Below, piece after piece: positions 1 to 45,740 of a stretch of 45,740 bases of DNA. The stretch spans positions 1 through 45,740 of the forward strand of contig CAZSRA010000007.1 in assembly GCA_964609585.1 (NCBI GenBank). Direction: 5' to 3'. A program made the position numbers and the translations under genes. The notes beneath the pieces were generated by a model that made no database searches, had not been told where the DNA came from, and saw nothing but the letters and a program-made list of their open reading frames with translations. Within the stretch, counting starts at the first letter, position 1. The number at the start of each line of letters is the position of its first letter. This stretch comes from an uncultured Candidatus Saccharimonadales bacterium (GTDB lineage Bacteria > Patescibacteriota > Saccharimonadia > UBA4664).

Positions 1-1533
1 TTGCGCAAAGGCGTGGCCAAGAAAAAGCCCGAAGTGCTTGCCAAAATGAAAAAAGACTTCCTGGAAGGAGCCATCACTAAGTCCGGTGCCGACCCTGCGC
101 TCATGGAAGAATTCTGGACCCAGCTCGAAGCCTTTGCCGCCTATTGTTTTCCCAAGGCTCACGCTGCCTGCTACGCCCTCATCGCCTACCAAACCGCCTA
201 CCTCAAAGCTCATTATCCCGCCGCCTTCATGGCGGCCCTGCTCACCAGTGACTATGGCAACATCGACCGCATCGGCATCGAAGTGGCCGAATGTCAGCGC
301 ATGGGCGTCAAAGTGCTGCCGCCCGATGTGAACGAGTCCTTCCACGAATTCGCCGTCGTCAAAGAATCCGGCAACATCCGCTTCGGCCTGTCCGCCATTA
401 AAAATGTGGGAGGCGGTGCCATCGAGGCCGTTATCAAAGCCCGCGAAACCGGCGGTCCCTTTACTACAATCGAAGATTTCGCCAAGCGCGTCAACGCCCG
501 CGAGTGCAATAAAAAGGCCTGGGAATCATTTGCCAAAACCGGCGCGTTTGACGGCATCATTGGCGGCAATCGCGCCGAGCTCCTGTTTAATCTCGACACC
601 ATCACCTCCTACGCTTCCAAGGCGCAAAAAAATGCGCTCTCTGGTCAAATCGACATCTTCGGCTCGCTCGGTGCCGAAGACAGTGCCCCAGCATTGCGTC
701 TCGACCCGCCACCGCAGGTTGCGAGTCCCCGCGACCAATTGGCCTGGGAAAAAGACCTCCTCGGTCTCTATATCTCAAGCCACCCACTCGACGAATACGA
801 AGCCTACCTGGCCGACACCTGCCAACCCATCAGCCTCATCACCCCTGAAACCGATGGTAAACTCGTTCGTCTCGGTGGCCTCGTGACTACCGTGCGCAAA
901 ATTACTACCAAAAATGGTGGCCTTATGGCGTTCGTCGGCGTTGAAGACAAAACTGGCTTCACCGAACTCATTATTTTTCCCAAAGCCTTCGAAAAATCCC
1001 CAGAAGTTTTTGAGGTCGACAACATCATCATGGCTACTGGCAAAATCTCCGCCAAAGACCGTGAAGGCCGCCTTACCGGTGAACCCAAAATGCTCGTCGA
1101 CAGCGCCAAAGTCATTAGCTACGATACGGTAAAGGCTTATAAACCTTCTCCCGGCGCCAAGCCTCCTCCCATGACCGTAGCTCCCACGCCAGCCTGGCAA
1201 ACCAAAAAAGCCCAACCAGCTCCGTCCACGGCGCGACCACAAAAAGTCGCACCAGCGCCCGAACCCGCCATCCCAGCTACAGCCGAAGCCGCTCCTGTCG
1301 CCTCCTCCACTCACCTGGTTCTGCAACTGATCGACCTCTCCGATCAACAAATGCTCCATGCCATCAAAGATGTCCTTGGCGCGCATACCGGTGCCGTCGA
1401 CACTTACATCCTCGTCGGCCAGGATGCCCCTAAAAAAATCCGCCTGCCCTTCAAGGTGGAGATTTCAGATGAGCTGATATCTCAGCTGGGGGCAGTCGTG
1501 GGCGAGACACATGTCACCCACGCTTCTGCTTAA
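1..1533 (+). CDS. dnaE: DNA polymerase III alpha subunit, C-terminal part (gene starts before the window)
   Basis: FAAYCFPKAHAACY, YLKAHYPAAFMAALL, IRFGLSAIKNVG, WEKDLLGLYISSHPL, OB-fold, Pro/Ala-rich linker before the C-terminal domain. Confidence 0.96.
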   Translation: MRKGVAKKKPEVLAKMKKDFLEGAITKSGADPALMEEFWTQLEAFAAYCFPKAHAACYALIAYQTAYLKAHYPAAFMAALLTSDYGNIDRIGIEVAECQRMGVKVLPPDVNESFHEFAVVKESGNIRFGLSAIKNVGGGAIEAVIKARETGGPFTTIEDFAKRVNARECNKKAWESFAKTGAFDGIIGGNRAELLFNLDTITSYASKAQKNALSGQIDIFGSLGAEDSAPALRLDPPPQVASPRDQLAWEKDLLGLYISSHPLDEYEAYLADTCQPISLITPETDGKLVRLGGLVTTVRKITTKNGGLMAFVGVEDKTGFTELIIFPKAFEKSPEVFEVDNIIMATGKISAKDREGRLTGEPKMLVDSAKVISYDTVKAYKPSPGAKPPPMTVAPTPAWQTKKAQPAPSTARPQKVAPAPEPAIPATAEAAPVASSTHLVLQLIDLSDQQMLHAIKDVLGAHTGAVDTYILVGQDAPKKIRLPFKVEISDELISQLGAVVGETHVTHASA

Positions 1534-1699
1534 CCTGAACAAAGAGCGGTACGATGTGGAGGTCGGCCTATATCATCCGGCCACCCAGGTTGATTGGCTA
1601 GCACTTCGGTGGCATCTTTTTCTATGGGATATGTGGTTCTTAGTCTGGGGTATATTGCTTGGAATAGCTACAAGGCAGTTTGCACAGCATACGAAATAG
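1511..1699 (+). pseudogene. Fragment resembling the C-terminus of a small membrane protein (DUF3995-like)
   Basis: VDWLALRWHLFLWDMWFLVWGILLGIAT is a Trp-rich TM segment; no convincing start (ATG lies inside dnaE); family recalled from memory. Confidence 0.35.
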
Positions 1700-1767
1700 A
1701 GGGCGACGCAAAAATGCCGAAGGTACCCCTTGATCACATGTCACAGATATGCTAAAGTACCGGGGTT

Positions 1768-2382
1768 ATGGAACTCACTCAACAGCTCGAAAAGACCTAT
1801 CGCAAGCCCGCACTACCTCAAGTGCAGACCGGCGATACCGTTCGCGTTCACCAGCTCATCAAAGAAGGCGCTAAGCAGCGTATCCAGGTATTTGAGGGTA
1901 TCGTTATTCGAACACACCGCATGAGTGAGCTTACGGCCTGCATTACCGTTCGTCGCATTGCTTCGGGCGTTGGGGTTGAAAAGACCTTCCTGCTTCATTC
2001 ACCCAATGTTTCAAAAGTAGAGATCCTCCGCCGCGCTAAAGTCCGCCGCAAGTTCCTATCTTTCTTGCGTGAACGTCGCGGTAAGTCGGCTCGCCTCAAG
2101 GAAATTAGCTTCGATAAAGTTGCTGCCAACGATGTGATCGCTCCCGAACAGTCTGCGGAACCTGAAGTTATCGACGAAATCGCAAGCGAAGATGCACTCA
2201 ACGATGCTGAGCCTATTTCCGAAGTCGAAAAGAGCGAAAACAAGGCCGCAGCAAACGAAGATGAAGCCACGACCGCATCAGAAGCCGCTGACGCCTCAGA
2301 TACCCAAGTAGCCGAAAATGACGAAGTCCAAATTGGTCTCGACAAGGCCGAGCCTGGCGAAGGCGAAGCTGTCTCCTCGTAA
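1768..2382 (+). CDS. rplS: 50S ribosomal protein L19 with ~90-aa acidic C-terminal extension
   Basis: GDTVRVHQLIKEGAKQRIQVFEGIVI, ITVRRIASGVGVEKTFLLHSP, KVRRKFLSFLRERRGKSARLKE. Confidence 0.97.
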   Translation: MELTQQLEKTYRKPALPQVQTGDTVRVHQLIKEGAKQRIQVFEGIVIRTHRMSELTACITVRRIASGVGVEKTFLLHSPNVSKVEILRRAKVRRKFLSFLRERRGKSARLKEISFDKVAANDVIAPEQSAEPEVIDEIASEDALNDAEPISEVEKSENKAAANEDEATTASEAADASDTQVAENDEVQIGLDKAEPGEGEAVSS

Positions 2383-2388
2383 TCACCC

Positions 2389-3015
2389 GTGAAATTAGTT
2401 ACCATTCGTAAAAACGACCCCAAGCCCGGGGTCGTTTTGCCTTCCATTGCTCCCGGCGAAGTGGTGGTCGGCCTCGACGAAGTTGGCCGCGGCGCCTGGG
2501 CTGGCCCGTTGCTTGTGGCCGCAGTCATTCTCGCGAATGGTGCCCCAGAAGGCACCACCGACAGTAAGCAGTTGAGTCCCGCTCGTCGCCAAGAGCTCGC
2601 CCGCCAGATCAAACAGGCTGCGAGCAGCATCGGCCTTGGCTGGGTAAGTGCGCCCGAGCTCGATCACCTTGGCCTCGGGCCCGCTCTCAAATTAGCCGCT
2701 CGCAAGGCTGTAGCGGCCCTCACTTGTCCGTACGATCTCATCATTATCGACGGCACCATCAATTTTTTGCCCGGTCATCGCGTAGAGACGCTTGCTAAGG
2801 CCGATTTTCTCATTCCCGCTGTTGCTGCAGCTTCCATCGTGGCCAAGGTTGCCAGGGATAGTTACATGCACCAGCTCCACAAGCTCGACCCGCGTTACGG
2901 CTTTGACCAACATGTGGGCTATGGCACGCCCGGCCACATCAGCCAGTTGGCCCTGCATGGCCCGAGCCTGCACCATCGCTATAGCTTTAAACCTATTCGA
3001 GAGCTTGCCTCGTGA
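2389..3015 (+). CDS. rnhB: Ribonuclease HII
   Basis: GLDEVGRGAWAGP, TDSKQL, IIIDG, VAAASIVAKVARD, HVGYGT; usual rplS-rnhB-yraN order. Confidence 0.95.
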   Translation: MKLVTIRKNDPKPGVVLPSIAPGEVVVGLDEVGRGAWAGPLLVAAVILANGAPEGTTDSKQLSPARRQELARQIKQAASSIGLGWVSAPELDHLGLGPALKLAARKAVAALTCPYDLIIIDGTINFLPGHRVETLAKADFLIPAVAAASIVAKVARDSYMHQLHKLDPRYGFDQHVGYGTPGHISQLALHGPSLHHRYSFKPIRELAS

Positions 3016-3365
3016 CGACTGTTGAAATCGGCCGCGCCGCCGAACAGCAGGCAGCAGACTATCTCGCAAACCATGGGTTCAACGTTGTGGGCCGCAATTG
3101 GCGCAATCGCTGGTGTGAGCTCGATATCATTGCCGCGCGCGGCCAGCAGCTACATTTCATTGAGGTGAAATACCGCCGCTCCACGCACTATGGCTATGCC
3201 GCGGAGTACATCTCGCGCGACAAAACTAATCGACTCACCCGTGCAGCCCTCGCCTGGAATCAAGCTCATCACTACGTGGGACCCTACCAGATTGATGTCA
3301 TAACCGTGGAGGGTGCCGCCGCAAACCCCCATATTTCCCATCTTGAAAACGTCATTTCCGCTTAA
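3012..3365 (+). CDS. yraN: YraN/UPF0102 family putative endonuclease
   Basis: GRAAEQQAADYL, NWRNRWCELDIIA, FIEVKYR; GTGA overlap with rnhB. Confidence 0.92.
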   Translation: MTTVEIGRAAEQQAADYLANHGFNVVGRNWRNRWCELDIIAARGQQLHFIEVKYRRSTHYGYAAEYISRDKTNRLTRAALAWNQAHHYVGPYQIDVITVEGAAANPHISHLENVISA

Positions 3366-3392
3366 AAGAACGCGGGCGCTTGCCGACCCTTA

Positions 3393-5942
3393 CTACCTCC
3401 GCTCAGCCAAAAACGCCTCAATCTCAGCCCGGTCGCGCTCGTACCAGTCGGCCTTTAGCTCCACACTTTCAACAGCCTGTGCCGCTGGTCGTTTAGTGCC
3501 GGGATGGGGGTGGCTTTCAAAAAACGTTTTAATCTCCATCGCCATCGTGTGAGTTGCAAAACCCATACCCGCGTAAGCCGGGAAGCGCTCAAGCATGTGC
3601 CCCCCTTCGCCGTACCGGTCCAAAAATAGTTGCCAATGCTCCTTTACAAACGTCCACGTCATCTCGCGCGCCTCGCGACTTCGAAAGCCTGATGCAACCA
3701 CCATAAAGATGTCTTGGGGCCGCACATCGGGCGAAATCCCTAGATCCAAAAACCGTTGGATGAGCTCTGGTTTGCGGAATCTGCCCAGAGCCGCCAGTAA
3801 GCTCATTTTTGCCTGCGGCGTTTCTTCTGCGCGGTAATGCTTCAAAATTTCTTCAAATTCTCGCTCGCCACCGTCCCGAGCAACCGCAAACAATATTGCC
3901 CCCCTCAAATCCGGGTTAAGTTCTTCGCCGAGCAAATAGCCCTCAAATCGCCGCTTTGCCTCAGCCGTCGCTTCCTTGTCTCCAAAGAGCACGGCCTGCA
4001 TCAAGACCACCGGCCTCATTAACGTATCAAATGGTGATTCACTAGCCTTCGGCTCCCAGCCTAGCCGGTCTAGGTTTGGCTTCACCAGCCAATCACCAAA
4101 CCGATCGAGCTCGTCGCGCAGCGGAGCATCCTCAATAATCGCTCGCACCTCAGCCAGTCCGTCGCTAACGGCGCACCACACTACATAGTCGGGTTCTTCG
4201 CGTAGTGAGGCGAGCAACGCGAGTCCCGCCGCCGAGCCCGTGCGTCCCGCTGCGATGTTCGCCCATACATCGCTCACAATCCCGAACCGGTCTCTCACGC
4301 CTAGCTGCTTGTCCTGCAAGGGGCCGCCGAGTGCCTGAATCATGGGTTGCGTATAGAGGGTCCGGAAAAAAGCCGTCTGGCCTGGGTTCGGCTTAAACCA
4401 CGCCGAAGCCATCACTTCCGGATCCACCTCGGTCGGTTCACGAATCAGTTGTGGTGCAGTTTCGACGCTGTCCGGAAGTGCCATTGAAAGGGGAAGCGGC
4501 CACAACTCACTTGCCTTACTGGCTTTTTTAGCCTCTCTGGGCGAGCTATAAAACCGCGCCTGCTTCACAAGTCCATCTTCAAACGACACCAGCGGATAGC
4601 CCGGCTGACCCGTCCAGGCCGACATTACTGCGTCCACCGGCTTGCCCGACACCTCAGCCAGCGCCGTCCATAAATCGTGAGTCACCGTATTGCCGTATTG
4701 GTGCCGCATCAAATACGTGTGCAAGCCTTTACGAAAATCCTCGGCTCCCACATATTGGTGGATCATATTAATAATACTTGCCCCCTTATAATATGAAATC
4801 GCATCAAAGATCTCATCCAAAGACCGCGGGTCGTCCACAGGTACCTGAATCGGATGCGTATTCGCCAGGCCGTCCAAATCCATGGCGTAAGCAAGCGTGC
4901 TACTAGCAAACTCGTCCCAAGCTCCCCACTGCGGAAACAGCTTGTCCATAGCCAAAACTTCTACCCACGTCGCAAATCCTTCATTGAGCCACAGATCTTC
5001 CCACCAGCTGAGCGTTACCAAGTTGCCAAACCATTGATGAGCTAGCTCATGGGCCACCACTTGCACAATGCGCTGTTTATTGGCCAGCGACGTTTTGAAT
5101 TCATCCAGCAACAAATCGGTTTCGCGGTACGTCACCATACCCCAGTTCTCCATTGCCCCCGCCCCAAAATCCGGAATAGCCACCATATCCAACTTCGGCA
5201 AAGGGTAATGAATCCCAAAATAATCATTATAAAAAACCAAAACTTGTACGGCCGTTTCGAGGGCAAAGTTTAGCTGGCCCGCCTTGCCGGGTGTGGCGTA
5301 AGCTCGTACGGTTGTGCCGTCGGTGGTTACGTTCTCCACATATTCAAACTCACCAGCCGCAAACGCGAGCAAATACGTGCTCATTTTCGGCGTTGGGCCA
5401 AACTGTACGGCTTTTCGACCGCCATCTACCGGCACCTCGCTCACTACCTGCGCATTCGATATGGCCGTTAAGCTTTCCGGAATTTGCAGCGTTACTTCAA
5501 AAATAGCCTTAGCTGAAGGCTCGTCGATGCAAATAATTGCCTCGCGCGCATGCACCGCTTCAAACTGAGTCGTCACCAGCCACTTTTCCTGGCCTTCATG
5601 GGTATAGCTACTGCGGTAAAATCCATGCAGTGAGTCTTGGACCTCCCCAGAGTAATCCAAATCCAAAGTGTGCTTACCGGCCGGGATTTCGTCTTCAAAG
5701 CTAAACGTTACGGTCTCGGCTTCTTTGCTAAGCACAATCGTGGCGGCCTTCAGGCGGTCGTCAAGCTTAGCCTTCGCTACCTTCAAGTCCTTGGCATGCA
5801 GCGTCAGCTCACGGCTCGGCTTTGCCAGCACGAACACTATCTCTTCCAGGCAGCGGAACGAAAATTTCTCCACGTCCACATCAAGATTCAATCGGTAATT
5901 TTCCGGAACAATGCGTTCGAGCAGTCGAGCCACTTTTGCCAT
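3393..5942 (-). CDS. pepN: M1 family zinc aminopeptidase (PepN / ERAP1-like C-terminus)
   Basis: TQFEAVHAR, GAMENWG, HELAHQWFGNLVT...WLNEGFA (HEXXH+E), ISYYKGAS. Confidence 0.96.
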   Translation of the reverse strand: MAKVARLLERIVPENYRLNLDVDVEKFSFRCLEEIVFVLAKPSRELTLHAKDLKVAKAKLDDRLKAATIVLSKEAETVTFSFEDEIPAGKHTLDLDYSGEVQDSLHGFYRSSYTHEGQEKWLVTTQFEAVHAREAIICIDEPSAKAIFEVTLQIPESLTAISNAQVVSEVPVDGGRKAVQFGPTPKMSTYLLAFAAGEFEYVENVTTDGTTVRAYATPGKAGQLNFALETAVQVLVFYNDYFGIHYPLPKLDMVAIPDFGAGAMENWGMVTYRETDLLLDEFKTSLANKQRIVQVVAHELAHQWFGNLVTLSWWEDLWLNEGFATWVEVLAMDKLFPQWGAWDEFASSTLAYAMDLDGLANTHPIQVPVDDPRSLDEIFDAISYYKGASIINMIHQYVGAEDFRKGLHTYLMRHQYGNTVTHDLWTALAEVSGKPVDAVMSAWTGQPGYPLVSFEDGLVKQARFYSSPREAKKASKASELWPLPLSMALPDSVETAPQLIREPTEVDPEVMASAWFKPNPGQTAFFRTLYTQPMIQALGGPLQDKQLGVRDRFGIVSDVWANIAAGRTGSAAGLALLASLREEPDYVVWCAVSDGLAEVRAIIEDAPLRDELDRFGDWLVKPNLDRLGWEPKASESPFDTLMRPVVLMQAVLFGDKEATAEAKRRFEGYLLGEELNPDLRGAILFAVARDGGEREFEEILKHYRAEETPQAKMSLLAALGRFRKPELIQRFLDLGISPDVRPQDIFMVVASGFRSREAREMTWTFVKEHWQLFLDRYGEGGHMLERFPAYAGMGFATHTMAMEIKTFFESHPHPGTKRPAAQAVESVELKADWYERDRAEIEAFLAERR

Positions 5943-6028
5943 AGGTACAGTCTCGCAATTAGTTTTGTCTAGTATAACGTATTCCCGTGCATTACCCAGG
6001 TGAACCGGAGTTTAATAAGACACAAAAT

Positions 6029-6057
6029 TTGAAGAAAAGCAATTAAAATAATATAAT
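6029..6057 (+). promoter_or_regulatory. Sigma70-type promoter for the orphan gene at 6120
   Basis: TTGAAG-N17-TATAAT; followed by 5' hairpin CACGCGGC-GGAAT-GTCGCGTG and SD AAGGAG. Confidence 0.6.
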
Positions 6058-6119
6058 GTTCAAGCACGCGGCGGAATGTCGCGTGAGAGTCAGACTTCCA
6101 AGTCAAAAGGAGAGAGTAC

Positions 6120-6530
6120 GTGACCTCAAGATCCGGCGTAACATCGACGGCTGGGGAGCCTGAGCTCCCGGCAAGTGTGCCCCTCATCATCCCCGCATGG
6201 TGCCTCGGCGGGCTGAGGGACAAGAGCTTCAGCCGGCGCTACGAAGAGATCGATACTGCCCTGCGCAGGAAGGAGTCGGTCGAGCTCAACCTCACGGCCC
6301 ACATCCCGGGCTGCTACGCGAAGCTCAACTTCAGCTTCGTCGTCACGAGCCAGAGCAGCTCCGTCTCACCCGCAAGCCCAGATCAGGCCGGCTACGAGGA
6401 GCATGTCTTCTCCGGGCAGATGGTAGCCGACGAGCTCTTCGGCTACACCGCGAGGCTCTTCTTCCGGAACGGCGAGCCCGATCGGCTCGAGGTGACGCCG
6501 CCGCGGAAGGCTGCCTCGAACGCCGGCTAG
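6120..6530 (+). CDS. Hypothetical protein (GC-rich orphan)
   Basis: AAAGGAGAGAGTAC before GTG start, strong G/C third-position bias, downstream hairpin; no family recognised. Confidence 0.65.
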   Translation: MTSRSGVTSTAGEPELPASVPLIIPAWCLGGLRDKSFSRRYEEIDTALRRKESVELNLTAHIPGCYAKLNFSFVVTSQSSSVSPASPDQAGYEEHVFSGQMVADELFGYTARLFFRNGEPDRLEVTPPRKAASNAG

Positions 6531-6573
6531 CCCAAGAGCAGCCTCACACCTCGAGACAGGCGGTACCACAACA

Positions 6574-6599
6574 CCGCCGGGCCCATCCGGGCCCGGCGG
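6574..6599. other. Perfect 11-bp GC hairpin downstream of the orphan gene
   Basis: CCGCCGGGCCC-ATCC-GGGCCCGGCGG, no U-tract. Confidence 0.7.
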
Positions 6600-6650
6600 C
6601 ACGCCATTAGTCGAGATCGCAATATTCAAGTTAAAAATAAGTTCTAAAAA

Positions 6651-6689
6651 CGCAAAAACCCCACCGACCACCCCGGTGGGGTTTTTGCG
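6651..6689. terminator. Bidirectional intrinsic terminator
   Basis: CGCAAAAACCCCACCG-N7-CGGTGGGGTTTTTGCG between convergent genes. Confidence 0.85.
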
Positions 6690-6717
6690 CCCTTCGGTGT
6701 AGTCGGTGGGTGAGTTG

Positions 6718-8565
6718 TCAGGCCGTGGTCGGGTGCAGACGCCGGGCGAGGTCCATTACTGCCTTGAGCTGCTGCTCCATGGACGCGATACTCCGGGCCC
6801 AGAGGTCGGGGCCGAGCGGAATGCCGGCCATTCGGCAGATTTCCTCAACGGTGTCCATGCCACCGGCACCGATCATGAAGTGCAGGACCTTCAATGCGGC
6901 TTCGGGATTGGTCCGGTAGATCTCGAGGCCCGCTGTGGCCACCATCCCCGCGAATGCATATGCGGGGTTGTAGAAGCCGTACAGCAGTTGTGGCCAGGCG
7001 ATCCAGTACAGCTCGGCCAGCTCGTCCATCGCCACCGCGTCTCCGAAGTATAGGCGCATATAGCGGACGAACATCTCCGAAATCTGCTCGGCGGTCAACG
7101 GGCCGTTCTGCTCGTAGGTGTCGTAGAGCTCCTGCTCGAGACACACCGCCACGCTCTGCTGGAGTGCGGTAGAGAGCTGCGTTCTCAGCTGAGCCACCAT
7201 GACCGCAAGCTTTGTCTCATCGTCGAGGGCCAGCTTGTCGTCTAGGGTGACCGCCATGAACAGCTGCCCCATCACGGCAGTAGCCTCGGCGGTTGGGACG
7301 CGCGTGTTGTAACTCAGTCCATGGCGAAGGACCGAGACCTCCTCTGCCGCCGCACAATGTATGGTCTCGTGGCTGCGCTGCATGAACGTGCCCCAGTTGG
7401 CACCGCTCGCATCAACGGCCAACACCGACGGCCGGCCGACAGACCAGTAGCACGCGGTTTTCGAGTCTCGACCAACGCGTGATTCCGCGTCAATGCGCCC
7501 ATGCTTCAGCGCTTCGACGACCGTTGCCAGATCCGACCCCATCCTCTCGAAGCCGACTTCAAGGAGCGACGTTGAAAGGTCCCAGGGCATTTGCGAGATC
7601 GTCCCCCAGTCCATCTGTCGCTCACCGTATGGCAGCTGCTCATGTGGCGCGTAGCCTAGCAGACCAGCCATGAGCCGATAGAACGGATGGAAGAGGTCGA
7701 GGCTACCCATTGCTGCATCGAGCATCCCCTGGACGGTCTCGATGCGGATGGCGTCGGCACCATAACGGATCTCGGCCGGCTTGCCACCTCGAGCGCGTGC
7801 TGCAGCCAGTTTGCTCTCGAACGTGGCGTTGAAGACGTCCGTTGCGAGATCCTTGAGTCCACCGAGGATCTGAACGAGCGCCGCCGCTGCGCTTGCTCGG
7901 ACGCCCTTGTCCGAAGAAGTGGCGAGTGAGCGAATGGCACTGAACGGCAGTGTTTGGACGCCATTTTCGGTCAGAACCTCAGCCGTAACCGAGCCCAAAG
8001 CGGTTTGCAACCTTGCCGCCAAGGGCGTGGCGATGTCATCCGCCGCCTGCGCAGCCGCCAGGAGCTCGCGCGTCGGCGTAAAGCTCGGCAGCATAAACTG
8101 CTGCCGAAGCCACGGCCAGAACTCACTCAGGGCAGAGTCGGCCAGTATCTCCGCTCGCACCTCGTCCGGCAGGCTGTTGATGAACTCCAGGAAGAACTTC
8201 GCTCCGTTGCGCTGACGCTGGTCCCATTCAAGAACCGACTTCAAGCCCACCTGAGCCCAGACGTCGTTCAGGTTAGTGGCATTGAGGAGCATCTGCTCAT
8301 ACACCCGGGCACAGCTGGCGAACTGCTCGTCCCCTGTGTCTTCCACGCGGATGAGCTCCTGTAGTGCCTTAAACTCCTCCAGCGCCATCTTGAAGGTCTG
8401 CCGACTCATGTCCGGGCGCAGTTTGCCCAACCAGCGACGGCGGAAAGCTTTGATCTTGTTCTCGATCAGTCGTCGTTCCCGCTTCCTTTGGGCATCACCC
8501 CCAGGATACAGCAGCGACTCGATCTCCCATGGCCCCGGCAGGGCCTTTTCCACGGGCGCACTCAT
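6718..8565 (-). CDS. Divergent M3B oligoendopeptidase F-like protein
   Basis: ~615 aa, HETIH (HEXXH), downstream TAEAT glutamate, W...PQLLYGFYNPAYAF motif; GC-rich. Confidence 0.75.
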   Translation of the reverse strand: MSAPVEKALPGPWEIESLLYPGGDAQRKRERRLIENKIKAFRRRWLGKLRPDMSRQTFKMALEEFKALQELIRVEDTGDEQFASCARVYEQMLLNATNLNDVWAQVGLKSVLEWDQRQRNGAKFFLEFINSLPDEVRAEILADSALSEFWPWLRQQFMLPSFTPTRELLAAAQAADDIATPLAARLQTALGSVTAEVLTENGVQTLPFSAIRSLATSSDKGVRASAAAALVQILGGLKDLATDVFNATFESKLAAARARGGKPAEIRYGADAIRIETVQGMLDAAMGSLDLFHPFYRLMAGLLGYAPHEQLPYGERQMDWGTISQMPWDLSTSLLEVGFERMGSDLATVVEALKHGRIDAESRVGRDSKTACYWSVGRPSVLAVDASGANWGTFMQRSHETIHCAAAEEVSVLRHGLSYNTRVPTAEATAVMGQLFMAVTLDDKLALDDETKLAVMVAQLRTQLSTALQQSVAVCLEQELYDTYEQNGPLTAEQISEMFVRYMRLYFGDAVAMDELAELYWIAWPQLLYGFYNPAYAFAGMVATAGLEIYRTNPEAALKVLHFMIGAGGMDTVEEICRMAGIPLGPDLWARSIASMEQQLKAVMDLARRLHPTTA

Positions 8566-8645
8566 TCAAAGTACCCTTCGATCGGATGCAATCACCATGA
8601 CTGCTATACATTAATAAAACAAAAATCCAACATAGTCAATAATTC

Positions 8646-8708
8646 TTGCAGCAAACGCAATCCTGAGTTACAATACCTACATTCGTCGGCCCCAGCCGGC
8701 CATTTTTT
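8646..8708 (+). promoter_or_regulatory. nusA promoter plus weak leader terminator
   Basis: TTGCAG-N17-TACAAT (8646-8674); hairpin GTCGGC-CCCA-GCCGGC (8685-8700) then CATTTTTT. Confidence 0.55.
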
Positions 8709-8749
8709 CATACAATTAAATAACAACAGAATAATTAGGACCAACTATT

Positions 8750-9997
8750 ATGCAAACCAATTTCCTCGCTGCGATTAACCTCATTGCGGAAGAGAAAAAT
8801 CTCCCGCGCGATATTATCATTGAAACCGTTCAGGCTGCCCTCGCAGCTGCCTACAAAAAAGACTACTCCGACAAAGATCAAGAAGCCCGTGCTGAGCTCG
8901 ACCAGGAAACCGGTGAAGTTCACATTTTTGTGTCCAAAGCGGTCGTGGCTGATGGTGATGTCGAAAACGAACACCTCCAAATCGGCCTTACCGAAGCCAA
9001 AAAGCTCGATAAAAAAGCTGTTGTACGGGAAATCGACCCTGAAGCCGAAATTGACCCGGAGAACCCAGAAGCCGTCGTTGGACCTTACATGGTCGAAATG
9101 GAGGCTCACCCCGAAGACTTCGGTCGCGTAGCCGCTCAGACCGCTAAACAAGTCATCATTCAGCGCCTCCGCGAAGCTGAGCGCGAAATCGTCTTCACCG
9201 AGTACAAAGACAAAGAGGGCCTCGTCCTAAACGGCAATGTCCAGCGCGTCGAAGGCAATGTAGCCTACGTAGATCTCGGTAAAGCTACCGGTGTGCTGTT
9301 TGCCTCAGAGCAAATCCCTGGTGAGCGTTATTACACCGGCCAGCGCCTCAAAGTCTATGTGGTGCGCGTAGAGCAAACCGCTCGCGGCCCGCAGATTGTA
9401 CTTAGCCGCGCTCACGCTCAAATGGTCCGCCATCTCTTTGAGCTAGAAGTGCCGGAAATTGAGGCTGGCAGCGTTGAAATCGTTGGTATCGCCCGTGAAG
9501 CCGGCGTCCGTTCCAAGGTGGCGGTTAAATCGCACGCCTCGGGCGTGGATGCCGTCGGTACCTTTGTAGGTGGTCGCGGTAGTCGCGTCCAGGCTGTTAT
9601 GAGCGACCTCGGCGAAGAGAAGATCGACATTATCCCCTTTGCCGAAGACCCTGAAACTTATATCGCCAACGCTCTTTCTCCCACCAAGGTTGTTAGTGTT
9701 ACCTTAAATGAGGTTGAAAAGAAAGCCGTCGTCCGCGTTCCCGAAGACCAGCTCTCACTCGCCATTGGCAAGCAAGGGCAAAACGTGCGCCTCGCCGCCA
9801 AACTCACTGGCTGGAATATCGACATCATTTCGGCCGATGAGTCGCGCGTAGAAGCCGCCGCTGCTGCTGCAGATTCCGAGAGTACCTCCAAGGCTGATCT
9901 CGAGAGCTCGCTGATTGATGCGATCAACTCCGGCGCCACTCACGCCGACCCGCTCTCTGGGCAGACACCCAGCGACGATACCCCTCAACCCGAATAA
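8750..9997 (+). CDS. nusA: Transcription termination/antitermination factor NusA
   Basis: FGRVAAQTAKQVIIQRLREAERE, S1 and KH domains, LSLAIGKQGQNVRLAAKLTGWNIDI. Confidence 0.98.
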   Translation: MQTNFLAAINLIAEEKNLPRDIIIETVQAALAAAYKKDYSDKDQEARAELDQETGEVHIFVSKAVVADGDVENEHLQIGLTEAKKLDKKAVVREIDPEAEIDPENPEAVVGPYMVEMEAHPEDFGRVAAQTAKQVIIQRLREAEREIVFTEYKDKEGLVLNGNVQRVEGNVAYVDLGKATGVLFASEQIPGERYYTGQRLKVYVVRVEQTARGPQIVLSRAHAQMVRHLFELEVPEIEAGSVEIVGIAREAGVRSKVAVKSHASGVDAVGTFVGGRGSRVQAVMSDLGEEKIDIIPFAEDPETYIANALSPTKVVSVTLNEVEKKAVVRVPEDQLSLAIGKQGQNVRLAAKLTGWNIDIISADESRVEAAAAAADSESTSKADLESSLIDAINSGATHADPLSGQTPSDDTPQPE

Positions 9998-10010
9998 CAA
10001 ATGCATCAAT

Positions 10011-10037
10011 TTGGCACTCTCTTGCATAGAGTGCCAA
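10011..10037. promoter_or_regulatory. CIRCE element (HrcA operator) overlapping the clpC promoter
   Basis: TTGGCACTC-N9-GAGTGCCAA; extended -10 TGCTATACT just downstream. Confidence 0.88.
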
Positions 10038-10141
10038 CAGTGCTATACTAGGGTCATAATCTCGCAGTCCGGTCGTCGCTCCTTCTTTCCTTGACCATCC
10101 GACGCCAAATGTGGGAGGGTAAGAGAAAGGACACTATAAAA

Positions 10142-12676
10142 GTGGCAGATTTTAGCTCACAATTTGACCGGTTCACCGAGAATGCTAAGCGCAGTCTCGA
10201 AAACGCTGAAGCCATTGCCACCAGCATGGGCTCAAGCTATGTCGGCACCGAACACATTTTGCTCGGCGTGCTCCAGCAGGAGACCTCAATAGGCGCCAAA
10301 ATTCTCGGCAAAGTCGGGGTTACCTTCGAAAAAGCTCAGCTCGTCTTGAGCTTTTCGCAGCAGCTCGCTGGTGGTGGTTACAAAGGCGCTTCCGAAACCG
10401 CCAAACGCACGCTCACCTATAGCCTGCGCGTCGCGAAAGAATTTGGGCAGCCCTACTGCGGCACTGAGCACATCCTGTTTGCCATTATGAGTGAAAAGAG
10501 CGCTCGGGCTATCAGCTTACTCAAAAATGACCTCCAGATCGACCCAGCCATCATTCGTGGCGAGCTCGAAAACTATCTGGGCAATCAGCAATACTTTTAC
10601 GCCGAAGAAGAACGCGGCGCAGGCCGGACCACGAAGGGCGGCGCCAAGTCCAAAACGCCCGCTCTCGACCATTTCGGTATAGACCTCACCGGCAAAGCTC
10701 GCGAACACCAGCTCGATCCTATGGTGGGCCGCGAAGCGCAAATTAGCCGTGTTATTTCCATCCTCGGCCGTCGGTCAAAAAACAATCCTGTGCTCATCGG
10801 TGAACCTGGCGTAGGTAAAACCGCCATCGCTGAAGGCCTCGCCCAGCGCATTGTAGCCGAAGAAGTTCCGGAAATGCTTCTGCGCAAACGCCTGGTAATG
10901 CTTGATCTCGCGTCCGTCATCGCCGGCACCAAATATCGCGGTGAATTCGAAGAGCGCCTCAAAAAGCTCCTCGACGAAGCCAAGGCTACTCCAGAAGTCA
11001 TCCTCTTTATTGATGAGCTTCACACTGTGGTCGGAGCTGGCGCCGCCGAAGGCGCCATCGATGCCGCCAACATTCTAAAACCCGCCCTTTCGCGCGGCGA
11101 GATTCAGGTCATTGGTGCCACCACCTTGGAAGAGTACCGCAAACACATCGAAAAAGATGCTGCTCTCGAGCGTCGTTTCCAGCCCGTCCAAGTGCCCGAA
11201 ACCACGACGGACGAAACCATTGCCGTGTTGCGAGGCTTGCGACCGCGCTATGAAGAGCACCATCACGTGGAAATCACCGACGAGGCCATCACTGCCGCCA
11301 CCAAACTCGCAGCGCGCTACGTTGCTGACCGTTTCTTGCCCGACAAAGCCATCGATCTCGTCGACGAAGCGGCCAGTCTCGCTCGCATCAAACGCGGCGG
11401 TGCTAGTAAGGGCCTGCGCAATCTCCAAAAACAAATCGCAGAAATCCGCGAAGACATCGAAAACGCCGTTTTCGACCAAGACTTCGAGCTCGCCGCTCGC
11501 CTCAAGACCCGCGAATCTGTCATCCAAAACCGCCTCGCTCAGCTCAAACTCAAAGAGGGCGCAGCCGACGCTGCCGTTCGCATTACCGCCGAAGATATTG
11601 CCCAGGTCGTCGCACTCATGACCGGCATCCCCGTCACCCGCCTCATTAAAACTGAGGTCGACAGTCTGCTCAAAATCGGCGAATCCCTGGCCAAACGCGT
11701 CATCGGTCAAGATGAAGCCATCGACGCCATTGCCAAAAGCATTCGCCGTTCGCGCACCGGTATTTCCGACGGCCGCCGTCCCATTGGCAGCTTCATTTTC
11801 CTCGGCCCCACCGGCGTCGGCAAAACCGAGCTCGCCCGCATTCTGTCTGAAGAAATGTTCCACGACCGTGATGCCATGATTAAGATCGACATGTCCGAAT
11901 TCATGGAGCGTCACAATGTCTCCCGGCTCGTCGGTGCTCCCGCTGGCTATGTAGGCTACGACGAAGGGGGACAGCTCACCGAGCAAGTCCGGCGCAAACC
12001 CTACAGTCTCATCCTCTTCGACGAGCTCGAAAAGGCCCACCCCGACGTCTTTAACATGCTGCTACAAATTCTCGAAGATGGCTACGTGACCGATGCCAAA
12101 GGCCGCCGAGTCGATTTCCGCAATACCATCATCATTATGACCTCAAATGTCGGCGCCTCGGACATGAACAAAGAAGTGGAGCTCGGCTTCCGCACCCAAA
12201 CCCCCGGCGAAGAAAAGCAGCTCGAAGCCACTCATACCAAAGTTCGAGCAAAAGTCCTCGAAGACCTCAAAAAACAGTTCCGTCCCGAGTTCCTAAACCG
12301 TATCGACGCTACACTCGTCTTTAAGACCTTGTCGCAAAACGACATCAAGAAAATCCTGGCCCTCCAGCTTTCGGACCTTTCCGGGCGCCTCGAAGAGCAA
12401 GAACTCAAACTCCGTGTTACCCCCTCGGCTCGTGCACTCCTTATGGAAAAAGGCTACGACATGAAGCAAGGCGCCCGTCCCATGCGGCGTGCCATTCAGG
12501 ACCTGCTTGAAGATCCACTGGCCACCGGCGTACTCGATGGTCGGTTTAAACCCGGCGACACCATTACGGCGACCCGCCGCGGCGACCAAATGCACTTTAG
12601 CGCCGAACATCCTCGTCTTCGCGACACTCCAATCGACGAAACCCCCCAATCCGCTCAAGCTCCTACGTCGTCTTAG
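10142..12676 (+). CDS. clpC: ATP-dependent Clp protease ATP-binding subunit ClpC
   Basis: Clp_N repeats, two AAA modules ([16 protein letters not shown]), IDMSEFME; likely GTG start at 10142 after GAAAGGA (ORF track starts at 10091). Confidence 0.96.
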
Positions 12677-12737
12677 GCGTCAAAAGATTCTTACATGGCC
12701 AGTTGCGTGTACGTAATCTGTTCGGTACAATAAAATC

Positions 12738-14084
12738 ATGGCTAAAACGAGTACCAAATTCACCTGTCAAAGCTGTGGCGCTAGCTTTTCTCGCTGGATG
12801 GGTAAATGTGAGCAATGCGGAGCCTGGAATTCGCTCATCGAAGAAGTTGCCACCGTTTCGAGCGGTTTCGGCAAATCAAAACCTTCAGCCGCCCTTAGTC
12901 CCACCACCATCGCCGATGTCGCCGCCGAGCGCCTGCCTCGTATAAAAAGCGGCATCGACGAAGTTGACCAAGTTCTTGGTGGCGGTATCGTACCCGGCTC
13001 GGTAATGCTGCTCTCCGGCGACCCTGGCATCGGCAAAAGCACCCTTGTGCTACAAATTGCAACAGCTCTCGCAAAGAAACAGCCAGTACTCTATGTGAGC
13101 GGCGAAGAAAGCGCGGCTCAAATTCGCCTGCGCGCCGATCGGCTTGGACTGGGGTCAAGTGAGCTCGAACTTCTCGCCGCCACCAATATCGACGCCATTG
13201 CCGCTACCATCGAGCAGCATAAGTATCAGCTCGTCATTATCGACTCCATCCAAACCATGGCGGTAGAGGCGCTCACTGGCTCACCCGGAACGGTCGGTCA
13301 GATTACCGCCAGCGCTCAGGTTTTGCAGGCACTTGCTAAGCGTCACGGCCCCGCGATGCTCATCATTGGGCATGTCACCAAAGAGGGTAATATTGCGGGC
13401 CCCAAGATTCTCGAACATCTTGTTGACGTCGTTTTATACCTGGAAGGGGAGCGTTACGGTGCCTTCAAGGCGCTACGCGGTGTAAAGAACCGCTTTGGTT
13501 CTACGAGCGAAGTCGGCATCTTTGAGATGGTCGAGCAAGGTCTTATGGCCGTGCCAAACCCATCAGAAGCCCTGCTGGCCGAGCGCCGCCCGGGACCCGG
13601 CTCCGTAATACTTGCCACTCTTGAGGGCACGAGGCCGCTTCTCGTAGAAGTCCAGGCTCTCGTTTCGCCTACTTCCTTCGGCTACCCCAAGCGCACAGCC
13701 GTGGGATTCGACCTCAATCGCCTCAATCTCCTCGTGGCCGTCCTTACCAAACGAGCAGGGTTAAATTTGAGCTCTTCCGATATTTATGTTAATGTAGTAG
13801 GCGGATTGCGCGTAACGGAGCCAGCCGCAGATTTAGCAATTATTTTATCCGTTGCTTCGGCTATGCAGGACACGCAGGTACCAATCGGCCTCGTCGCGTT
13901 TGGTGAGGTTGGTCTCAGTGGCGAAATTAGATCAGTCGGCCAAGCGGCTCGGCGCGTAGCTGAGGCCACACGACTTGGTTACAACCTTGCCATTGGCCCA
14001 ACATTTGGCGCCACCACCGGGATGAAAGGCGTTTCCAATGTTGCAGAAGCGGTAAAATTTCTTTCGGCCCGCACAAAAAGATAA
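12738..14084 (+). CDS. radA: DNA repair protein RadA/Sms
   Basis: CQSCG...CEQC Zn finger, GDPGIGKST, KNRFG, Lon-like C-terminus. Confidence 0.98.
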   Translation: MAKTSTKFTCQSCGASFSRWMGKCEQCGAWNSLIEEVATVSSGFGKSKPSAALSPTTIADVAAERLPRIKSGIDEVDQVLGGGIVPGSVMLLSGDPGIGKSTLVLQIATALAKKQPVLYVSGEESAAQIRLRADRLGLGSSELELLAATNIDAIAATIEQHKYQLVIIDSIQTMAVEALTGSPGTVGQITASAQVLQALAKRHGPAMLIIGHVTKEGNIAGPKILEHLVDVVLYLEGERYGAFKALRGVKNRFGSTSEVGIFEMVEQGLMAVPNPSEALLAERRPGPGSVILATLEGTRPLLVEVQALVSPTSFGYPKRTAVGFDLNRLNLLVAVLTKRAGLNLSSSDIYVNVVGGLRVTEPAADLAIILSVASAMQDTQVPIGLVAFGEVGLSGEIRSVGQAARRVAEATRLGYNLAIGPTFGATTGMKGVSNVAEAVKFLSARTKR

Positions 14085-14119
14085 TAATACAAAGATAATC
14101 TCAAGAAAGGATTTATAAA

Positions 14120-15250
14120 ATGACCAATATCATTATTGGCCTTATGGGAGCTACAATTGGTTTACTGCTAGGAGCTTTAGCAAGTGCGCCTTTGAGCAAA
14201 CTACCAGGTACGCCCGGCAGCCTATTGCCGCTCGTTGTTTCCGCAATTCTTACCATCATCATGATGGCGATTGCTCTCGTTCGCCGCTCCGCCCTACTTG
14301 CAATCATGCCATTTCTCGACCCAGCTCCTCGACTTGCCCCGGCTCACGCCGTCGAACCGGTCAACCACACTCAAGGCCCCAGCTCGTCTGTGCTTCCCCA
14401 AATCTTGGTTGACACCTCGGTGATCATCGACGGCCGAATCGCCGACATTGCAACCGCTGGCTTCGTGCCGGGTCGCCTGAGTGTACCCAGGTTTGTCCTT
14501 GCCGAGCTCCAAAACATTGCCGACTCCGATGATGCCATGCGCCGAGGCCGAGGCCGTCGCGGCCTGGATGTGCTCAATACCCTTCGCGAACTCCCCGATG
14601 TAGACGTGACCATCATTGAAGACGATGTACCCGGCATTAAAGAAGTAGATGCCAAGCTTGTAGCCCTAGCTCAACGCTTTAGCTGCAACGTTCTCACCAC
14701 CGACTACAATCTAAACCGTGTCGCCCAAATCCAAGGAGTGCGCGTCCTCAACGTCAACGAACTCTCCAATGCCATTCGCCCCGTCGTATTGCCCGGCGAA
14801 GAGTTGCTTGTACGGGTAGTTCAGCCTGGCAAAGAGCGCAATCAAGGTGTTGGGTACTTAGCTGATGGCACCATGATCGTAGTTGAAAACGGTGACAAAC
14901 TTATGGGCCAAGAAGTTGCCACCGAAGTAACGCGCGTCTTCCAGACTGTGGCTGGCAAAATGATCTTCGCAGCCCCTCGGCCAGGGGTACTGAACCATAA
15001 CAATGCCGTCAGCGCGCCAAATCCCCCCGTCGATCACCCAACTTCCCCGGCACCCGCATCGATTCCCAGCCCCGGGCCAAGCGCTACGGATGCACAGCCC
15101 GCCTCTAGTCCCAACCCCTCTCGGCGCCGTTCAAATCACAACCGCGGCAACGCCAACAAAAAACATCAGGCATCACCAAACAGTGCCGACAATATTGAAG
15201 ACCGCATTGTAGCCGCCGTCAACAAACCTCAAAACCCCCGCTCAAACTAA
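14120..15250 (+). CDS. PIN/TRAM domain membrane protein (YacL family)
   Basis: TM N-terminus, LVDTSVIIDGRI, ELQNIADS..RGRRGLD, TTDYNLNRVA, QGVGYLADGTMIVVE; Pro/Asn-rich tail. Confidence 0.93.
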   Translation: MTNIIIGLMGATIGLLLGALASAPLSKLPGTPGSLLPLVVSAILTIIMMAIALVRRSALLAIMPFLDPAPRLAPAHAVEPVNHTQGPSSSVLPQILVDTSVIIDGRIADIATAGFVPGRLSVPRFVLAELQNIADSDDAMRRGRGRRGLDVLNTLRELPDVDVTIIEDDVPGIKEVDAKLVALAQRFSCNVLTTDYNLNRVAQIQGVRVLNVNELSNAIRPVVLPGEELLVRVVQPGKERNQGVGYLADGTMIVVENGDKLMGQEVATEVTRVFQTVAGKMIFAAPRPGVLNHNNAVSAPNPPVDHPTSPAPASIPSPGPSATDAQPASSPNPSRRRSNHNRGNANKKHQASPNSADNIEDRIVAAVNKPQNPRSN

Positions 15251-15266
15251 TTCTTACAAAAGGCCG

Positions 15267-18212
15267 TTAAGGCCCAACCTTGAACGTCAACGGGCTCGTT
15301 GCATCACCCGTATCGGAGCGTACGAGCCAGGTATGGTTACCTGGACTAAGTCCAACCACCGACTTCGTAGTTGTAGAGGCTGATCCGCGGAAGACATTGT
15401 CCACGTAAAGGCTATATGTAGATGCGCCGGAATCAGCGGTCCAGCTAAAGGCTACCGGGCCAAGTGCTACCTGGCTACCATCACTCGGTGAGCTACCCAC
15501 AAACGCTGAGCCCCCGCCCACATTCGTCACCGTCACCGTTTGCTCGTCGCTCGCTTGATACAGTCCCGCATCCGTCACCACGGCTTTAAAGGCATGACTA
15601 CCCGTTACCGTCGGTGCGTACGTTACCGGATAAGTACCGCTCCCATTAATGACTTGAGTCGACACAATCTGGTCATCGAAATACACCTCTAGTTTATTGG
15701 CGGTAAATGTTCCGGAAGTCACCTGCACGTTAAATGTGTATGGTCCACCTCCTGTCGCTCCCACAATATTAGCCGTCGGCTTCGTGTCGTCGCAATGATG
15801 CTGGTCATCGTTGGTGGTCGGTAGGTCGCCGCCGCTATTCGTAGCATACCCGGCGTTTATGAGGCCGGTCAGCCAGTTCTGATATTGACTCGGGTTTTGC
15901 GCCTGGGTGATCTCTGGCAAAATAGCACTTGAATAGACCGTTTGCTTAGCCAAATCAGGCGTACATTCGGTTGCAAGCTTCCCAGAAATTTTATCAACCT
16001 GCGCACTCTTGCCGCCCACTGAGCTCATTGGCGTATACCAGCTCGGGAATTGGTCCACGGTTGTGTGTTTGGTGCCGGTCGTTACGGCGCGCCCCGTATC
16101 TTTATCGAGTGTTACCGTCTTTATGCCCGGCGCCTTCACGAACGGCGCATTCGGCACGCCGTTATTCATAGCATTCATGAAGTTAATCCAAATCGGTGCC
16201 GCCACATCCGCGGCTTCACTCGTCATTTTCGAATTATCATTGTTGCCAGCCCATACCCCGGCCACAATGTTTGGCGTAAAGCCCATGGTCCAGGCGTCGC
16301 GGAAATCGGTGGTGGTGCCGGTCTTCACACCAATGTGAACACAATTCGTCGCTTGGTTATTGCCGCAGTTATTCCTTACCGCCAAAATGTTGCCAAAAAT
16401 GTATTGCTTGGCATTGTTGTCGCTGAGCATATCGGCCATCAAACTCGCGACCTGAGGGTCAAGTGCTTGCTTGGGTTTGGCCGGCTTTGAGTTATCCTCC
16501 ATCACGTTGCCTTTTTGGTCCCAGAGCTTGAAAATTGGCGTTTGGGTATAATGCAGCCCGCCATTTGCGAACGACTCATAAGCATTAGCCATTTCGCGAA
16601 GCTGTACTCCGCCCGTTCCAAGCACAAGCGACAGGCCGTACTGATCAGCGCTGCCTAAGGTATCGATACCCAGGCTCTGGGCCGTCTGGATCGAATTATC
16701 GATCCCAGCCATTGCCAAAGACTTCACAGCCGGCACGTTCAGCGACCCGGCTATCGCCTGGCGAACGGTAATAATCCCATAATTTCTCAAGCTGTAGTTT
16801 TTAACAATATACGGATTAGCCGTCGTCCCAAAATTCGTCTGCACATCATAAAGCGTGGTCCCGGGGCCGTATGTGGGGCACGAGCGGTCTTTCGCGCAGG
16901 CAGCATTTGCATTCTGGGAAAACAGTGTCGAATAAACAATCGGCTTAAAACTCGAGCCAGGTTGCCGCTCCGATGTGGCCACATTCACCTGCCCATTCGT
17001 TGGGTCATTGAAGTCGTGCGAACCAATCATCGCCAAAATATGACCAGAATTTGGATCCGTAGCAACGAGAGCCGCATTCGAACCGCCATCGGCAATCACT
17101 GTCTTCATGCCTTTTTGCACCGCCGCCGCCGCCGCCATCTGCTTATCATAGTCCATCGTAGTGTAGACCTTTAGCCCACCCTCCGTTACAGCGGTGTCGC
17201 CATACTTTTGCTCCAAATAGTCCTGAGCATAAAGCACAAAGTGAGCCACGTTTGCGTCCAGCCCGGCGTATAGGTTCTGAGACTGCGATAGCTTAGTGCC
17301 ATCCTTCAAATCTGCCACCGACCACTTCGCCGCATCAGCCTGAGCTTTCGTGGCATACTTTTGATCTACCATCAAATCCAAGACCAAATGTTGCCGGTCA
17401 ATCAGCTCCTGTGGATGAGCTCCGTACGGCGAATAATATGACGGCGCATTCAAAATTGCCGCGAGCAGCGCCGATTGACCAAGACTCAAATTCTTCGCAC
17501 AATGCTGATCTTTGTCGGATAGGTCCTTGTCCTGCGGGAAAAACGTCTTACAGGCGCTTTCAAGCCCATAAGCCCGGTTCCCGTAAGGAATCTCATTCAA
17601 ATACAGCGTTAAAATATCGTTCTTTGAATAAAACTGCCCAATTTCAATCGACAAAATGAGCTCTTTAATCTTGCGCGAAAAGCTATGGTCGGTCGGGTCC
17701 AGCAAGGCGTTTTTCACATACTGCTGCGTAATCGTCGATCCACCCTGTGCGGTGCTACGGTGCAAAAGGTCGATCGTGGCCGCCCGCAAATAGCCCAAGA
17801 AACTAAACGCTCCGTGCTGGTAGAAGTTTCTGTCCTCAATAGCAATCGTTGCGTCCTTGGCCACCGCCGGAATCTGATCAAATCCAATAATGCTGCGGTT
17901 TTGATCGCCGTAAAGCTCGTACAAAAGGTGATTACCCGACGAATCATAAAACTTCGTTGTCTGAGCTGTCACGCGGGCATTAATCTTACCGGGTGTTGGC
18001 AAATCTTTGGCAAACCACAAAAACACCAACAGAATAAAGACAAAACCCGCCCCCGCCAACCTCGCCAATCTCCTCAGTCCAGCCCGGCTCAACCAATATT
18101 CTTTAAAATGTGCTGGCGTAAATGACAAGAAAAAATTCTTGAGAATATTACCCTTTCTCTTCGTTAAGTCTTTCGACGGCTTGGCCGGCTTTCGAACTTT
18201 TCGCTTGGGCAT
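15267..18212 (-). CDS. Class A penicillin-binding protein (transglycosylase/transpeptidase) with C-terminal Ig-like domains
   Basis: EDRNFY, QGGSTITQQYVK, SSFK, SLN, KTGT. Confidence 0.95.
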   Translation of the reverse strand: MPKRKVRKPAKPSKDLTKRKGNILKNFFLSFTPAHFKEYWLSRAGLRRLARLAGAGFVFILLVFLWFAKDLPTPGKINARVTAQTTKFYDSSGNHLLYELYGDQNRSIIGFDQIPAVAKDATIAIEDRNFYQHGAFSFLGYLRAATIDLLHRSTAQGGSTITQQYVKNALLDPTDHSFSRKIKELILSIEIGQFYSKNDILTLYLNEIPYGNRAYGLESACKTFFPQDKDLSDKDQHCAKNLSLGQSALLAAILNAPSYYSPYGAHPQELIDRQHLVLDLMVDQKYATKAQADAAKWSVADLKDGTKLSQSQNLYAGLDANVAHFVLYAQDYLEQKYGDTAVTEGGLKVYTTMDYDKQMAAAAAVQKGMKTVIADGGSNAALVATDPNSGHILAMIGSHDFNDPTNGQVNVATSERQPGSSFKPIVYSTLFSQNANAACAKDRSCPTYGPGTTLYDVQTNFGTTANPYIVKNYSLRNYGIITVRQAIAGSLNVPAVKSLAMAGIDNSIQTAQSLGIDTLGSADQYGLSLVLGTGGVQLREMANAYESFANGGLHYTQTPIFKLWDQKGNVMEDNSKPAKPKQALDPQVASLMADMLSDNNAKQYIFGNILAVRNNCGNNQATNCVHIGVKTGTTTDFRDAWTMGFTPNIVAGVWAGNNDNSKMTSEAADVAAPIWINFMNAMNNGVPNAPFVKAPGIKTVTLDKDTGRAVTTGTKHTTVDQFPSWYTPMSSVGGKSAQVDKISGKLATECTPDLAKQTVYSSAILPEITQAQNPSQYQNWLTGLINAGYATNSGGDLPTTNDDQHHCDDTKPTANIVGATGGGPYTFNVQVTSGTFTANKLEVYFDDQIVSTQVINGSGTYPVTYAPTVTGSHAFKAVVTDAGLYQASDEQTVTVTNVGGGSAFVGSSPSDGSQVALGPVAFSWTADSGASTYSLYVDNVFRGSASTTTKSVVGLSPGNHTWLVRSDTGDATSPLTFKVGP

Positions 18213-18279
18213 AATAGTTTGGTCACCTAGTGAATAATTACTCGCTTAATTATATCACCCCTGCGAGTATAATAAGCTC

Positions 18280-18744
18280 ATGCTTTTAACGAATCACACC
18301 CTCACCGGCGTCCTGCTCGGCCTTAGTATTGATAATCCTGCCCTCCTGGCACCGACCGCCGTAGCCTCGCATTTGATACTCGATACCACGCCACACTTCG
18401 GCTACACAACGGCCAAAAATGGCCCCGAAACGCGCGCGCCACTTTTTATCGTCTGGGGCGCGCTCGATTTTACCGCATCTATCGTCGTCACGGCCGCTGC
18501 TTGTTATGCCTGGCCAGCGCGCATTCCCCAAATACTCGTTGGCGTCATAGGTGCCGACCTGCCCGATCTTGTCTATATCCCCATGATTGTCTTTGGACAG
18601 AATATTTACCGAATATTGCCTTTTTACCGACCCATGATCAAATTTCTCGGGCGGATTCAGTGGTACGAAAAGCCACCCGGAATCATCACCGAAATCGTCT
18701 GGGCGACGTTTATGCTCACACTGCTAAAAGCGCGACTTGGCTAA
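18280..18744 (+). CDS. Membrane protein, probable metal-dependent hydrolase family
   Basis: NHTLTG, SHLILDTTPH, DLPD, several TM segments; TATAAT 6 nt upstream of ATG. Confidence 0.6.
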   Translation: MLLTNHTLTGVLLGLSIDNPALLAPTAVASHLILDTTPHFGYTTAKNGPETRAPLFIVWGALDFTASIVVTAAACYAWPARIPQILVGVIGADLPDLVYIPMIVFGQNIYRILPFYRPMIKFLGRIQWYEKPPGIITEIVWATFMLTLLKARLG

Positions 18745-18785
18745 TCCCGTTCCCGTCCCGTCCGGCTCGTGCTAAACTACCAGCC

Positions 18786-19958
18786 ATGGAAGAATTACTC
18801 ACCCGCGGTGTCGATCAAATCATCGGCCAAGAAGAACTCGAAAATGCCCTAGCCGGCAAGCGCAAACTCCGGTTAAAATTTGGTGTTGACCCCACCCGTC
18901 CCGACCTGCACATCGGCCATGCTGTCGTTTTGCGCAAACTCCGGGCTCTCCAAGAGCTCGGCCACACCGTTATCTTTCTCATTGGTGATTACACCACCAA
19001 AATCGGGGACCCATCTGGTAAAAGCAAAACTCGCCCCATGCTCACCGACGATGAAATTGCTGCCAACGTTGAAACGTATCTAGCTCAAGTTGGTCAGATC
19101 CTGGACATCAAAAAAGCCGAGATTCGCTACAACTCTGAGTGGCTGGGGAAGCTCTCCTTCGGTGATATCATCAACCTAGCCTCAAACATTAGTGTGGCTC
19201 AGATCATTGAGCGCGACGATTTCAAAAATCGTTTGGCTTCTGGCCAAGAGCTAGCTTTGCATGAGCTGCTCTACCCGCTCATGCAAGCCTACGACTCAGT
19301 AGCTTTAGAAGCCGATGTTGAGTTTGGTGGCACCGACCAACTCTTTAATCTCATGGCCGGCCGGGCTCTGCAGAAAAAACTCGGTCAAAAACCGCAAATC
19401 GTTTTCACCTGCGAACTTCTCGTTGGCCTCGACGGCGCTAAAAAAATGAGTAAAAGCCTCGACAACTACGTGAGTTTCACCGACACGCCCGTTGATATGT
19501 ATGGCAAAATCATGAGCCTACCAGATTCACTCATCGCACCCTACTACAAGCTGTGCACTGAAATCGCTTTACCCGTCATTGATCAACTTGTAAAAACCCT
19601 CGCGGACGGTGCCAATCCCCGCGACTCCAAGGCTTCGCTCGCCCGCGAAATCGTCCGCCTCTACCATGGTGAAGCCGCCGCCTTAAAGGCCGAAGAAAGC
19701 TGGAATGCCACCTTCCGTGACCGCAAAGGTCCCACGGATGACCAAATCCAGGTCCATCACATTAGTAAAGCCACTTCAATTCTGGAAGTCCTAACCGCCT
19801 CAGGTGCCGCCAGTAGCAATACAGAAGCCCGCCAGCTCCTGTCTCAAAACGGGGTGAAAGTAAACGACACCACCGTCACCGATGAAACCACTCAGGTCAA
19901 ATCGGGTGACCTCATTCAAGTAGGGAAGCGGCGCTTCTTCAAGCTCAAGTCAAAATGA
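18786..19958 (+). CDS. tyrS: Tyrosine--tRNA ligase
   Basis: GVDPTRPDLHIGH, YPLMQAYD, GGTDQLFN, KMSKS, S4 domain; start reassigned to MEELLTRG. Confidence 0.98.
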   Translation: MEELLTRGVDQIIGQEELENALAGKRKLRLKFGVDPTRPDLHIGHAVVLRKLRALQELGHTVIFLIGDYTTKIGDPSGKSKTRPMLTDDEIAANVETYLAQVGQILDIKKAEIRYNSEWLGKLSFGDIINLASNISVAQIIERDDFKNRLASGQELALHELLYPLMQAYDSVALEADVEFGGTDQLFNLMAGRALQKKLGQKPQIVFTCELLVGLDGAKKMSKSLDNYVSFTDTPVDMYGKIMSLPDSLIAPYYKLCTEIALPVIDQLVKTLADGANPRDSKASLAREIVRLYHGEAAALKAEESWNATFRDRKGPTDDQIQVHHISKATSILEVLTASGAASSNTEARQLLSQNGVKVNDTTVTDETTQVKSGDLIQVGKRRFFKLKSK

Positions 19959-22006
19959 GCCACGACCCACTGCAGCGACCCATCGGCTCCATCAAAGGGG
20001 TCGGGGCAGAGATGGAGCGCAAGCTTGCCCGCCTCGGCATCACGACTGCCGCAGATCTCATTCGCCATTTCCCGCGCCGCTACGATGATTTCTCCAAAAT
20101 TATTCCGATTCGTCTTATGCGTGCCGGCAATGTCACCTTCAAAGGCGAAGTGGAGCGCGTCGCCAGCCGCTATGCCCGCGCGCGCAAACTCCACCTCACC
20201 GAAGCTATCATTTCCGACGGCACCGGCACCGTAAAAGCCATTTGGTTCAATCAGCCGTATCTTGCTAAAACCATCCCGACCGGTACTCCCGTGCTCGTCA
20301 GCGGCCAAATAAAATTCAAAAACAACGACCTCGCCCTTCAGTCTCCTGCTATTGAGGCTATCACCGAAGGCAAAACCACCAAAGATACCGCTCGCATTGT
20401 GCCTGTCTATCCCGAAACCGAAGGCCTCTCGAGCAAACAATTGCGTGGCCTCATGCAGCAGGTTTTGCCGCTCGTAGACATCGTCACCGAAACCCTGCCG
20501 GAAGAAGTCATTGCCGCCTCGAAGCTCATGCCACTGGCAAAAGCTCTGCGTGAAATTCATTTTCCTAGCTCGCAGGCTCTCCTTACTAAGGCTCGTCACC
20601 GCCTCGCGTTTGAAGAGCTCTGGTATCTCATCCTCACCAGTCTCGTCATCAAGCATGAAATTAAAACCGAATCAGCACCCGCCGTGCCGTTCGACGTGGA
20701 CGCTGCCAAACAATTCGTTGGCGCGCTCGAGTTTGAACTCACCCCCGCTCAAAAACGGGCCGCCTGGGAGATTTTCCAAGACCTAGCTAAAGACACGCCC
20801 ATGAACCGGCTCCTCGAGGGCGATGTAGGCTCCGGTAAAACCGCTGTTGCCACCATGGCGGCCTATATGGCGATGCAAAACGGCTTTCAAGCTGCGCTCA
20901 TGGTTCCCACCGAAATTCTAGCTCGCCAACATGCCGAAAGCCTAAAGCCCCTCCTCGGGTCGCTCGGCCGTGAAGTGGTCCTCGTGCTGGGCAAACAGCC
21001 TGCCGCCGAGCGTGCTGCAGCCGTCGCATGTATCAATACCGGCGAGCCGCTGCTCGTCATTGGCACTCAGGCCTTGTTGGGGGACACCGTAGTGCTTCCA
21101 AACCTGGGCCTCGTCATTATCGATGAACAGCATCGCTTCGGTGTCGGTCAGCGCACCCAGCTCAAAGCCAAAGCCGGCCGCCTGCCGCATTTGCTCTCCA
21201 TGACCGCCACGCCCATCCCCCGCACGCTCCAACTCACCGTGTACGGCGAACTCGATATATCGCTCATCGAAGGTCTCCCGCCGGGGCGTAAGCCTATCAC
21301 CACGCGTGTCCTCGACGCCAAGCAGCGCGAGCAAGCTTACGGGCTTATCAACGAACAACTCGATGCCGGCCGCCAGGCTTTTATTGTTTGCCCCCTCATC
21401 GACGATTCACCCGAACTCGCCCTTAAAAGTGCCACTACCGAATACGATCGCCTAGCAAAAGGCCCATTCAAACACCGGCGCCTTGGGCTTTTGCACGGGC
21501 GTCTTTCGACCGCCGAAAAACAGGCCACCATGAACGCTTTCGCCAGTGGAGAGCTAGATTTGCTCGTAGCCACCTCTGTGATCGAAGTTGGCATCAACGT
21601 TCCCAATGCCAGCGTCATGCTCGTCGAGGATGCCCAGCGTTTTGGACTCGCCGCCCTTCATCAGCTTCGCGGCCGCATCGGGCGCGGCCCACATCCTTCC
21701 CTGTGCTTCCTCCTTGCCGAAACCAAAGCCGCAGGCACTTTGGAACGCCTGAAAGCTCTCGAAAAATCCCAAGATGGCTTCCGTCTCGCTCAAATTGACC
21801 TTGAGCTGCGTGGGCCCGGCGCTATCTACGGGCGACGCCAACACGGCGCTCTCGACGTCCAGCTCGCCGATATTGCCGACGTCAAACTTCTCGCTAGTGT
21901 TCGTGCCGAGGCCCTAAAATTCCTCTCAGACCCCGCTGCCATGATAAAATATCCTTATGTAGCAACGAAGGTGAACGCGCTCAAGGCCGTTACCTCGCTC
22001 GATTAA
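19955..22006 (+). CDS. recG: ATP-dependent DNA helicase RecG
   Basis: MNRLLEGDVGSGKT, IIDEQHRFGV, MTATPIPRTL, QLRGRIGRG, DLELRGPG. Confidence 0.98.
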   Translation: MSHDPLQRPIGSIKGVGAEMERKLARLGITTAADLIRHFPRRYDDFSKIIPIRLMRAGNVTFKGEVERVASRYARARKLHLTEAIISDGTGTVKAIWFNQPYLAKTIPTGTPVLVSGQIKFKNNDLALQSPAIEAITEGKTTKDTARIVPVYPETEGLSSKQLRGLMQQVLPLVDIVTETLPEEVIAASKLMPLAKALREIHFPSSQALLTKARHRLAFEELWYLILTSLVIKHEIKTESAPAVPFDVDAAKQFVGALEFELTPAQKRAAWEIFQDLAKDTPMNRLLEGDVGSGKTAVATMAAYMAMQNGFQAALMVPTEILARQHAESLKPLLGSLGREVVLVLGKQPAAERAAAVACINTGEPLLVIGTQALLGDTVVLPNLGLVIIDEQHRFGVGQRTQLKAKAGRLPHLLSMTATPIPRTLQLTVYGELDISLIEGLPPGRKPITTRVLDAKQREQAYGLINEQLDAGRQAFIVCPLIDDSPELALKSATTEYDRLAKGPFKHRRLGLLHGRLSTAEKQATMNAFASGELDLLVATSVIEVGINVPNASVMLVEDAQRFGLAALHQLRGRIGRGPHPSLCFLLAETKAAGTLERLKALEKSQDGFRLAQIDLELRGPGAIYGRRQHGALDVQLADIADVKLLASVRAEALKFLSDPAAMIKYPYVATKVNALKAVTSLD

Positions 22007-22022
22007 GGTCTAAAGAGAAACA

Positions 22023-22877
22023 ATGTACGCAGGGTTCATTACTCCAAAACGCGTCGTAAAATCCGCTGGCATCCACCAGCGCCTCGATACCGCTGCCTAC
22101 AAAATGATCGAACGCTACTTGCCGGATGATGCTTTTCCCGCTCTTGCCGACATTCTAAACTTTGAAGGCTACAACGGCCCCGATGGCCTCAACTCCAAAA
22201 TTGGCCTTAGCCCCAAAGGTCTCAAGTCCGAATCCGAAACCGAGCACGACCACAATCCCAGCCATCTTTACGACCCTATCAGCGATACTGGAGAAGTGCC
22301 TACGCATATCCAAAATCACTATGACGGCCTCGTGCGCTGTCTCATTGAAGGTGATATGGTGCGGGGTGCTTTCGAAGCGGCTTGGCTGGCGCATTTCGTC
22401 GGTGATGGTCTCACGCCCGCCCATCATTTTCCCCTCGAAGCCAAAATCGCCGAAGCCGCCGCCAAGGCTGCACCACAATTTGGTGACGGCAACATGAGCA
22501 AATTCACTGCCTTCGTCAAACGCAATTGGGACATTTGGGGCGCCAAAGGACATATGTCCACTCATCAAAATTTTGAGCTTGGCATCGTCTTTGCCCTCCT
22601 CATTTTCCCGATTCGGCCCGAACTCGACGACCAGGAACTCTCTCGTGCCCGCACCCTCGGACCCGTTGAATACTTTAAAGGTGAGGCCAGAGAAGTTGCG
22701 AGTCTCGATCTCTATGATCGGTTCTACAAAGAAGGCTGGAATAACGACATCGCCACCACCATCAAAAAAGTGCTGGCCCCCCAAACAGCATGCACCATTG
22801 GCCTCATTTGGCTACTTGCCTTGCTCGAAGCCGGCCAACGCCTGGCCACCACCGAGATAGAGGCTACTACTCCGTGA
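22023..22877 (+). CDS. Hypothetical protein, possible Zn-dependent phospholipase C / S1-P1 nuclease fold
   Basis: HQRLD, HYDGL, WLAHFVGDGLTPAHH, H..FE pattern of metal ligands. Confidence 0.5.
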   Translation: MYAGFITPKRVVKSAGIHQRLDTAAYKMIERYLPDDAFPALADILNFEGYNGPDGLNSKIGLSPKGLKSESETEHDHNPSHLYDPISDTGEVPTHIQNHYDGLVRCLIEGDMVRGAFEAAWLAHFVGDGLTPAHHFPLEAKIAEAAAKAAPQFGDGNMSKFTAFVKRNWDIWGAKGHMSTHQNFELGIVFALLIFPIRPELDDQELSRARTLGPVEYFKGEAREVASLDLYDRFYKEGWNNDIATTIKKVLAPQTACTIGLIWLLALLEAGQRLATTEIEATTP

Positions 22878-23410
22878 AAGTCCTTTCAGGTAGCCTGCAC
22901 GGCCGGCCCTTTGAACAACCCAAGACCCGCAGCGTCAGACCCTTGTCCGAGAAAGTGCGGGCCGCCCTTTTTGACGTCATCGGTCCCATACAGGGTCTTG
23001 CCGTTCTCGATGCCTACGCTGGCTCTGGCGCCGCCGGTTTTGAGGCGGCCAGCCGTGGGGCTATCCTTGTGGATGCTATTGAAGCGAATGCCCGCGTCGC
23101 TCGCACCATCCAGCAAAATGCTCGCGCCCTAGGCCTTGATTGGGGTTATATCTTGCATACGATGACGATCGAAACCTGGCTTGCCTCACCTCATCAAAAT
23201 CCGCCCACCCCGCGCTACGGCCTCATTATTGCCGACCCGCCATACAATCAATTAAACCCTGACATTATTGAACGTTTGGCGGCCTTCCTCACTCCAGGCG
23301 GCGTGCTCGCGCTTTCTCGCAGTAGCAAGATCCCGCCACCAGTGTTAAAATCAATCGAGCTCGCAGTGGCCAAGACCTATGGCGATACCGCCCTGAGCTT
23401 TTACAAATAA
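22874..23410 (+). CDS. rsmD: RsmD family 16S rRNA methyltransferase
   Basis: RPLSEKVRAALF, VLDAYAGSGAAGFEAASRGA, IIADPPY; GTG start overlapping the upstream stop. Confidence 0.9.
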   Translation: MKVLSGSLHGRPFEQPKTRSVRPLSEKVRAALFDVIGPIQGLAVLDAYAGSGAAGFEAASRGAILVDAIEANARVARTIQQNARALGLDWGYILHTMTIETWLASPHQNPPTPRYGLIIADPPYNQLNPDIIERLAAFLTPGGVLALSRSSKIPPPVLKSIELAVAKTYGDTALSFYK

Positions 23411-23418
23411 ACCCACAT

Positions 23419-23504
23419 GCGGATGTGGTGGAATGGTAGACACGCTAGCCTTAGGAGCTAGTGGGGGTAACCCCGTGAAGGTTCAAGTCCTTTCATCCGC
23501 ACCA
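23419..23504 (+). tRNA. tRNA-Leu(TAG)
   Basis: Acceptor GCGGATG/CATCCGC, D-loop GGAATGGTAGAC, anticodon arm CTAGC-CTTAGGA-GCTAG, long variable arm, GGTTCAAGTCC, encoded CCA. Confidence 0.97.
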
Positions 23505-23518
23505 GATTAGTATCAACC

Positions 23519-23545
23519 AAACCACGACAGAAGTCGTGGTTTTTG
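23519..23545 (+). terminator. Intrinsic terminator after tRNA-Leu (possibly bidirectional)
   Basis: AAACCACGAC-AGAA-GTCGTGGTTT followed by T-rich tail. Confidence 0.8.
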
Positions 23546-23601
23546 TTTTGTCGGAATTTAGTTCCCTCCTCGGCCTTTTCGCACGTCTGGATAAATGAAA
23601 A

Positions 23602-24735
23602 CTATCCCGTCTCTGAATGCTCAAGCGCACGAATAAATAATTCAATATCTTTAGTTTGCAAAACTGGATCTTCAAGGCCTGCATGAAAACGAACGAGTGT
23701 ATTTTTCGGCGCATCAAGCCGACTGCTTAATTCGGTTGGCTGAAATGGCAGAACGAGACTGTGGGTCCCGCCCCATGACTCTCCAATCTTAAATACGGAT
23801 AGTGTAGAAAATAACCTATCAAGCTCAGCGTCTGTATATACTCTATCGAGCTCTACGCTGAATAAACCGTTCGTACCTGTGATGTTGCCTTTCTGACCAT
23901 CTACGAAGTAAATCCTCGGTATCTTTTTGGAATTTTTCATAGAATGCAGTAATCTCCTGGCGTTATTCCCATGTGCAAGTAGTCGTACTTTTAGAGTTTC
24001 CAGTCCACGCTGCACGAGCATAGCTGAAAAGGGTGATACAGTGTAGCCGTGAATCCGGTGGTAATAGCTTAGTTTTTTAAACAGGGTTTCCGACCTTGTG
24101 GTGACTGATCCCATAAATACGTCACTATAGCCAGCCGGATATTTTGTGAGACTGAGAATACTTATATCTACCCCATAATCCAGTGGATGCGACAAAACAC
24201 CGGCTGCCCATGTGTTATCTTCTGATGTTAATATTTCTCGTGATTTAGCTACTTCGACGACTGCATCTATATCAGTTACTTCAAATGTGGCTGATCCTGG
24301 AGATTCAATATGAATGAGCTTGGTTGTGTCGCGAATGGCCCGTTTTAGTGTGGAGAGGTCCTTTACGGAATACATGTCGTATGAGATTCCGAAGCGCTCC
24401 TGTAAATACTGCGCATATCGCCGAACAGGTGCATAGACAATATCCGGAATAAGCCAATGATCGCCCGAAGATAGCAACGCACTAAGCGCAATCAACGCAG
24501 TTAACCCACTGGGAAACAATAGCGTATGGCTACCATGCTCAAGTGCAGAAATAGAATCCTGCAGCTTTTGTAATGTCGGGTTTCCCTGGAGGCCATAGCC
24601 ATTGTCTACCCCGCTCACCACTTGGTTGATAAGCGTTGGTTTTCCGGCGCCTGCCGCTCTGTAGTCATGCAAACTGTCGAAGTACAGGCTAGTGGTTAGT
24701 TGTAATGAACGAGTAGTGTGATCGTTATTTCCCAT
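23602..24735 (-). CDS. metC: Cystathionine beta-lyase-like PLP enzyme (Cys/Met metabolism family)
   Basis: YGLQGNPT, LFPSGLTA, IESPGSATFEV, DNTWAAG, SLTKYPAGYSD (PLP lysine), IGESWGG..SL, VRFHAGLED. Confidence 0.85.
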   Translation of the reverse strand: MGNNDHTTRSLQLTTSLYFDSLHDYRAAGAGKPTLINQVVSGVDNGYGLQGNPTLQKLQDSISALEHGSHTLLFPSGLTALIALSALLSSGDHWLIPDIVYAPVRRYAQYLQERFGISYDMYSVKDLSTLKRAIRDTTKLIHIESPGSATFEVTDIDAVVEVAKSREILTSEDNTWAAGVLSHPLDYGVDISILSLTKYPAGYSDVFMGSVTTRSETLFKKLSYYHRIHGYTVSPFSAMLVQRGLETLKVRLLAHGNNARRLLHSMKNSKKIPRIYFVDGQKGNITGTNGLFSVELDRVYTDAELDRLFSTLSVFKIGESWGGTHSLVLPFQPTELSSRLDAPKNTLVRFHAGLEDPVLQTKDIELFIRALEHSETG

Positions 24736-24738
24736 GAC

Positions 24739-25773
24739 CTACTTCCACTTTCCGAGGAACGCTTTTTCATGCTGTCGCACAACTTTATTCGCCCCGAGAA
24801 TGCCGTGTTGTGTCATGTCGGGCGAGTATCTACTCGCCGGTACGATACGGCCGAGTGCTTCAGCCATTGACCGAACACTATGTGGTGCTCCGCCGCAGCA
24901 GATACCAATGTAGTTAACGCCATACTCCTGCGCTTTAAGTGCGAAATCTGCCATTTCGTTACGCGTGCACAAAAAGTGATCAAGCGACAGCGGGAACGCT
25001 CGTTCGCCTTTGTATTTAAGATATTGAAAGGCCGGGAATTGAGGTGTGGTGCGATACGGAACGGGTTGGGCTGCGATTGGACAAGATACGGCCTTTCGCA
25101 GCTTCTTGAGCAGCGGAAGCATTGTATTGGGGCCGGCTATGCAGTTAAACCCGACTACATCAGCACCTTTTTCTTCAAGGATTCGACAGCCTTCAATCCA
25201 GTCGTATCCATCTTTGCTCTGAGGGTACGTAGTTGCAAAAGTGATAAATGCTGGTAAGTTATATTTCTTGATAACTTCCAGGGCGATCAGCGCCTCTCCA
25301 ACATATTCAATGGTTTCGGCAATAATGAAGTCGACCCCTTCTTCTGCTGCCCATCGTACTTGCTCGTCATACATCTGGCGCACTTCCTCGGAACTTTGTT
25401 CTTTATTGTTGGGGTCATAGACCCAAGTGTTGCAAATATTACCGGCTACAAGCGCATTACCCTCTTCTGCAATTTCCCTTGCAATGCGAACAGCCTGTCT
25501 ATTGAGTCGTTCGAGATCTTTTTCACGGTCGATAACTCGCAATTTATCTCGATGAGCATAATACGTAAACGCTACCATTACTTCACTGCCTGCTCGCAAG
25601 AATTCACGGTGTAACTCGCGGAGTGCATCTGGATAGTCGAGCACGACTTCGGGCACATATGCGCCAGCCTTTAGATAACCCCGGCGTTCAAGTTCAAATA
25701 AATATCCTTCGGCTCCTAGCACAGCACCCTTTTGCAGCCGTTCTAGTATGTTTTGCTTTACTGGTGATGTCAT
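24739..25773 (-). CDS. Homocysteine S-methyltransferase, betaine-homocysteine methyltransferase (BHMT)-like
   Basis: EGYLFELERRGYLKAG, LHREFLRAGS, Zn ligands GFNC and GICCGGAPH; start reassigned to ATG 25773 after GAAAGGA. Confidence 0.92.
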   Translation of the reverse strand: MTSPVKQNILERLQKGAVLGAEGYLFELERRGYLKAGAYVPEVVLDYPDALRELHREFLRAGSEVMVAFTYYAHRDKLRVIDREKDLERLNRQAVRIAREIAEEGNALVAGNICNTWVYDPNNKEQSSEEVRQMYDEQVRWAAEEGVDFIIAETIEYVGEALIALEVIKKYNLPAFITFATTYPQSKDGYDWIEGCRILEEKGADVVGFNCIAGPNTMLPLLKKLRKAVSCPIAAQPVPYRTTPQFPAFQYLKYKGERAFPLSLDHFLCTRNEMADFALKAQEYGVNYIGICCGGAPHSVRSMAEALGRIVPASRYSPDMTQHGILGANKVVRQHEKAFLGKWK

Positions 25774-25802
25774 AGAAATCCTTTCATACGTTATCGAACG
25801 CA

Positions 25803-25830
25803 ATTAAATAAACCGGCCCTAGGCCGGTTT
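25803..25830 (-). terminator. Attenuator terminator upstream of the methyltransferase
   Basis: Minus strand AAACCGGCC-TAG-GGCCGGTTT then ATTTAATT. Confidence 0.75.
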
Positions 25831-25849
25831 GCGTTCAAGTATTTTGGGA

Positions 25850-25924
25850 CTATGAAAGCGGCCTAGGGCGAGACATGGGCATAGGCATCATCACAGTTTG
25901 GGCGTTATGGTGTTTTGTTTGCAT
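25850..25924 (-). CDS. Met-rich leader peptide 1, MQTKHHNAQTVMMPMPMSRPRPLS (24 aa; not in the ORF track)
   Basis: Read directly from the reverse complement; 4 Met in 6 codons; codons 19-22 contain GCCCTAGGCCG, the exact complement of the terminator 5' arm and loop. Confidence 0.8.
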   Translation of the reverse strand: MQTKHHNAQTVMMPMPMSRPRPLS

Positions 25925-25961
25925 GAGTAAATCTCAAGAGCTGTCGATAGTTGTTGTTAGT

Positions 25962-26375
25962 CTACGGGTGCAGCTTTAATCCGTGGACGATTTTGTCGAA
26001 GGTTTTACGATCTGCACGTATGGCTATCCCAACGATAGTAAATGCGCTGTCCCTTAGTGTCTTGACGACTGCTCGATTATCTATATCGTTGTCTGTTTTG
26101 AACATTCCTTCCGCATAAATTGCCGGTTTTACTCCACGATTTAGAGCCCGGTCTTTTGTCCGGATAAGGTGCTCTTGTGGTGCGGCATAGATAAAGACGG
26201 GTTGTACGATCAGTGGCAAATATTTGTGGTTGGTGGCGTCTTCATAGTCCTCTCCTATGCTTTCGGGCGCTGATGCCGCTATTCCAGTTGCCAAGAAGGC
26301 TGTGACATTGAGCTTCTGCCAGTCCAGTAGGTCGTCCCGGATCACGATGCCTACTTTAGTATCATGTGTTGCCAT
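25962..26375 (-). CDS. DUF2000 family protein (peptidyl-tRNA hydrolase II-like fold)
   Basis: KVGIVIRDDLLDWQKLNVTAFLATGI, YEDA...YLPL..QP, ...DKIVHGLKLHP; SD AAAGGAG. Confidence 0.8.
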   Translation of the reverse strand: MATHDTKVGIVIRDDLLDWQKLNVTAFLATGIAASAPESIGEDYEDATNHKYLPLIVQPVFIYAAPQEHLIRTKDRALNRGVKPAIYAEGMFKTDNDIDNRAVVKTLRDSAFTIVGIAIRADRKTFDKIVHGLKLHP

Positions 26376-26393
26376 AGCGAACTCCTTTTACAA

Positions 26394-26421
26394 TAAAAAA
26401 CCTCCGTTTTGCAGCGGAGGT
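26394..26421 (-). terminator. Attenuator terminator upstream of DUF2000
   Basis: Minus strand ACCTCCG-CTGCAAAA-CGGAGGT then TTTTTATT. Confidence 0.85.
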
Positions 26422-26451
26422 AGTTGTCGACTTGATTTATTCTACGACAAA

Positions 26452-26514
26452 CTAAAACTCCGCCTCACGGTGGGGCATCATTGCCATCATCATATTGCGG
26501 GTATTGTTAGTCAT
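26452..26514 (-). CDS. Met-rich leader peptide 2, MTNNTRNMMMAMMPHREAEF (20 aa; alternative in-frame ATG at 26523)
   Basis: 5 Met in 6 codons; 3' end GCGGAGTTTTAGTTTGTCG pairs with CGACAACTACCTCCGC, which includes the terminator 5' arm. Confidence 0.85.
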   Translation of the reverse strand: MTNNTRNMMMAMMPHREAEF

Positions 26515-26521
26515 TGGCTTC

Positions 26522-26550
26522 ATTCTATGTTGCTAGCGGTATTTTATCAA
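26522..26550 (-). promoter_or_regulatory. Promoter of the Met operon, giving a leaderless or near-leaderless leader-peptide mRNA
   Basis: TTGATA-N17-TAGAAT, 7 nt upstream of ATG 26514. Confidence 0.7.
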
Positions 26551-26597
26551 GTGATCGATATCTAAAACCTCAACATCTTCAAGGCCAACTAAAAGTT

Positions 26598-26621
26598 CTG
26601 ACATTGTATATACAATGTCAG
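26598..26621. promoter_or_regulatory. Perfect 24-bp palindrome, probable AbrB/MazE autoregulatory operator
   Basis: CTGACATTGTATATACAATGTCAG directly upstream of the mazE remnant. Confidence 0.7.
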
Positions 26622-26638
26622 TAACCGGAGGACATAAA

Positions 26639-26923
26639 ACGAAAACTACAACCTAAGTAAAAATGTGGGGCAATAGCCTGGCGATCCGCATTCCTTCTCG
26701 GGTAGCCCGAGATCTAGGGCTAACAATCGATAGCCAGATAGAAATCGCCAGCGATGGCAGCACCGCCACCATAAAACGCGAAGAGAACCCCCGCCTATCC
26801 TTAGAAGAAATTAGTCAAACCCCTCGACATACTATCCGACCATTGCAAAAGAGTTCGAATGAAAGCCGTTCAAGGGCACCAAGACACTATTTTTTTATGC
26901 TTCCACTAGACATGAATTGTTGA
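26639..26923 (+). pseudogene. mazE: Decayed AbrB/MazE/SpoVT antitoxin gene; no toxin gene follows
   Basis: GGAGG-N7-ACG AAA ACT ACA ACC TAA GTA AAA ATG TGG GGC AAT AGC (start appears as ACG, in-frame TAA); WGNSLAIRIP..A..LGL motif; similarity lost after LSLEE. Confidence 0.7.
26839..26881 (+). repeat. Direct repeat copy 1 (43 bp)
   Basis: ACCATTGCA-AAAGAGTTCGAATGAAAGCCGTTCAAGGGCACCA; differs from copy 2 by 1 indel and 2 substitutions. Confidence 0.9.
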
Positions 26924-26987
26924 GCCGAACCGACGGTTGCTTCATTTTCTCGAACGAAAGGTCTGGCGGCTTAAGCTGCATCCCGAA

Positions 26988-27329
26988 TTAAAATAGTTTG
27001 CTTCCCAGCGGCACTTCGCGTTCGGGCTGCGACAGAACCACATTGCCATGTGCATCCGCGAAACCAAGCGTAAGGCTTTCTGATATGAACGGACCTATCT
27101 GCTTGGGCGGAAAGTTCACAACTCCCATCACGAGCCGCCCGATCAACTCTTCTTTTGTATAATGTTTGGTTATTTGAGCCGACGAGCGCTTTAAGCCAAT
27201 TTCAGAGCCGAAGTCGATCGTAAGTTTATAGGCTGGTTTTCTTGCTTGAGGAAAATCCTCAGCGGCAATAATTTTCCCGGTTCGAATATCTATTTGCTCA
27301 AAGTCTGCGTAAGTGATGGTATTGTTCAT
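26988..27329 (-). CDS. csaA: tRNA-binding protein CsaA/Trbp111 (homologous to the MetRS C-terminal domain)
   Basis: DFEQIDIRTGKII, KPAYKLTIDFG, SSAQITKHY, VVNFPPKQIGPFISESLTLG. Confidence 0.92.
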   Translation of the reverse strand: MNNTITYADFEQIDIRTGKIIAAEDFPQARKPAYKLTIDFGSEIGLKRSSAQITKHYTKEELIGRLVMGVVNFPPKQIGPFISESLTLGFADAHGNVVLSQPEREVPLGSKLF

Positions 27330-27458
27330 AGGCCAAGTATACTATCCGTGTTCGGAATGACAAGATTTGTCGTCAACATGACGATTAAGTGATATGATAA
27401 ACAACCGCCACATCTGTTATTGTCATTGCGGTATGATGTCGAAAAAAAGGACACCTCT

Positions 27459-28199
27459 ATGAAAATCAATGCCATTCTTCAACAATTAGGTTTTTCCGAT
27501 AACGAGACGGCAGTGTATTTGGCCGCTCTGGAAACCGGGCTATCCTCAGCACAAGCAATAGCAAAAAAGGCTGGAATCAAACGAACCACCACTTACTCAA
27601 TCCTAGAAAAGCTGGTAGCTCGAGGAGTGGTGGGGAAGTCTATTGCACAAGGTGCTGCTCGGTTTATGGTAGAGCCACCCGAGAAGCTCATCGCAATGAT
27701 TACAAATCTACACGAACGGCTCATCGGCGTCTTGCCGGAGCTTGAAGCGGTCTACAACGCTCACGAGTCGAAGCCAAAAATTGTGTTCTATGAAGGCAAA
27801 GAAGCTATCGCAAACGTTCTCGAGGACACACTAAGAGAAAAGCCAACTGAGGTTCTTGAGTGGAACACTGATCTATATTTTGACAAATTCTCTAAGAGTC
27901 ATGATTATATCGATCGTCGAGCTGGACTCGAGATAAAAGCCCGGCGAATGGCAGGCGAGGGCTCAATTTGGCACACCAAACATCGGGCTTACGATAGCTT
28001 GGAAAAGTCTAAAACTCGCATTGTATCAAAAGACTTGTTTTGGCCCGAGATTGAAGTAAACATCTATGGCAATAAAGTGGCGTTTCTCAATTATGCCGAT
28101 GATACCTCCCTCATCATCGAGAATCGAGCCATCGCTTCCGCGATGAGGCAAGCATATGAGCTCAGTTGGATGGGTGCTGGGACTATTGAGGTTCGCTAA
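27459..28199 (+). CDS. TrmB-family transcriptional regulator
   Basis: LGFSDNETAVYLAALETG, KRTTTYSILEKLVARG, KPKIVFYEGKE, EVNIYGNKVA; start reassigned to MKINAIL. Confidence 0.88.
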   Translation: MKINAILQQLGFSDNETAVYLAALETGLSSAQAIAKKAGIKRTTTYSILEKLVARGVVGKSIAQGAARFMVEPPEKLIAMITNLHERLIGVLPELEAVYNAHESKPKIVFYEGKEAIANVLEDTLREKPTEVLEWNTDLYFDKFSKSHDYIDRRAGLEIKARRMAGEGSIWHTKHRAYDSLEKSKTRIVSKDLFWPEIEVNIYGNKVAFLNYADDTSLIIENRAIASAMRQAYELSWMGAGTIEVR

Positions 28200-28227
28200 T
28201 CGGAAATCGAGCTCGCTATTTGGTCTA

Positions 28228-28271
28228 ACCATTGCACAAAGAGTTCGAGTGAAAGCCGTTCAAGGGCGCCA
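28228..28271 (+). repeat. Direct repeat copy 2 (44 bp)
   Basis: ACCATTGCACAAAGAGTTCGAGTGAAAGCCGTTCAAGGGCGCCA. Confidence 0.9.
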
Positions 28272-28292
28272 GTTTGCGAATTAAAATGTATC

Positions 28293-28319
28293 AAAATACC
28301 CCTATAAAAGGGGTATTTT
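28293..28319. terminator. Bidirectional intrinsic terminator
   Basis: AAAATACCCCT-N5-AGGGGTATTTT between convergent trmB and lnt-like genes. Confidence 0.8.
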
Positions 28320-28335
28320 CGTTTGGAAGCGACTT

Positions 28336-29781
28336 CTACTTACGCATTTGCCATCGGCGGATCCTATGGCCAATAACGATGATGGCAAATAGCCCACTTA
28401 CCCATGCAAACACATCGCCAATCTTGCCGTATGGCGTATCGCCATTACCGACAGGCACAGTTGCCACACGAGAGCTAAAGGTGATCGACGAGCTCATGTT
28501 CTGTGCGATTACCCGTCCACGGTTATCGCTGACCGTTTGTTCGCCCTTTCGTGCAGATCGTGCTACCGAAAAGCCATCCTCAACGCCACGCATAACTGCA
28601 ATACGGGCATGCATCCAGTGGTCAATGGTGAAATCCTCGGCCGGTACGTAGACAAGGCCAACATGCTGTCCAGCGACGTCACTACGGATCATGTCCGGAA
28701 AGTCCATATCTTTGCAAATCTCCACTGCTGCGCCATCGCCGAGTAATCCTGGGGTTGAGCCGGGCATCAAGCCACCTTCATCACTACTAGACTCGGCGGT
28801 TAGTAATCGCCGTTTTGCGTAGGTTTTGCTCGTGCCGTCAGGCTCAAACAATATTGCGATATTGTGCCCGCTCGTGTCGGATGTCTCGTCGTCAAATCCC
28901 GCCACAATGCTCAGATGGTCGGTGCGTGCTTCGTTGGCTAGGGGAGCGAGAGCGGCGTCTCGCCACGCGGGCTTAAGGATTGCTAACTTCTCGGGCAATA
29001 CGACCCTCGAAAGCCCCGAATGCGTCACAGCAACCGCATGAATGTCGGCCGCGTAGGTAGTTGTAAGGTTAATCCAAGTTGGTGCGCCGCTCGCCCGTAG
29101 TGAGGAGGTGTCTTTAGCGATCACGGCTACCTGCGTGGTCACCTGACCGGCACTGGTACTAAGTCTGAGGATCCCAAATCCAAGGTTAGCTAGGAACGCA
29201 GTGGCCACGACCATTAAAAGAGGCTTAGCGTACCTTCGATCGCGCAGTGATAATGCAATGCCGTTGGCAAGCAGACAAATGAGGAACGTAATGCTCCATA
29301 TACCAAAAAGGGAGGCACTTTGTATTAATACTGGAGCGCCCACCTGAGTGTAAGCGAATGATCCGACCGTTCCGTTAGGTGAAACTAGTGAAGTTATATA
29401 CTCGGTAGCAGTCCACAATGCAGGGAAGAATAGCAGTGCTGCTACCCAATTTGAGCGTTTATAGACCCATTTGGTGAGAAGCACTGCAATGACGGCCGTT
29501 ACGGCGAGACCCAAAACACCAAATGTGACCCCGATAGTTGCTGCACCCGTTCCGAGAAATGGTCGGATAAATTCGCTATTGCCAATGCCGAAAGCTAGAA
29601 ATGTTGCAAGTCCCACGCGCCATCCAGGTTGCCTGCTGTAGGCCAGCCACAGCAGAGGTAGTGGAGCAATCCATGCCAGAGCCCACAGGGAGCCAAGTCC
29701 CGTTGACGCATAGAAAGCCAGAGCACTCACTGCAGTGCAGCCGATCACTCCGGCCCAGTCTTTTTGTTTGAGGTTATTCAC
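28336..29781 (-). CDS. Apolipoprotein N-acyltransferase-like membrane protein with C-N hydrolase domain
   Basis: TM N-terminus, LAWIAPLPL, triad candidates VLPEK / YAKRRL / EICKD, MRGVEDG, SDNRG; GTG start after AAAGGAG. Confidence 0.8.
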   Translation of the reverse strand: MNNLKQKDWAGVIGCTAVSALAFYASTGLGSLWALAWIAPLPLLWLAYSRQPGWRVGLATFLAFGIGNSEFIRPFLGTGAATIGVTFGVLGLAVTAVIAVLLTKWVYKRSNWVAALLFFPALWTATEYITSLVSPNGTVGSFAYTQVGAPVLIQSASLFGIWSITFLICLLANGIALSLRDRRYAKPLLMVVATAFLANLGFGILRLSTSAGQVTTQVAVIAKDTSSLRASGAPTWINLTTTYAADIHAVAVTHSGLSRVVLPEKLAILKPAWRDAALAPLANEARTDHLSIVAGFDDETSDTSGHNIAILFEPDGTSKTYAKRRLLTAESSSDEGGLMPGSTPGLLGDGAAVEICKDMDFPDMIRSDVAGQHVGLVYVPAEDFTIDHWMHARIAVMRGVEDGFSVARSARKGEQTVSDNRGRVIAQNMSSSITFSSRVATVPVGNGDTPYGKIGDVFAWVSGLFAIIVIGHRIRRWQMRK

Positions 29782-29818
29782 TCTGCGCTCCTTTATCTTA
29801 CCGTATTCATCTGCGATA

Positions 29819-29834
29819 ATGTAACATGTTACAT
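29819..29834. promoter_or_regulatory. Perfect 16-bp palindrome, probable MarR operator
   Basis: ATGTAACATGTTACAT between the divergent lnt-like and marR genes. Confidence 0.65.
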
Positions 29835-29856
29835 ACTTAATGATCAATGGGTCTAA

Positions 29857-30291
29857 ATGGAAAATTTTGAGTTTATCTTCGAGCTAAACCGTGCGGTCAA
29901 TATCTTCAATGCGTACTATGACACTCGGATCGCGCCAGACACGGCGATAAGCCGAGCGCAATTCACGGTGTTGCTACTTATCAATCGTTTTCCTGGCATT
30001 ACGAAAGCAGAACTTGCACGCAAGCTTAGTTGTTCGCATGTCGCTATAGGCAGAGTCGTTAAAATTTTAGTTAGCGCAGGCTATGTGGATGAGTCATTGG
30101 ATCCACAAAACTCGCATCTTGTGCATCTTGAGCCGACCAAGTTAGGCAAAAGTATGGTCGAAAGTGTTACGCGTACGTTTAACCAGGTTTCTGCTTCTTT
30201 GTTTGCAGGCCTGGAGGATAAAGTTAAGCTTAGTCCATTACGTGAACAGCTTGTAGCATTTAGTGAGACGGTCTTAAGGCATAAATCCTGA
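29857..30291 (+). CDS. MarR-family transcriptional regulator
   Basis: ISRAQFTVLLLI, ITKAELARKL, GRVVKILVSAGYV, LEPTKLG. Confidence 0.85.
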   Translation: MENFEFIFELNRAVNIFNAYYDTRIAPDTAISRAQFTVLLLINRFPGITKAELARKLSCSHVAIGRVVKILVSAGYVDESLDPQNSHLVHLEPTKLGKSMVESVTRTFNQVSASLFAGLEDKVKLSPLREQLVAFSETVLRHKS

Positions 30292-30364
30292 TCAATCCAC
30301 CGTTGGTGCCATCAATTCCTACAGTATGCCGTCGAACCTACCGATGTTGTAATAAAATATTTGC

Positions 30365-30387
30365 TATATACCCCTAGGGGGTATATA
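30365..30387. promoter_or_regulatory. CsoR-type operator
   Basis: TATATACCCC-TAG-GGGGTATATA immediately upstream of csoR. Confidence 0.85.
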
Positions 30388-30395
30388 TATGAAAT

Positions 30396-30722
30396 ATGAT
30401 TTCCAACGTTAAAAAGCGTACAATTCACCGCTCCAAGATCATCGAAGGTCAAATAAAGGGCCTGCAAAAGATGATCGACAACGAGGCCTATTGCATGTAT
30501 ATACTCACACAAAGCCTAGCCATTCAAAAGTCGCTTGCATCGCTAGACAAGCTCATCCTAGAGAACCATATACGTACTCACATCGTCGAGATGATGAGTT
30601 CGGGCGACGAGGGAAAGCAAGACAAAGCGCTCGCGGAACTGCTCGAACTGTACAAACTTCATAACATTAAGGGTCGGTCGGCAGATAGTGTTCCCGCGTC
30701 CATCAATAAAATGAATGTGTAG
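30396..30722 (+). CDS. csoR: CsoR/RcnR-family metal-sensing repressor
   Basis: IEGQIKGLQKMIDNEAYC..ILTQ, ILENHIRTH (second Cys position is His). Confidence 0.9.
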   Translation: MISNVKKRTIHRSKIIEGQIKGLQKMIDNEAYCMYILTQSLAIQKSLASLDKLILENHIRTHIVEMMSSGDEGKQDKALAELLELYKLHNIKGRSADSVPASINKMNV

Positions 30723-30748
30723 CTAAAATAGCTAAGGAGGGTAAAATC

Positions 30749-32743
30749 TTGAAACCAGTAAATCACGATGAACACGTCGACCACGATAAACACGCTGGAC
30801 ACGACCCCAACATGTTTAAGCAAAAGTTCTGGCTAAGCCTTGCGCTTACCATTCCCACGCTTTTATTCTCTGATACCGTCCAAGGCTGGTTTGGCTTGCA
30901 CTGGATATTCTCCGGCAGCCGCTATATTCCGGCTGTTTTTGGCACAATTATTTTCTTCTACGGTGGGTTAGTATTTCTAAAAAGCGCCAGAGTCGAGCTA
31001 GAGGCTCGCCTGCCCGGCATGATGACGCTCATCTCGATGGCCATTTCGGTAGCCTTTGGTTACAGTATCGCCGTTACCCTCAAACTCGTGAATGGTATGG
31101 ATTTCTGGTGGGAGCTTGCGACGCTAGTTACGATTATGCTCCTTGGGCATTGGCTCGAAATGGCTTCGGTGCGAAACGCGCAGGGCGCGCTAAAAGAACT
31201 CGCTAAGCTATTACCAGATGAAGTTGAGCTTGTGGTCGCTGGTGGTACAAAAAAAGTAGCGCTAGCCGAATTAAAAATTGGCGACCTGGTGCTCATTCGT
31301 CCCGGCGTCCAAATCCCAGCCGATGGTGAAGTAGTGAAGGGCGACTCAGACGTCAATGAATCAATGCTCACTGGCGAGTCAAAGCCAGTTAAGAAAACGG
31401 CAGAAGCACCAGTCATCGGCGGCACTATCAATGGTAGCGGCTCGTTAACCATCAGAATTACAAAGATCGGTGACGACACAGCCCTAGCTGGCATCATGAA
31501 GCTTGTAGCCCAGGCACAAAGTAGTAAGTCAAAAACACAAATTGTGGCAGATAAGGCCGCCTTCTATCTGACATTCGTAGCGCTTGGCGCAGCGGCGATC
31601 ACATGGGTAGCCTGGGCCGTGGCTGGGCAGACTGCGGGCTTCATCTTGGAGCGGATCGTTACCGTGCTAGTCATCGCTTGCCCGCATGCACTCGGCCTAG
31701 CCGTTCCCCTTGTGACCGCCATTTCCACGACACTCGCCGCCAAAAATGGTTTGCTTATTCGGCAGCGTATGGCGCTTGAAGCTGCCCGTAATATTGATGT
31801 GATACTGTTTGATAAGACAGGTACCCTCACAACCGGAAAGCAAGGGGTCGTAGATATTATTGCGAGTGGTGATAAAAACCAACTACTCGGGCTCGCTGCT
31901 GCCGTAGAGAATGAATCCGAGCACCCGATTGCTACGGCAATCGTGAGTTCTGCAAAAAAGCAGAACATAAAAATTCCACAAGCTACGGGCTTCAGCTCCC
32001 TCGCCGGACGCGGAGCCGGGGCCACCATTGCCGGTAACACCGTGCATGTAGGCAGTCCGCGCCTCATTGAGGAATTGAAAGCCGCAATTTCAGATGATTT
32101 GGCCACAGCATCGGCCCAGGCATCGAAGGAGGGTAAGACCGTGGTGTATGTTGTCCAAGATAAAACAGTCCACGGGGCAATCATGCTAGCCGACGTTATC
32201 CGGGAAGAGTCCAAAGAAGCGGTCTCTATCCTGCATGCTATGGGTAAACGCGTTGCCATGCTTACCGGCGATAGCAAGGGCGTAGCTGCATGGGTGGCGA
32301 AAGAAATTGGGATCGATGAGTATTTTGCTGAAGTATTGCCCGAGAACAAAGCCGATACCGTCAAAAAACTTCAGGCCGACGGCAGCAACGTTGCCATGGT
32401 CGGAGATGGTGTTAACGATGCTCCAGCTCTCACGCAGGCTGATGTCGGTATTGCGATTGGAGCTGGTACGGATGTGGCGATTGAGTCAGCGGGTATCGTA
32501 CTAGCATCGAGTGACCCACGAGGGGTGCCGAAAATCGTCAAACTGTCTAAAGCCACGTACCGTAAGATGATACAAAATCTTGCATGGGCCACTGGCTACA
32601 ATGCCCTGGCTATACCCCTCGCAGCCGGCGCGACAGCTGCGCTTGGTTTCGTCTTGTCACCAGCCTTTGGTGCAGTACTGATGTCGCTTTCAACGATTGT
32701 AGTAGCAATTAACGCCCAATTTTTGCGCAAACTAAAGCTGTAA
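30749..32743 (+). CDS. copB: Copper-translocating P1B-type ATPase (CopB-like, CPH motif)
   Basis: His-rich N-terminus, TGES, ACPHALGLA, DKTGTLT, SEHP, MVGDGVNDAPAL, YN and MSLS TM motifs. Confidence 0.93.
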   Translation: MKPVNHDEHVDHDKHAGHDPNMFKQKFWLSLALTIPTLLFSDTVQGWFGLHWIFSGSRYIPAVFGTIIFFYGGLVFLKSARVELEARLPGMMTLISMAISVAFGYSIAVTLKLVNGMDFWWELATLVTIMLLGHWLEMASVRNAQGALKELAKLLPDEVELVVAGGTKKVALAELKIGDLVLIRPGVQIPADGEVVKGDSDVNESMLTGESKPVKKTAEAPVIGGTINGSGSLTIRITKIGDDTALAGIMKLVAQAQSSKSKTQIVADKAAFYLTFVALGAAAITWVAWAVAGQTAGFILERIVTVLVIACPHALGLAVPLVTAISTTLAAKNGLLIRQRMALEAARNIDVILFDKTGTLTTGKQGVVDIIASGDKNQLLGLAAAVENESEHPIATAIVSSAKKQNIKIPQATGFSSLAGRGAGATIAGNTVHVGSPRLIEELKAAISDDLATASAQASKEGKTVVYVVQDKTVHGAIMLADVIREESKEAVSILHAMGKRVAMLTGDSKGVAAWVAKEIGIDEYFAEVLPENKADTVKKLQADGSNVAMVGDGVNDAPALTQADVGIAIGAGTDVAIESAGIVLASSDPRGVPKIVKLSKATYRKMIQNLAWATGYNALAIPLAAGATAALGFVLSPAFGAVLMSLSTIVVAINAQFLRKLKL

Positions 32744-32755
32744 CAGGGAGCTACT

Positions 32756-34132
32756 TTAAGCCACAAACGACGACAGCAGCGCCACCGCAAACACGCCCAT
32801 CACGACAAACGCAGTCCACAGCCCAAGCTTCGACCACATCCCGCTTTTATGCTCGCCCATAATGTCGCTACGGCTAGAAATTCTTGCAATCAGGTAAATG
32901 AGCGGTACCGCAGCAATGCCGTTAAACACTGCCGTGAGCACCAACGCCTTCATGGGGTCGAGTCCCACAAAATTAAACATGAGGCCCACGAGCGTGCCAA
33001 AAATAATCACAAAGTAGAATCCGCGAGCTTGCTTAAATTTTCGAAACAGCCCCTCGCGCCAGTTAAACGTTTCCGCCACAGCATACGATGACGAACCCGC
33101 GAGCACCGGAATAGCCTGGAGTCCGACACCAATAATCCCCACCGAAAAGATCAGCTTGGCCAAAAATCCCGCATGCGGAAAACTGTGAACCAATGGCTCA
33201 AGCGCCCTGGCAGCATCAGCGGCTGTTGCAATATTTGTAATGCCAGCCTGGTTGAGCACGACCGCACCCACCACGATGATGAACCACGCGCTCACATTAG
33301 AAAACAGCATACCCATGGCCGTGTCGATTCGCAGCCGCCGCAGATATGGCTTCGTGAGTCGTGGAATACCACCTTTTTGAGCCAACCGGTGTTCGGCAAT
33401 TTCATCCTCCACCACATTGCTCGTCTCCCAAAAGAATAGATATGGCGAGATCGTCGTCCCAAAAATGGCCACAATTATGTAGAGAAAACTCTTGCTCCAC
33501 TCAACGTGCGGCACAAATGTGGCTTTTGCTACTGCTCCCCACGGCACCCCAATTAAAAATGCCGTAATGATATACGCAAACAATGCTATAGCTAGCCATT
33601 TCAAAAGCCGAATATAGCTTTTGTAGGATACAAACACTTCAAGCAGCAAAATTATCAGCGAGAATCCGACAGCGAGTACGGCAAACGGTATCCCTGGGAC
33701 CAGTAAGCGCGTACTAGCCGCCATGGCCCCAATGTCTGAGCCGATGTTGAAAGTATTTGCTGCCACCACCAGCGCCACCACCGGGAACAGTATTTTTTTG
33801 GAATAATGCTCGCGCACTGCCGCTGCCAACCCTTTGCCGGTCACCGCGCCTACCCGCATGCAGGCCTCTTGCACTGCCGTCATGAGAGGCAGGGTAAAGA
33901 GCATCGTCCACGGCATGTGGAGGCCAAACTGGGCGCCGGCCTGTGAGTATGTCGCAATACCGGAGGGGTCGTCATCGGCCGCCCCTGTAACGATTCCTGG
34001 GCCAAGAATTCGCAAAAATCGGCCAAAGCTCTTTTGTTTTGCTCGTCGCCGGGCCGCTCGGGTATGCTCCGCCTCGGCTAGGGCTTCATCGGGCAGTTCA
34101 ACATTAATAGGTTCATTAGATGTACTACTCAT
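32756..34132 (-). CDS. NRAMP-like divalent metal cation transporter
   Basis: LGPGIVTGAADDDPSGIATYSQAGA, GTTISPYLFFW, 11-12 TM segments; start reassigned to MSSTSNEP. Confidence 0.9.
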   Translation of the reverse strand: MSSTSNEPINVELPDEALAEAEHTRAARRRAKQKSFGRFLRILGPGIVTGAADDDPSGIATYSQAGAQFGLHMPWTMLFTLPLMTAVQEACMRVGAVTGKGLAAAVREHYSKKILFPVVALVVAANTFNIGSDIGAMAASTRLLVPGIPFAVLAVGFSLIILLLEVFVSYKSYIRLLKWLAIALFAYIITAFLIGVPWGAVAKATFVPHVEWSKSFLYIIVAIFGTTISPYLFFWETSNVVEDEIAEHRLAQKGGIPRLTKPYLRRLRIDTAMGMLFSNVSAWFIIVVGAVVLNQAGITNIATAADAARALEPLVHSFPHAGFLAKLIFSVGIIGVGLQAIPVLAGSSSYAVAETFNWREGLFRKFKQARGFYFVIIFGTLVGLMFNFVGLDPMKALVLTAVFNGIAAVPLIYLIARISSRSDIMGEHKSGMWSKLGLWTAFVVMGVFAVALLSSFVA

Positions 34133-34201
34133 GCACGAAGCATAAGAACAAAAAGGCTTTATGTCCAGATTATAAATAAGATTAGTCTCTAGAGCCCAGC
34201 A

Positions 34202-34217
34202 TGTGACGAAGCTCACA
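34202..34217. promoter_or_regulatory. CRP-type box
   Basis: TGTGA-CGAAGC-TCACA between the divergent NRAMP and GyrI-like genes. Confidence 0.7.
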
Positions 34218-34263
34218 GCCAATCTAGTAGTAAAAGAGGCACCATAAGGGTGGAGGCAGTATC

Positions 34264-34854
34264 ATGAAAACTACCCTTGAAATAGTCGAAGTTCCCCCAC
34301 AAAACTATGCTTGTATCGACGGCACCGGCAACCCGAATGACAATCTGGATTTTCAAGCCGCTATCGAGGCGCTATACGATATAGGCTACGTTCTAAAAGC
34401 GACCCGCAAGAAAGCAGGGCTCGAGTCAGATTACAAAATCGGCCCCCTTGAGGCCTTATGGCTATCAGACCAAGAGGATTTTGATTGGAGCAACGACACA
34501 AAGACTCCTGCCTGGCGCTGGGTGCTTATGATTTCCCAACCAGCTTTTATCGCAAAGTCTGAATTCACAGCAGCCATCTACCAACTTTCCCTCAAAAAGC
34601 CCAACCCGGCTATAGCCAAGCTCTATCTGAAACAGCTCGATGAAGGCACGGTAGTTCAGATTATGCATGTCGGTCCATGCAGTGCGGAGGGCCCGAACAT
34701 TAAGGCCATGCACGCTTATGCCGAGGAGCAGGGCTACCAATTGACTGGTCAGCATCACGAAATCTATCTCAGCGATCCCCGTCGAGCAAAGCCCGAAAAG
34801 CTCCGCACACTCCTGCGCCATCCCGTCCGACCTATCAACAAACACGCAAAGTAG
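34264..34854 (+). CDS. GyrI-like small-molecule-binding domain protein
   Basis: IDGTGNPN, PLEALW, WRWVLMISQP, VQIMHVGP, HHEIYLSDPRR..PEKLRTLLRHP. Confidence 0.88.
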   Translation: MKTTLEIVEVPPQNYACIDGTGNPNDNLDFQAAIEALYDIGYVLKATRKKAGLESDYKIGPLEALWLSDQEDFDWSNDTKTPAWRWVLMISQPAFIAKSEFTAAIYQLSLKKPNPAIAKLYLKQLDEGTVVQIMHVGPCSAEGPNIKAMHAYAEEQGYQLTGQHHEIYLSDPRRAKPEKLRTLLRHPVRPINKHAK

Positions 34855-34899
34855 CGCGAAATGTCCACTGTAGATTCATTCACTCTCTAAGGAGCTGCC

Positions 34900-35241
34900 A
34901 TGATAACTGTAAAAGCCAAAGGCGATTACAAACTCATCGAAACCAAATCGCAGGTCAAAATCCTCTACTTAGACCATCAAGCTTATGCTTGGGTCTGGGC
35001 CGAAAATATTGGCGAAATTCTCGTTACCACCCATCGACCGCACAAAATAGATCATATCCTAGCTGTTGGGCGTTACCGCTTATACAATGTCGAAACAGAG
35101 CCCAAATACACCGATCTGCAGCACTTGGAGCTTCTCGTCGGGAAAGGGGAGTGGCAAGGTTATTTACTACTCACCGGTCTGCCCACGGACCAAAAAATGC
35201 GTAGCCGTATCATCCCAACGGCTGAGCTCCTTACGCGATGA
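34900..35241 (+). CDS. Hypothetical protein
   Basis: SD AAGGAG, compact 113-aa ORF; no family recognised with certainty. Confidence 0.75.
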   Translation: MITVKAKGDYKLIETKSQVKILYLDHQAYAWVWAENIGEILVTTHRPHKIDHILAVGRYRLYNVETEPKYTDLQHLELLVGKGEWQGYLLLTGLPTDQKMRSRIIPTAELLTR

Positions 35242-35243
35242 GC

Positions 35244-35259
35244 TGTGATCCGAGTCACT
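35244..35259. promoter_or_regulatory. CRP-type box
   Basis: TGTGA-TCCGAG-TCACT; centre is 41.5 bp upstream of a start inferred from -10 TTTAAT (35281-35286). Confidence 0.65.
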
Positions 35260-35308
35260 GTTAAAACCGAGGCACAAAGCTTTAATTAGCCTTAAATAGG
35301 GGACAAAA

Positions 35309-35476
35309 ATGATTCGAACTAAACCCAGTCGCAAACACCATCATGGTCTACTGACGGCACAAGAATTCCAAAAATTACTCCGAGCCCAAGCGCCGTCTGC
35401 ACCAAAAGTCATTCTCGAAAACCTAAGATACCGACTTGATCGCACTCATTTCCTGGAGCGCAAGAGATTACCATGA
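35309..35476 (+). CDS. Small basic protein (55 aa; below the ORF-track cutoff)
   Basis: AGGGGA SD; MIRTKPSRKHHHGLLTAQEFQKLLRAQ...RKRLP; stop overlaps the next ATG (ATGA). Confidence 0.6.
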   Translation: MIRTKPSRKHHHGLLTAQEFQKLLRAQAPSAPKVILENLRYRLDRTHFLERKRLP

Positions 35477-35943
35477 AGACCGTACTTCATCGTAGCCCCA
35501 CAGCCTTGGCGCTGCGTATTTTTCTTTTGCTGTTTCTCATTGATACAGCTTATGCGCTGCTCATCATGCTGTTTCTGAGCATAAATCCGTCCCCAAATTA
35601 CTACACCGGCCTCCTGATCCTGCTCTGGGCCACGCACACGGCCAAGTATATTGCCACGACCTTCCTGCTGCTCCGTCTGCTACTTGTGTGGCTCAGTGAG
35701 TTTTATGCCATCGAAAACGGGCATCTAACAATCCATTCGGGCATCTACGCAATATCGGAAAAAGTTTATGATCTCGCTCAGCTAAAACAAGTGAAGGTTC
35801 ACCAAGACTGGTTCGGTCGACGCTTCAATTTCGGCGATCTTGCCCTTCGGATATCGAGCTCAGGCAGCCACGAAACCATCGAACTACACGACATCGTTAA
35901 CCCACAAATCAGCGAGCGGCAGTTTATAGCCGAGTTCAAATGA
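35473..35943 (+). CDS. Membrane protein with bacterial PH domain
   Basis: Two TM helices, then YAIENGHLTIHSGI...IKVHQDWFGRRFNFGDL pattern. Confidence 0.8.
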   Translation: MKTVLHRSPTALALRIFLLLFLIDTAYALLIMLFLSINPSPNYYTGLLILLWATHTAKYIATTFLLLRLLLVWLSEFYAIENGHLTIHSGIYAISEKVYDLAQLKQVKVHQDWFGRRFNFGDLALRISSSGSHETIELHDIVNPQISERQFIAEFK

Positions 35944-35978
35944 CTGCCCTCCACGCTAAGTATTGGTATAGTGAAGAT

Positions 35979-36626
35979 ATGGATCAAGTCGTTTCGCAAA
36001 AAATCGAGGAGTTCTTCGAATCGTACCCCGGCCGCAATTATCGCAAAGGACAGATGCTTGTTCACGCTCACGACGATCCAGCCTATATTTTTCACTTGCT
36101 CGAAGGCAGAGTGAAGCAATATGACATTTCGTATCGAGGTGATGAGATTGTGCTAAACATTTTTAAACCCCCAGCCTTCTTTCCGATGTCATACGCTATG
36201 AACAAAACCCCCAATGTCTACTTCTACGAAGCCGAAACCGACATAGAACTAAAGCAAGCTCCCGTCGAAGACACCATTAATTTTCTACGATCAAACGCCG
36301 ACGTTACCTACGATCTTCTGGGCCGTGTATACAGAGGCACCGACGGTCTGCTGGGCCGGCTAGCTCACCTCATGGCTGGGACGGCCCGCAGCCGCGTGCT
36401 ATATGAACTTCTCATTGAGGTTCGCCGCTTCGGCGTGTCGCGTGGCAAGGGCGTGGCTATTGTGCTTACCGAATCCGATATTGCAGCCCATGCTGGTCTC
36501 GCTCGGGAGACCGTCAGTCGCGAAATCCACAAACTCAAAGATGAAGGACTCATTTCGCTCATCAAAAATGAAATCTGGGTGAACGATATAGAAAAACTGG
36601 CGACTAAAGTTAGTCGTGAGCTTTAG
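35979..36626 (+). CDS. Crp/Fnr-family transcriptional regulator with CRP-type recognition helix
   Basis: cNMP-binding barrel (FHLLEGRVK), LTESDIAAHAGLARETVSREIHKL (RE..SR); start reassigned to MDQVV. Confidence 0.93.
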   Translation: MDQVVSQKIEEFFESYPGRNYRKGQMLVHAHDDPAYIFHLLEGRVKQYDISYRGDEIVLNIFKPPAFFPMSYAMNKTPNVYFYEAETDIELKQAPVEDTINFLRSNADVTYDLLGRVYRGTDGLLGRLAHLMAGTARSRVLYELLIEVRRFGVSRGKGVAIVLTESDIAAHAGLARETVSREIHKLKDEGLISLIKNEIWVNDIEKLATKVSREL

Positions 36627-37050
36627 ATAGTCGCCATACGCATATCGCAAGTATCGTAAACGCCGCTAGACACAAAGTGGCCTGGCTAATAAATCCAAAG
36701 AGATTAAAAAACTTAGTGGTACAAACCACACTTACGCTACAAACTTTCGGCGCAATGTGAATGACATTCCAATGCACCAGCTGCTGGAAAAATGCTACCG
36801 GCAGTCCAATAGATACGAACGGGGTTATATAGCGCCATACCCCATGGTCCCGTGTGACCGCCCCCACACAAAGAATGAGAAAAACCCCAAACATCAGCAT
36901 GCGGTTGAGCCAACACAAACTAGCTGCAGGATGATGCAAAATCTCAATAAAATAAACACTAGCGGCCGAGGCCATAAGGGCGGTGGCCCAAGCTATATAA
37001 AATGATACAGCCAGCGGGCGTTGATATGGTTGAGTGGAGTTTTTAGTCAT
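36610..37050 (-). CDS. DsbB/BdbC-like disulfide bond formation protein (first CxxC cysteine absent)
   Basis: SVYFIEIL..PAASLCWLNRMLMF, SIGLPVAFFQ, CSVSVVC, FISQATLCLAAF. Confidence 0.75.
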   Translation of the reverse strand: MTKNSTQPYQRPLAVSFYIAWATALMASAASVYFIEILHHPAASLCWLNRMLMFGVFLILCVGAVTRDHGVWRYITPFVSIGLPVAFFQQLVHWNVIHIAPKVCSVSVVCTTKFFNLFGFISQATLCLAAFTILAICVWRLSKAHD

Positions 37051-37084
37051 GTCACTAACATAAGCACGGTCCAGAAGCACCGGC

Positions 37085-37100
37085 TGTGAGGCGGATCACA
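37085..37100. promoter_or_regulatory. CRP-type box shared by the divergent dsbB-like and heliorhodopsin promoters
   Basis: Perfect TGTGA-GGCGGA-TCACA; centre 41.5 bp from ATG 37134 and 42.5 bp from ATG 37050. Confidence 0.82.
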
Positions 37101-37133
37101 TAAAACACTTATGCTTATGTTATATTGCTCACT

Positions 37134-37901
37134 ATGAGCAAACCCATATCTACGACAAGTCTTCGCAAACTCAATGCCTTCATGGCGATCCTGCATGCTG
37201 CCCAAGCCATCGCTATTTTGCTTTTAGCAAAAGACTTTAAGCTCCCTCTCACCATTGCGTATTTGCAGTTTAACCCTGCTACCCGCGGTCTAGAGACTCA
37301 CATTCACACGCTGGGCCAAGTACCCCTCGCCGCGCTGATAGTCGCATTCTTTGCCCTCTCGGCTCTAGCGCATCTTTTTGTAGCCACCGTGTATCGTCGT
37401 CGATACGAGGCCGATTTAGCCCGTAGTATCAACTATATTCGCTGGATCGAATATTCTCTGTCGGCAAGCACCATGATGGTCGCGATCGCCATGCTTGTTG
37501 GCGTGTACGACGCGCCGTCTCTGGGTATGATCTTCGTCCTCACTGCCGGCATGAACCACATGGGGCTCATCATGGAAGTGCACAACCAAACTACGAAGCG
37601 CACAAATTGGCTCAGTTTTCGAATTGGAACCGTGCTCGGGGTAATGCCTTGGCTCGTTATCCTGGCCTACTTCCTCTCAAGCGCCGCCTATGGCTCTACG
37701 CCGCCCACCTTCGTCTACTGGATTTTCGTCTCCATTTTCATCTTTTTCAACTGCTTCGCCATCAACATGGTCCTGCAATACAAAAAAGTAGGTCCTTGGC
37801 GCGATTATCTCTACGGCGAGCGGGCTTACATTATCTTAAGTTTGGTTGCCAAATCGCTTCTAGCCTGGCAAGTCTTTGCCGGCACTCTCCGGCCAAATTA
37901 G
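37134..37901 (+). CDS. heR: Heliorhodopsin
   Basis: LHAAQAI, AHLF, NYIRWIEYSLSASTM, YGERAYIILSLVAKSLLAWQVF (retinal-binding Lys), 7 TM. Confidence 0.96.
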   Translation: MSKPISTTSLRKLNAFMAILHAAQAIAILLLAKDFKLPLTIAYLQFNPATRGLETHIHTLGQVPLAALIVAFFALSALAHLFVATVYRRRYEADLARSINYIRWIEYSLSASTMMVAIAMLVGVYDAPSLGMIFVLTAGMNHMGLIMEVHNQTTKRTNWLSFRIGTVLGVMPWLVILAYFLSSAAYGSTPPTFVYWIFVSIFIFFNCFAINMVLQYKKVGPWRDYLYGERAYIILSLVAKSLLAWQVFAGTLRPN

Positions 37902-37909
37902 CTTAAGAG

Positions 37910-38398
37910 CTAATTAGGATCTTTTTTCTCGGCGGGAGACACTCGGTCCATAACTATTGGCGCCAAGTAGTAAGCAGCCGCCCCTCCGGCCACCGCAAAA
38001 ACCAAGCTACCCAATACATCAATCGGTGAATGCACGTGTGCCAAAATACGAGCCACTCCGACCACCGCCGCCAGCGCAAATAGCCCCATCCCTAAGCGCT
38101 TAGACGCAAAGAAAATCGTAACTGCAATCGTTGCCGCAAACACCGTATGGTCCGACGGAAAGCCATTATCAGCCGCATGAGGTAGTAATGGCGTAAGATG
38201 GTGCGTTACAAACGGCCGCGGATCGTAAAACAATGCACCCCCGATCTTCGTCAGGGCAAAGGCCACTATCGCCGTTACCGCCCCTACAACTGCAATTCGG
38301 ATTTTTTGCAATTTCGGTAAGGTTAGCCAATAAACAAGCGCGATCAGGCCGACAAAGAACACCAGATATTTAGCGCAGAGAATAATAAGTAGATTCAT
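37910..38398 (-). CDS. PAP2-family phosphatase (undecaprenyl-pyrophosphate phosphatase BcrC-like)
   Basis: YDPRPF, GFPSDHT, ARILAHVHSPIDVLG; start reassigned to MNLLIILC. Confidence 0.9.
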   Translation of the reverse strand: MNLLIILCAKYLVFFVGLIALVYWLTLPKLQKIRIAVVGAVTAIVAFALTKIGGALFYDPRPFVTHHLTPLLPHAADNGFPSDHTVFAATIAVTIFFASKRLGMGLFALAAVVGVARILAHVHSPIDVLGSLVFAVAGGAAAYYLAPIVMDRVSPAEKKDPN

Positions 38399-38501
38399 TC
38401 CCTTAAGTATAGCATCGCCGCTCATAGTCCTCATAGCAAAAAGCTTATGATCTAGACCCCTCGGATGGTATATTAGTAGCAATTGATTACGAGGCACGAA
38501 T

Positions 38502-39038
38502 ATGGCGGCAGGCGAAGGTGGTCCAAGCGGCCCCGAGAATGACTTAAATACCGGAGAGATCGTAGGCTCTCTAGACGAGGCGCCCTCAGAAGAAAGACAT
38601 AGAGCAGTGGAGGCGGCAGGGCAAATCAGTAGCTCCCCAGAAGCCAGTCAAGCAGCCGCAGCAGATGCCGCTCAAAGAAGGGCTGAAGTTGAGCAGCGAG
38701 CCTCAGATAATGCCGAGGACGCCAGACGTTTGATAACAGAAGCTATACCGAACGCGCAGTCTGACCCAGCAACTCTCCCAGCTCAGCCAGAGTACCCAAA
38801 TCCAACGCGCGAAACTGCACCTATGCCATCGAACCCTGATATGCCACCAGTCGCCGCGAGCAATAGCTCTGACACCTGGCTAACAAGAATGTCCGATAAA
38901 ATAAAAGGTTCATGGATCGCAATGGGAATCAACCGCAAGGCCAGAAAGACGGAGAACCAGCGATACAAAGAAGCTCTATATTCTCGTAATCTCCCGCTCG
39001 CCGACGCTGAGCACCCAAAGGATCTCGTTCAAAAATAA
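38502..39038 (+). CDS. Hypothetical low-complexity protein
   Basis: 178-aa Ala/Glu/Pro-rich ORF, GAGG upstream; no family recognised. Confidence 0.55.
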   Translation: MAAGEGGPSGPENDLNTGEIVGSLDEAPSEERHRAVEAAGQISSSPEASQAAAADAAQRRAEVEQRASDNAEDARRLITEAIPNAQSDPATLPAQPEYPNPTRETAPMPSNPDMPPVAASNSSDTWLTRMSDKIKGSWIAMGINRKARKTENQRYKEALYSRNLPLADAEHPKDLVQK

Positions 39039-39058
39039 CGTTAGTTCAAAATAAGAGC

Positions 39059-39085
39059 AGCCCCCCGCGAACATCGCGGGGGGCT
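39059..39085. terminator. GC-rich hairpin terminator between convergent genes
   Basis: AGCCCCCCGCGA-ACA-TCGCGGGGGGCT. Confidence 0.75.
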
Positions 39086-39151
39086 TTGGGCTGGGGGACT
39101 TGCCACCACATCCGACGACCAGACCGAGGTGGGTCGAAGGCCGAGACGAGG

Positions 39152-39355
39152 TCAGCGACTCAGAAGCTGATCCGAGAAGTCGTGTACTTCGAGAGCCACT
39201 TTGGCCAGGCCGTCGTTGTACTTCTTGCCGTGGTGGGCGCAGAACAGTAGCTCGCCGCCTTCGAGGACGACTCGGATGTAGGCAGAGGCGCCGCACCGGT
39301 CGCAGCGGTCAACGGCCTTCAGGGGCTCGGCCTCGATTTGGGTGGAATTCGTCAC
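39152..39355 (-). CDS. Small Cys/His (probable Zn-binding) protein of an actinobacterial family (DUF7455-like)
   Basis: DRCDRCGASAYIRVVLEGGELLFCAHHGKK; GTG start after GAAGGAGAGTACC; family recalled from memory. Confidence 0.8.
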   Translation of the reverse strand: MTNSTQIEAEPLKAVDRCDRCGASAYIRVVLEGGELLFCAHHGKKYNDGLAKVALEVHDFSDQLLSR

Positions 39356-39417
39356 GGTACTCTCCTTCGGGGCTCGCACGGTAGCTGCAGGCGGCTGCTT
39401 GCAACAAGGTCCTCGGG

Positions 39418-39705
39418 TCAGGCGCCGATGCCGTCAGCCAGCACGGCATCGATCTGCGCTTTCACGCGATCTGCATCCTCGCCGGCTTTCGCCGAACTGG
39501 GGTTTAGCGAGGGGATCTCATCGATCGGCTCAGGCTCTCCACCTCCGCCACTCCGCTGGGCCCGCGGCTGGACGTGTCGTTGCGGTCTGGCGGGCGTTTT
39601 GGGTTGAGCGTGAGCTGCCAGCGTTACCACGATCAATCCCTCCAAAGCTAGTACTCGGACATTCAGGCCGTACGGGGCCAGCCCTTTTTGCAAAAGACTA
39701 GTCAT
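39418..39705 (-). CDS. Hypothetical protein
   Basis: 95-aa ORF with one hydrophobic stretch, co-oriented with the downstream Zn-finger gene. Confidence 0.45.
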   Translation of the reverse strand: MTSLLQKGLAPYGLNVRVLALEGLIVVTLAAHAQPKTPARPQRHVQPRAQRSGGGGEPEPIDEIPSLNPSSAKAGEDADRVKAQIDAVLADGIGA

Positions 39706-39927
39706 CTAGGGCTTAGAACAAAAAATCGACGCACCTATTCACAGCATTACGCTAGGAATAGAGTCGTCGTTCATTCGAACTTGCCCTTTTCTTTCCACAC
39801 AAGACTAAGCCTACAGTCTTTTTAGAAGAACAAGCTTAGTGCTTAATTACAATATAAATCTAATACAGTTGGAAGTCAAACTGTAATATAAGCCAATGAA
39901 TCTCAAAGTATAAACGAATCCGGACGC

Positions 39928-39959
39928 CTCCAAGGGCGGGCGAGTGCCCGTCCTTGGAG
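39928..39959. terminator. Strong 14-bp hairpin downstream of the anti-sigma-like gene
   Basis: CTCCAAGGGCGGGC-GAGT-GCCCGTCCTTGGAG (one G-U); no clear U-tract. Confidence 0.6.
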
Positions 39960-39991
39960 TGAACTCATCGTGCCTATGGCGGGGCACGACT

Positions 39992-40558
39992 TCAGCGTTG
40001 GTCGGTTGGCATCCGTACAGTGCCCTTGACGAATGTCCAGAGCCACCAGCGCCTGATAGAGAAGCTTGTACACAGCGCGTGCGCGATTTCCAGACCACGG
40101 CCGCGCACGGGCAAACTCTCGATCTTCACCTCAACGCCATCGACCTCAACGAACCCAAGCCCTTCGAGCCCCTCAAGGTCAGCGTCGGGGTCTTCGACCG
40201 TAGTCGCACTCGAGTGACTATGTAGGGAGCTGGATGCGTTTCGAACCTTGAAGATAACACTGCGCCCTCGCCGCCGAATGGTCAGTTTCACGGGAGTACC
40301 TCTCCTGTGACGGCCAAGCTTCATAGTGGCGTCAGTGCCGTTGGCTACAACCTCCGAGATGAGCAGAACAAGATCACCTAGCAATCGCTTGGCATCAGCC
40401 GGCGTTCCAAATGGATCTTCGACGTTCCATCCATCTAGTACGCTCTCGGCGCACCCACGCGAGACTCTCGCACTCGCATGCTGAGGGGCCAGCTTGATCA
40501 TGATCTTGCGACTACTCTGGGGGCGGTGCGGGGGTCTCAAGACTGGTCCCTGCATCAT
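39992..40558 (-). CDS. HATPase_c-type ATP-binding protein (RsbW/anti-sigma kinase-like, actinobacterial style)
   Basis: LAPQHASARVSRG, LVLLISEVVANG, VIFKVRN, GRGLEIAHAL; SD GAGGTG. Confidence 0.7.
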   Translation of the reverse strand: MMQGPVLRPPHRPQSSRKIMIKLAPQHASARVSRGCAESVLDGWNVEDPFGTPADAKRLLGDLVLLISEVVANGTDATMKLGRHRRGTPVKLTIRRRGRSVIFKVRNASSSLHSHSSATTVEDPDADLEGLEGLGFVEVDGVEVKIESLPVRGRGLEIAHALCTSFSIRRWWLWTFVKGTVRMPTDQR

Positions 40559-40723
40559 TTCACCTCATCCCTAGGTAAACCGGGTTGCTTGTAGTGTCTT
40601 CACTACACGAGTACACATAATCCCACTTTGGGCAAACAAAGTCAAATTGATCGCCAGTCAAAAAAACACCTTATTCGCGCTAACGCTTTGCCCCAGGCTC
40701 GCTACGTGCTAACCTAGTACTCT

Positions 40724-42004
40724 ATGGAAACGAAGATCACCCAAACCACCGATACCGAAGTTCAGTTCACCGTTACCCTCGATGAAAATGAACTCAAGCA
40801 CATAAAGGCTGAAGTATTTGACCACCTCCGCGGTCGTGTCAAAGCTGCCGGCTTCCGTCCTGGCAAAGCCCCAGACATGATCGTTGAACGCGAGCTCGGC
40901 TCACCGGCCGTCCAAAACGACGTCATCGACCACGCCATCCAACACACCTATACTCAGGCTGTAAAAAAACTGAACCTCCAAATCGTTGCCTCTCCAAAGG
41001 TATCGCTTGAGAAATTCGTCCCCTACACTCAACTTGAGTACAAAGTAGTAGCCGAACTCATGCCCAAAGTAAAGCTTGCCGACTACGCCAAAATGCGCCT
41101 CAAGCGCCCAGATACGAAGGTTGAGGCTGCCGAAATCGATGCCGCTATTGATGATCTCCGTCGACGGGAGGCTACCAAACTCGAGAGCGAGCAGCCCGCG
41201 AAAAATGGCGATGAAGTAACCTTCGACTTTGACGGCACCAAGGACGGTAAAGCCGTTTCCGGCGCTTCGGCCAAAGGCCATGTCCTCACCCTCGGCTCAG
41301 GTCAGTTTATTCCTGGTTTTGAAGATGAAATTGTTGGTCTTACCGCCGGCGACGAAAAAACCTTCGACATCCGTTTCCCCAAAAACTATCACGAAAAAAC
41401 CCTCGCCGACCAAGTTGTTACGTTCAAAATTAAGCTCAACGCCGTAACCGACATCGTCCTCCCGGAGTTAGCGGCTGATTTCGTCGCTAAAGTAAGCCCC
41501 TTTAAGACCGTCAAAGAGCTAAAGGCCGACATTGAAGCTAAGCTTGCTGGCGAAAAAAAGGAAGCCGCCTCGCGTCAGTACGAGCAAGAAGTGCTCGATA
41601 AGCTTCTAAAGGACAGCGAGTTTAAGGTCCCCGAGGCGCTAGTAACCCAGCAGCTTGAACGCATGCGCGGCGAACTCGAGCAAAATCTAGCCTCCAGTGG
41701 TCTCGATCTTCCCAAATACCTTGATCTCGCTGGCCGCACCCAGGAACAAATGGACGCCGAAATGCGGCCCGAAGCCGAGCGCCGTGTTGGTCTTGCCATG
41801 ATTCTCACCGAAGTCGCAACTGCTGAAAAACTCAGTATCACCCCAGACGAGCTCAATGCTGAAATCAATCGTCTCAAGCAAGATTACCCCGATCCCGGGA
41901 CGCAGGCCGAACTGGACAATCCCACAACTCGCGAAGAAATCTACAACCACCTCATGGCCTCGCGTGTCATCGCCAAGCTCGTCGCATACGCCGAAGCCAG
42001 ATAG
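40724..42004 (+). CDS. tig: Trigger factor
   Basis: GFRPGKAP, FKBP domain (VTFDFDG, LGSGQFIPGFEDEIVG, FPKNYH). Confidence 0.97.
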   Translation: METKITQTTDTEVQFTVTLDENELKHIKAEVFDHLRGRVKAAGFRPGKAPDMIVERELGSPAVQNDVIDHAIQHTYTQAVKKLNLQIVASPKVSLEKFVPYTQLEYKVVAELMPKVKLADYAKMRLKRPDTKVEAAEIDAAIDDLRRREATKLESEQPAKNGDEVTFDFDGTKDGKAVSGASAKGHVLTLGSGQFIPGFEDEIVGLTAGDEKTFDIRFPKNYHEKTLADQVVTFKIKLNAVTDIVLPELAADFVAKVSPFKTVKELKADIEAKLAGEKKEAASRQYEQEVLDKLLKDSEFKVPEALVTQQLERMRGELEQNLASSGLDLPKYLDLAGRTQEQMDAEMRPEAERRVGLAMILTEVATAEKLSITPDELNAEINRLKQDYPDPGTQAELDNPTTREEIYNHLMASRVIAKLVAYAEAR

Positions 42005-42010
42005 CTACCG

Positions 42011-42037
42011 CTAGCACTCAAAGCAGGTGAGTGCTAA
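42011..42037. promoter_or_regulatory. CIRCE element (HrcA operator) upstream of clpP
   Basis: CTAGCACTC-N9-GAGTGCTAA; right arm overlaps extended -10 TGCTAAAAT. Confidence 0.9.
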
Positions 42038-42061
42038 AATGCACAAAAAGGAGGCTATTAA

Positions 42062-42658
42062 ATGAAGCCAGTTAATTCATCAATTTTGATCCCCACCGTT
42101 ATCGAAAAAACCTCTGGGGGCGAACGCGCCTACGATATTTATTCGCGCTTGCTCAAAGAACGCATTATCTTTCTTGGTACCGGTATCGATGATACCGTGG
42201 CCAACCTCGTAGTGGCGCAGTTGCTCTTTCTCGAAAGCGACGATGCCACCAAGGACATCAAGCTCTACATCAACTCTCCTGGTGGCCAAGTTTACTCAGG
42301 CCTCGCTATCGTCGATACGATGAATCTCATTAAACCTCACGTGTCTACGATTGTGGTTGGTATGGCTGCTTCAATGGCCGCAATCATTGCCAGCCAGGGC
42401 GAAAAAGGCAAGCGTTTTGCCCTACCAAATGCTAAGATTATGATGCATCAACCGTCATCGGGCTTTGAAGGCACTTCAGCCGATATCGAAATCTCGGCTC
42501 GTGAGGTCCTGAGTCTCCGGCGCCGCATCGACGAAATGCTTGCCGCGGCCACCGGACACAGTGTTGAAAAAATCAATCACGACACCGACCGCGATTACTG
42601 GCTCACTGCCCCCGATGCCGCCAGCTACGGAGTGATCGACAGCGTCATTACGAAGTAA
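42062..42658 (+). CDS. clpP: ATP-dependent Clp protease proteolytic subunit
   Basis: [30 protein letters not shown] (Ser), MMHQP (His), DTDRD. Confidence 0.98.
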
Positions 42659-42678
42659 ACAAAACAAGGAACCCCTGC

Positions 42679-43968
42679 GTGAAGCGGCGCCCCCAGATCC
42701 CACTTGAATTCACCGAAGACGTCTCCATCGTCCGCAACACCGATTTCAACCGGCTCTGGGGTGCGCAGATCCTTTCGCAGATCGCTCAAAACCTCCTAAA
42801 CTTCGCGCTCATCATTCGCGTTTTCCAGCTCGCTCAGGGCACCCGTCTCGCGAACGTTTCGGTGGCGCTCCTCATCTTAAGTTTTGGCATCCCCTCAATT
42901 TTTTTCGCCGCTGCCGCTGGGGTCTATGTAGACCATTGGAACAAAAAACACGTACTCGTAGTGGTAAATTTCCTCCGCGCCGTTCTCGTACTCGGATATC
43001 TGGCGTTCGAGCACAATTTGCTCATGGTCTTACTACTTAGCTTCATTATGAGCTCAGCTACCCAGTTTTTTACACCCGCAGAAGCCGCTAGCATCCCGGC
43101 GCTTGTCTCCAAAAGCCAGCTTCTTCGCGCCAACTCGCTCTTTGTATTCACCCTCTACGCATCATTCATTGTCGGTTATTCATCCTCGGCGCCCGTACTA
43201 GCGGCCTTTGGCGCCGCCGGACCCTACGTGCTCACCGCGCTCATGTTTGCGCTTGCCGGCACGCTCGTTTCGTTCCTACCAAACATCCATGTTCGGCAGT
43301 CCAATGCTATGCCGTTTCGTCGCCTCATACGCTACACCGGGCAGGAAATTTTAGCCAACTGGCGACTCATTCGCACAAATCACAATCTATCTTTTCCCAT
43401 AACTCAGCTCACCATAACCCAGTCGAGCTTAAGTGTGGTGCTGGCGCTCGCTCCAGCGCTATCCATTGCCATCCTGGGGATTCCCATTCAGCATTCGTCG
43501 CACTACCTCATTTTCCCGGCGGGTATCGGCATGATTATAGGTGTGGTATTTATTGACCGCCTCACAAAAAAGATTCCGCGGATTCGACTCATCGCCACTG
43601 GCTTTCTCGTAGGTGCCACATCGTTAATGCTGCTTGGCCTCACCAGTCATCTCCACGGCGACCATGCCAGGAGTGCGGTTGGCCTACTGGTGGCCATCAT
43701 TAGTTTCGTCCTCGGTTTCACAAACGCGGTAGTGTCGGTTGCCGCTCAAACCATCCTCCAGGAGCACACCGACGAATCGAGCCGGGGCAAAGTCTTCGGT
43801 GCTCTTGGGATGATGTCAAACATTGCCGCCACCTTGCCGATCTTTTTCGCTGGCATCTTAGCCGATCTAGCCGGAGTCTCGGTAGTCATTTCGATACTCG
43901 GAGCGCTACTACTCGCGTTTGCGCTTTTTCAATATATGCGGCTCCAGCGCGACGGCAAACTTTCTTAA
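42679..43968 (+). CDS. MFS transporter (H+ antiporter / macrolide-efflux-like)
   Basis: 12 TM, AGVYVDHWNKK motif A, FFTPAEAASIPALV, ILQEHTDESSRGKVFG. Confidence 0.9.
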   Translation: MKRRPQIPLEFTEDVSIVRNTDFNRLWGAQILSQIAQNLLNFALIIRVFQLAQGTRLANVSVALLILSFGIPSIFFAAAAGVYVDHWNKKHVLVVVNFLRAVLVLGYLAFEHNLLMVLLLSFIMSSATQFFTPAEAASIPALVSKSQLLRANSLFVFTLYASFIVGYSSSAPVLAAFGAAGPYVLTALMFALAGTLVSFLPNIHVRQSNAMPFRRLIRYTGQEILANWRLIRTNHNLSFPITQLTITQSSLSVVLALAPALSIAILGIPIQHSSHYLIFPAGIGMIIGVVFIDRLTKKIPRIRLIATGFLVGATSLMLLGLTSHLHGDHARSAVGLLVAIISFVLGFTNAVVSVAAQTILQEHTDESSRGKVFGALGMMSNIAATLPIFFAGILADLAGVSVVISILGALLLAFALFQYMRLQRDGKLS

Positions 43969-44096
43969 GTCATTCGAACTAGTCCATGGGATCGCTGGCT
44001 GGTCCAGTACAACTGATGCTATTGAAACGTAGATAAATGGGCAGAAATCCAAAGAAGTACCTACGGCCTAGGTTAGGGACTCAAGATATTTAGGTG

Positions 44097-44125
44097 TTGA
44101 CTTAATTAAGGGATTACCTTATTAT
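44097..44125 (+). promoter_or_regulatory. arsR promoter with overlapping inverted repeat (probable operator)
   Basis: TTGACT-N17-TATTAT, 6 nt before ATG; TAAGG-N5-CCTTA between the hexamers. Confidence 0.65.
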
Positions 44126-44131
44126 CTCAGT

Positions 44132-44428
44132 ATGGACACATTCGCAGCTCTCGCTGATCCAACTCGCCGTAACATTTTCGAATACATTGTTCGTGGTGAA
44201 ACATCGGTAAGTGAGATCGTGGAGCGGTTTTCATTTAAGGCACCAACGATCTCGCAACACCTCAAGATATTGAAGGAAGTCGGCCTCGTGCAATCGCGCG
44301 CAGATAAACAGAAGCGTTTGTATACCGTACGAGCGGATGGCTTAGCCGAAGTGGAAAGTTGGGTTCAACTACAACAAATGGTTATGTCTGAGCGCTTAGA
44401 CGCCTTAGAGAGACACCTAATAAAGTAA
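44132..44428 (+). CDS. ArsR/SmtB-family regulator
   Basis: FAALADPTRRNI, PTISQHLKILKEVGLV. Confidence 0.93.
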   Translation: MDTFAALADPTRRNIFEYIVRGETSVSEIVERFSFKAPTISQHLKILKEVGLVQSRADKQKRLYTVRADGLAEVESWVQLQQMVMSERLDALERHLIK

Positions 44429-44445
44429 ATAAAGGAGAAGATAGA

Positions 44446-44961
44446 ATGAATCAAGATATGCAAACAGGTACAGTCGAGACAGCAGATGGGCTTGCAACAC
44501 TTACCTTTAAGCGGTTCCTTCCACGTACTACAGATATCGTGTGGCAGGCTTTAACCGATCCAGAGCAATTCGGAAAATGGTATAACGCCGAAGCAAAAAT
44601 TGACCCGAAAATGGGTGGGATATTTACCGTCCACTCAGGTCCCTTTATTTGGCACGGACCAATTACCGTCTGGGACCCACCTAAACAGTTTCAGTATGAG
44701 CACAATCACGAGCCAGTTCCCCAGATGCCAGATGGAGCGCAAACAGTCGTAACCTGGACCTTGGAGCCGAAGGATAACGGCACCGAACTGACATTCACCC
44801 AGAGCGGCTTGACTTCTACTGCCGGTGTTAGTGCTGGCACCCATGTTATTCTTGATCGGTTTGCTGCCTTTATGGAAGGTAAGGCAATGCCTGATTTCGG
44901 TAGCCGGTTCGGTGAAGTAGAACATTTATATCCGCTATGGACGGCTCCAGGTAATAAGTAG
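44446..44961 (+). CDS. SRPBCC/AHSA1 domain protein
   Basis: VWQALTDPEQFGKW, WDPPKQFQYE, VTWTLEPKDNGTELTFTQ. Confidence 0.88.
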   Translation: MNQDMQTGTVETADGLATLTFKRFLPRTTDIVWQALTDPEQFGKWYNAEAKIDPKMGGIFTVHSGPFIWHGPITVWDPPKQFQYEHNHEPVPQMPDGAQTVVTWTLEPKDNGTELTFTQSGLTSTAGVSAGTHVILDRFAAFMEGKAMPDFGSRFGEVEHLYPLWTAPGNK

Positions 44962-44999
44962 AGGCCATAGACGTACAGAAGGTTAAATGAGGATATAAC

Positions 45000-45605
45000 A
45001 TGAGTAAAGTTACGTGCGGAATCGCGATGTCATTGGATGGATTTGTCGCGGGCCCAAACCAGAGTCTGAAAAACCCGATGGGCGATATTCCCGAGAACCT
45101 GTTGCACCATTGGATGTTTGACGAAGACGACGACAACAAGCAGAGGGCCGAGATGCTCGATTATTTGGTCGATGCCAGCGCATTCATCATGGGCAGCAAC
45201 ATGTTTATGCCGAAAGACAAGCGCGACGACCCAGAATGGAAGGGCTGGTGGGGCGATAATCCTCCATACCATGCTCCGGTCTTTGTGCTGTGCAAGGAGC
45301 CGCGAGAATCGATCACCATGGAGGGTGGTACAACATTCCACTTTGTGACTGACGGAATTGAGGCGGCTTTCAAGCAAGCTAGGGCGACGGCAGGAGAAGG
45401 AAAAATAAGCATTGCCGGAGGTGCCGACACGGTTAACCAGTATCTTGCCGCCGGCCTTATTGACGAGCTCTGGTTGCACATTGCGCCCGTTACGATTGGC
45501 AGCGGTGCTCGCTTGTTTGAGGGTGTGCCAAATCTCAAACTTGAACCGCTGAAGGCCAGTGGCACGCGGCTTGCGACTCACATTCGATACAAGGTCTTGA
45601 AGTAA
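45000..45605 (+). CDS. Dihydrofolate reductase / RibD C-terminal domain family protein
   Basis: AMSLDGFVAGPN, IAGGADTVNQYLAAGLIDELWLHIAPVTIGSGARLF. Confidence 0.9.
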   Translation: MSKVTCGIAMSLDGFVAGPNQSLKNPMGDIPENLLHHWMFDEDDDNKQRAEMLDYLVDASAFIMGSNMFMPKDKRDDPEWKGWWGDNPPYHAPVFVLCKEPRESITMEGGTTFHFVTDGIEAAFKQARATAGEGKISIAGGADTVNQYLAAGLIDELWLHIAPVTIGSGARLFEGVPNLKLEPLKASGTRLATHIRYKVLK

Positions 45606-45710
45606 GTAGCGCCGGCGAACTTGAGAGCGGAATAATGGCATCTAGTGCACTCTTGACATATCTCCCAGATTAGAGGAGACTAAATACCAAGAGGATGCTT
45701 AAATCGGACA

Positions 45711-45735
45711 ACTAGGGCCTTTCGCCCCTAGTTTT
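45711..45735 (+). terminator. Hairpin with T-tail at the window end
   Basis: ACTAGGG...CCCTAGT followed by TTT; TTGACA at 45653-45658. Confidence 0.5.
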
Positions 45736-45740
45736 ATGTG

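Follow-up and report, generated by a model that had tools for sequence, protein, structure and literature searches.

Downstream of a tRNA-Leu gene in the window (the whole stretch of DNA that was analyzed, 45,740 nucleotides), a minus-strand operon was found with the order promoter, Met-rich leader, DUF2000 gene, second Met-rich leader, BHMT-like gene and MetC-like gene, so that the last two form the end of one transcription unit. The features of the region are as follows:

23419–23504, plus strand: tRNA-Leu gene, anticodon TAG (ARAGORN; Rfam tRNA, 60.9 bits)
23519–23542, between convergent genes, no strand assigned: GC-rich hairpin with T runs, the likely terminator for both the tRNA-Leu and the MetC-like gene
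23602–24735, minus strand: MetC-like PLP enzyme, 377 aa, putative cystathionine β-lyase of a CPR-specific clade (PF01053, 239.7 bits)
24739–25773, minus strand: BHMT-like zinc-dependent homocysteine S-methyltransferase (putative), 344 aa from the ATG at 25773 (PF02574, 149.8 bits)
25810–25830, minus strand: terminator hairpin of the second attenuator, directly 5′ of the BHMT-like gene (hairpin search and fold)
25850–25924, minus strand: leader ORF 2, 24 codons, 5 of them Met, core MMPMPM, tail RPRPLS (Met-run mini-ORF)
25962–26375, minus strand: DUF2000 protein, 137 aa, first gene of the operon (PF09391, 121 bits; PDB 2GAX, Atu0240)
26400–26421, minus strand: terminator hairpin of the first attenuator (hairpin search and fold)
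26452–26523, minus strand: leader ORF 1, 23 codons, 8 of them Met, core MMMAMM (Met-run mini-ORF)
26522–26550, minus strand: promoter-like site TTGATA, 17 nt, TAGAAT, ending at the ATG of the first leader (10 of 12 consensus positions; a consensus match only)
26627–26923, plus strand: mazE-like antitoxin gene, right edge of the 3.1-kb insertion (PF04014)
26988–27329, minus strand: gene for a CsaA-type tRNA-binding protein related to the C-terminal domain of MetRS (NF007495, 178 bits, above the cut-off)

The ORF of the BHMT-like gene spans 24739–25803, with the ATG at 25773 being the likely start. Only 3 bp (24736–24738) separate it from the MetC-like gene, the 3′ end of which lies 97 bp from the convergent tRNA-Leu gene. 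The tRNA-Leu gene also marks the left end of a variable region; same-genus genomes share the gene order up to and including this tRNA gene (synteny stops at 23505). The GC content of the pair (23602–25773) is 46.6% compared with a genome mean of 53.1%, which places it at the 2.5th percentile of equal-sized windows and amounts to the deviant base composition of a tRNA-anchored genomic island; the low GC content extends over 23.5 to 30.7 kb (47.1%). An earlier note on this DNA had described adjacent genes of the PLP lyase and Zn-dependent homocysteine methyltransferase types, 3 bp apart, AT-rich and near a tRNA, all of which was borne out. Whether the CsaA-type gene, upstream on the same strand, is a member of the cassette is uncertain; it lies outside the 3.1-kb segment missing in the same-genus genome G003 (see below), and a tRNA_bind gene is also found 3′ of MetRS at locus L111.

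The genome itself (1.30 Mb, 94% completeness, 4.8% estimated bin contamination) had been described in the note as apparently that of a CPR bacterium. This assignment was confirmed as Saccharimonadia, both by the NusA protein encoded in the window, the nearest named homologues of which (75–88% identity) are from Candidatus Saccharimonadia, Saccharimonadales and Saccharibacteria, and by the synteny of the left flank with same-genus genomes.

Family placement of the two enzymes

The BHMT-like protein exceeds the cut-off of PF02574 (S-methyl_trans, 22 bits) over residues 50–317, and its gene is the sole one of the PF02574 type detected in the genome. Its best solved relatives in the PDB are rat and human BHMT (188 and 183 bits, respectively, over residues 15–338), with MetH scoring at most 79 bits and the HMT 5DML 32.9 bits; over the full length, the BHMT branch is closer than the MetH, MmuM or YitJ branches. 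The zinc cysteines C211, C292 and C293 (numbered from the ATG at 25773), embedded in GFNC and GICCGG motifs, are invariant in 31 homologues. The DGG fingerprint of homocysteine binding (Asp26 of BHMT) is absent; the aligned residues are Ala-Glu-Gly, of which Glu22 and Gly23 are invariant in the BHMT-like clade, and Glu may stand in for Asp. At Trp44, Phe76, Tyr77 and Tyr160, which we take to be the betaine-binding positions of animal BHMT, Tyr77 is kept (as part of an invariant YY), while Trp44 is replaced by Tyr or Phe, Phe76 by Tyr and Tyr160 by Thr, a pattern from which the methyl donor is not readable. Neither the NCBIfam equivalog for bacterial betaine-homocysteine S-methyltransferase (NF005718, 82.6 bits versus a cut-off of 338) nor that of the MmuM type (NF007020, 64.9 versus 215) was reached.

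The MetC-like protein exceeds the cut-off of PF01053 (Cys_Met_Meta_PP, 27 bits), and only one real gene of this family is present; a second Cys/Met PLP enzyme was not found in the genome. The best NCBIfam matches are all cystathionine β-lyase models, all of them under the cut-off (NF005456, 274.5 versus 500; TIGR01324, 230.1 versus 365.9), and the best solved relatives are MetC of the E. coli type (163 bits). It belongs to a clade of 53 sequences (99% support) carrying nearly exclusively CPR labels, in all or nearly all members of which the catalytic set of K198 (the PLP lysine), D173, Y101 (stacking), R349 (carboxylate) and S320-W321 is kept; clade-specific residues include Asn52, Glu319 and Thr324. 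The positions of R58, R59 and D116 of E. coli MetC are occupied by Leu, Gln and Arg. As Leu at the R58 position (36/66) and Arg at the D116 position (21/66) are common among proteobacterial homologues, these residues are not family-defining, and their loss was dropped as an argument against lyase function. Cleavage of L-cystathionine by this putative cystathionine β-lyase is predicted from its operon partners and its regulation.

Probable methionine-linked regulation and gene neighborhoods

The two leader ORFs of the operon, each followed by a terminator, are the only Met-run mini-ORFs in the whole 45.7-kb window. Folding of the region around leader ORF 2 gives an alternative structure, in which the 3′ end of that ORF base-pairs with the terminator arm. 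No known riboswitch was found in the window; Rfam at gathering score yields tRNA only. Among 18 BHMT-like loci of the CPR clade with upstream DNA, a Met-run leader precedes the gene by 65–100 nt in seven (the window, L008, L029, L031, L109, L110 and L122) and a SAM-I riboswitch in four (L069, L082, L076 and L086). In 11 loci from Chloroflexota, Actinomycetota or archaea, no riboswitch was found before the BHMT-like gene.

In the Patescibacteria genome L014, the leader before the MetC-like gene is also rich in Met (MPMSMFSPRPIS, 3 of 12 codons) and has a PRPIS-type tail as in the window. Two genes downstream of this MetC-like gene, with a cupin gene in between, lies a DUF2000 copy of 80% identity, followed in the same cluster by an α/β-hydrolase gene. 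The literature search returned no mention of DUF2000. The nearest MetC-like gene (L111, 72% identity) is located 3′ of the 3′ end of a BHMT-like gene and 5′ of MetRS and a gene resembling the MetRS C-terminal domain. For the BHMT-like gene, the nearest relative is P0006 (82% identity), where a PF01053 gene of 375 aa lies 5 bp further downstream. Across 80 genome loci, no MetC-like or DUF2000 neighbor was found within 6 kb of the BHMT-like gene; genome G340 contains MetC-like and DUF2000 genes and no BHMT-like gene. Linkage of the BHMT-like and MetC-like genes is, thus, limited to the nearest relatives and not family-wide. Other neighbors of the BHMT-like gene are MSOX/MTOX-like oxidase genes in 38 loci of Chloroflexota and Actinomycetota and SAM-dependent class I methyltransferase genes in L109, L110 and L009; like the S-methylmethionine cycle proposed for CPR bacteria (see below), these neighbors are clues to the methyl donor. 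The link of the cassette to methionine is strong, given the Met-codon leaders, the occurrence of the same leaders or of SAM riboswitches before homologues, and the MetRS neighbor.

Insertion site and origin

The BHMT-like and MetC-like genes were each found in none of 40 close relatives, and their clades were each found in none of 300 sampled genomes of the phylum. The order RecG-RsmD-tRNA-Leu is conserved in the genus, and this synteny breaks at 23505 and resumes at 26627 with the mazE DNA. To the left, 18166–23505 is syntenic with same-genus genomes at 72–74% nucleotide identity; to the right, the mazE DNA (26627–26881) is 81% identical in nucleotide sequence to that of G003 and G005, and the Nramp gene also matches same-genus genomes (tblastn). 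In G003, the mazE DNA lies ∼1 kb from the same tRNA-Leu gene and the 3.1-kb segment 23505–26626 is absent, and in G005, the mazE DNA is found behind a different, 9-kb insert at the same tRNA-Leu site, which carries a serine recombinase. The segment is, thus, a tRNA-adjacent insertion with flanks conserved in relatives without the insert. Among the neighboring ORFs, neither an integrase nor a recombinase was found as a marker of an island, and no direct repeat of the tRNA-Leu 3′ end longer than 12 nt was detected.

In both trees, the sequences of the window are sister to contigs which also bear the pair. The donor of the cassette was probably another episymbiont rather than a free-living host, because the BHMT-like clade is made up almost wholly of CPR- or DPANN-labeled sequences; little weight is given to the DPANN labels, as a bacterial-type SRP RNA is encoded on one contig labeled “Micrarchaeota”. 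Horizontal acquisition, proposed in the earlier note, is supported by the rarity of the genes among relatives and in the phylum and by the location at a tRNA-Leu hotspot with genus-conserved flanks.

Proposed role, alternatives and known systems

The prevailing view is that CPR bacteria obtain almost every amino acid, already made, from a host. In this genome, MetK and SahH are intact; MetE, MetH, LuxS, a Pfs-type nucleosidase, MetX and MetA were not found in the searches, although genes scored as missing could sit in gaps of the 94% complete genome. CBS and CysK were not found either (TrpB is the sole PALP enzyme), nor were betaine transporters of the BCCT or OpuAC type or a MetQ-type methionine-binding protein in the genome, which does encode two generic APC permeases. 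As MetE/MetH, MetX/MetA, CBS/CysK and a second PLP enzyme were not found, no methionine synthase other than the BHMT-like enzyme is detectable, and the cell would depend on an outside source for net homocysteine. With MetK and SahH present, the BHMT-like enzyme would also close the methyl cycle, for which it need not depend on the lyase.

Building on the observed gene identities, family placement, missing pathway parts, rarity, insertion site and comparative regulatory signals, we consider it reasonably probable that DUF2000, the BHMT-like and the MetC-like enzyme constitute an acquired operon, induced by methionine starvation, in a Saccharimonadia genome otherwise unable to make methionine. 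The BHMT-like enzyme would be a zinc-dependent, cobalamin- and folate-independent homocysteine S-methyltransferase, which would take the methyl group from a preformed donor, S-methylmethionine (SMM) or glycine betaine, to yield methionine; the cycle it is predicted to close would run from MetK via SAM and SAH to homocysteine (through SahH) and back to methionine. The MetC-like enzyme would most likely convert scavenged L-cystathionine, or a similar cysteine S-conjugate, into homocysteine, pyruvate and ammonia, and flux in this direction would result in a net gain of methionine. While charged Met-tRNA is plentiful, the two Met-codon leader peptides and their terminators would hold the operon off; DUF2000 may have a methionine-linked role. 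A bolder version, which we regard as a long shot, is that the CPR/DPANN BHMT-like clade, with its AEG and altered donor pocket, DUF2000 and the CPR MetC-like clade form a mobile cassette to “finish the host's methionine pathway”, which would draw on a sulfur intermediate from the host and on a methyl donor other than betaine or SMM, and would spread among episymbionts with its own Met/SAM sensor. If so, the dependence of a symbiont on its host for methionine would be set by which cassette it acquired.

A rather unlikely alternative is that the module serves solely for recycling or detoxification of homocysteine: the methyltransferase would re-methylate the homocysteine set free by SahH, the PLP enzyme would be a broad C-S lyase or a desulfhydrase for cysteine, cystine or other S-conjugates and not a source of homocysteine, and there would be no route from cystathionine to methionine. 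MetC-family enzymes are promiscuous C-S lyases, which counts for this explanation, and a MetC-like gene is usually lacking where a BHMT-like gene occurs. It is also favored by the distribution of SahH, which is present in only 6 of 41 relatives, four of these six (this genome counted) having a homocysteine-consuming module: in this genome the BHMT-like enzyme, and in G001, G003 and G011 a CBS-like enzyme paired with a CGL-like one. Sister species, thus, meet the same homocysteine problem with a different pair of enzymes and offer a natural comparison. However, Met-codon attenuators precede the methyltransferase gene and the PLP gene, which are a mere 3 bp apart, and the closest relatives of either gene show the same pairing. 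A MetC-like gene also stands by itself behind a Met leader in L014 and beside MetRS in L111, and an enzyme controlled by methionine starvation is more readily understood as a producer of methionine than as a desulfhydrase. De novo formation of homocysteine by the PLP enzyme, as a sulfhydrylase or γ-synthase acting on activated homoserine, is highly improbable: although the Cys/Met PLP family interconverts these activities and the L014 cluster contains an α/β-hydrolase gene, MetX and MetA were not found, the genome has no clear homologue of that hydrolase, and the PLP protein groups with MetC-type β-lyases and not with MetY, MetZ or MetB. Moreover, it keeps the Ser-Trp before GG, as do E. coli MetC and nearly all proteobacterial homologues of the cystathionine β-lyase type.

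That the BHMT-like enzyme is half of an SMM cycle (MmtN plus HMT) which buffers Met and SAM, and not a net methionine synthase, appears very unlikely. Such a cycle was proposed for CPR and DPANN organisms by Peng et al (2022, Nat Commun 13:2947; PMC9135737), who showed that group II MmtN enzymes of CPR bacteria are functional and lie beside genes of putative HMTs and, in some cases, of MetRS, and the class I methyltransferase genes of L109, L110 and L009 abut the BHMT-like gene. Yet, these methyltransferases gave no MmtN match in the PDB and have no homologue in this genome (tblastn with the three proteins), and the partner gene here encodes a lyase instead of a methyltransferase. The notion that the pair is not part of a CPR genome at all, but stems from a mis-binned or chimeric contig, could draw on the contamination estimate of the bin and the deviant GC content of the segment; it was rejected and has next to no probability left, as both flanks are native (the synteny on the left, the mazE DNA and the Nramp gene on the right match the same genus), NusA on the same contig is Saccharimonadia-like, and the closest homologues of both genes are CPR-labeled.

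In the literature search, no paper was found which combines betaine-homocysteine with Patescibacteria, nor one on cystathionine use by Saccharibacteria. The cassette most likely allows this CPR bacterium to complete methionine from scavenged precursors in a vitamin-independent way, a rare strategy with precedents (see below): a few lineages would have regained the final step or two of the pathway in the form of a compact mobile unit which regulates itself. Under the proposed route, the metabolites passing from host to symbiont would be cystathionine or homocysteine together with a methyl donor, for instance SMM or betaine, which might provide a nutritional handle for the cultivation of soil Saccharibacteria; the route also suggests a connection to methionine for DUF2000 proteins and for two enzyme clades that are as yet uncharacterized.

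E. coli MetC (1CL1; NF005456, TIGR01324) is the best family and structure match of the lyase, which shares with it the PLP lysine, Asp173, Tyr101, Arg349 and Ser-Trp-Gly-Gly, but is about 35–40% identical, falls into a separate clade (∼53 sequences) and scores below the equivalog cut-offs. With mammalian BHMT/BHMT2 (PDB 1LT8, 1UMY), the methyltransferase is collinear over ∼325 residues at 183–188 bits and has in common the PF02574 TIM barrel family, the three zinc cysteines, the post-barrel segment and the N-terminal motif ILERL...FxLE(K/R)RGY; the loop after the YY motif is shorter than in BHMT (an alignment gap), which is a BHMT2-like trait. It differs from mammalian BHMT in having AEG instead of DGG, in lacking the long C-terminal oligomerization arm, and in length (344 versus 406 aa). 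In E. coli, MmuP and MmuM make methionine from an imported sulfonium donor by means of a PF02574 homocysteine methyltransferase. Similarly, one of the two APC-family permeases of this genome could import the donor; however, MmuM-type proteins score far below BHMT, and the cassette has no linked permease gene. The leaders resemble attenuators of the trpL/hisL type in that a terminator comes after a small ORF in which the regulatory codon is frequent, with a competing pairing over the end of the ORF, but here the amino acid sensed would be methionine, and two such units are arranged in series. The CPR/DPANN HMT described by Peng et al (2022) was predicted to be tied to methionine and is sometimes linked to MetRS, and relatives of the genes studied here also have methyltransferase and MetRS neighbors. 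In contrast to that system, whose HMT may or may not belong to the BHMT-like clade, no MmtN-like partner is detectable here by the above tblastn search, and neither a MetC-like partner nor Met leaders are part of that description. BhmT of SAR11 (“Candidatus Pelagibacter ubique”) is located behind SAM-sensing riboswitches and strongly induced by sulfur/methionine shortage (PMC5069961); there, too, the conversion of homocysteine into methionine depends on an enzyme of the BHMT type in a streamlined genome, and bhmT is linked to a sarcosine oxidase-like gene, as are the Chloroflexota and Actinomycetota relatives of the BHMT-like gene. Unlike SAR11, which is free-living and also has MetY and MmuM, the Saccharimonadia genome is that of an episymbiont-type CPR bacterium, in which the methyltransferase gene is preceded by Met-codon leaders and paired with that of a MetC-like lyase.

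The enzyme pair and its insertion beside tRNA-Leu

The earlier note had described a PLP-dependent lyase and a zinc-dependent homocysteine methyltransferase encoded 3 bp apart, and this observation was correct in full, as domains, ORFs and zinc cysteines agree.

Features of the operon and its flanks
23419-23504, plus strand: tRNA-Leu, convergent with the PLP gene and 97 bp away from it
23602-24735, minus strand: PLP-enzyme ORF, 377 aa; PF01053 Cys/Met-metabolism PLP enzyme, 239.7 bits
24739-25803 (probable ATG 25773), minus strand: homocysteine S-methyltransferase ORF; PF02574, 149.8 bits
25962-26375, minus strand: DUF2000 protein gene, heading the operon behind its own Met leader; PDB 2GAX-like, uncharacterised
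26988-27329, minus strand: gene for a CsaA-type tRNA-binding protein, a relative of the C-terminal domain of MetRS; lies directly upstream of the operon

The methyltransferase, whose probable ATG at 25773 coincides with the start of its homologues, scored 188 and 183 bits against rat and human betaine-homocysteine methyltransferase (BHMT), respectively (residues 15-338), and at most 79 bits against MetH; its zinc cysteines (GFNC, GICCGG) are invariant across the family. For the PLP enzyme, the top NCBIfam models were cystathionine beta-lyases throughout, all below cut-off (274.5 vs 500), and the closest solved structures were those of E. coli-type MetC (163 bits). The AT-richness noticed previously was borne out (GC content of the pair 46.6% vs 53.1% for the genome, the 2.5th percentile), and the neighboring tRNA is the tRNA-Leu, which a hairpin terminator separates from the PLP gene.

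Horizontal acquisition, as previously proposed, is supported by this deviant GC content, by the distribution of the genes, and by a break in synteny. Neither the methyltransferase nor the MetC-like clade was found in 40 relatives (genus, family, and order) or in 300 genomes sampled across the phylum; any protein of the MetC-like family was encoded in only 6 of the 300, at 29-34% identity. Nucleotide synteny with five genomes of the same genus spans TyrRS, RecG, RsmD, and tRNA-Leu, breaks at 23505, and returns at 26627-26881 with mazE-like DNA (81% identity), which in one of these genomes (G003) lies ∼1 kb from the same tRNA-Leu and in another (G005) beyond a 9-kb island. The segment 23505-26626 (3.1 kb), reaching from promoter to terminator, therefore represents a hotspot insertion. 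No integrase was found among the ORFs neighboring the insertion, nor a repeat of the tRNA-Leu end at it.

The MazE-like antitoxin gene of the window (26663-26923, plus strand) lacks a MazF partner; in G003 and G005, the homologous mazE has a PemK/MazF toxin gene behind it (L024:3539-3904 and L025:9925-10290). The G005 island at the same tRNA-Leu (L025:693-7770) starts with a large serine recombinase gene overlapping the tRNA end and also encodes an HD-domain protein, an SRAP peptidase, and a reverse transcriptase. The accessory units lying right of the cassette (28336-32743) comprise genes for an Lnt-like apolipoprotein N-acyltransferase, MarR, a CsoR-type metal repressor with a P-type ATPase, and Nramp, where synteny is broken because the Nramp gene matches the same-genus genomes at other loci. 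The downstream accessory region contains a heliorhodopsin gene (37125-37901, plus strand; PF18761, 318 bits); a 615-aa ORF without Pfam match (6718-8565, minus strand) occupies a GC-rich stretch (∼60%).

Methionine-rich leaders and operon partners

Reading the minus strand from 26550, a promoter-like site is followed by leader 1 with a terminator, DUF2000, leader 2 with a terminator, the methyltransferase gene, and the PLP gene. Leader 1 comprises 23 codons, eight of them Met (core MMMAMM), and leader 2 comprises 24 codons with five Met (core MMPMPM); no other mini-ORF with a Met run occurs in the entire 45.7-kb window. In the fold of leader 2, the terminator arm is base-paired with the 3′-terminal codons of the leader, and this modeled alternative pairing is the structure required by a classical attenuator.

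Among 18 CPR-clade methyltransferase loci with upstream DNA, seven (the window, L008, L029, L031, L109, L110, and L122) carry a Met-run leader ORF ending 65-100 nt upstream of the methyltransferase gene, and four (L069, L082, L076, and L086) carry a SAM-I riboswitch at the equivalent position. Since two unrelated sensors of Met/SAM supply precede members of the family, there is strong evidence that it makes methionine. In another Patescibacteria genome (L014), a leader rich in Met, MPMSMFSPRPIS (12 codons, three of them Met), precedes the MetC-like gene and shares the PRPIS-type tail. Two genes downstream of that MetC-like gene, with a cupin gene in between, lies a DUF2000 copy of 80% identity, which makes DUF2000 a candidate for a newly recognized participant in the handling of methionine or homocysteine.

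A 375-aa PF01053 gene begins 5 bp behind the methyltransferase's nearest homologue (P0006, 82% identity); conversely, the gene for the PLP enzyme's nearest homologue (L111, 72% identity) comes after a BHMT-like 3′ end and before genes for a B3/4-domain protein, MetRS, and a protein resembling the MetRS C-terminal tRNA-binding domain (L111:2095-4131). Gene trees, which the earlier note had called for, placed each window protein as sister to these pair-bearing relatives. This placement in both trees, together with the adjacent pairs, indicates that the pair moves as a unit within a small lineage. Across 80 genome loci, the methyltransferase had neither a MetC-like nor a DUF2000 neighbor; one genome (G340) contains MetC-like and DUF2000 genes without the methyltransferase, and another (G341) both enzyme genes, unlinked.

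Methionine inventory of the host and the methyl donor

The host, which had appeared to be a CPR bacterium, is one: the NusA encoded on the same contig has its nearest named homologues in Candidatus Saccharimonadia, Saccharimonadales, and Saccharibacteria (75-88% identity). The assembly holding the window (as contig 7) measures 1.30 Mb at 94% completeness; relatives of the same order and phylum range from 0.6 to 2.0 Mb. It encodes intact MetK and SAH hydrolase, while MetE, a second PF02574 protein (MetH included), LuxS, Pfs-type nucleosidases, MetX, MetA, CBS, CysK, and any further real Cys/Met PLP enzyme beyond that of the cassette were not found in it. Homocysteine thus arises intracellularly from SAH; by this inventory, its sole visible return to methionine is through the BHMT-like enzyme. 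Net methionine gain needs external homocysteine or cystathionine, and the MetC-like enzyme is the sole candidate for using the latter. Its catalytic residues are complete; it differs from the E. coli enzyme at the contacts to the far end of cystathionine, which says little because many proteobacterial homologues differ there, too.

The distribution of SAH hydrolase is patchy (6 of 41 relatives). Among the five other genomes encoding it, which are kin, three have a CBS-like and CGL-like pair instead, an alternative homocysteine sink. In the same-genus relatives G003 (L005:1483-3651) and G001 (L003:1468-3644), both with SAH hydrolase and without a BHMT-like gene, CBS/CysK-like and CGL/CGS-like PLP genes are adjacent and possibly serve reverse transsulfuration from homocysteine to cysteine. 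The sole PALP-fold enzyme of the window's genome is TrpB (G000:C1:113746-114720; TIGR00263, 509 bits), possibly another amino acid salvage enzyme catalyzing a last step only.

As to the methyl donor, the BHMT-like family gene adjoins an MSOX/MTOX-type amine oxidase gene in 38 loci of Chloroflexota and Actinomycetota (L048:7030-8208, L047:7044-8303, L059:7026-7829, and 35 more), the family members there sharing 60-69% identity. The neighboring flavoenzymes are MSOX/N-methyltryptophan-oxidase-like or DAO-type, often with a PhnD-like binding protein nearby. Such an arrangement would be anticipated if the donor were betaine or another N-methyl compound, and oxidase plus BHMT-like enzyme are a candidate for a widespread module of N-methyl-donor demethylation. 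In CPR loci, a class I methyltransferase gene neighbors the BHMT-like gene instead; functional Met S-methyltransferases encoded beside putative homocysteine S-methyltransferase genes are known from CPR, and an S-methylmethionine (SMM) cycle was proposed (Peng et al, 2022; PMC9135737). In the window's enzyme, AEG stands in place of the BHMT motif DGG, and the pocket departs from that of animal BHMT at two positions. As a candidate donor, SMM is put slightly ahead of betaine. A homologue of the methyltransferases neighboring the BHMT-like gene in CPR loci was not found in the window's genome, so the methyl donor would have to be imported; BCCT, OpuAC, and MetQ were not found there, either, and its two APC permeases are generic.

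Donor lineage and known relatives of the cassette

The methyltransferase family is large, occurring in at least 589 species genomes, and strongly conserved (mean column identity 68%). A 98-sequence tree places the window protein inside a clade (97% SH-aLRT) labeled, as far as the submitters' imperfect taxon labels can be trusted, nearly throughout as Saccharibacteria, Parcubacteria, Levybacteria, "Patescibacteria," or Micrarchaeota. One contig labeled Candidatus Micrarchaeota encodes a bacterial-type large SRP RNA (L041:3067-3321; 69.7 bits vs a gathering score of 60), which renders its archaeal label doubtful. The clade adjoins a Methanosarcinales group, apart from the Chloroflexota/Actinomycetota clade, and its internal branching is discordant with taxonomy, a pattern that fits repeated transfer among episymbionts. 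The BHMT-like protein of a further Candidatus Saccharimonadales contig (L066, DATIJK010000043.1) falls in the Chloroflexota/Actinomycetota clade rather than the CPR clade, which suggests a second, independent acquisition. The clade of the PLP enzyme (∼53 sequences, 55-72% identity, mostly CPR labels) is sharply apart from proteobacterial MetC (∼40% identity). The donor of the cassette was probably another CPR organism.

The cassette is an acquired, methionine-regulated salvage unit in a CPR genome. The acquired route to methionine proposed earlier thus stands in outline and needs amending in that the methyltransferase additionally completes the SAM cycle and, of the two genes, is the one that is more widespread and moves independently; cystathionine as substrate of the lyase and the assignment of the methyl donor are what we infer. 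The nearest precedents include the riboswitch-controlled BhmT of SAR11 (PMC5069961) and the predicted homocysteine S-methyltransferase of CPR (PMC9135737).

Follow-up and report, generated by a model that had tools for sequence, protein, structure and literature searches.

We analysed a 45,740-nucleotide stretch of DNA (the window) from an uncultured Saccharimonadales-like bacterium of the Patescibacteria and found, on its minus strand, two short upstream open reading frames (uORFs) that carry runs of methionine codons and precede intrinsic terminators. Both elements are probably ribosome-mediated transcription attenuators that sense charged elongator tRNA-Met, the reading to which their sequence features and predicted folds point. 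Each combines a short ORF before a gene, a cluster of codons for one amino acid, an intrinsic terminator and a predicted maskable antiterminator, and the genes of the unit include ones that fit the metabolism of that amino acid. This Met-tRNA-sensing reading, proposed in a first-pass annotation of the same DNA, is supported by negative Rfam searches, by recurrence of the elements in relatives and by the predicted folding of the leaders around a ribosome footprint.

The minus-strand order is promoter, uORF1, small hairpin, terminator 1, Shine-Dalgarno (SD) sequence, DUF2000 gene, uORF2, terminator 2, methyltransferase gene and pyridoxal phosphate (PLP) enzyme gene, and the unit is closed by a tRNA-Leu on the opposite strand. 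The best protein relatives of DUF2000, the methyltransferase and the PLP enzyme come from organisms named by their sources as Patescibacteria or Candidatus Saccharimonadales. The remainder of the window is ordinary chromosome, with genes for NusA, a Clp ATPase, a RadA-like protein, a PBP, TyrRS, RecG and trigger factor; a heliorhodopsin gene is also in the window. The genes of the unit are:

25962..26375, minus strand: DUF2000 gene, 137 aa (Pfam PF09391, E 3.8e-35), the first gene under the proposed control of leader 1
24739..25773, minus strand: homocysteine S-methyltransferase family gene, 344 aa (Pfam PF02574, E 1.7e-43), the first gene after leader 2
23602..24735, minus strand: Cys/Met-metabolism PLP enzyme gene, 377 aa, cystathionine beta-lyase-like (Pfam PF01053, E 4.9e-71)

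The methyltransferase matches the NCBIfam homocysteine/betaine methyltransferase models below their cut-offs. Its start was taken as the ATG at 25773, a longer ORF from a TTG at 25803 being rejected because it overlaps terminator 2. The PLP enzyme starts 3 nt past the methyltransferase stop codon. It had been called metC in the first-pass annotation, and its placement in the Cys/Met family holds, with cystathionine beta-lyase models as the top NCBIfam matches, but every score lies under the curated cut-off. Judged by these family assignments, the putatively regulated genes fit methionine metabolism, as a homocysteine S-methyltransferase and a beta-lyase-like PLP enzyme, and we propose a salvage-type role for them, in making or sparing methionine, instead of membership in a de novo pathway.

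The two Met-rich short ORFs of the first-pass annotation (MMMAMM at 26452-26514 and MMPMPM at 25850-25924) can be read directly from the minus strand. The elements of the two leaders are:

26522..26550, minus strand: predicted sigma-70-type promoter of leader 1, TTGATA (26550-26545), a 17 nt spacer and TAGAAT (26527-26522)
26452..26514, minus strand: uORF1, from ATG 26514 to a TAG ending at 26452, encoding the peptide MTNNTRNMMMAMMPHREAEF
26423..26451, minus strand: small hairpin TTGTCG...CGACAA, which folds and stacks within the antiterminator loop of leader 1 and is kept in the related leader L169
26395..26421, minus strand: intrinsic terminator 1 (segments 3 and 4), ACCTCCG-CTGCAAAA-CGGAGGT at 26421-26400, then T6
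25850..25924, minus strand: uORF2, from ATG 25924 to a TAG ending at 25850, encoding the peptide MQTKHHNAQTVMMPMPMSRPRPLS
25802..25830, minus strand: intrinsic terminator 2, AAACCGGCC-TAG-GGCCGGTTT at 25830-25810, then a T-rich tail

Five of the six codons in the uORF1 run (26493-26476) encode Met, the ATG codons lying at 26493-26485 and 26481-26476. Segment 1 of this leader is ACCCGC (26502-26497), and segment 2, GGCGGAG (26464-26458), forms six Watson-Crick pairs and one G.U pair with CTCCGCT (26419-26413) in the 5' arm of terminator 1, a 7-bp stem with a hairpin energy of -10.8 kcal/mol. In uORF2, which starts 35 nt past the DUF2000 stop codon, four of the six codons of the run (25891-25874) encode Met. 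Its segment 2, CCCTAGGCCG (25868-25859), is the perfect 10-nt complement of CGGCCTAGGG (25826-25817) in terminator 2, a 9-bp stem with a hairpin energy of -13.8 kcal/mol. The complementarity claimed earlier between the 3' part of each uORF and the terminator 5' arm is therefore present in both leaders; a duplex as strong was reached in 14 of 1,000 shuffles for uORF2 and in 85 of 1,000 for uORF1, whose match taken alone is not beyond chance. The further statement that the leaders share no nucleotide similarity needs one correction, in that ATGATGCC, encoding Met-Met-Pro, is common to both; their sequences are otherwise unrelated.

To ask how widely the elements occur, we examined the contigs carrying the nearest homologues of DUF2000, of the PLP enzyme and of the methyltransferase. 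These related Patescibacteria contigs yielded five more distinct Met leaders, all belonging to the two sequence types seen in the window, giving seven intact distinct leaders in all: leader 1 (W1), leader 2 (W2), L169, L081, L170, L086 and L181. Those of the relatives, with the peptides that they encode, are:

Type A, L169 (DUF2000 91% identical): MANDTRSMMIAMMPHREAEFWLS, at 662-733, with the run kept as MMIAMM
Type A, L081, L082 and L083 (DUF2000 84%): MIAQATARSMMMPRHT
Type A, L170 and L171 (DUF2000 77%): MVTFKPQAMDMMMPPRPSRSQSCVS, before a four-gene operon of a 290-aa protein, B3_4, cupin and DUF2000
Type B, L086 and L087: VITIITNQTVVMPMSMFSPRPIS (L086 2170-2241), before PLP enzyme, cupin, DUF2000 and hydrolase
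Type B, L181: MFVCNSQIMMMVMLCPRPIS (4853-4915), before the methyltransferase alone

The type A terminator is CCTCCGC/GCGGAGG; that of type B is ACCGGCC-TAG-GGCCGGT, with CCCTAGGCCG as segment 2. Because the same leader types stand before varied gene sets (DUF2000 alone; 290aa-B3_4-cupin-DUF2000; PLP-cupin-DUF2000-hydrolase; methyltransferase alone), both types appear to move among one small set of genes. The relatives carry 3-5 Met in 5-7 codons. Alignments within each type show conservation of the Met cluster, of the paired segments and of where the stop falls, against drift in the remaining codons and the spacers, and in W2, L086 and L181 the positions of the Met codons shift with their number retained. 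The changes between W1 and L169 are mostly non-synonymous, as expected where only the sensing codons of the peptide matter. The helices are near-invariant within each type among the seven leaders (n=7), apart from one A-U to G-C change at the base of the L170 stem and lineage-specific stem extensions. With so few examples and almost invariant paired segments, classical covariation is nearly absent, and the predicted helices draw their support from two unrelated stem sets, each with a matching complement.

The distribution of the leaders is uneven. The first-pass annotation had suggested looking for Met-rich uORFs at related loci, and these do occur with the same terminator/antiterminator layout before DUF2000, methyltransferase and PLP-enzyme genes, although some relatives lack them. 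A scan of metagenomes gave at least seven close relatives, L088 to L094, of which L090 has too short an upstream sequence for a judgement. L168 (DUF2000 88%) has a decayed type A leader, in which the start (MTSKTTAQ, then stop) is out of frame with MDMMM and the terminator 5' arm is deleted. L088, L089 and L178 (71-74%) have a homologous uORF, MR(A/P)TARAPMQ, with a single internal Met. The upstream regions of L084, L175 and L091-L094 were examined and contain no leader; the tRNA upstream of DUF2000 in L175, considered as a tRNA-Trp, is a tRNA-Gly according to ARAGORN. In L172, where the leader position is off the contig, the methyltransferase and PLP genes are followed in the operon by those for B3_4, MetRS and a tRNA-binding protein, a further fit to methionine. 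No upstream Met-run uORF was found at 80 DUF2000 loci from GTDB species genomes (<=64% identity; Actinomycetota, Alphaproteobacteria, Chloroflexota and others), the sole match, at L080, being a long non-leader ORF. The association of DUF2000 with a Met leader is therefore a feature of the Saccharimonadales-like clade alone. The element is real but patchy, and restricted to one clade.

We assessed whether ordinary terminators and random short ORFs could produce such an arrangement by chance. A strict detector, which requires a short ORF with at least three ATG in six codons and a perfect-stem, GC-containing hairpin with a T run within 130 nt, returned exactly two sites in the window, leaders 1 and 2. 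On 100 dinucleotide shuffles of the window it returned a mean of 0.03 sites, with no shuffle giving two or more, and it found no site in 153 control loci (979,295 bases). The two unrelated terminator sequences each have their own complement at or just past the 3' end of the uORF (GCGGAG-type with CTCCGC; CCCTAGGCCG with CGGCCTAGGG), and duplexes as strong arose in 2-14 of 1,000 shuffles for type B and in 12 of 1,000 for L170. Nor are the stems copies of a genomic repeat, CCTAGGCC and CCTCCGC occurring four and eight times in the window, near expectation. Pattern scans of IMG/VR gave no match for type B and 34 for type A, all of which lie within coding sequence or lack a T tail and are thus attributable to chance. 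The short complement of leader 1 and the relatives without the element would fit coincidence, but the empty control loci, the shuffles and the recurrence in five other contigs before the same gene families make it an extremely improbable explanation.

Promoter predictions bear on how the uORFs would be translated. In six of the seven intact leaders (W1, L169, L081, L170, L086 and L181; the exception is W2), a promoter scoring 9-11 out of 12 has a -10 box that ends 6-7 nt before the uORF start codon, and none of these six uORFs is preceded by an SD sequence. Such promoter spacing is found at 0.54% of ATG triplets in the window and at 2 of 42 genes. In leader 1 the -10 box ends 7 nt before ATG 26514; a further in-frame ATG, at 26523, falls within the predicted -10 box TAGAAT and is therefore probably not transcribed. 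Because the -10 box lies so close to the start codon and there is no SD sequence, the uORFs of these six leaders are probably leaderless, translated from the 5' end of the transcript. For uORF2, promoter and SD scoring gave no recognisable candidate, and its initiation may occur by re-initiation or from a weak internal start.

To represent a ribosome, we folded each leader with a masked footprint that extends 15 nt upstream and 12 nt downstream from the first base of the A-site codon. In full-length leaders the terminator helix has a predicted probability of ~0 while the first Met codons occupy the A site, and in W1, W2, L169, L086 and L181 this rises to 0.7-0.98 for A sites at and beyond the last one or two Met codons. 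When transcripts were cut just before the 3' arm of the terminator, mimicking the moment of decision, the minimum-energy fold contained the antiterminator in 7/7 leaders when the first Met codons were in the A site. The antiterminator of the cut type B transcripts is shortened at the last Met codon, and a ribosome that has come to the stop codon or close to it abolishes the antiterminator in every leader but L170, whose stop is located far downstream. For L081 and L170, equilibrium folding favours the terminator at most ribosome positions and the switch is visible on cut transcripts only, so a kinetic argument is needed for these leaders. Folding with a footprint, as the first-pass annotation had advised, thus places the antiterminator-to-terminator switch inside the Met run as a thermodynamic prediction.

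The two types are predicted to differ in their default state. Type A has the classical four-segment layout, with an extra 1:2 hairpin whose segment 1 lies within one footprint of the Met run, and its predicted default without a ribosome is the terminator. Type B has three segments and no strong 1:2 hairpin, and its predicted default is the antiterminator. Type B leaders would consequently be read through if no ribosome initiates, as may happen under severe Met lack.

From these predicted folds, which are thermodynamic, we infer the coupling of ribosome and polymerase, pausing and the efficiency of termination, and we suggest the following sequence of events. Transcription would start at or next to the uORF start codon, yielding a leaderless mRNA, and a ribosome would trail RNA polymerase into the uORF. 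With Met-tRNA plentiful, the ribosome would translate past the AUG cluster, reach the uORF end and cover segment 2; the terminator of segments 3:4 would then form, and transcription would end short of DUF2000 in leader 1 and short of the methyltransferase and PLP genes in leader 2. With Met-tRNA scarce, the ribosome would stall at the leading AUG codons of the run, so that segment 2 stays free, and in leader 1 the stalled ribosome would also melt the 1:2 hairpin. Segment 2 would then pair with the terminator 5' arm, and the polymerase would read through into genes for making or sparing methionine. On this model the uORFs are expected to be translated, ribosomes to stall, transcription to terminate and expression to respond to Met. 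Methionine is an awkward amino acid for attenuation, its sensing codon doubling as the start codon. Met starvation also limits the charging of initiator tRNA, a point that we count against the attenuator reading; the predicted read-through of type B would sidestep the problem of a starvation that also blocks initiation.

The same layout could instead belong to an RNA switch that binds a ligand or protein, such as an undescribed SAM or Met riboswitch or a protein-dependent attenuator, with the AUG runs serving as an untranslated RNA motif. In SAM-I (S-box) riboswitches and T-boxes the RNA itself binds SAM or uncharged tRNA, and no translation is required. The leaders resemble a SAM-I riboswitch or a Met-specific T-box in their position and in their predicted terminator/antiterminator output before Met genes, and a terminator with an alternative pairing is also what a riboswitch expression platform looks like; most leaders, moreover, have ATGATGCC in common. 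However, neither covariance model matches the window. Rfam 15 at gathering score identified no SAM, T-box or other known element at the leader regions, the Rfam amino-acid leader families (Trp, His, Leu, Thr and similar) did not match them, and a search of 25600-26800 at E up to 10 gave no SAM or T-box match; the low-scoring matches at that threshold (STnc420, P9, PsrR1 and others) are at chance level. The exclusion of known riboswitches called for earlier is thereby obtained at both thresholds. In L174, a more distant Patescibacterium that served as the positive control for the search, a SAM-I riboswitch (RF00162, 44.6 bits against a cut-off of 44.4) stands before the orthologous PLP gene. 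This placement, at the same position, lends something to the RNA-switch explanation, and it is also an independent sign that the position is a methionine control point, at which L174 has a different sensor. No Met-related riboswitch was present in a sample of 17 of the 80 DUF2000 loci from outside the clade. Against a switch of this kind, the two leader types share no structure past simple hairpins, and the AUGs are always in frame with a start 6-7 nt past the -10 box and a stop adjoining segment 2. The shifting positions and constant number of Met codons in W2, L086 and L181 also fit codons better than an RNA motif. We therefore consider an RNA switch distinctly unlikely.

Alternatively, the uORFs might be translated without sensing Met, responding to the general speed of translation or to nascent-peptide arrest at Met-Met-Pro or Pro-Arg-Pro. 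Met-Met-Pro occurs within or after the run in six of the seven leaders, PRP is conserved in type B, and L088 and L089 keep ARAPMQ with one Met only. L181, however, has a run without Pro (MMMVML), Met is normally used far less often than 3-5 times in 6-7 codons, and the downstream genes are Met-related. In type B the PRP codons are those of segment 2 (CCCTAGGCCG), so RNA pairing accounts for why PRP is conserved. This explanation is unlikely on such grounds. Control might also be exerted at translation rather than at transcription, as in the poly-cysteine leaderless sORFs of mycobacteria (the 'Cys ribulon'; Canestrari et al., bioRxiv 10.1101/834739), which are found at several loci per genome, react to one and the same amino acid by ribosome pausing and act on translation, not termination. 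The present leaders are like those sORFs in being leaderless (here as a prediction), in having a run of codons for one amino acid and in occupying several independent loci per genome, and the arms of the type A terminator resemble an anti-SD and an SD sequence (CCTCC / GGAGG), with the real SD (AAGGAG) 15 nt downstream. They differ in that the amino acid is Met, not Cys, and in that each leader ends in a hairpin followed by a U tract, which points to transcription termination. A T run directly 3' of each hairpin is typical of intrinsic terminators, type B stems have no SD-like sequence and no downstream gene has its SD within the hairpin, so that unmasking of a ribosome-binding site, the output of 'ribulon'-type sORFs, does not correspond to what we see. 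Translational control is accordingly very unlikely, and attenuation of transcription by a Met-tRNA-sensing ribosome is the reading that we prefer.

Classical leader-peptide attenuators of the Yanofsky model include trpL, hisL, leuL, thrL, ilvL/ivbL and pheL of E. coli. Like them, the leaders described here have a short uORF with a cluster of cognate codons and an intrinsic terminator before the first structural gene, and an alternative pairing, in four segments (type A) or three (type B), in which the position of the ribosome would decide the fold. Unlike them, the sensed codon would be AUG, the uORFs are apparently leaderless rather than SD-led, the host belongs to the Patescibacteria and the genes are salvage-type. 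In Deinococcus deserti, putative leader peptides whose start codon coincides with the transcription start lie upstream of tRNA synthetase and amino-acid genes (PMC4007540); 14 such leaders are tabulated in all, and the examples in the main text are for Cys (cysS) and Trp (trpEGD). For six of our seven leaders, too, a transcription start at the start codon of the leader peptide is predicted. A survey of attenuators (PMC2965389) mentions no Met leader, and the only literature match for one, the S. aureus 'met leader', is a T-box. The first-pass annotation knew of no characterised Met leader-peptide attenuator; we likewise found none in Rfam or in full-text literature searches, with PMC4007540 represented by its main text, although a prediction may exist elsewhere. 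The layout being a known one and no Met leader having been found, the novelty would lie in the amino-acid specificity, the phylum and the leaderless start and not in a new category of regulator.

The structure of DUF2000 offers a possible link to tRNA. Its sequence match in the PDB is 2GAX, and an AlphaFold model (pLDDT 89) has 2GAX as its best Foldseek match (TM 0.92), followed by archaeal-type peptidyl-tRNA hydrolases (Pth2; E 6e-5 to 5e-4, TM 0.5-0.65). Among relatives, the operon neighbours of DUF2000 include B3_4, MetRS and a tRNA-binding domain protein. The Pth2-like fold and these partners together suggest that DUF2000 may be a tRNA-ester hydrolase tied to Met-tRNA metabolism. For the 290-aa first gene of the L170 operon, a PDB sequence search gave no match; a Pfam match to SAM_HAT_C is sub-threshold.

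We lean slightly towards a broader picture in which Saccharimonadales-like Patescibacteria possess a methionine 'ribulon', a set of leaderless AUG-run sORFs that act as Met-tRNA-sensing attenuators before operons for homocysteine methyltransferase and beta-lyase, Pth2-like DUF2000, B3_4 and cupin proteins, and probably MetRS. If this is correct, these would be the first Met-specific leader-peptide attenuators and the first amino-acid-sensing cis-regulators on record from the Candidate Phyla Radiation. A functional Met leader would bring the amino acid of the start codon within the range of attenuation and show how the initiation problem is handled. As a short, modular element, it could serve as a Met-responsive expression switch in bacteria that are hard to engineer. 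Through the leader that they have in common, DUF2000, B3_4-domain and cupin proteins are linked to the metabolism of methionine or Met-tRNA, which gives them testable functions. Gene regulation in Patescibacteria has been described as virtually unknown (PMC11665869), and the leaders would provide a first concrete gene-regulatory mechanism for these bacteria.

The gene downstream of leader 2, the second of the two Met-rich leaders, encodes the homocysteine S-methyltransferase family protein, and two observations place its start codon at ATG 25773 on the minus strand: this ATG is preceded by the SD sequence GAAAGGA, and its product is listed in the database as a 344-aa protein (P0179). The same two points led us to reject TTG 25803, the minus-strand start given by the mechanical ORF list; with that start, the gene and the tail of terminator 2 would overlap.

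Leader 1 precedes the DUF2000 gene, and the leaders in relatives precede further partners:

Window 25962-26375, minus strand: DUF2000 gene, with a predicted structure
L170 3029-3901: gene for a 290-aa protein, the first 3' of the Met leader of this relative

The structure model of DUF2000 has a predicted fold like that of Pth2, the archaeal-type peptidyl-tRNA hydrolase. In relatives, B3_4-domain and cupin proteins co-occur with DUF2000 in Met-leader operons (both in L170, a cupin protein in L086), and L172 connects the methyltransferase and PLP enzyme with B3_4, a tRNA-binding protein and MetRS. Members of the SAM_HAT_C family split SAM into adenosine and methionine; the 290-aa protein has a sub-threshold Pfam match to this family (E 1.8e-4, 22.2 bits vs a cut-off of 25.5), and a sequence comparison with the PDB returned no match.

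Several features lie beside the locus or elsewhere in the window:

26598-26621: perfect 24-bp palindrome, CTGACATTGTATATACAATGTCAG
26663-26923, plus strand: AbrB/MazE-family gene (PF04014), encoding a small DNA-binding protein
26988-27329, minus strand: CsaA/Trbp111-like tRNA-binding protein gene, promoter 27363-27336
37125-37901, plus strand: heliorhodopsin gene (PF18761, E 3.7e-95)

The palindrome lies ~40 nt 5' of the AbrB/MazE-family gene and ~50 nt before the -35 box of the leader 1 promoter, which is divergent from that gene, and it is probably the operator of the AbrB/MazE-family protein. No toxin gene follows the AbrB/MazE-family gene. The CsaA/Trbp111-like protein, encoded just upstream of the leader/DUF2000/methyltransferase locus, is related to the MetRS C-terminal domain. 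Only 6 nt separate the end of its -10 box from its start codon, so its mRNA is probably leaderless; the gene at 44132-44428 has the same promoter/start arrangement. The heliorhodopsin gene stands in a Patescibacteria-like genome.

The regions upstream of the corresponding genes in relatives vary:

L174 2808-2937: SAM-I riboswitch (RF00162) and terminator
L175 5911-5985: tRNA-Gly(TCC) gene
L088 458-508, L089 525-557 and L178 5901-5933: conserved uORF MR(A/P)TARAPMQ... upstream of DUF2000
L168 4914-5014: decayed type A leader upstream of DUF2000

The riboswitch and terminator lie upstream of the orthologous PLP gene of another Patescibacteria MAG, immediately 3' of split MetE-like genes (Meth_synt_1, Meth_synt_2) and an MTHFR-like gene. 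DUF2000 in L175 has no leader and starts 15 nt after the tRNA gene. The conserved uORF is similar to the L081 leader of type A (ATARSMMM) but contains a single internal Met; L088 retains a weak hairpin and T6, whereas L089 and L178 show no clear terminator. In L168, MDMMM is out of frame relative to the start peptide MTSKTTAQ, which ends at a stop codon, and a deletion between two GCGGAG copies removes the 5' arm of the terminator. This decayed leader would probably give constitutive read-through into DUF2000.

Follow-up and report, generated by a model that had tools for sequence, protein, structure and literature searches.

The window, by which we mean the whole stretch of 45,740 nucleotides analysed here from an uncultured Candidatus Saccharimonadales bacterium, carries a Met-rich leader ORF, an antiterminator and an intrinsic terminator (together attenuator 1) in front of a homocysteine S-methyltransferase (HMT) family gene and a cystathionine beta-lyase (CBL)-like gene, and this element is very probably a genuine member of a family of Met-leader attenuators that is apparently undescribed. 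A homologous combination of Met-rich leader, terminator and antiterminator was found in 11 distinct related metagenomic loci, before HMT, CBL, DUF2000 or SAM-hydrolase-like genes. Control of HMT-CBL by attenuator 1 is well supported by the arrangement of the sequence elements, although it is predicted from them. In the window, attenuator 1 follows a second element of the same kind (attenuator 2) and a DUF2000 gene, and we lean somewhat towards the view that the two attenuators are in series, with attenuator 1 serving as a working second methionine checkpoint.

On the minus strand, read from 26900 to 25300, a promoter-like site is followed by leader 2 and its terminator, the DUF2000 gene, a 37-nt spacer, leader 1 and its terminator, HMT and CBL (Table 1). 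The DUF2000 gene has a strong Shine-Dalgarno (SD) sequence (AAGGAG, -8.8 kcal/mol), and HMT, the first gene under the predicted control of attenuator 1, has AAAGGA at 25784..25779 (-8.2 kcal/mol); all SD scores assume a canonical anti-SD sequence. The CBL gene starts 3 nt past the HMT stop codon, and the top NCBIfam matches of its product are cystathionine beta-lyases, under the equivalog cut-offs. Both genes downstream of attenuator 1 thus belong to the metabolism of methionine, the amino acid that would be sensed. The nearest homologues of the DUF2000 and HMT proteins carry, in their source records, the name Patescibacteria group or Candidatus Saccharimonadales. An 8-nt complementarity between the end of leader 1 (25858..25851) and the SD region of HMT (25788..25781) was also seen, and is within chance expectation.

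Table 1. Features of the tandem attenuator locus and corresponding elements of related loci (L numbers); coordinates are those of the window.
Feature	Coordinates	Strand	Sequence or description
Promoter-like site	26522..26550	minus	TTGATA, 17-nt spacer, TAGAAT; only minus-strand site in 26700..25760 to reach 9/12 of the consensus
Leader 2 ORF, Met-rich	26452..26514	minus	MTNNTRNMMMAMMPHREAEF; conserved in L161 (MANDTRSMMIAMMPHREAEF..), L163 (MIAQATARSMMMPRHT) and L178 (MIEQSPAYSMIMPCHI)
Attenuator 2 terminator	26391..26421	minus	ACCUCCGCUGCAAAACGGAGGU (hairpin 26421..26400), then UUUUUUAUU
DUF2000 gene	25962..26375	minus	137 aa; PF09391, E = 3.8e-35; PDB 2GAX, E = 2e-34
Apparent decayed promoter relic	25931..25936	minus	TGAGAT at the -10 position of relatives (TATAAT in L166); no -35 box; TGAGAT also in L161
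Leader 1 ORF	25850..25924	minus	24 codons, MQTKHHNAQTVMMPMPMSRPRPLS, plus stop codon; homologous leaders in L166, L081 and L169
Antiterminator 5' arm	25855..25869	minus	core GCCCUAGGCCG at 25869..25859, within leader codons 19-22
Attenuator 1 terminator hairpin	25810..25830	minus	AAACCGGCC-UAG-GGCCGGUUU, then AUUUAAUU (25809..25802)
Outer helix around terminator and U-tract	25794..25838	minus	UUGAACGCAA (25838..25829) pairs with UUGCGUUCGA (25803..25794)
HMT family gene	24739..25773	minus	344 aa; PF02574
CBL-like PLP enzyme gene	23602..24735	minus	377 aa; PF01053
Outer helix strands, window			GAACGCAA / UUGCGUUC
Outer helix strands, L081			GAACACAAA / UUUGUGUUC
Outer helix strands, L169			GAAUACAAU / AUUGUAUUC
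Outer helix strands, L166			CACAAACA / UGUUUGUG
Type I leader, L166			MIALKATRAMMMPMYMPSPRPIS; upstream of HMT-CBL
Type I leader, L169/170			MFVCNSQIMMMVMLCPRPIS; upstream of HMT
Type I leader, L081			MITIITNQTVVMPMSMFSPRPIS; upstream of CBL
Third-type leader, L083			operon of SAM-hydroxide-adenosyltransferase-like gene (weak, below Pfam cut-off), B3/4-domain protein, cupin and DUF2000
Third-type leader, L086			before homologue of the first L083 gene; DUF2000 downstream

Leader 1 has Met at codons 12, 13, 15 and 17 (25891..25874), that is, four Met in a run of six codons. Its terminator consists of a perfect 9-bp G+C-rich stem (25822-25830 / 25810-25818), a 3-nt loop and a U-rich tail, the U-tract being interrupted (UUUAUUUAAUU), and ends 28 nt before the ATG of HMT. 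The preliminary description had claimed a perfect 11-nt antiterminator, and this was confirmed: GCCCTAGGCCG (25869..25859; codons 19-22, R-P-R-P) exactly complements CGGCCTAGGGC (25826..25816), which covers part of the 5' arm and the loop of the terminator. The sequence GCCCTAGGCCG occurs exactly twice in the 45.7-kb window, on the minus strand at 25859-25869 and on the plus strand at 25816-25826, against 0.06 chance matches expected; since the two copies lie on opposite strands, they are reverse complements on one RNA. A repeat search finds 93% complementarity over a longer stretch of 15 nt (25855-25869 with 25816-25830), and the segment 25830..25816 of the terminator hairpin doubles as the 3' partner of the antiterminator. 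The hairpin is also picked up by a terminator scan. When the 131 nt that precede the terminator were shuffled with dinucleotide content preserved, an exact complement of 11 nt was reached in 2 of 20,000 cases, which corresponds to a chance probability of about 1e-4, and the antiterminator duplex (-25.6 kcal/mol) lies far below the shuffled values (-11.6 +/- 2.0 kcal/mol, minimum -19.9). A scan of the whole window with Rfam 15 covariance models at the gathering score found one tRNA and no leader, SAM riboswitch or T-box family, and a permissive scan of 25600..26800 returned chance-level matches only.

Taken together as a switch, these elements would form a ribosome-mediated transcription attenuator that senses methionyl-tRNA through the four AUG codons of the leader. 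A Met-starved ribosome would halt at the early Met codons and leave the downstream GCCCUAGGCCG free. This segment would then sequester the 5' arm and loop of the hairpin by pairing, and RNA polymerase would continue into HMT and CBL. With ample methionine, the ribosome would instead cover GCCCUAGGCCG up to the stop codon, the terminator hairpin would form and transcription would end. The minimum-free-energy fold of 25961..25800 is the antiterminator, with -28.2 kcal/mol for the unconstrained RNA versus -13.2 kcal/mol for the terminator alone. The effect of the ribosome was modelled by folding the nascent RNA between start codon and U-tract while 28 nt, taken as the footprint of the ribosome, were barred from pairing; the footprint began 15 nt upstream of the first base of the A-site codon and ended 12 nt downstream of it. 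In this thermodynamic, non-kinetic model with an assumed footprint size, attenuator 1 gave the antiterminator when the A site was placed at M12, M13 or M15, and the terminator when it was placed at M17 or on the stop codon. Two details weigh against the proposed switch: a ribosome stalled at M17, the last Met codon, would in the same model overlap part of the antiterminator arm, and the U-tract is interrupted. The same dependence on the A site was obtained for the elements of L166, L081 and L169, and attenuator 2 switches between M8-M10 and the stop codon. By RNA folding, the 1:2 protector hairpin is absent from attenuator 1 and present in attenuator 2. Untranslated RNA of attenuator 1 would therefore be open, and that of attenuator 2 would, because of its protector hairpin, be closed. 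The 1:2 hairpin, which underlies super-attenuation, is typical of the trp type of attenuator and is not essential to the mechanism.

An outer helix can form around the terminator and U-tract of attenuator 1, and it is possible only in read-through RNA. It is found in all four type I elements (those with the arms of attenuator 1, described below), with compensatory differences and with shifts of the helix register among the four. When full-length RNA including this helix is folded, the extended hairpin is preferred over the antiterminator. On this model the outer helix would arise too late for the termination decision, and resetting of the leader or an effect on mRNA stability or processing are possible roles for it.

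The related loci come from metagenomes and MAGs, with DUF2000 or HMT as the anchor gene. Seven distinct HMT loci were sampled; a Met leader stands before HMT in five of them (L166, L167, L168, L169/170 and L174) and is absent in L171-173 and L175-177. The type I arms (GCCCUAGGCCG / CCGGCCUAGGGCCGG), which are those of attenuator 1, are shared by L166, L169/170 and L081; in L166, L081 and L169 there is no DUF2000 immediately upstream of the leader. A second HMT-associated type (L167, L168 and L174) has other arms, which are paired with terminators of the GAGCCUCGG type, and leaders such as MTHEPIAREAMMQMMPQPSPRGLLSA, and a third type, with CGCGGAG arms and leaders of the form ..MDMMMPPR.., is found at L083 and L086. 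Leaders similar to that of attenuator 2 precede DUF2000 in L161, L163-165 and L178. The leaders of the relatives contain three to five Met within five to six codons, with two within three codons in L178.

The arms vary by group (GCCCUAGGCCG; CCGAGG / GUCGGGG; CGCGGAG; GGCGGAG), and complementarity to the terminator of the same element is kept. Pairing was scored for each element as duplex energy against shuffles, because a MAFFT alignment of seven HMT/CBL-associated leaders was too poor across types for pair counting. For the 3' part of each leader, a terminator of the same type is the best partner or close to the best. The pairing is significant against shuffles in most HMT-type elements (z values of -3.8 to -5.5) and weaker in elements of the attenuator 2 type (-1.2 to -2.2). 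The elements share a constant geometry, in which the antiterminator arm begins 4-13 nt past the final Met codon and is contained in the leader ORF or, in attenuator 2 and L163, spans its stop codon. Rfam models found only tRNAs in 11 related loci. A DUF2000-anchored scan of genome contigs returned only distant relatives (up to 64% identity; Proteobacteria, Actinomycetes and Chlamydiales), none of which has a Met leader before DUF2000.

In all ten related elements compared for promoter spacing (attenuator 2, L161, L163, L166, L081, L169, L167, L168, L083 and L086), 6-8 nt separate a -10 box from the start codon of the leader; this box is mostly TAnnnT, often TATAAT, with a TTGnnn box 16-18 nt further upstream. 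This spacing places the start of transcription at or beside the start codon, which implies that the mRNAs are leaderless. In Saccharimonadales, a member of the family thus appears normally to combine a promoter of its own with a leaderless leader ORF. Ordinary genes of the window, such as the tRNA-binding-domain gene at 27329, likewise have promoters of the leaderless type, and in L179 DUF2000 itself has one.

Attenuator 2 follows this pattern, its -10 box ending 7 nt ahead of the in-frame ATG at 26514, a spacing that implies a leaderless leader 2. The longest ORF would place the start of leader 2 at 26523; this candidate was set aside, as its ATG overlaps the -10 box. The Met cluster of leader 2 is located at 26493..26476, and the 5' arm of its terminator, CUCCGCU (26419..26413), can pair with GGCGGAG of the leader (26464..26458), an alternative pairing that is statistically weak (z = -1.8 against shuffles).

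Leader 1 departs from the pattern. The preliminary description had noted no clear promoter or SD between the DUF2000 stop codon and the ATG of leader 1, and this held in consensus scans and SD scoring. On the minus strand of 26700..25760, no site of at least 9/12 was found between attenuator 2 and leader 1, and in a relaxed scan the matches other than 26550..26522 reached 7-8/12 at best, some of them inside DUF2000. Where the relatives have their -10 box, leader 1 has TGAGAT, in which the second base is not the essential A, and TAACAA stands at the -35 position. The SD score of leader 1 (-2.7 kcal/mol) is at background: 42% of the ATGs across the window do equally well. A candidate SD sequence 7 nt upstream, GAGA, was rejected because it scores at this level. 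A leader that starts at the 5' end of the transcript is therefore predicted by promoter spacing for leader 2 and all the relatives, and not for leader 1, which cannot be leaderless because it has no promoter of its own. Since the consensus scans found no promoter between the two elements, an RNA polymerase at attenuator 1 most likely began upstream of attenuator 2. The earlier proposal that the transcripts come from the upstream promoter is supported accordingly by the site at 26550..26522, the only good promoter and one that lies upstream of attenuator 2; judged by sequence, attenuator 1 is probably fed by this promoter alone. The promoterless state of leader 1 appears to be derived, a stand-alone leaderless attenuator having been captured behind DUF2000.

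The history of this arrangement can be followed in L161, the closest relative by DUF2000 (91% identity). L161 retains attenuator 2, with the same promoter layout as the window (TTGATA-17-TAAAAT-7-ATG), DUF2000, the same spacer, the start of leader 1 and TGAGAT. After codon 10 of leader 1, however, its sequence jumps to the middle of HMT through a 502-nt deletion, corresponding to 25894..25393 of the window. Lost with that segment are the Met codons, the two arms and the terminator of the switch, together with the 5' part of HMT; what is left of HMT is frame-shifted. The junction of DUF2000 and leader 1 is common to the window and L161; therefore, the tandem layout existed before the two lineages separated, and one of them subsequently lost it. 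The deletion of the switch in L161 also indicates that the tandem arrangement is dispensable. Among the closest DUF2000 homologues (P0001, P0002 and P0004-P0006) and the HMT relatives examined, the layout DUF2000-attenuator-HMT was found only in L161, as a deleted relic. From these comparisons the serial arrangement seems to be lineage-specific, and it looks like a recent accident of gene order rather than a conserved design.

In the serial reading, which we favour mildly, the polymerases that arrive at attenuator 1 would have started at the promoter of attenuator 2, and both attenuators would act on one transcript. A role as second checkpoint requires that leader 1 be translated from an internal, SD-less AUG. 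Established knowledge allows for two ways in which this might happen on the polycistronic mRNA. Ribosomes that finish at the DUF2000 stop codon, 37 nt upstream, might re-initiate across the unstructured stretch, or translation might start without an SD sequence in the spacer, which is A/C-rich and unstructured in its centroid fold. If leader 1 were untranslated, its RNA would fold into the antiterminator, and therefore read-through would be constitutive and there would be no checkpoint. On this rests an account that we consider rather unlikely, in which attenuator 1 is vestigial and permanently open, and HMT and CBL are co-transcribed with DUF2000 under attenuator 2 as the single checkpoint. 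It is favoured by the lack of both SD and promoter at leader 1 in a family whose other members depend on leaderless initiation, by the unconstrained fold, in which the antiterminator is both transcribed earlier and more stable than the terminator, and by the loss of attenuator 1 in the sister lineage L161. On the other hand, the leader 1 ORF, its four Met codons and both arms are intact, and the nearby DUF2000 stop codon leaves re-initiation open. None of the 26 paired arm positions differs from L166, compared with about one third of the positions in the spacer separating the arms, although this constraint may predate the fusion. The chances that attenuator 1 still responds to methionine in its present context appear evenly divided.

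Two further accounts would uncouple attenuator 1 from attenuator 2 or from regulation altogether. Leader 1 might be driven separately by a promoter that is weak or departs from the consensus, situated either in the spacer or in the 3' end of DUF2000. In that case the two attenuators would work in parallel, which is the situation of the relatives, in all of which the homologous element has its own promoter. Candidates do exist, namely a 7/12 match with a TAnnnT -10 box (TCCACG-17-TAGACT) at 25987..25959, the relic TGAGAT itself, and 8/12 matches at 26104..26076 and 26063..26035. However, such matches are at chance level (sites of at least 9/12 number 8 against 6.4 expected, and none of them lies here), TGAGAT stands at the leaderless position without the A at position 2 and without a -35 box, and a transcript from 25987..25959 would carry a 5' UTR lacking an SD sequence, so that an independent promoter seems improbable. 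It is harder still to credit that the hairpin is merely the terminator of DUF2000, which it follows with a U-rich tail, and that the complementarity and the Met-rich ORF are coincidental: HMT and CBL would be left without a promoter, the same succession of leader, antiterminator and terminator precedes HMT or CBL in L166, L081 and L169 without a DUF2000 directly upstream, and the complement would have to have arisen at the chance probability given above.

Attenuation by leader peptides is textbook knowledge for Trp, His, Leu, Thr, Phe and Ile/Val, whereas the controls known for methionine genes are SAM riboswitches, T-boxes or repressors. Rfam has leader families for the Trp, His, Leu and Thr attenuators. 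Attenuator 1 resembles the classical attenuators of Escherichia coli (trpL, hisL, leuL, thrL, pheL and ilvL) in having a short ORF rich in cognate codons and an intrinsic terminator before the first structural gene, and in an antiterminator that shares a strand with the terminator, so that the position of the ribosome would decide between them. It differs from them in that methionine would be sensed, an amino acid for which no curated Rfam leader family matched, the 1:2 hairpin is missing, the antiterminator arm lies inside the ORF, the host belongs to the candidate phyla radiation and the relatives are predicted to be leaderless; in addition, its untranslated RNA would be open, whereas that of the classical type is super-attenuated. 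The serial arrangement recalls tandem riboswitches and T-boxes, in which two sensors of the same or related signals follow each other on one transcript, but here the sensors are translated leaders rather than RNAs that bind a ligand or a tRNA, and the whole DUF2000 gene lies between them. The two gene sets would thus pass different numbers of checkpoints, and the notion that two checkpoints give a steeper or graded response is pure conjecture.

Leaderless leader peptides have been described in Actinobacteria. In Streptomyces lividans TK24, a leaderless metL (MSTTSDRTPATEATTTPGARCMCRRMCAF) has been proposed upstream of metNIQ; its two internal Met codons are scattered, and by its authors' account a typical terminator is lacking (PMC8079986). 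The likeness to the present family lies in the ORF at the 5' end of the transcript and the proposed Met-related leader; by contrast, the present family has three to five Met in five to six codons, a canonical terminator and a demonstrable antiterminator, and shows no sequence relationship to metL. Similarly, mycobacterial polycysteine leaderless short ORFs (the "Cys ribulon") are leaderless sensory ORFs rich in one amino acid that precede several loci of its metabolism and provide regulon-like control through ribosome pausing, but they act on translation (bioRxiv 10.1101/834739), whereas the present family has hairpin-plus-U-tract terminators and would sense Met instead of Cys. The searchable literature yielded one tentative Met leader peptide, that of S. 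lividans, which lacks a terminator, and nothing relevant on Met-rich leader peptides or attenuation in Saccharibacteria/Patescibacteria.

It is tempting to speculate that Saccharimonadales possess a methionine "ribulon", in which leaderless AUG-rich leaders and their switches stand before HMT, CBL, DUF2000 and SAM-hydrolase-like operons, two of them being fused in the window into a working two-stage checkpoint in which the second leader would be translated internally on a polycistronic mRNA; as a whole, this broader proposal is a tentative one. If it is true, the type I switch would be open by default, and a shortage of either fMet-tRNA (at initiation) or Met-tRNA (at elongation) would turn the genes on. 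If the conserved, covarying Met attenuator family is real, the uncultivated Saccharimonadales would gain their first described cis-acting amino-acid sensor, and methionine would join the amino acids sensed by classical attenuation. The family would then show which genes these genome-reduced epibionts treat as methionine-related, including the B3/4-domain protein, the cupin and the uncharacterised DUF2000 family, the last of which would be tied to methionine/SAM metabolism. The serial arrangement alone is a modest, lineage-specific curiosity, and the locus in the window would be a natural test of a leaderless sensor relocated inside an operon.

In attenuator 1, the minus-strand element that precedes the homocysteine S-methyltransferase gene (HMT), the terminator and its U-tract are flanked by an outer helix of 8-10 bp, which can form only in the read-through RNA. 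Compensatory substitutions preserve this helix in all four elements that share the arms of attenuator 1 (type I), namely attenuator 1 itself and those of the related metagenomic loci L166, L081, and L169. In predicted folding of the full-length RNA, where the outer helix is present, the extended terminator hairpin is favored over the antiterminator. The end of leader 1 is also perfectly complementary to a segment overlapping the HMT Shine-Dalgarno sequence. L166 carries UUUCGU and ACGAAA at the equivalent positions, and no counterpart of the pairing was found at the equivalent places in L081 or L169. About 0.3 complementary pairs of this kind are expected by chance in 190 nt; the match may be fortuitous or may represent a translational layer of control.

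In the sister contig L161, a deletion brings codon 10 of leader 1 directly up against mid-HMT sequence; what is left of HMT is frame-shifted. Ada/AlkA-type genes lie downstream of this remnant, with no cystathionine beta-lyase-like gene (CBL); this lineage is losing its methionine-salvage genes.

Coordinates of the features in the window and related loci (L-numbers)
Feature	Position	Strand	Remark
Outer helix of attenuator 1	window 25838..25829 + 25803..25794	minus	also in L166, L081, L169
Leader 1 end CUUUCAUA / complement UAUGAAAG	window 25858..25851 / 25788..25781	minus	perfect complementarity
Deletion in sister contig	L161 1213..1420 = window 25894..25393		502 nt
Met leaders with DUF2000 downstream	L083 871..3405; L086 497..1926; L081 1176..3414
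Tiny ORF MRATARAPMQLFPIPS	L082 about 515-565		after TATAAT box
Tiny ORF MRPTARAPMQ	L084 / L085		after TATAAT box, just upstream of DUF2000
Leader (..MDMMMFLIIEAEV..)	L162 about 3900..4000		upstream of and running into DUF2000
Inverted repeat (CTGACATTGTATATACAATGTCAG)	window 26621..26598		perfect, 10 bp, 4-nt center
MazE/AbrB-like gene	window 26663..26923	plus	divergent from attenuator 2 promoter
Leaderless-type gene starts	window 27329, 44132, 18280, 34132; L179 864

DUF2000 lies downstream of Met leaders repeatedly, accompanied by methionine/SAM-related or uncharacterized genes: a SAM hydroxide adenosyltransferase-like gene (weak Pfam hit), a B3/4-domain protein, a cupin, and CBL. These contexts connect methionine or SAM metabolism in the Saccharimonadales group with DUF2000, an uncharacterized family (PDB 2GAX). 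The tiny ORFs of L082 and L084/L085 resemble the attenuator 2-type leader of L163 (MIAQATARSMMMPRHT), with a single internal Met in theirs. They may be degenerate leaders or peptide-dependent stalling elements; the RAP motif is suggestive. In L162, whose DUF2000 is 88% identical to that of the window, the terminator is reduced to its 3′ half (GCGGAGGUUUU), and the element is apparently a degenerate attenuator 2.

The inverted repeat between the MazE/AbrB-like gene and the attenuator 2 promoter may be an operator for this DNA-binding protein or a bidirectional terminator. At several ordinary genes, the −35/−10 pair ends 6 nt before the ATG and a Shine-Dalgarno sequence is scant or absent, which suggests widespread use of leaderless mRNAs in this organism. 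The tRNA-binding-domain gene at 27329, for example, has TTGTCA-16-TATACT-6-ATG, and in L179 DUF2000 itself has this arrangement.

Follow-up and report, generated by a model that had tools for sequence, protein, structure and literature searches.

Can a leader peptide sense methionine when the ribosome that reads it needs Met-tRNA to begin? Methionine genes are usually under SAM riboswitches, T-boxes or protein repressors. Among amino acids methionine alone makes attenuation self-conflicting, since translation of the sensing leader cannot begin without Met-tRNA, and this conflict may explain why the usual modes of control prevail. The question is raised by two Met-rich leader ORFs in the window, a 45,740-nucleotide stretch of DNA from an uncultured Candidatus Saccharimonadales bacterium. 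A sequence-only reading of the window had offered a possible way around the problem: with only weak protector (1:2) pairings set against much longer antiterminators (2:3), failed initiation as well as stalling would give read-through.

The whole locus, with its promoter, two leaders, terminators and genes, lies on the minus strand (Table 1). In the 5' to 3' direction it runs promoter, leader 2, terminator, DUF2000, leader 1, terminator, homocysteine S-methyltransferase and MetC-like lyase. The DUF2000 gene is under leader 2 only, and the methyltransferase gene is under the control of both leaders. The structural genes carry AAGGAG-type sites, unlike the leaders. This operon composition is unusual, since none of 160 related loci in methyltransferase-based scans had a DUF2000 or MetC homologue beside the methyltransferase gene. 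Rfam searches of the window at gathering and permissive thresholds gave tRNA only and no known leader, riboswitch or T-box; the best scores in 25700-26700 were 15-19 bits, far under the thresholds, and no aptamer was found in the window. The public sequencing runs that hold the window sequence were all DNA soil metagenomes, with no RNA runs among them.

Table 1. Features of the two-leader operon and their positions in the window.
Feature	Positions	Strand	Sequence or form	Energy (kcal/mol)
Predicted sigma-70 promoter of the operon	26522..26550	-	TTGATA, 17 nt, TAGAAT; 10/12 matches	
Leader 2 ORF	26452..26523	-	MKPMTNNTRNMMMAMMPHREAEF; stop TAG 26454-26452 within antiterminator 5' strand	
Leader 2 protector (1:2)	26444..26514	-	interrupted 26-bp hairpin	-21.5 to -22.5
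Leader 2 antiterminator (2:3)	26410..26467	-	18 bp; uses terminator 5' arm	-20.6
Leader 2 intrinsic terminator	26394..26421	-	ACCTCCG, 8-nt loop, CGGAGGT, TTTTTT	-11.0 (stem)
DUF2000 gene (PF09391)	25962..26375	-		
Leader 1 ORF	25850..25924	-	MQTKHHNAQTVMMPMPMSRPRPLS; first base 37 nt past DUF2000 stop	
Leader 1 protector (1:2)	25849..25897	-	interrupted 15-bp hairpin	-13.1 to -13.8
Leader 1 antiterminator (2:3)	25815..25869	-	GCCCUAGGCCG with CGGCCUAGGGC	
Leader 1 intrinsic terminator	25799..25830	-	AAACCGGCC, TAG, GGCCGGTTT, then ATTTAATT	-14.1 (stem)
Outer stem around leader 1 terminator and T-tract	25796..25836	-	GAACGCAA / TTGCGTTC	
Homocysteine S-methyltransferase gene (PF02574)	24739..25773	-		
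Cys/Met-metabolism PLP enzyme gene, cystathionine beta-lyase-like (MetC-like), last in operon	23602..24735	-		

Leader 2 encodes the Met run MMMAMM (ATG ATG ATG GCA ATG ATG, 26493-26476). The -10 hexamer of the predicted promoter (26527-26522) overlaps the first ATG of this ORF (26523), so that a transcript start at about 26515/26514 is probable; the true start codon is probably ATG 26514, which would give a leaderless 20-aa peptide. The antiterminator pairs GGCGGAG with CUCCGCU and UAGUU.GUCG with CGAC.AACUA, and the terminator stem has 7 bp (26421-26400). In leader 1 the Met run is MMPMPM (ATG ATG CCT ATG CCC ATG, 25891-25874), and we found neither a clear Shine-Dalgarno sequence nor a promoter of its own. 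Its ribosomes may arrive by re-initiation. Because leader 1 is operon-internal and ribosomes would finish DUF2000 just upstream, leader 1 may seldom be truly naked (untranslated) in vivo. Its terminator stem has 9 bp (25830-25810) and is followed by the T-rich run ATTTAATT; CGGCCUAGGGC covers the 5' arm, the loop and part of the 3' arm of this terminator. At the loop stage the antiterminator comprises 16 bp (25866-25819, -15.3 to -16.5 kcal/mol), and once complete, with the terminator 3' arm partly captured, it reaches -26.1 kcal/mol.

Related loci (L-numbers) were collected via the methyltransferase or, for L165, L167 and L168, via DUF2000. The closest relatives of the methyltransferase were found in MAGs labelled Saccharimonadales or Patescibacteria. 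Met-run ORFs lie directly 5' of the methyltransferase gene in eight loci, namely L001 (MMMVM), L003 (MTAMMM), L004 (MMTMMM), L005 and L007 (both MMAMMM), L081 and L082 (both MMQMM) and L089 (MMTPM); downstream of every one lies a terminator, and the 5' arm of that terminator can base-pair with the last part of the ORF. On other contigs, Met-run leaders with terminators also precede DUF2000 genes of 83-91% identity (L165, L167, L168), and DUF2000 loci at 74-80% identity (L169-L174) had no Met-run leader. The Met leader set therefore numbers 13, two in the window and eleven in relatives, and all 13 ORFs end at or inside the antiterminator strand, directly 5' of the terminator and Met-related genes. 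A Met-run ORF in L034 (2592-2681) was dropped as an artefact, as it lies out of frame within a 338-aa gene. Another, in L059, is located far 3' of the gene.

By structure, leader 1 is homologous to L001 and L089, all three having the palindromic GCCCUAGGCCG/CGGCCUAGGGC antiterminator, and the outer stem GAACGCAA/TTGCGTTC covaries with that of L001 (GAATACA / TGTATTC). The homologues of leader 2 are L165, which is the closest, L167, L168 and L003-L007. More distant relatives (L095, L097, L098, L099 and L105) carry a SAM-I riboswitch, above the Rfam threshold, at the equivalent site upstream of the methyltransferase gene. Since Met-run leaders precede matching genes in 11 relatives and SAM-I takes that place in distant ones, the reading of the window elements as genuine Met-responsive, ribosome-mediated attenuators is well supported.

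In 11 of the 13 leaders the distance from the end of a predicted -10 hexamer to the start codon is 6-10 nt, with no Shine-Dalgarno sequence present; judged from these signals, the mRNAs of the Met leaders appear to be leaderless. Leaderless initiation is strongly dependent on initiator tRNA, so a leaderless start would, if anything, sharpen the initiator problem.

We then considered the protectors. The two short pairings of the sequence-only reading were located: GCCTA (25886-25882) with TAGGC (25865-25861), 5 bp, in leader 1, and about 3 bp in leader 2, where CCG (26470-26468) pairs with CGG (26462-26460) in a local hairpin after the Met run, or CCACC with GGCGG around an A.C mismatch. They are not the whole of the protectors, which were found to comprise 15 bp at about -13.5 kcal/mol in leader 1 and 26 bp at about -22 kcal/mol in leader 2, to be better than shuffled controls and to rival the antiterminators in energy. 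In leader 1 an outer 7-bp helix, ACUGUGA/UCAUAGU (25897-25891 / 25855-25849), surrounds the 5-bp element (z = -2.13; 8/200 shuffles equally stable). In leader 2 the CCG/CGG site falls within the protector span but is absent from the MFE pairing; instead GCGG(AG) is paired with ACCCGC, which lies 5' of the Met run, and the hairpin is lengthened by flanking helices (z = -3.16; 2/200 shuffles equally stable). When only the sequence 5' of region 2 was shuffled, the pairing of region 2 with upstream sequence was above expectation in 9 of 10 leaders tested, with values of 0.72 against 0.46 for leader 1 (p = 0.01) and 0.79 against 0.61 for leader 2 (p = 0.035), comparable to those of four E. coli attenuators. 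Both antiterminators proposed earlier are real, yet the contrast of weak protectors with long antiterminators was half right for leader 1 and wrong for leader 2 (-22 vs -20.6 kcal/mol).

Two such protectors could mean that both leaders are classical trp-type attenuators, in which the 1:2 hairpin would form first, RNA polymerase would pause, region 2 would be protected and the untranslated leader would super-attenuate, the cost of one initiation against 4-5 elongator Met being tolerated. Folding of the whole naked leaders as far as a few bases beyond the T-tract (for leader 1 through the downstream outer stem) favours this account. Both MFE and centroid were protector plus terminator in each leader, with energies of -38.8 kcal/mol (z = -3.1) for leader 1 and -35.8 kcal/mol (z = -2.6) for leader 2; the stable 1:2 protector that the sequence-only reading had held to be incompatible with its proposal is present in both. 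Direct-path barriers from protector to antiterminator were 11.9 kcal/mol for leader 1 and 9.3 kcal/mol for leader 2 (5-17 in relatives), so a first-formed protector could persist. Against the classical account, the antiterminator of leader 1, L001 and L089 (-26 kcal/mol) outweighs protector plus terminator once region 1 refolds, and the naked P(T) at full-length equilibrium was 0.03 for leader 1, 0.00 for L001 and 0.005 for L089. For leader 2 it was 0.72, with protector plus terminator favoured by 8.6 kcal/mol. These full-length P(T) values were not used as a sole criterion, as stalled E. coli leaders remain at 0.5-0.8 by the same measure.

Because the equilibrium of the finished RNA misses the antitermination of stalled E. 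coli leaders, the nascent transcript up to the terminator loop was used instead. There the antiterminator state was more stable than the protector state, the gap being 5.3 kcal/mol for leader 1 and 2.4 kcal/mol for leader 2. The difference was -1.4 to -5.7 kcal/mol in seven of the eight others among the first ten Met leaders, and the antiterminator state was lower by 1.4-5.7 kcal/mol in 11/13 overall; for E. coli trp, thr, leu and his the same difference was 0 to -0.7 kcal/mol. The proposed hierarchy, with the antiterminator at least equal to the protector, thus survives in the nascent transcript, where it sets these leaders apart from the classical ones; by its own folding check on the complete naked leaders the proposal fails. 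Sequestration of the terminator 5' arm gave a similar picture. Naked and stalled values were 0.50 and 0.50 for leader 1 and 0.81 and 0.85 for leader 2, compared with 0.08 and 0.71 for E. coli trp, 0.44 and 1.00 for thr and 0.26 and 0.67 for leu. Naked and stalled states were about equal in 9/10 of the first leaders and 11/13 overall, the exceptions being L007 and the trp-like L167 (0.02 naked, 0.86 stalled). With the ribosome at the stop codon, sequestration was 0.20 in leader 1, 0.29 in leader 2 and 0.02-0.40 across the first ten, against 0.03 for trp, 0.01 for thr and leu and 0.69 for his in E. coli.

The near-identity of naked and stalled states at nascent equilibrium in these 11 leaders is what would be expected if the sequence-only reading were right and neither window leader had an effective protector, failed initiation and stalling both leading to read-through as an evolved escape from the Met-tRNA dependence of initiation. 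The alignment bears on this account in two ways. In relatives of leader 2 the GC hairpin directly after the Met run is compact (UCUCCC-UUCA-GGGAGG in L003, CCGC...GCGG in L167), and at that site leader 2 and L165 read CCACC...GGCGG, the helix being interrupted by an A.C mismatch; next to L167 and L003-L007, leader 2 has a degenerate local hairpin, in line with loss of the protector. However, leader 2 and L165 have the upstream ACCCGC in common as a replacement region 1, which, in these two closely related sequences, looks more like a protector kept than one lost. The statistical specificity of both protectors and the 8.6 kcal/mol by which leader 2 favours protector plus terminator at equilibrium also count against an absent protector.

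In order to follow folding during transcription, we used a coarse home-made master-equation model with local minima, findpath barriers, Arrhenius rates and one nucleotide added per step, the candidate structures coming from constrained refolding. Naked E. coli trp, thr and his gave P(T) of at least 0.99 at k0 = 2e5, reproducing their known super-attenuation. The model failed for naked leu (0.15) and gave too little antitermination for stalled trp, thr and leu; for these reasons it is indicative only and, if anything, biased to termination. Both window leaders switched fully in the model, with P(T) = 0.00 when stalled and 1.00 with the ribosome at the stop.

The naked leaders differed from each other. 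At k0 = 2e5, P(T) was 0.03 for leader 1 and 1.00 for leader 2 at 100 nt/s, 0.00 (0.19 for RNA from the leader ATG) and 0.54-0.61 at 50 nt/s, and 0.00 and 0.26 at 20 nt/s. At 50 nt/s both leaders read through at k0 = 2e6 (0.01 and 0.02), as expected if no effective protector were present, and both terminated at k0 = 2e4 (0.96 and 1.00), as the classical account predicts. Leader 1 thus stayed at 0.00-0.19 in all three 5' contexts used, with k0 at 2e5 or 2e6 per second and transcription at 20-100 nt/s, while leader 2 ranged over 0.02-1.0 with the kinetic parameters. In the leader 1 trajectory, rival local hairpins in the Met-codon region blocked the large protector, which was never populated; this is a further point against a classical leader 1. 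The earlier proposal that failed initiation gives read-through is plausible for leader 1 and unproven for leader 2.

When the model was applied to all 13 Met leaders, the predicted naked default was OFF in five, ON in four and parameter-dependent in four. The OFF group, all with strong protectors, consists of L003, L007 and L167, which were OFF at all three k0 values, and L005 and L082, which were run at k0 = 2e5 only. The ON group comprises leader 1, together with L001 and L089, to which it is related by structure, and L168; the outcome for leader 2, for L165 as its nearest homologue, and for L004 and L081 depended on the parameters. The relatives predicted to be OFF are also predicted to be leaderless. 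These five would act as the classical account has it, and they tell against default read-through as a general way around the initiator problem: strong-protector Met attenuators occur in the same clade, so default-ON is not required for Met sensing, which evidently works without it.

The reading we prefer is that the locus holds two Met-codon attenuators in series with real protectors, leader 1 being default-ON and leader 2 kinetically balanced, with no general rule; we put its chance of being correct at about even. As judged from the anatomy and the in silico states, a ribosome stalled on the 4-5 AUG codons would leave region 2 free to pair with region 3 and give read-through. Once a ribosome has arrived at the stop codon, inside or next to region 2, it would cover region 2 and allow the terminator to form. 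In both leaders the protector would not exceed the antiterminator in thermodynamic strength when the decision is made, so the untranslated state would not be uniform. In leader 1, with its palindromic CCUAGG core, the antiterminator would beat protector and terminator, and the untranslated state would most likely be read-through; default-ON is plausible here on the modelling. In leader 2 the outcome would be set by the speed of folding relative to transcription, with OFF at full equilibrium, and the modelled untranslated state leans to the classical design. Default-ON is, as modelled, a trait of one structural subtype and not a general solution for Met attenuators.

That both leaders are of the classical type is a serious contender which we nevertheless judge unlikely, and that both lack an effective protector is more improbable still. 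The idea that the Met-rich ORFs are chance occurrences or small proteins beside ordinary terminators with no sensing role can draw on the unclear Shine-Dalgarno sequence of leader 1 and on the L034 artefact, but it is scarcely credible in view of 13 independent Met-run ORFs all at an antiterminator strand before a terminator and Met-related genes, the SAM riboswitch at the equivalent site in relatives and structured segments with z = -2.6 to -3.1.

The window leaders resemble E. coli trpL, thr, his and leu in several respects: the ORF is short and contains a run of codons for the regulating amino acid, the 1:2, 2:3 and 3:4 hairpins exclude one another, the terminator is intrinsic, and the stop codon is so sited that a finishing ribosome blocks region 2. 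They differ in sensing methionine, in their Saccharimonadia/Patescibacteria-like host, in their predicted leaderless mRNAs and in having no match to Rfam leader families. The state of lowest energy in the E. coli leaders is the one with the protector, whereas in 11/13 Met leaders the antiterminator state is lower. The SAM-I (S-box) riboswitch, which in distant relatives acts on the orthologous methyltransferase gene by way of an intrinsic terminator, has the logic proposed in the sequence-only reading (read-through by default, termination with effector). Unlike the window leaders, it binds SAM directly by RNA and uses no ORF or ribosome.

Leaderless leader peptides are known in Actinobacteria, including a tentative metL 5' of metNIQ in Streptomyces lividans (PMC8079986). 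Like the Met leaders, as predicted here, these have ORFs that start at the transcript 5' end, and Met dependence has been proposed for metL (PMC8079986). The Met codons of metL are scattered (MCRRMC) and it lacks a clear terminator (PMC8079986), unlike the runs of 4-5 AUG and the clean terminators and antiterminators conserved across our 13 loci. A comparative study of Actinobacteria found no Met-specific leader peptides (PMC1262725). In the papers searched, the sole candidate for a Met leader-peptide attenuator was the tentative and weak metL of S. lividans, none was established, and elements of this kind have barely been described.

We propose only tentatively, and regard it as rather doubtful, that Saccharimonadia hold an undescribed class of Met-specific leaderless attenuators with two types: a default-OFF protector type, and a palindrome-cored type (leader 1, L001, L089) whose ground state would be the antiterminator, with the ribosome as corepressor. 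If this is true, only a ribosome that completes the leader would impose termination in the palindrome-cored type, and failed initiation at scarce Met-tRNA would make no difference to its state. For the lineage, these loci indicate that Met-codon attenuators exist in the candidate phyla radiation (CPR), where they take the place of a SAM-I riboswitch before the same gene, and they put the uncharacterised DUF2000 family in a methionine regulon. Since some members of the attenuator family are protector-strong and others antiterminator-dominated, the family is a natural set on which to test whether super-attenuation is a liability in Met sensing.

The SAM-I riboswitch (RF00162) was found, together with a terminator, in more distant relatives, at the site that is occupied by the Met leader in the window and its close relatives. 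At this orthologous gene the sensor is exchanged, a SAM-I riboswitch in one case versus a Met leader peptide in the other.

Coordinates of features in the window and in related loci (L-numbers)
Feature	Position	Strand	Remark
SAM-I riboswitch	L095 2349-2449; L097 2321-2428; L098 1902-2009; L099 2339-2445; L105 1892-2008
Outer stem GAACGCAA / TTGCGTTC	window 25829-25836 and 25796-25803	-	encloses leader-1 terminator
DUF2000 gene (PF09391)	window 25962-26375	-	homologue of uncharacterised structure 2GAX
DUF2000-linked Met-leader relatives	L165 540-800; L167 1741-2001; L168 1741-2001
Leader-2 -10/start region	window 26512-26527	-	predicted -10 TAGAAT
Perfect 10+10 inverted repeat CTGACATTGTATATACAATGTCAG	window 26598-26621
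CsaA/Trbp111-type tRNA-binding protein gene	window 26988-27329	-

Leader 1, which precedes the homocysteine S-methyltransferase gene, has its terminator and T-tract inside an outer stem; this stem can form only once read-through has occurred. Covariation was observed with its equivalent in L001 (GAATACA / TGTATTC), and the L089 equivalent is CCAAGAACG / CGTTTTTGG.

The predicted -10 hexamer stopped only 6-10 nt short of the leader start codon in leader 2, upstream of DUF2000, and in 10 relatives (L001, L003, L004, L005, L007, L081, L082, L165, L167, L168), and no Shine-Dalgarno sequence was found before these leader ORFs. On these two sequence features, the leader peptides look leaderless. Since the first ATG of leader 2 (26523) is overlapped by the predicted -10 hexamer, its true start codon is probably ATG 26514. 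Further upstream, the inverted repeat is flanked by a MazE/AbrB-like ORF (26663-26923, +) and the leader-2 promoter; it could serve as an operator, or else as a bidirectional terminator. The CsaA/Trbp111-type gene shares its strand with the Met operon and lies just 5' of it; the gene product is homologous to the methionyl-tRNA synthetase C-terminal domain.

L166 (about 1900-2000) retains a Met run (MDMMMFLII...) 5' of a DUF2000 gene with 88% identity, although the terminator there lacks a 5' arm; the AUGAUGAUG run could pair instead with AUCAUC further downstream, and regulation may work differently at this locus. A conserved 10-codon ORF, MRPTARAPMQ, was seen 5' of DUF2000 in L171 (about 915-950) and L172 (about 895-930). 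Its N-terminus resembles MRPMANDTR... of L165, and the ORF is possibly the remnant of a Met leader.

Control of DUF2000 by a Met leader was predicted in the window and three relatives (L165, L167, L168; 83-91% identity), and the leader was absent from DUF2000 relatives at 74-80% identity. Because Met leaders precede DUF2000 in these four cases, methionine metabolism is hinted at as a possible field for this family of unknown function.

Follow-up and report, generated by a model that had tools for sequence, protein, structure and literature searches.

Leader-peptide attenuation is a textbook mode of control for Trp, His, Phe, Thr, Leu, and Ile/Val. The Escherichia coli leaders trpL, hisL, pheL, thrL, leuL, and ilvL each provide a short upstream open reading frame (uORF) with a cluster of cognate codons before the genes that make the sensed amino acid, and classical attenuators of this kind combine alternative 1:2, 2:3, and 3:4 hairpins with an intrinsic terminator and a stop codon placed to mask region 2. 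The known regulators of methionine genes are repressors, SAM riboswitches, and T-boxes. In Actinobacteria, a comparative study explicitly reported that methionine operons have no upstream RNA element (PMC1262725).

Leader peptides translated from leaderless mRNA have been proposed in Deinococcus deserti, in which transcription starts mapped by dRNA-seq coincide with the AUG of a short ORF that is rich in one amino acid and precedes biosynthesis or tRNA-synthetase genes (de Groot et al., 2014; PMC4007540). Attenuation was proposed for these leaders; the main-text examples are Cys (cysS) and trpEGD, and a Met-specific one among the 14 in total is not excluded (PMC4007540). In mycobacteria, leaderless polycysteine short ORFs (sORFs) constitute attenuators of a multi-locus "ribulon" (Canestrari et al., bioRxiv 10.1101/834739). 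The mycobacterial elements sense Cys and control translation, in that a stalled ribosome prevents formation of a structure that sequesters the ribosome-binding site (RBS).

The window analyzed here is the whole 45,740-nucleotide (45.7-kb) stretch of DNA from an uncultured Candidatus Saccharimonadales bacterium. On its minus strand, the gene for a DUF2000 protein is preceded by what is likely to be a methionine-responsive leader-peptide transcription attenuator, termed window leader 2 (26514-26452), and is followed by a second Met-rich leader, termed window leader 1 (25924-25850). The evidence consists of structure prediction with controls and of comparative genomics; there are no experimental data, and the response to methionine in vivo is inferred. 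The parts of window leader 2, and the first gene that it would regulate, are as follows.

26550-26545, minus strand: -35-like hexamer TTGATA, found by a promoter pattern scan, with equivalent hexamers in the orthologous leaders
26527-26522, minus strand: -10-like hexamer TAGAAT, 17 nt from TTGATA and 7 nt (GAAGCCA) before the ATG at 26514-26512
26514-26452, minus strand: leader ORF encoding MTNNTRNMMMAMMPHREAEF, 20 codons followed by the stop codon TAG at 26454-26452
26502-26497, minus strand: region 1, ACCCGC, paired with GCGGAGU (26463-26457) in the predicted fold of the ribosome-free leader
26493-26476, minus strand: regulatory codon run AUG AUG AUG GCA AUG AUG, with Met at codons 8, 9, 10, 12, and 13
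26464-26445, minus strand: region 2, antiterminator 5′ arm GGCGGAGUUUUAGUUUGUCG, with paired core GCGGAGTTTTAGTTTGTCG at 26463-26445 and the UAG (26454-26452) inside it
26429-26413, minus strand: region 3, antiterminator 3′ arm CGACAACUACCUCCGCU, with paired core CGACAACTACCTCCGC at 26429-26414, overlapping the terminator 5′ arm
26421-26400, extending to 26395 with the U6 tract, minus strand: intrinsic terminator (regions 3 and 4), ACCTCCG-CTGCAAAA-CGGAGGT (RNA loop CUGCAAAA), found by pattern scan and folding
26387-26382, minus strand: Shine-Dalgarno sequence AAGGAG of DUF2000, read from the sequence, outside both hairpins
26375-25962, minus strand: DUF2000 gene, 137 aa (Pfam E=3.8e-35), the first regulated gene

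The codons of the leader ORF are ATG ACT AAC AAT ACC CGC AAT ATG ATG ATG GCA ATG ATG CCC CAC CGT GAG GCG GAG TTT TAG, and the ORF lies upstream of DUF2000, 76 nt from its start. After the stop codon follow TTTGTCG, a 15-nt loop, and CGACAACTACCTCCGC. The antiterminator formed by GCGGAGTTTTAGTTTGTCG and CGACAACTACCTCCGC consists, in order, of the helices GGCGGAG/CUCCGCU, UAG.UU/AACUA, and GUCG/CGAC, with a predicted energy of -19.2 kcal/mol (ViennaRNA), and the competing terminator has a 7-bp GC-rich stem followed by U6 (-10.8 to -11.3 kcal/mol). The Shine-Dalgarno sequence of DUF2000 is located 13 nt past the terminator stem and is unpaired in every predicted fold; this position outside both hairpins indicates control at the level of transcription, not translation. 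An ORF on the plus strand (26257-26565), antisense to DUF2000, is regarded as spurious.

Most of this architecture had been proposed from the sequence alone. The original prediction placed TTGATA-N17-TAGAAT 7 nt before the ATG at 26514, and this held at the exact coordinates on the minus strand (promoter match 10/12 in an independent pattern scan). An MMMAMM mini-ORF was likewise confirmed, with 5 Met in 6 codons, as were the pairing of 26445-26463 with 26414-26429, the exclusion by this antiterminator of a terminator with an ACCTCCG/CGGAGGT stem and a T-tract (T6), and the location of the stop codon inside the antiterminator 5′ arm, where it is base-paired. The claim that all parts of an attenuator are present with appropriate spacing also held, the interpretation being supported computationally only, whereas the claim of a leaderless promoter held for the promoter geometry, with the start itself inferred and unmapped. 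The prediction overlooked an ATG at 26523 that lies within the -10 box, in frame with the leader ORF (MKPMTNN...), and is relevant only if transcription starts further upstream.

The element thus meets several criteria for an attenuator: a short leader ORF, a cognate-codon cluster, an intrinsic terminator, a ribosome-dependent antiterminator (in silico only), and conservation in relatives. Initiation of the leader peptide led by a Shine-Dalgarno sequence, which is usual but not essential, is the criterion not met. Because no Shine-Dalgarno sequence precedes the ATG at 26514 and the -10 box lies 7 nt before it, the element is classed as a variant.

In the proposed mechanism, the signal would be charged elongator Met-tRNA, read by the translating ribosome. 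Transcription would start at or 1 nt before the ATG at 26514, and a 70S ribosome is inferred to load on the 5′-terminal AUG, after which it would have to decode five Met codons within six codons. When Met-tRNA is scarce, the ribosome would stall on the Met run and cover region 1, leaving region 2 (26464-26445) free to pair with 26429-26413; this pairing would sequester the terminator 5′ arm and permit read-through into DUF2000. The step from stall to antiterminator is shown by folding and is inferred in vivo. When Met-tRNA is plentiful, the ribosome would reach the UAG at 26454-26452 and mask region 2, so that the hairpin at 26421-26400 followed by U6 would terminate transcription. Without a ribosome, region 1 would pair with region 2 and the terminator state would be slightly favored. 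A leader that senses methionine through its codons poses a particular question, since methionine is also needed to initiate the leader peptide. Methionine starvation should limit initiator tRNA too, and hence leaderless initiation itself, which is a complication.

The effect of ribosome position was simulated by folding alone the RNA on the 3′ side of the ribosome, from 13 nt past the first nucleotide of the A-site codon to the end of the U tract. In window leader 2, the terminator probability was 0.71 with codon 1 in the A site and dropped to 0.00 for codons 2-13, a range that takes in every Met codon. At codon 14 and each later position up to the stop codon, it was 0.81-0.98. The prediction that a ribosome at the stop codon would block the antiterminator therefore held in silico. 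The switch boundary remained fixed just past the last Met codon at ribosome footprints of +9 to +15 nt. In the related leader of contig L086, whose DUF2000 protein is 91% identical, the terminator probability was 0.02-0.17 at codons 6-13 and at least 0.96 from codon 14 onwards; in window leader 1, it was 0.00 at codons 10-15 and 0.97 from codon 16 onwards.

A comparison of the two folds of ribosome-free window leader 2 gave -33.5 kcal/mol for the terminator state, which is the minimum-energy fold and has region 1 paired with region 2, and -31.5 kcal/mol for the antiterminator state. In ribosome-free nascent RNA, before the terminator 3′ arm is made, the antiterminator formed with P=0.84, which makes the state without translation ambiguous. 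Formation of the terminator regardless of ribosome position would have refuted the original prediction. This was not seen in window leader 2, but was seen at equilibrium in L001, L088, L097, and L095, in which the terminator wins at every ribosome position; these leaders would therefore need kinetic trapping, which was modeled only crudely. The E. coli trp attenuator likewise relies on kinetic trapping, since its 3:4 hairpin exceeds the 2:3 hairpin in stability. Because equilibrium folding fails for these four leaders, folds of nascent RNA with shuffle controls were adopted. With the ribosome on the last Met codon, the nascent antiterminator sequestered the terminator 5′ arm and was stronger than in shuffled sequences in all nine leaders tested (0-14 of 300 shuffles reached the native value).

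Further controls addressed chance. Clusters of at least four ATG in six codons occur twice in the 45.7-kb window, compared with 0.035 expected per shuffled window, and both clusters are the two leaders of this operon. The free leader fold has an energy of -34.3 kcal/mol (z = -2.76), none of 300 dinucleotide shuffles attained the antiterminator energy of -19.2 kcal/mol, and the stall-dependent switch was reproduced by none of 500 dinucleotide-shuffled window leaders. At the Met positions of window leader 2, the mean terminator probability was 0.001 for the native sequence versus 0.94 for the shuffles. Promoter-like matches showed no excess, with 8 found in a 4-kb region versus 6.4 expected in shuffles. 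Looser clusters, with three ATG in six codons, number nine in the window, most of them out of frame inside genes.

The operon continues beyond DUF2000 on the minus strand with the following features.

25924-25850, minus strand: window leader 1 ORF, encoding MQTKHHNAQTVMMPMPMSRPRPLS, the second Met-rich mini-ORF, with homologous leaders in L093 and L002
25830-25810, minus strand: second intrinsic terminator, AAACCGGCC-UAG-GGCCGGUUU, whose competitor is GCCCUAGGCCG within the window leader 1 ORF
25803-24739, minus strand: homocysteine S-methyltransferase gene (Pfam E=1.9e-43)
24735-23602, minus strand: gene for a Cys/Met-metabolism PLP enzyme, cystathionine beta-lyase-like (metC-like), the last gene of the operon

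The true start of the homocysteine S-methyltransferase gene is probably the ATG at 25773 (the database gene call for the contig is 344 aa; P0121). By annotation, the downstream gene products make methionine from cystathionine and homocysteine, and two Met-codon leaders thus stand in series within one methionine-related operon. A second Met attenuator with the same logic is proposed at 25924-25810, and since it follows DUF2000, the methyltransferase and metC-like genes would need two successive read-through decisions. The closest relatives of the encoded proteins are found in metagenome-assembled genomes of Patescibacteria/Candidatus Saccharimonadales (TM7). The upstream neighbor of the operon is a divergent MazE-like gene, with no other promoter evident in between.

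Together, the window and contigs of related Patescibacteria/Saccharimonadales yielded 12 distinct Met-leader units. They fall into three sequence types and stand before DUF2000, methyltransferase, metC-like, and SAM_HAT-like operons. Seven have a CCUCCGC terminator, and the first five of these (window, L086, L001, L088, and L097) lie directly upstream of DUF2000; three have a CCGGCC terminator (window leader 1, L093, and L002), and two a GAGCCUC terminator. The leader peptides, each followed by a stop codon, are given below by type, apart from those of the two window leaders already listed.

CCUCCGC type, L086: MANDTRSMMIAMMPHREAEFWLS
CCUCCGC type, L001: MIAQATARSMMMPRHT
CCUCCGC type, L088: MIEQSPAYSMIMPCHI
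CCUCCGC type, L097 (also L098): MVITDHELMMMPPRISRS
CCUCCGC type, L099: MVTNHYQAMDMMMPPRPSRSLSSVS, heading SAM_HAT-like, B3/4-domain, cupin, and DUF2000 genes in one operon
CCUCCGC type, L081: MTVKPVQNMDMMMPPRSPRSLSNVS, heading SAM_HAT-like and DUF2000 genes
CCGGCC type, L093: MIALKATRAMMMPMYMPSPRPIS, ahead of methyltransferase and metC-like genes
CCGGCC type, L002: MITIITNQTVVMPMSMFSPRPIS, with a GTG start, ahead of metC-like, cupin, and DUF2000 genes
GAGCCUC type, L094 and L095: the run ...MMQMM... in both, ahead of a methyltransferase gene

The Met run is in frame in all 12 units, although the three sequence types are unrelated. In the orthologous DUF2000 leaders (L086, L001, L088, and L097) the peptide sequences have diverged, whereas four features are kept: a -10 box 6-7 nt before the ATG, the in-frame Met run, the GCGGAG arm, and the terminator. 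GCGGA(A)G is present in 7/7 leaders of the CCUCCGC type and starts 15 or 17 nt after the first nucleotide of the last Met codon, a position just clear of a ribosome that has stalled on that codon. Its codon phase differs among the seven leaders, and its offset from the stop codon spans -2 to +22 nt; the conserved spacing from the Met run, combined with varying phase and stop distance, indicates that conservation is in the RNA and not in the peptide. Compensatory changes in the terminator stem comprise a C-G to U-A change in L097 and a change of the innermost pair in L088. When five leaders were aligned with MAFFT, the short GCGGAG arm came out misaligned, and a per-leader anatomy table replaced a formal covariation count. 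A Pro follows the Met run in 11/12 leaders, in motifs such as MMP and MMMPP; outside this Met(-Pro) core, the peptides differ freely in length and composition.

DUF2000 genes do not in general carry a Met leader. The leader is decayed before DUF2000 in the closely related L087 and absent upstream of DUF2000 in L089/L090, L091, and L092, and among 80 DUF2000 loci of the genome collection, only L001 passes a strict Met-cluster filter, with loci in other phyla lacking the leader. The L096 contig is too short to show the operon start, and a metagenome scan with a single protein yielded only five loci and no close relative. The decay in L087 and the absence from L089, L091, L092, and distant loci indicate that the leader is clade-restricted and dispensable.

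A -10-like box stands 6-7 nt before the start codon in 11/12 units. Of the nine tabulated leaders, eight carry both a -35 hexamer and a -10 hexamer, the latter at this distance, and L099, L081, and L002 have the same -10 geometry; the exception is the operon-internal window leader 1, which has no -10 box and no clear Shine-Dalgarno sequence. These 11 leaders lack a Shine-Dalgarno sequence, in contrast to the regulated genes. The same geometry is found at ordinary genes, namely a tRNA-binding-domain gene of the window (TTGTCA-N16-TATACT, 6 nt before the ATG at 27329), a second gene whose start is at 12738, and, in L089, DUF2000 itself. On this promoter geometry, without a mapped start, we lean toward a leaderless leader mRNA that begins at about 26515-26514, by a modest margin only.

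Searches for a known element gave no counterpart. An Rfam scan of the whole window at gathering scores matched only a tRNA and no leader, riboswitch, or T-box family, and a permissive scan of 25700-26700 (E up to 10) returned only noise (≤19 bits), with no SAM riboswitch or T-box. The open-access literature searched describes leader-peptide attenuators for other amino acids but no Met-codon or methionine-rich leader peptide, which does not exclude an earlier description elsewhere, and nothing relevant was found there for Saccharibacteria combined with leaderless or with methionine/homocysteine.

Set against the systems described above, the present element shares the uORF, codon cluster, and hairpin logic of classical attenuators, but differs from them in sensing methionine (by inference), in its Saccharimonadales host, in its apparently leaderless initiation, and in the occurrence of two elements in series within one operon; in the open-access literature searched, neither a methionine version nor one from this group of bacteria is described. 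It has no sequence or covariance-model similarity to any Rfam family, including the leader families Trp_leader, His_leader, Thr_leader, and Leu_leader. The inferred start at the initiation codon of a Met-rich short ORF resembles the D. deserti leaders, which belong to another phylum and whose starts are mapped. Like the mycobacterial polycysteine sORFs, the element would be a leaderless sORF in which stalling on a run of one codon type reports supply, and the presence of Met leaders before several operons recalls the ribulon; unlike them, it leaves the Shine-Dalgarno sequence of the regulated gene free of hairpins, the alternative fold is a U-tract intrinsic terminator, and the amino acid is Met. 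SAM riboswitches and Met T-boxes likewise cause premature termination of methionine biosynthesis/salvage genes, but no aptamer or T-box features are present here, and the signal would be charged Met-tRNA sensed via the ribosome.

Four other explanations can be considered. The one that survives best retains the Met attenuator but holds that the mRNA is not leaderless, with transcription starting further upstream and the peptide made from the ATG at 26523 or otherwise from 26514. In its favor, an in-frame ATG lies inside the -10 box in both the window (ATG AAG CCA ATG) and L086 (ATG AGG CCG ATG), and promoter-like matches in the 4-kb region show no excess over shuffles. However, the upstream ATG is absent in L001, L088, L097, L093, L095, L099, L081, and L002, all of which retain a TANNNT box at 6-7 nt from the start codon; neither the ATG at 26523 nor that at 26514 has a Shine-Dalgarno sequence, whereas DUF2000 has a good one; and no alternative upstream promoter is evident as far as the divergent MazE-like gene. 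We consider this explanation unlikely.

Much less probable is that the Met-rich ORF is incidental, with the promoter and terminator producing a small non-coding RNA or acting as a constitutive partial terminator, and DUF2000 expression independent of methionine. Short ORFs are common by chance, and the window contains the nine clusters of three ATG in six codons. Against this, the two clusters of at least four ATG, a class for which 0.035 are expected, are found in the leaders of a single methionine operon; the in-frame Met run recurs in 12 units of three unrelated types, with conserved spacing between the Met run and region 2; and no shuffle among 500 switches.

It is equally hard to sustain that a metabolite or protein switch, such as a SAM or Met riboswitch, a T-box, or an antiterminator protein, selects between the same hairpins without translation. 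Methionine genes of other phyla are usually under SAM riboswitches or Met T-boxes, and the alternative hairpins exist whatever selects between them. However, the best Rfam score is 18.8 bits against a cutoff of 70, with no SAM or T-box family; the RNA from the Met run to the terminator is short (~55 nt), and sequence outside the complementary arms is unconserved across leader types; and conservation falls instead on the in-frame Met run and on how far region 2 lies from it. Finally, action in trans of the leader peptide or of the attenuated ~120-nt transcript, besides or instead of cis attenuation, has a precedent in the Sinorhizobium trp leader peptide peTrpL (PMC7298713) and could draw on the Pro that follows the Met run in 11/12 leaders, but it is very improbable given that the peptides diverge freely beyond the Met(-Pro) core, as is typical of purely cis-acting leaders.

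A translation-dependent Met attenuator thus remains the preferred reading, and it bears on the function of DUF2000, of which no mention was found in the open-access literature searched. A sequence match identifies a single solved relative, the hypothetical protein Atu0240 (PDB 2gax). The AlphaFold model of the DUF2000 protein (pLDDT 82) has a TM of 0.84 to 2gax in a fold search, and the next fold matches belong to the peptidyl-tRNA hydrolase 2 (PTH2) family (Bit1, 1q7s; Sulfolobus Pth2, 1xty; 1rlk; 2zv3), with E of 4e-4 to 5e-3 and TM of 0.55-0.67. In nine genomes (window, L086, L001, L088, L097, L002, L099, L081, and L087, the leader of the last being decayed), DUF2000 lies behind a Met leader, either as the next gene or at the operon's end, and this placement provides a first functional lead for the family. 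In L099, one operon contains both DUF2000 and a B3/4-domain protein. The B3/4 domain is the editing domain of PheRS beta. From the placement of the Met leaders and the predicted fold, it is possible, as a hypothesis, that DUF2000 has a methionine-linked role, perhaps on a tRNA ester.

A bolder reading, put forward only as a possibility and as one joint claim, is that TM7 bacteria possess a methionine "ribulon" in which DUF2000 is a tRNA enzyme induced by Met starvation and the serial leaders provide two induction thresholds. In this reading, three unrelated types of leaderless Met attenuator would coordinate a salvage regulon comprising homocysteine S-methyltransferase, metC-like lyases, SAM_HAT-like proteins, and two proteins with a fold or domain active on tRNA esters, namely the PTH2-like DUF2000 and a B3/4-domain protein; the substrate of DUF2000 would be a tRNA or peptidyl-tRNA linked to Met or homocysteine. 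If true, it would give the first functional handle on DUF2000, an uncharacterized and widespread family, and serial attenuators would set two induction thresholds in one operon.

Very little is known of gene regulation in Patescibacteria (CPR bacteria). The Met leaders predict a concrete regulon in this group and suggest that these bacteria use leaderless translation routinely. Their reduced genomes are widely reported to be without most pathways of amino-acid biosynthesis, and for this reason the regulon may reveal which methionine-related precursors the organisms depend on.

A second Met-codon leader lies within the methionine operon, between the genes for DUF2000 and homocysteine S-methyltransferase, and is internal to the polycistronic RNA.

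25924-25810, minus strand: second Met-codon leader encoding the peptide MQTKHHNAQTVMMPMPMSRPRPLS and then a stop, with antiterminator GCCCUAGGCCG and a terminator

Neither a -10 box nor a clear Shine-Dalgarno sequence is present at this leader in the window; its homologues in the related loci L093 and L002, in contrast, do not share this absence. The methyltransferase ORF (minus strand) could begin as early as TTG 25803. However, the database gene call on this contig is 344 aa long, which implies that the start is probably ATG 25773, about 37 nt past the terminator of the second leader. At its far end, the operon converges with a tRNA gene, and the hairpin there could serve as a terminator for both converging units.

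23419-23504, plus strand: tRNA-Leu, anticodon TAG, convergent with the end of the methionine operon
23519-23542: strong hairpin AAACCACGAC-AGAA-GTCGTGGTTT after tRNA-Leu, with T runs on its flanks

At ordinary genes of the window, too, a -10-like box precedes the ATG by 6 nt, and no Shine-Dalgarno sequence is present.

ATG 27329, minus strand: tRNA-binding-domain gene, with the site TTGTCA-N16-TATACT at 27336-27363
12738, plus strand: start of a gene with the same arrangement

Leaderless and Shine-Dalgarno-led genes seem to occur side by side in this genome.

The region between the attenuator promoter and the divergent gene contains a perfect palindrome.

26598-26621: perfect 10-bp palindrome CTGACATTGT-ATAT-ACAATGTCAG
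26663-26923, plus strand: MazE/AbrB-like, antitoxin-like ORF, divergent from the attenuator

The palindrome may be the operator of the antitoxin-like gene or, alternatively, a bidirectional terminator. No obvious toxin partner is found 3′ of this ORF.

All leaders but L095 (11 of 12) carry a Pro codon after or within the Met run, giving motifs such as MMP, MMMPP, MPMPM and MMQMMP; in the window attenuator it is CCC at 26475-26473. Such a codon might strengthen stalling, or might be a mere by-product of the C-rich pairing segments.

Close relatives show signs of decay. In L086, the closest, a 73-aa ORF 3′ of DUF2000 (L086:1319-1540) is a homocysteine S-methyltransferase fragment (Pfam E=5e-4), so the pairing of DUF2000 with the methyltransferase, as it stands in the window, once existed there too and has since decayed. 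L087, whose DUF2000 protein is 88% identical, retains ATGGACATGATGATG and GCGGAGGTTTT at L087:3880-4000; the terminator 5′ arm and the reading-frame arrangement are gone, and this leader is a natural decayed form of the attenuator.

The DUF2000 protein (25962-26375, minus strand) is predicted to adopt a PTH2 (peptidyl-tRNA hydrolase 2)-like fold, and no mention of the family was found in the open-access literature searched. Met leaders also precede larger operons in three related loci, with DUF2000 as the last gene in each.

L099:392-2908: Met leader, then SAM_HAT-like, B3/4-domain, cupin and DUF2000 genes
L081:497-1929: Met leader, then SAM_HAT-like and DUF2000 genes
L002:2176-4408: Met leader, then metC-like, cupin and DUF2000 genes

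These operons suggest that Saccharimonadales have a Met-responsive regulon.

What the first reader, a model, noticed from the sequence alone, without database searches (positions are those of the whole stretch)
34202..37901. Local Crp regulon: three boxes within 3 kb around the regulator
Seen: boxes at 34202 (perfect), 35244 (one mismatch, -41.5 to a plausible -10) and 37085 (perfect). I noticed no comparable box elsewhere in the window. Candidate targets: NRAMP or GyrI-like gene, small ORF-PH protein (possibly reading into crp), dsbB-like and heR. The 34202 box does not fit class II spacing and may repress or act at a distance.
Basis: partly seen in the sequence, partly recalled or inferred. 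Interest (0 to 1): 0.65.

Follow-up and report, generated by a model that had tools for sequence, protein, structure and literature searches.

The report
Saccharibacterial Crp-family regulator's local regulon
Three binding sites for a Crp/Fnr-type transcription factor sit at activator positions in front of small operons beside the factor's own gene in a soil Saccharibacteria genome. The same layout recurs in dozens of related genomes, so it is a real but conventional regulatory unit in a poorly studied bacterial group.

Summary
The three TGTGA-N6-TCACA boxes exist at the stated coordinates and are the only strong matches in the 45.7 kb window. The contig is from a soil Saccharibacteria (Patescibacteria) genome.

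**Regulator.** The adjacent gene encodes a Crp/Fnr-fold protein. Its recognition helix, RETVSR, matches E. coli CRP (R180/E181/R185). It lacks the cAMP-contacting residues (E72→M, R82→N) and has no cysteine.

**Conservation.** In 80 orthologous crp loci there are 29 perfect boxes against 0.8 expected. Site density falls about 30-fold with distance from crp. A -10-like hexamer sits at a fixed offset that places the box centre at -41.5, the class II activator geometry.

**Orthologous counterparts.**
- Box 1 heads the GyrI-like–u113 operon, not NRAMP.
- Box 2 heads sORF–bPH(–crp), which implies autoregulation.
- Box 3 heads the DsbB-like gene, probably on a leaderless mRNA. On its other side it faces heliorhodopsin, where relatives have a cupin gene.

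Heliorhodopsin is a sporadic target, not a core one: 78 HeR orthologue loci have no upstream box.

**Verdict.** A genuine, conserved local regulon of a probably cAMP-independent Crp-family activator. It is a new member of a known kind, supported by comparative evidence only. The effector and the transcription starts are untested.

The parts
34202..34217 (.). Box 1, a perfect TGTGA-N6-TCACA site. It is the proposed class II activator site of the GyrI-like–u113 promoter.
   Evidence: (PWM 16.7). Orthologous boxes precede GyrI-like genes in L001 (perfect) and L005 (1 mismatch).
34240..34245 (+). Weak -10 (CACCAT) of the box 1 promoter. It places the box centre at -42.5. SD GGAGG is at 34252-34256 and the ATG at 34264.
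   Evidence: It aligns with TACAAT (L001) and TAGAAT (L005).
34264..35241 (+). GyrI-like gene (34264-34854) and u113 (34900-35241, conserved Patescibacteria protein of unknown fold). This is the putative operon driven from box 1.
   Evidence: Pfam GyrI-like E=1.9e-14. u113 lies next to crp in 30 of 80 loci and has more than 600 homologues. No + strand terminator lies in the 45-bp gap.
35244..35259 (.). Box 2 (1 mismatch). It is the class II site of the sORF55–bPH(–crp) promoter and starts 2 bp after the u113 stop codon.
   Evidence: (PWM 18.9). L054 has an orthologous arrangement: CGTGACCCACGTCACT, then TAAGAT at offset 37, then SD, sORF and bPH.
35281..35286 (+). -10 TTTAAT at offset 37, which places the box 2 centre at -41.5. 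The predicted transcription start is about 35293. SD AGGGGA is at 35298-35303.
   Evidence: offset rule.
35309..35943 (+). sORF55 (35309-35476) and the bacterial PH-domain membrane protein (35473-35943). They are translationally coupled through an ATGA overlap.
   Evidence: Pfam bPH_2. sORF homologues occur in L005 and L054.
35964..35978 (+). crp's own extended -10 promoter (TGGTATAGT) plus a 6-nt discriminator. It predicts a leaderless crp mRNA starting at ATG 35979.
   Evidence: Conserved in L001 and L002 and in the window. Most homologues are 215 aa. Residues 1-10 of the longer ORF model at pLDDT <50.
35979..36626 (+). Crp/Fnr-family regulator, 215 aa from M14 of the 228-aa ORF that begins at 35940. 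It has recognition helix RETVSR, no Cys, and a non-canonical nucleotide pocket.
   Evidence: Pfam HTH_Crp_2, cNMP_binding and Crp. Alignment A1. hhalign against E. coli CRP. Foldseek against MtbCRP/GlxR/NtcA at E~1e-16. Cys count.
36610..37050 (-). DsbB/BdbC-like membrane protein, with A-S-L-C in place of the first-loop CxxC. It is the conserved target of box 3 and its mRNA is probably leaderless.
   Evidence: NCBIfam PRK03113 E=1e-19, below cut-off. The box-to-ATG distance is 41.5-42.5 in the window, L002 and L054.
37057..37062 (-). -10 TATGTT of the DsbB-like promoter. It is followed by 6 nt (AGTGAC) and ATG 37050, placing the box 3 centre at -42.5.
   Evidence: It aligns with TATGCT (L002) and TAGGCT (L054).
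37085..37100 (.). Box 3, a perfect site shared by two divergent promoters whose start codons are 84 bp apart.
   Evidence: (PWM 19.7). Orthologous boxes occur in L002, L054 and L001.
37118..37126 (+). Extended -10 (TGtTATATT) of the heR promoter. With ATG at 37134, the box 3 centre falls at -40.5/-41.5, and the mRNA is leaderless or nearly so.
   Evidence: In L002 and L001 the same side of the box carries TAATCT or TACCAT at offset 37 in front of a cupin gene.
37134..37901 (+). Heliorhodopsin, with the SxxxK retinal-lysine motif (SLVAK) present. It is a lineage-specific occupant of the box 3 '+' promoter.
   Evidence: Pfam E=3.5e-95. NCBIfam HeR 318 bits against a cut-off of 100. Sequence. The SxxxK criterion is from PMC9166423.

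Best explanation
The three boxes are operator sites of the Crp/Fnr-family transcription factor encoded between them. A dimer recognises TGTGA-N6-TCACA (extended consensus cTGTGAT-N4-ATCACAg) through an RETVSR recognition helix. It sits centred about 41.5 bp upstream of the transcription start, in place of a -35 element, and recruits RNA polymerase. This is class II activation.

In this genome it would switch on four transcription units:
- GyrI-like–u113, from box 1.
- sORF55–bPH, with read-through into crp, from box 2. This would be positive autoregulation on top of crp's own constitutive leaderless promoter.
- From box 3, the divergent and probably leaderless DsbB-like and heliorhodopsin genes.

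What is shown: sites, spacing, conservation, protein fold and recognition residues. What is inferred: that this protein binds these sites, the sign of regulation, the transcription starts and the read-through. The signal is unknown. The sensor domain lacks the cAMP-binding residues and any cysteine. It therefore either binds an unidentified ligand in a very conserved pocket or works without an effector, as SdrP and DdrI do. The target set includes DsbB/VKOR, PNPOx-like, cupin, GyrI-like, PH-domain membrane proteins and occasionally heliorhodopsin. This hints at an envelope, redox or light-stress response.
For: **Sites in the window.** There are 4 hits against 0.91 expected, all within 2.9 kb. 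The three boxes are the top three PWM scores in 45.7 kb.

**Conservation around crp.** In 80 crp-orthologue loci (840 kb) there are 29 perfect boxes against 0.83 expected. Density decays from 4.6 to about 0.1 per 10 kb with distance from crp. 50 of 80 loci, and all 7 with >=60% identity, have a site within 1.5 kb.

**Geometry.** TANNNT hexamers peak at offset 37, putting the box centre at -41.5. This occurs in 19 of 70 oriented promoters, against a mean of 1.6 at other offsets (binomial P~1e-15).

**Recurrent targets.** The families downstream of boxes are crp itself, bPH_3/PNPOx, F3, u113, DsbB-like, VKOR, cupin and GyrI-like.

**Orthologous footprints.** In aligned promoters the arms and the -10 position are conserved while the spacers diverge.

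**Protein.** It has the Crp/Fnr fold. R189, E190 and R194 are invariant and equal CRP R180, E181 and R185. PMC11253593 describes the R180ETVGR185–TGTGA contacts.

**Promoter type.** None of the box promoters has a -35 match, whereas the neighbouring NRAMP promoter does.
Against: - There is no experimental datum. No RNA run holds this sequence, so the transcription starts, the leaderless mRNAs and the sign of regulation are all inferred.
- The box 1 -10 (CACCAT) is weak.
- 30 of 80 crp loci show no box within 1.5 kb.
- Some boxes upstream of crp orthologues sit at -34.5 or -44.5, positions more compatible with repression.
- heR orthologues elsewhere lack the box.
- Binding by this particular protein rather than a paralogue has not been shown.
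Confidence: 0.75

Rival explanations
1. The protein is a classical cAMP receptor protein, and the boxes put these genes under cAMP-dependent (catabolite-type) control.
For: The box consensus and the recognition helix are the same as for E. coli CRP. Source databases name homologues 'CRP-like cAMP-binding protein'. Pfam cNMP_binding matches at E=7.6e-11. Some Saccharibacteria (oral clade G6) encode an adenylate cyclase (PMC8386444).
Against: The residues that hold the cAMP phosphoribose in CRP are replaced family-wide: E72→M83, R82→N92 (invariant) and S83→V (contact list from PMC11253593). The NCBIfam CRP equivalog scores 29 bits against a cut-off of 266. No cyclase gene is in the window. The targets are not catabolic genes.
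Confidence: 0.1
2. The boxes are mainly repressor operators. Under this reading the factor shuts off its neighbours and itself rather than activating them.
For: Crp/Fnr proteins can repress. In some relatives the box upstream of crp overlaps the -35/-10 region, for example L009 where TATAAT at offset 30 puts the box at -34.5. Box 2 starts 2 bp after the u113 stop codon and could also block read-through.
Against: The dominant, sharply phased -41.5 geometry together with absent -35 elements and weak -10s (CACCAT, TTTAAT) is the signature of activator-dependent promoters. The beta4-beta5 loop reads YRGDE, with invariant G67 and E69 aligned to CRP activating region 3. From memory, FNR has GDE at this position.
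Confidence: 0.12
3. The sites belong to a different Crp/Fnr paralogue encoded elsewhere in the genome, and the neighbouring crp gene is merely one of its targets.
For: Some loci carry two family members (84 family members in 79 of the loci). The TGTGA-type motif is shared by many Crp-family proteins.
Against: Box density is tied to the position of this crp gene across genomes whose other neighbours have been shuffled. The recognition helix fits the motif and is invariant.
Confidence: 0.05
4. The boxes are chance palindromes or RNA hairpins (terminators) with no role in DNA binding.
For: Box 2 follows a stop codon directly. All are short inverted repeats.
Against: The statistics in the window and across 80 loci argue against chance. 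The arms keep their sequence while the spacers vary, with no compensatory arm changes. The 5-bp stems have no T-run and none was called as a terminator. Rfam finds nothing there.
Confidence: 0.01

Closest known systems
E. coli CRP (CAP) at class II promoters
   Same: It has the same fold and the same recognition-helix residues (R-E-T-V-x-R). It uses the same 16-bp core, TGTGA-N6-TCACA, centred near -41.5 in place of a -35 element. One site can serve two divergent promoters.
   Different: Sequence identity is only about 20-22%. The cAMP pocket residues E72, R82 and S83 are replaced. The regulon is small and clustered next to the regulator gene rather than global and catabolic. Several targets appear to be leaderless.
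SdrP (TTHA1359) of Thermus thermophilus and DdrI of Deinococcus radiodurans
   Same: These are Crp-family proteins that bind TGTGA-N6-TCACA-like sites without cAMP. SdrP is described as a class II activator of oxidative-stress genes (PMC8465061; PMC11253593). SdrP (2zcw) and DdrI (8yz7) are among the sequence and fold hits.
   Different: The relationship is distant (E=2.4e-9 and 2.2e-7). DdrI keeps the E72 and R82 equivalents, whereas this family does not. Effector independence is only a hypothesis here. The recognition helix ends in S-R rather than T-K.
NtcA (cyanobacterial 2-oxoglutarate sensor)
   Same: It is the best sequence match in the PDB (E=1.6e-12) and in NCBIfam. It is also a class II activator.
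   Different: It scores 47.8 bits against an equivalog cut-off of 245. NtcA's helix reads R-V-T-V-T-R in the alignment, and from memory it binds GTA-N8-TAC. The sites found here are TGTGA-type.
FNR
   Same: It is the canonical class II activator. The beta4-beta5 loop here reads RGDE, and from memory FNR activating region 3 contains G85-D86-E87. Relatives carry a second, FNR-like TTGAT-N4-ATCAA site 23 bp downstream of the main box. The recognition helix has the FNR-type Ser before the final Arg.
   Different: There is no cysteine at all, so no Fe-S cluster. NCBIfam Fnr scores 28.8 bits against a cut-off of 228. The primary sites are TGTGA, not TTGAT.

Membership tests
Crp/Fnr superfamily | N-terminal cNMP-binding-like beta-roll, a long dimerisation helix and a C-terminal winged HTH (HTH_Crp_2). 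| tested here: met
   Pfam PF00027 42.3 bits (cut-off 27.5), PF13545 51.6 bits (cut-off 27) and PF00325 27.3 bits (cut-off 21). AF2 model with pLDDT 81. Foldseek against MtbCRP, GlxR, NtcA and CprK at E 1e-16 to 1e-13.
CRP-type DNA recognition (TGTGA-N6-TCACA binders) | Recognition helix R-E-x-x-x-R (CRP R180, E181, R185) and cognate palindromes near the regulated genes. | tested here: met
   RETVSR has invariant R189, E190 and R194. Boxes are enriched 35-fold around crp orthologues and decay with distance. Physical binding was not tested.
cAMP receptor protein in the strict sense | The cAMP-contacting residues Glu72, Arg82, Ser83, Thr127 and Ser128. | tested here: not met
   hhalign gives E72→M83, R82→N92 (invariant), S83→V93 and S128→D135; only T127→T134 is kept. 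The NCBIfam CRP equivalog scores 29 bits against 266.
FNR | A cysteine cluster that ligates an oxygen-labile [4Fe-4S] centre. | tested here: not met
   The 215-aa protein contains no cysteine. The family consensus has at most one, in the HTH domain.
NtcA | Reaching the NtcA equivalog score, and GTA-N8-TAC sites. | tested here: not met
   47.8 bits against a cut-off of 244.95. The sites found are TGTGA-type.
Class II activator-dependent promoter | Activator site centred near -41.5 relative to a mapped transcription start, with no functional -35. | tested here: inconclusive
   In silico the feature is met. The -10-like hexamer sits at offset 37±1 for all four window promoters and for 19 of 70 promoters in relatives, and there are no -35 matches. 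The transcription starts are not mapped, because no RNA data exist.
Heliorhodopsin | The HeR profile above cut-off and the SxxxK retinal lysine in TM7. | tested here: met
   Pfam 318 bits (cut-off 26.7). NCBIfam HeR 318 bits (cut-off 100). SLVAK is present. The motif criterion is from PMC9166423.
DsbB/BdbC disulfide oxidoreductase | The profile above cut-off and two redox Cys pairs, including the first-loop CxxC. | tested here: not met
   Pfam DsbB scores 16.7 bits against 22.1. NCBIfam PRK03113 scores 71 bits against 124. The first loop reads A-S-L-C in the window, L002 and L054. Homologues in L003 and L004 (36-37% identical) keep C-N-L-C and pass the Pfam cut-off. The window protein is homologous, but it is probably not a canonical DsbB.

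The most novel reading that the evidence does not exclude
This is a Patescibacteria-wide Crp-family sensor with a new, strictly conserved effector pocket (PPAFFPMS…TPN). It would respond to a signal other than cyclic nucleotides, such as a redox, light-derived or host-derived metabolite. It would control a compact, mobile set of envelope and oxidative-folding genes, the uncharacterised protein u113 with no structural match, and in some lineages heliorhodopsin. That would give the first defined transcription factor–regulon pair in the Candidate Phyla Radiation and a handle on what heliorhodopsin is expressed with.
Probability: 0.3. Interest if true: 0.65.

Novelty: new member of a known kind. 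Interest (0 to 1): 0.45.

Why it matters
Almost nothing is known about gene regulation in Saccharibacteria and other Patescibacteria, which have tiny genomes and few transcription factors. This case offers:
- a regulator with a clear motif and a fixed promoter architecture;
- a small, conserved target set (DsbB/VKOR, PNPOx-like, cupin, GyrI-like, PH-domain membrane proteins, u113);
- simple tests, such as EMSA, DAP-seq or a reporter in an E. coli crp mutant.

It also places one heliorhodopsin gene under a defined promoter. That could help test the proposal that heliorhodopsins are linked to light-induced oxidative stress (PMC9166423). The mechanism itself, a Crp-type class II activator with autoregulation, is textbook.

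Tried and rejected
- **RNA evidence.** Only five soil or rhizosphere DNA runs hold the sequence, so no transcription start mapping was possible.
- **heR as a conserved target.** 78 heR orthologue loci with upstream sequence (48-68% identity) show no box upstream. There are two partial exceptions. L106 has crp, then PNPOx and a box facing a bPH_3–HeR operon. L067 has HeR directly upstream of crp without a box.
- **NRAMP as the box 1 target.** Rejected. NRAMP has a complete -35/-10 (TGGACA-17-TATGCT) and a leaderless-type start, which puts the box at -77.5. The alternative TATAAT gives -47.5. The NRAMP near a HeR in L122 has no box.
- **RNA element.** Rfam finds only a tRNA-Leu in the window.
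- **Fourth box at 36853 and weak site at 37118.** Both have low PWM scores and lie in coding sequence or overlap the -10, so I treat them as chance.
- **u113 function.** No Pfam or NCBIfam family matches. The AF2 model is confident but has no PDB fold match.
- **Literature.** I found no paper on a Crp regulon in Saccharibacteria or Patescibacteria, or on a Crp–heliorhodopsin link.
- **Genome-wide scan.** Not possible, because only ±6 kb around each orthologue could be fetched. The outer parts of the loci served as background instead.

Full report
**Observation.** The window carries TGTGACGAAGCTCACA at 34202-34217, TGTGATCCGAGTCACT at 35244-35259 and TGTGAGGCGGATCACA at 37085-37100. With one mismatch allowed, the pattern TGTGA-N6-TCACA occurs four times in 45,740 bp, against 0.91 expected. 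No shuffle out of 100 reached four, and all four hits lie within 2.9 kb. The fourth hit (36853) is inside a coding sequence and scores poorly. I built a position weight matrix (PWM) only from sites in related genomes. With it the three boxes score 19.7, 18.9 and 16.7. The next best site in the window scores 12.1, which shuffled sequence reaches about once per window.

**Context.** Homologue names and the titles of related genome records place the contig in Saccharibacteria (Patescibacteria/CPR). The sequence is held by soil metagenome runs. The genes around the boxes are as follows:

| Coordinates | Strand | Gene |
|---|---|---|
| 32756-34132 | - | NRAMP |
| 34264-34854 | + | GyrI-like |
| 34900-35241 | + | u113, a 113-aa protein without a family |
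| 35309-35476 | + | sORF55, a 55-aa ORF |
| 35473-35943 | + | bacterial PH-domain membrane protein |
| to 36626 | + | Crp/Fnr regulator |
| 36610-37050 | - | DsbB/BdbC-like protein |
| 37134-37901 | + | heliorhodopsin |
| 37910-38497 | - | PAP2 phosphatase |

The rest of the window is mostly housekeeping: NusA, ClpB-like, RadA, TyrRS, RecG, trigger factor and ClpP. A CsoR-like repressor and a P-type ATPase lie next to NRAMP.

**The regulator.**
- It has the Crp/Fnr fold. Pfam cNMP_binding and HTH_Crp_2 are above cut-off. Foldseek matches M. tuberculosis CRP, GlxR, NtcA and CprK at E 1e-16 to 1e-13.
- It reaches no curated subfamily threshold. NtcA scores 47.8 against 245, CRP 29 against 266 and Fnr 28.8 against 228.
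- In an alignment of 22 homologues the recognition helix RETVSR is invariant. It aligns with E. coli CRP R180-E181-T-V-G-R185, the residues that read TGTGA (PMC11253593).
- The residues that hold cAMP are replaced: E72 by M83, R82 by an invariant N92 and S83 by V.
- The protein has no cysteine.
- It is therefore a CRP-type DNA binder. It is unlikely to be a cAMP receptor and it cannot be an FNR-type Fe-S sensor.
- The pocket segment FKPPAFFPMSYAxNKTPN is among the most conserved parts of the family. This may point to an unknown ligand. Effector-independent relatives such as SdrP and DdrI are also known.

**Conservation of the motif.**
- I fetched 80 loci encoding orthologues (45-79% identity) from Saccharibacteria and other Patescibacteria genomes.
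- They contain 29 perfect boxes against 0.83 expected, and 51 one-mismatch boxes against 25 expected.
- The extended consensus is cTGTGAT-N4-ATCACAg.
- Site density is 4.6 per 10 kb within 500 bp of crp. It falls to 0.1-0.2 per 10 kb beyond 4 kb.
- 50 of 80 loci, including all seven with at least 60% identity, have a site within 1.5 kb of crp.

**Promoter architecture.**
- I oriented each box toward the gene it precedes. A TANNNT hexamer starts exactly 37 bp after the first base of the box in 19 of 70 cases, against a mean of 1.6 at the other 53 offsets (P about 1e-15).
- With a standard -10 this puts the box centre at -41.5, the class II position.
- None of these promoters has a -35 match, whereas the neighbouring NRAMP promoter does.
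- A second, smaller peak puts some boxes at -64.5. This is explained by 16 of 84 boxes that carry a second, looser site exactly 23 bp downstream, often the FNR-like TTGAT-N4-ATCAA. That tandem form is absent from the window.

**Targets.** The gene families that recur behind boxes are as follows:
- crp itself.
- A pair of bPH_3 and PNPOx-like genes.
- An unannotated membrane protein (family F3).
- u113.
- DsbB-like and VKOR proteins.
- A cupin.
- GyrI-like proteins.

u113 is next to crp in 30 of 80 loci. It has more than 600 homologues that stay 60-80% identical across Patescibacteria. It models confidently as a small all-beta protein without any fold match in the PDB.

**The three window boxes.**
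- *Box 1.* On the + strand, CACCAT lies at 34240-34245 (offset 38, box at -42.5), followed by GGAGG and the GyrI-like ATG.
  - The orthologous promoters have TACAAT (L001) and TAGAAT (L005) at offset 37. In L001 the GyrI-like gene has decayed to a stub but the box and promoter remain.
  - So box 1 does fit class II spacing, and its target is GyrI-like–u113.
  - NRAMP, on the other strand, has TGGACA-17-TATGCT followed by 6 nt and its ATG. That places the box at -77.5, out of helical phase, so I do not count NRAMP as a target.
- *Box 2.* TTTAAT at 35281-35286 is at offset 37, followed by AGGGGA and the sORF55 ATG.
  - sORF55 and the PH-domain gene overlap by ATGA.
  - L054 has the same unit: a two-mismatch box, TAAGAT at offset 37, an SD, a homologous sORF and bPH.
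  - L005 has one long operon, GyrI–sORF–F20–u113–crp, behind a single box.
  - No terminator separates bPH from crp, so box 2 probably feeds crp as well.
- *Box 3.* It is shared by two divergent promoters whose start codons are 84 bp apart.
  - Toward the DsbB-like gene lie TATGTT, six bases and then ATG 37050, putting the box at -42.5. L002 and L054 have the same layout with TATGCT and TAGGCT.
  - Toward heliorhodopsin lie TGtTATATT at 37118-37126 and ATG 37134, putting the box at -40.5/-41.5.
  - In L002 and L001 this side of the box carries TAATCT or TACCAT at offset 37 in front of a cupin gene. Heliorhodopsin therefore occupies a promoter that serves a different gene in the closest relatives.

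**Heliorhodopsin as a target.** 78 heR orthologue loci with upstream sequence from metagenomes (48-68% identity) show no box upstream. There are two partial exceptions. L106 has crp, then a PNPOx gene and a box facing a bPH_3 gene that is followed after 7 bp by heR. L067 has heR directly upstream of crp without a box. Heliorhodopsin is therefore an occasional recruit, not a core member of the regulon.

**The crp start and its own promoter.**
- Most homologues are 215 aa.
- In the window, L001 and L002, the sequence TGGTATAGT, six bases and then ATG precedes Met14 of the longer ORF.
- This looks like an extended -10 promoter giving a leaderless crp mRNA.
- It also explains the apparently conserved 'WYS' in the spurious N-terminal extension. 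Residues 1-10 of that extension model at pLDDT below 50.
- The same leaderless signature precedes several other genes in the window. This supports the leaderless reading for the DsbB-like, heR and NRAMP genes.

**Mechanism and limits.** The best-supported model is a class II activator that autoregulates and switches on a handful of neighbouring operons. It rests on sequence statistics, phasing and conservation. No binding, transcription start or expression data exist for this organism.

The sign of regulation is inferred from three features: the -41.5 geometry, the weak or absent core elements, and an invariant G-D/E-E in the beta4-beta5 loop. That loop aligns with CRP activating region 3. The resemblance to FNR's G85-D86-E87 is from memory.

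The signal is unknown. A redox, envelope or light-stress role is suggested only by the target list and by the literature proposal for heliorhodopsins (PMC9166423).

**Comparison and novelty.** The system works like CRP or FNR at class II promoters. In being probably cAMP-independent, it resembles SdrP, DdrI and CrpPg. It is a member of the Crp/Fnr superfamily but not of the CRP, FNR or NtcA subfamilies. I found no description of this regulon in the searchable literature. I rate it a new member of a known kind. It is useful for CPR biology and easy to test, but mechanistically conventional.

Noticed in passing
window 35964-35981: A conserved extended -10 (TGGTATAGT), 6 nt and then ATG at 35979 lie in front of Met14 of the annotated 228-aa crp ORF, and the same is seen in L001 and L002. 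The true protein is probably 215 aa from a leaderless mRNA. The 'WYS' of the longer ORF is the promoter read as codons.
   Followed up: yes
window 12738, 18280, 27329, 34132, 44132: Several genes have a -10-like hexamer 6-7 nt before their start codon and no Shine-Dalgarno sequence. They are a RadA-like gene, a 154-aa ORF, a tRNA-binding-domain protein, NRAMP and an ArsR-family gene. Leaderless mRNAs may be common in this organism.
   Followed up: partly
window 36610-37050 (-): The DsbB/BdbC-like protein has A-S-L-C where homologues in L003 and L004 have the redox-active C-N-L-C. L002 and L054 have the same substitution. The second Cys pair (C-x6-C) is kept. It may not be a canonical disulfide oxidoreductase.
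   Followed up: partly
window 34900-35241: u113 has more than 600 homologues that are 60-80% identical across Patescibacteria. It has no Pfam or NCBIfam family. Its AF2 model is a confident all-beta fold (pLDDT 89.8) with no PDB match (best E 0.2). It is the most frequent neighbour of crp, in 30 of 80 loci.
   Followed up: partly
L001 1835/1858, L002 5132/5155, L013, L015, L055, L106 and others: 16 of 84 boxes in relatives have a second, looser site exactly 23 bp downstream, often the FNR-like TTGAT-N4-ATCAA. This gives a tandem -64.5/-41.5 promoter in front of bPH_3/PNPOx, F20 and u113 genes. The window has no such tandem.
   Followed up: partly
L001 1685-1816: A decayed GyrI-like gene survives as a 22-codon ORF that fuses the start to the C-terminal '…LLRHP…'. 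It still sits behind a perfect box, TACAAT and an SD. The promoter has outlived its gene.
   Followed up: yes
window 35309-35476: The 55-aa ORF overlapping the PH-domain gene by ATGA is a real, conserved small gene. Homologues occur in L005 (5110-5307) and L054, sharing the motif (K/R)Y(R/S)(L/F)(D/E)(H/R)(P/T)(R/H)(F/L)LE.
   Followed up: partly
window 30396-34132: A CsoR-like metal repressor, a P-type ATPase and NRAMP form a metal-homeostasis cluster directly upstream of the regulon. None has a Crp box at a class II position.
   Followed up: partly
window 37118-37133 and 36853-36868: There are two weak box-like sequences. TGTTATATTGCTCACT (PWM 12.1) overlaps the heR -10 and lies 33 bp from box 3. 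TGTGACCGCCCCCACA (PWM 8.9) is inside the DsbB-like gene. Both are probably chance, but the first could let the regulator occlude the heR promoter at high concentration.
   Followed up: no
window 23000-31000: G+C falls to 0.46-0.49, against 0.53-0.58 elsewhere, and GC skew goes flat. This stretch runs from the tRNA-Leu (23419-23504) to the metal cluster. It may be an acquired or accessory segment.
   Followed up: no
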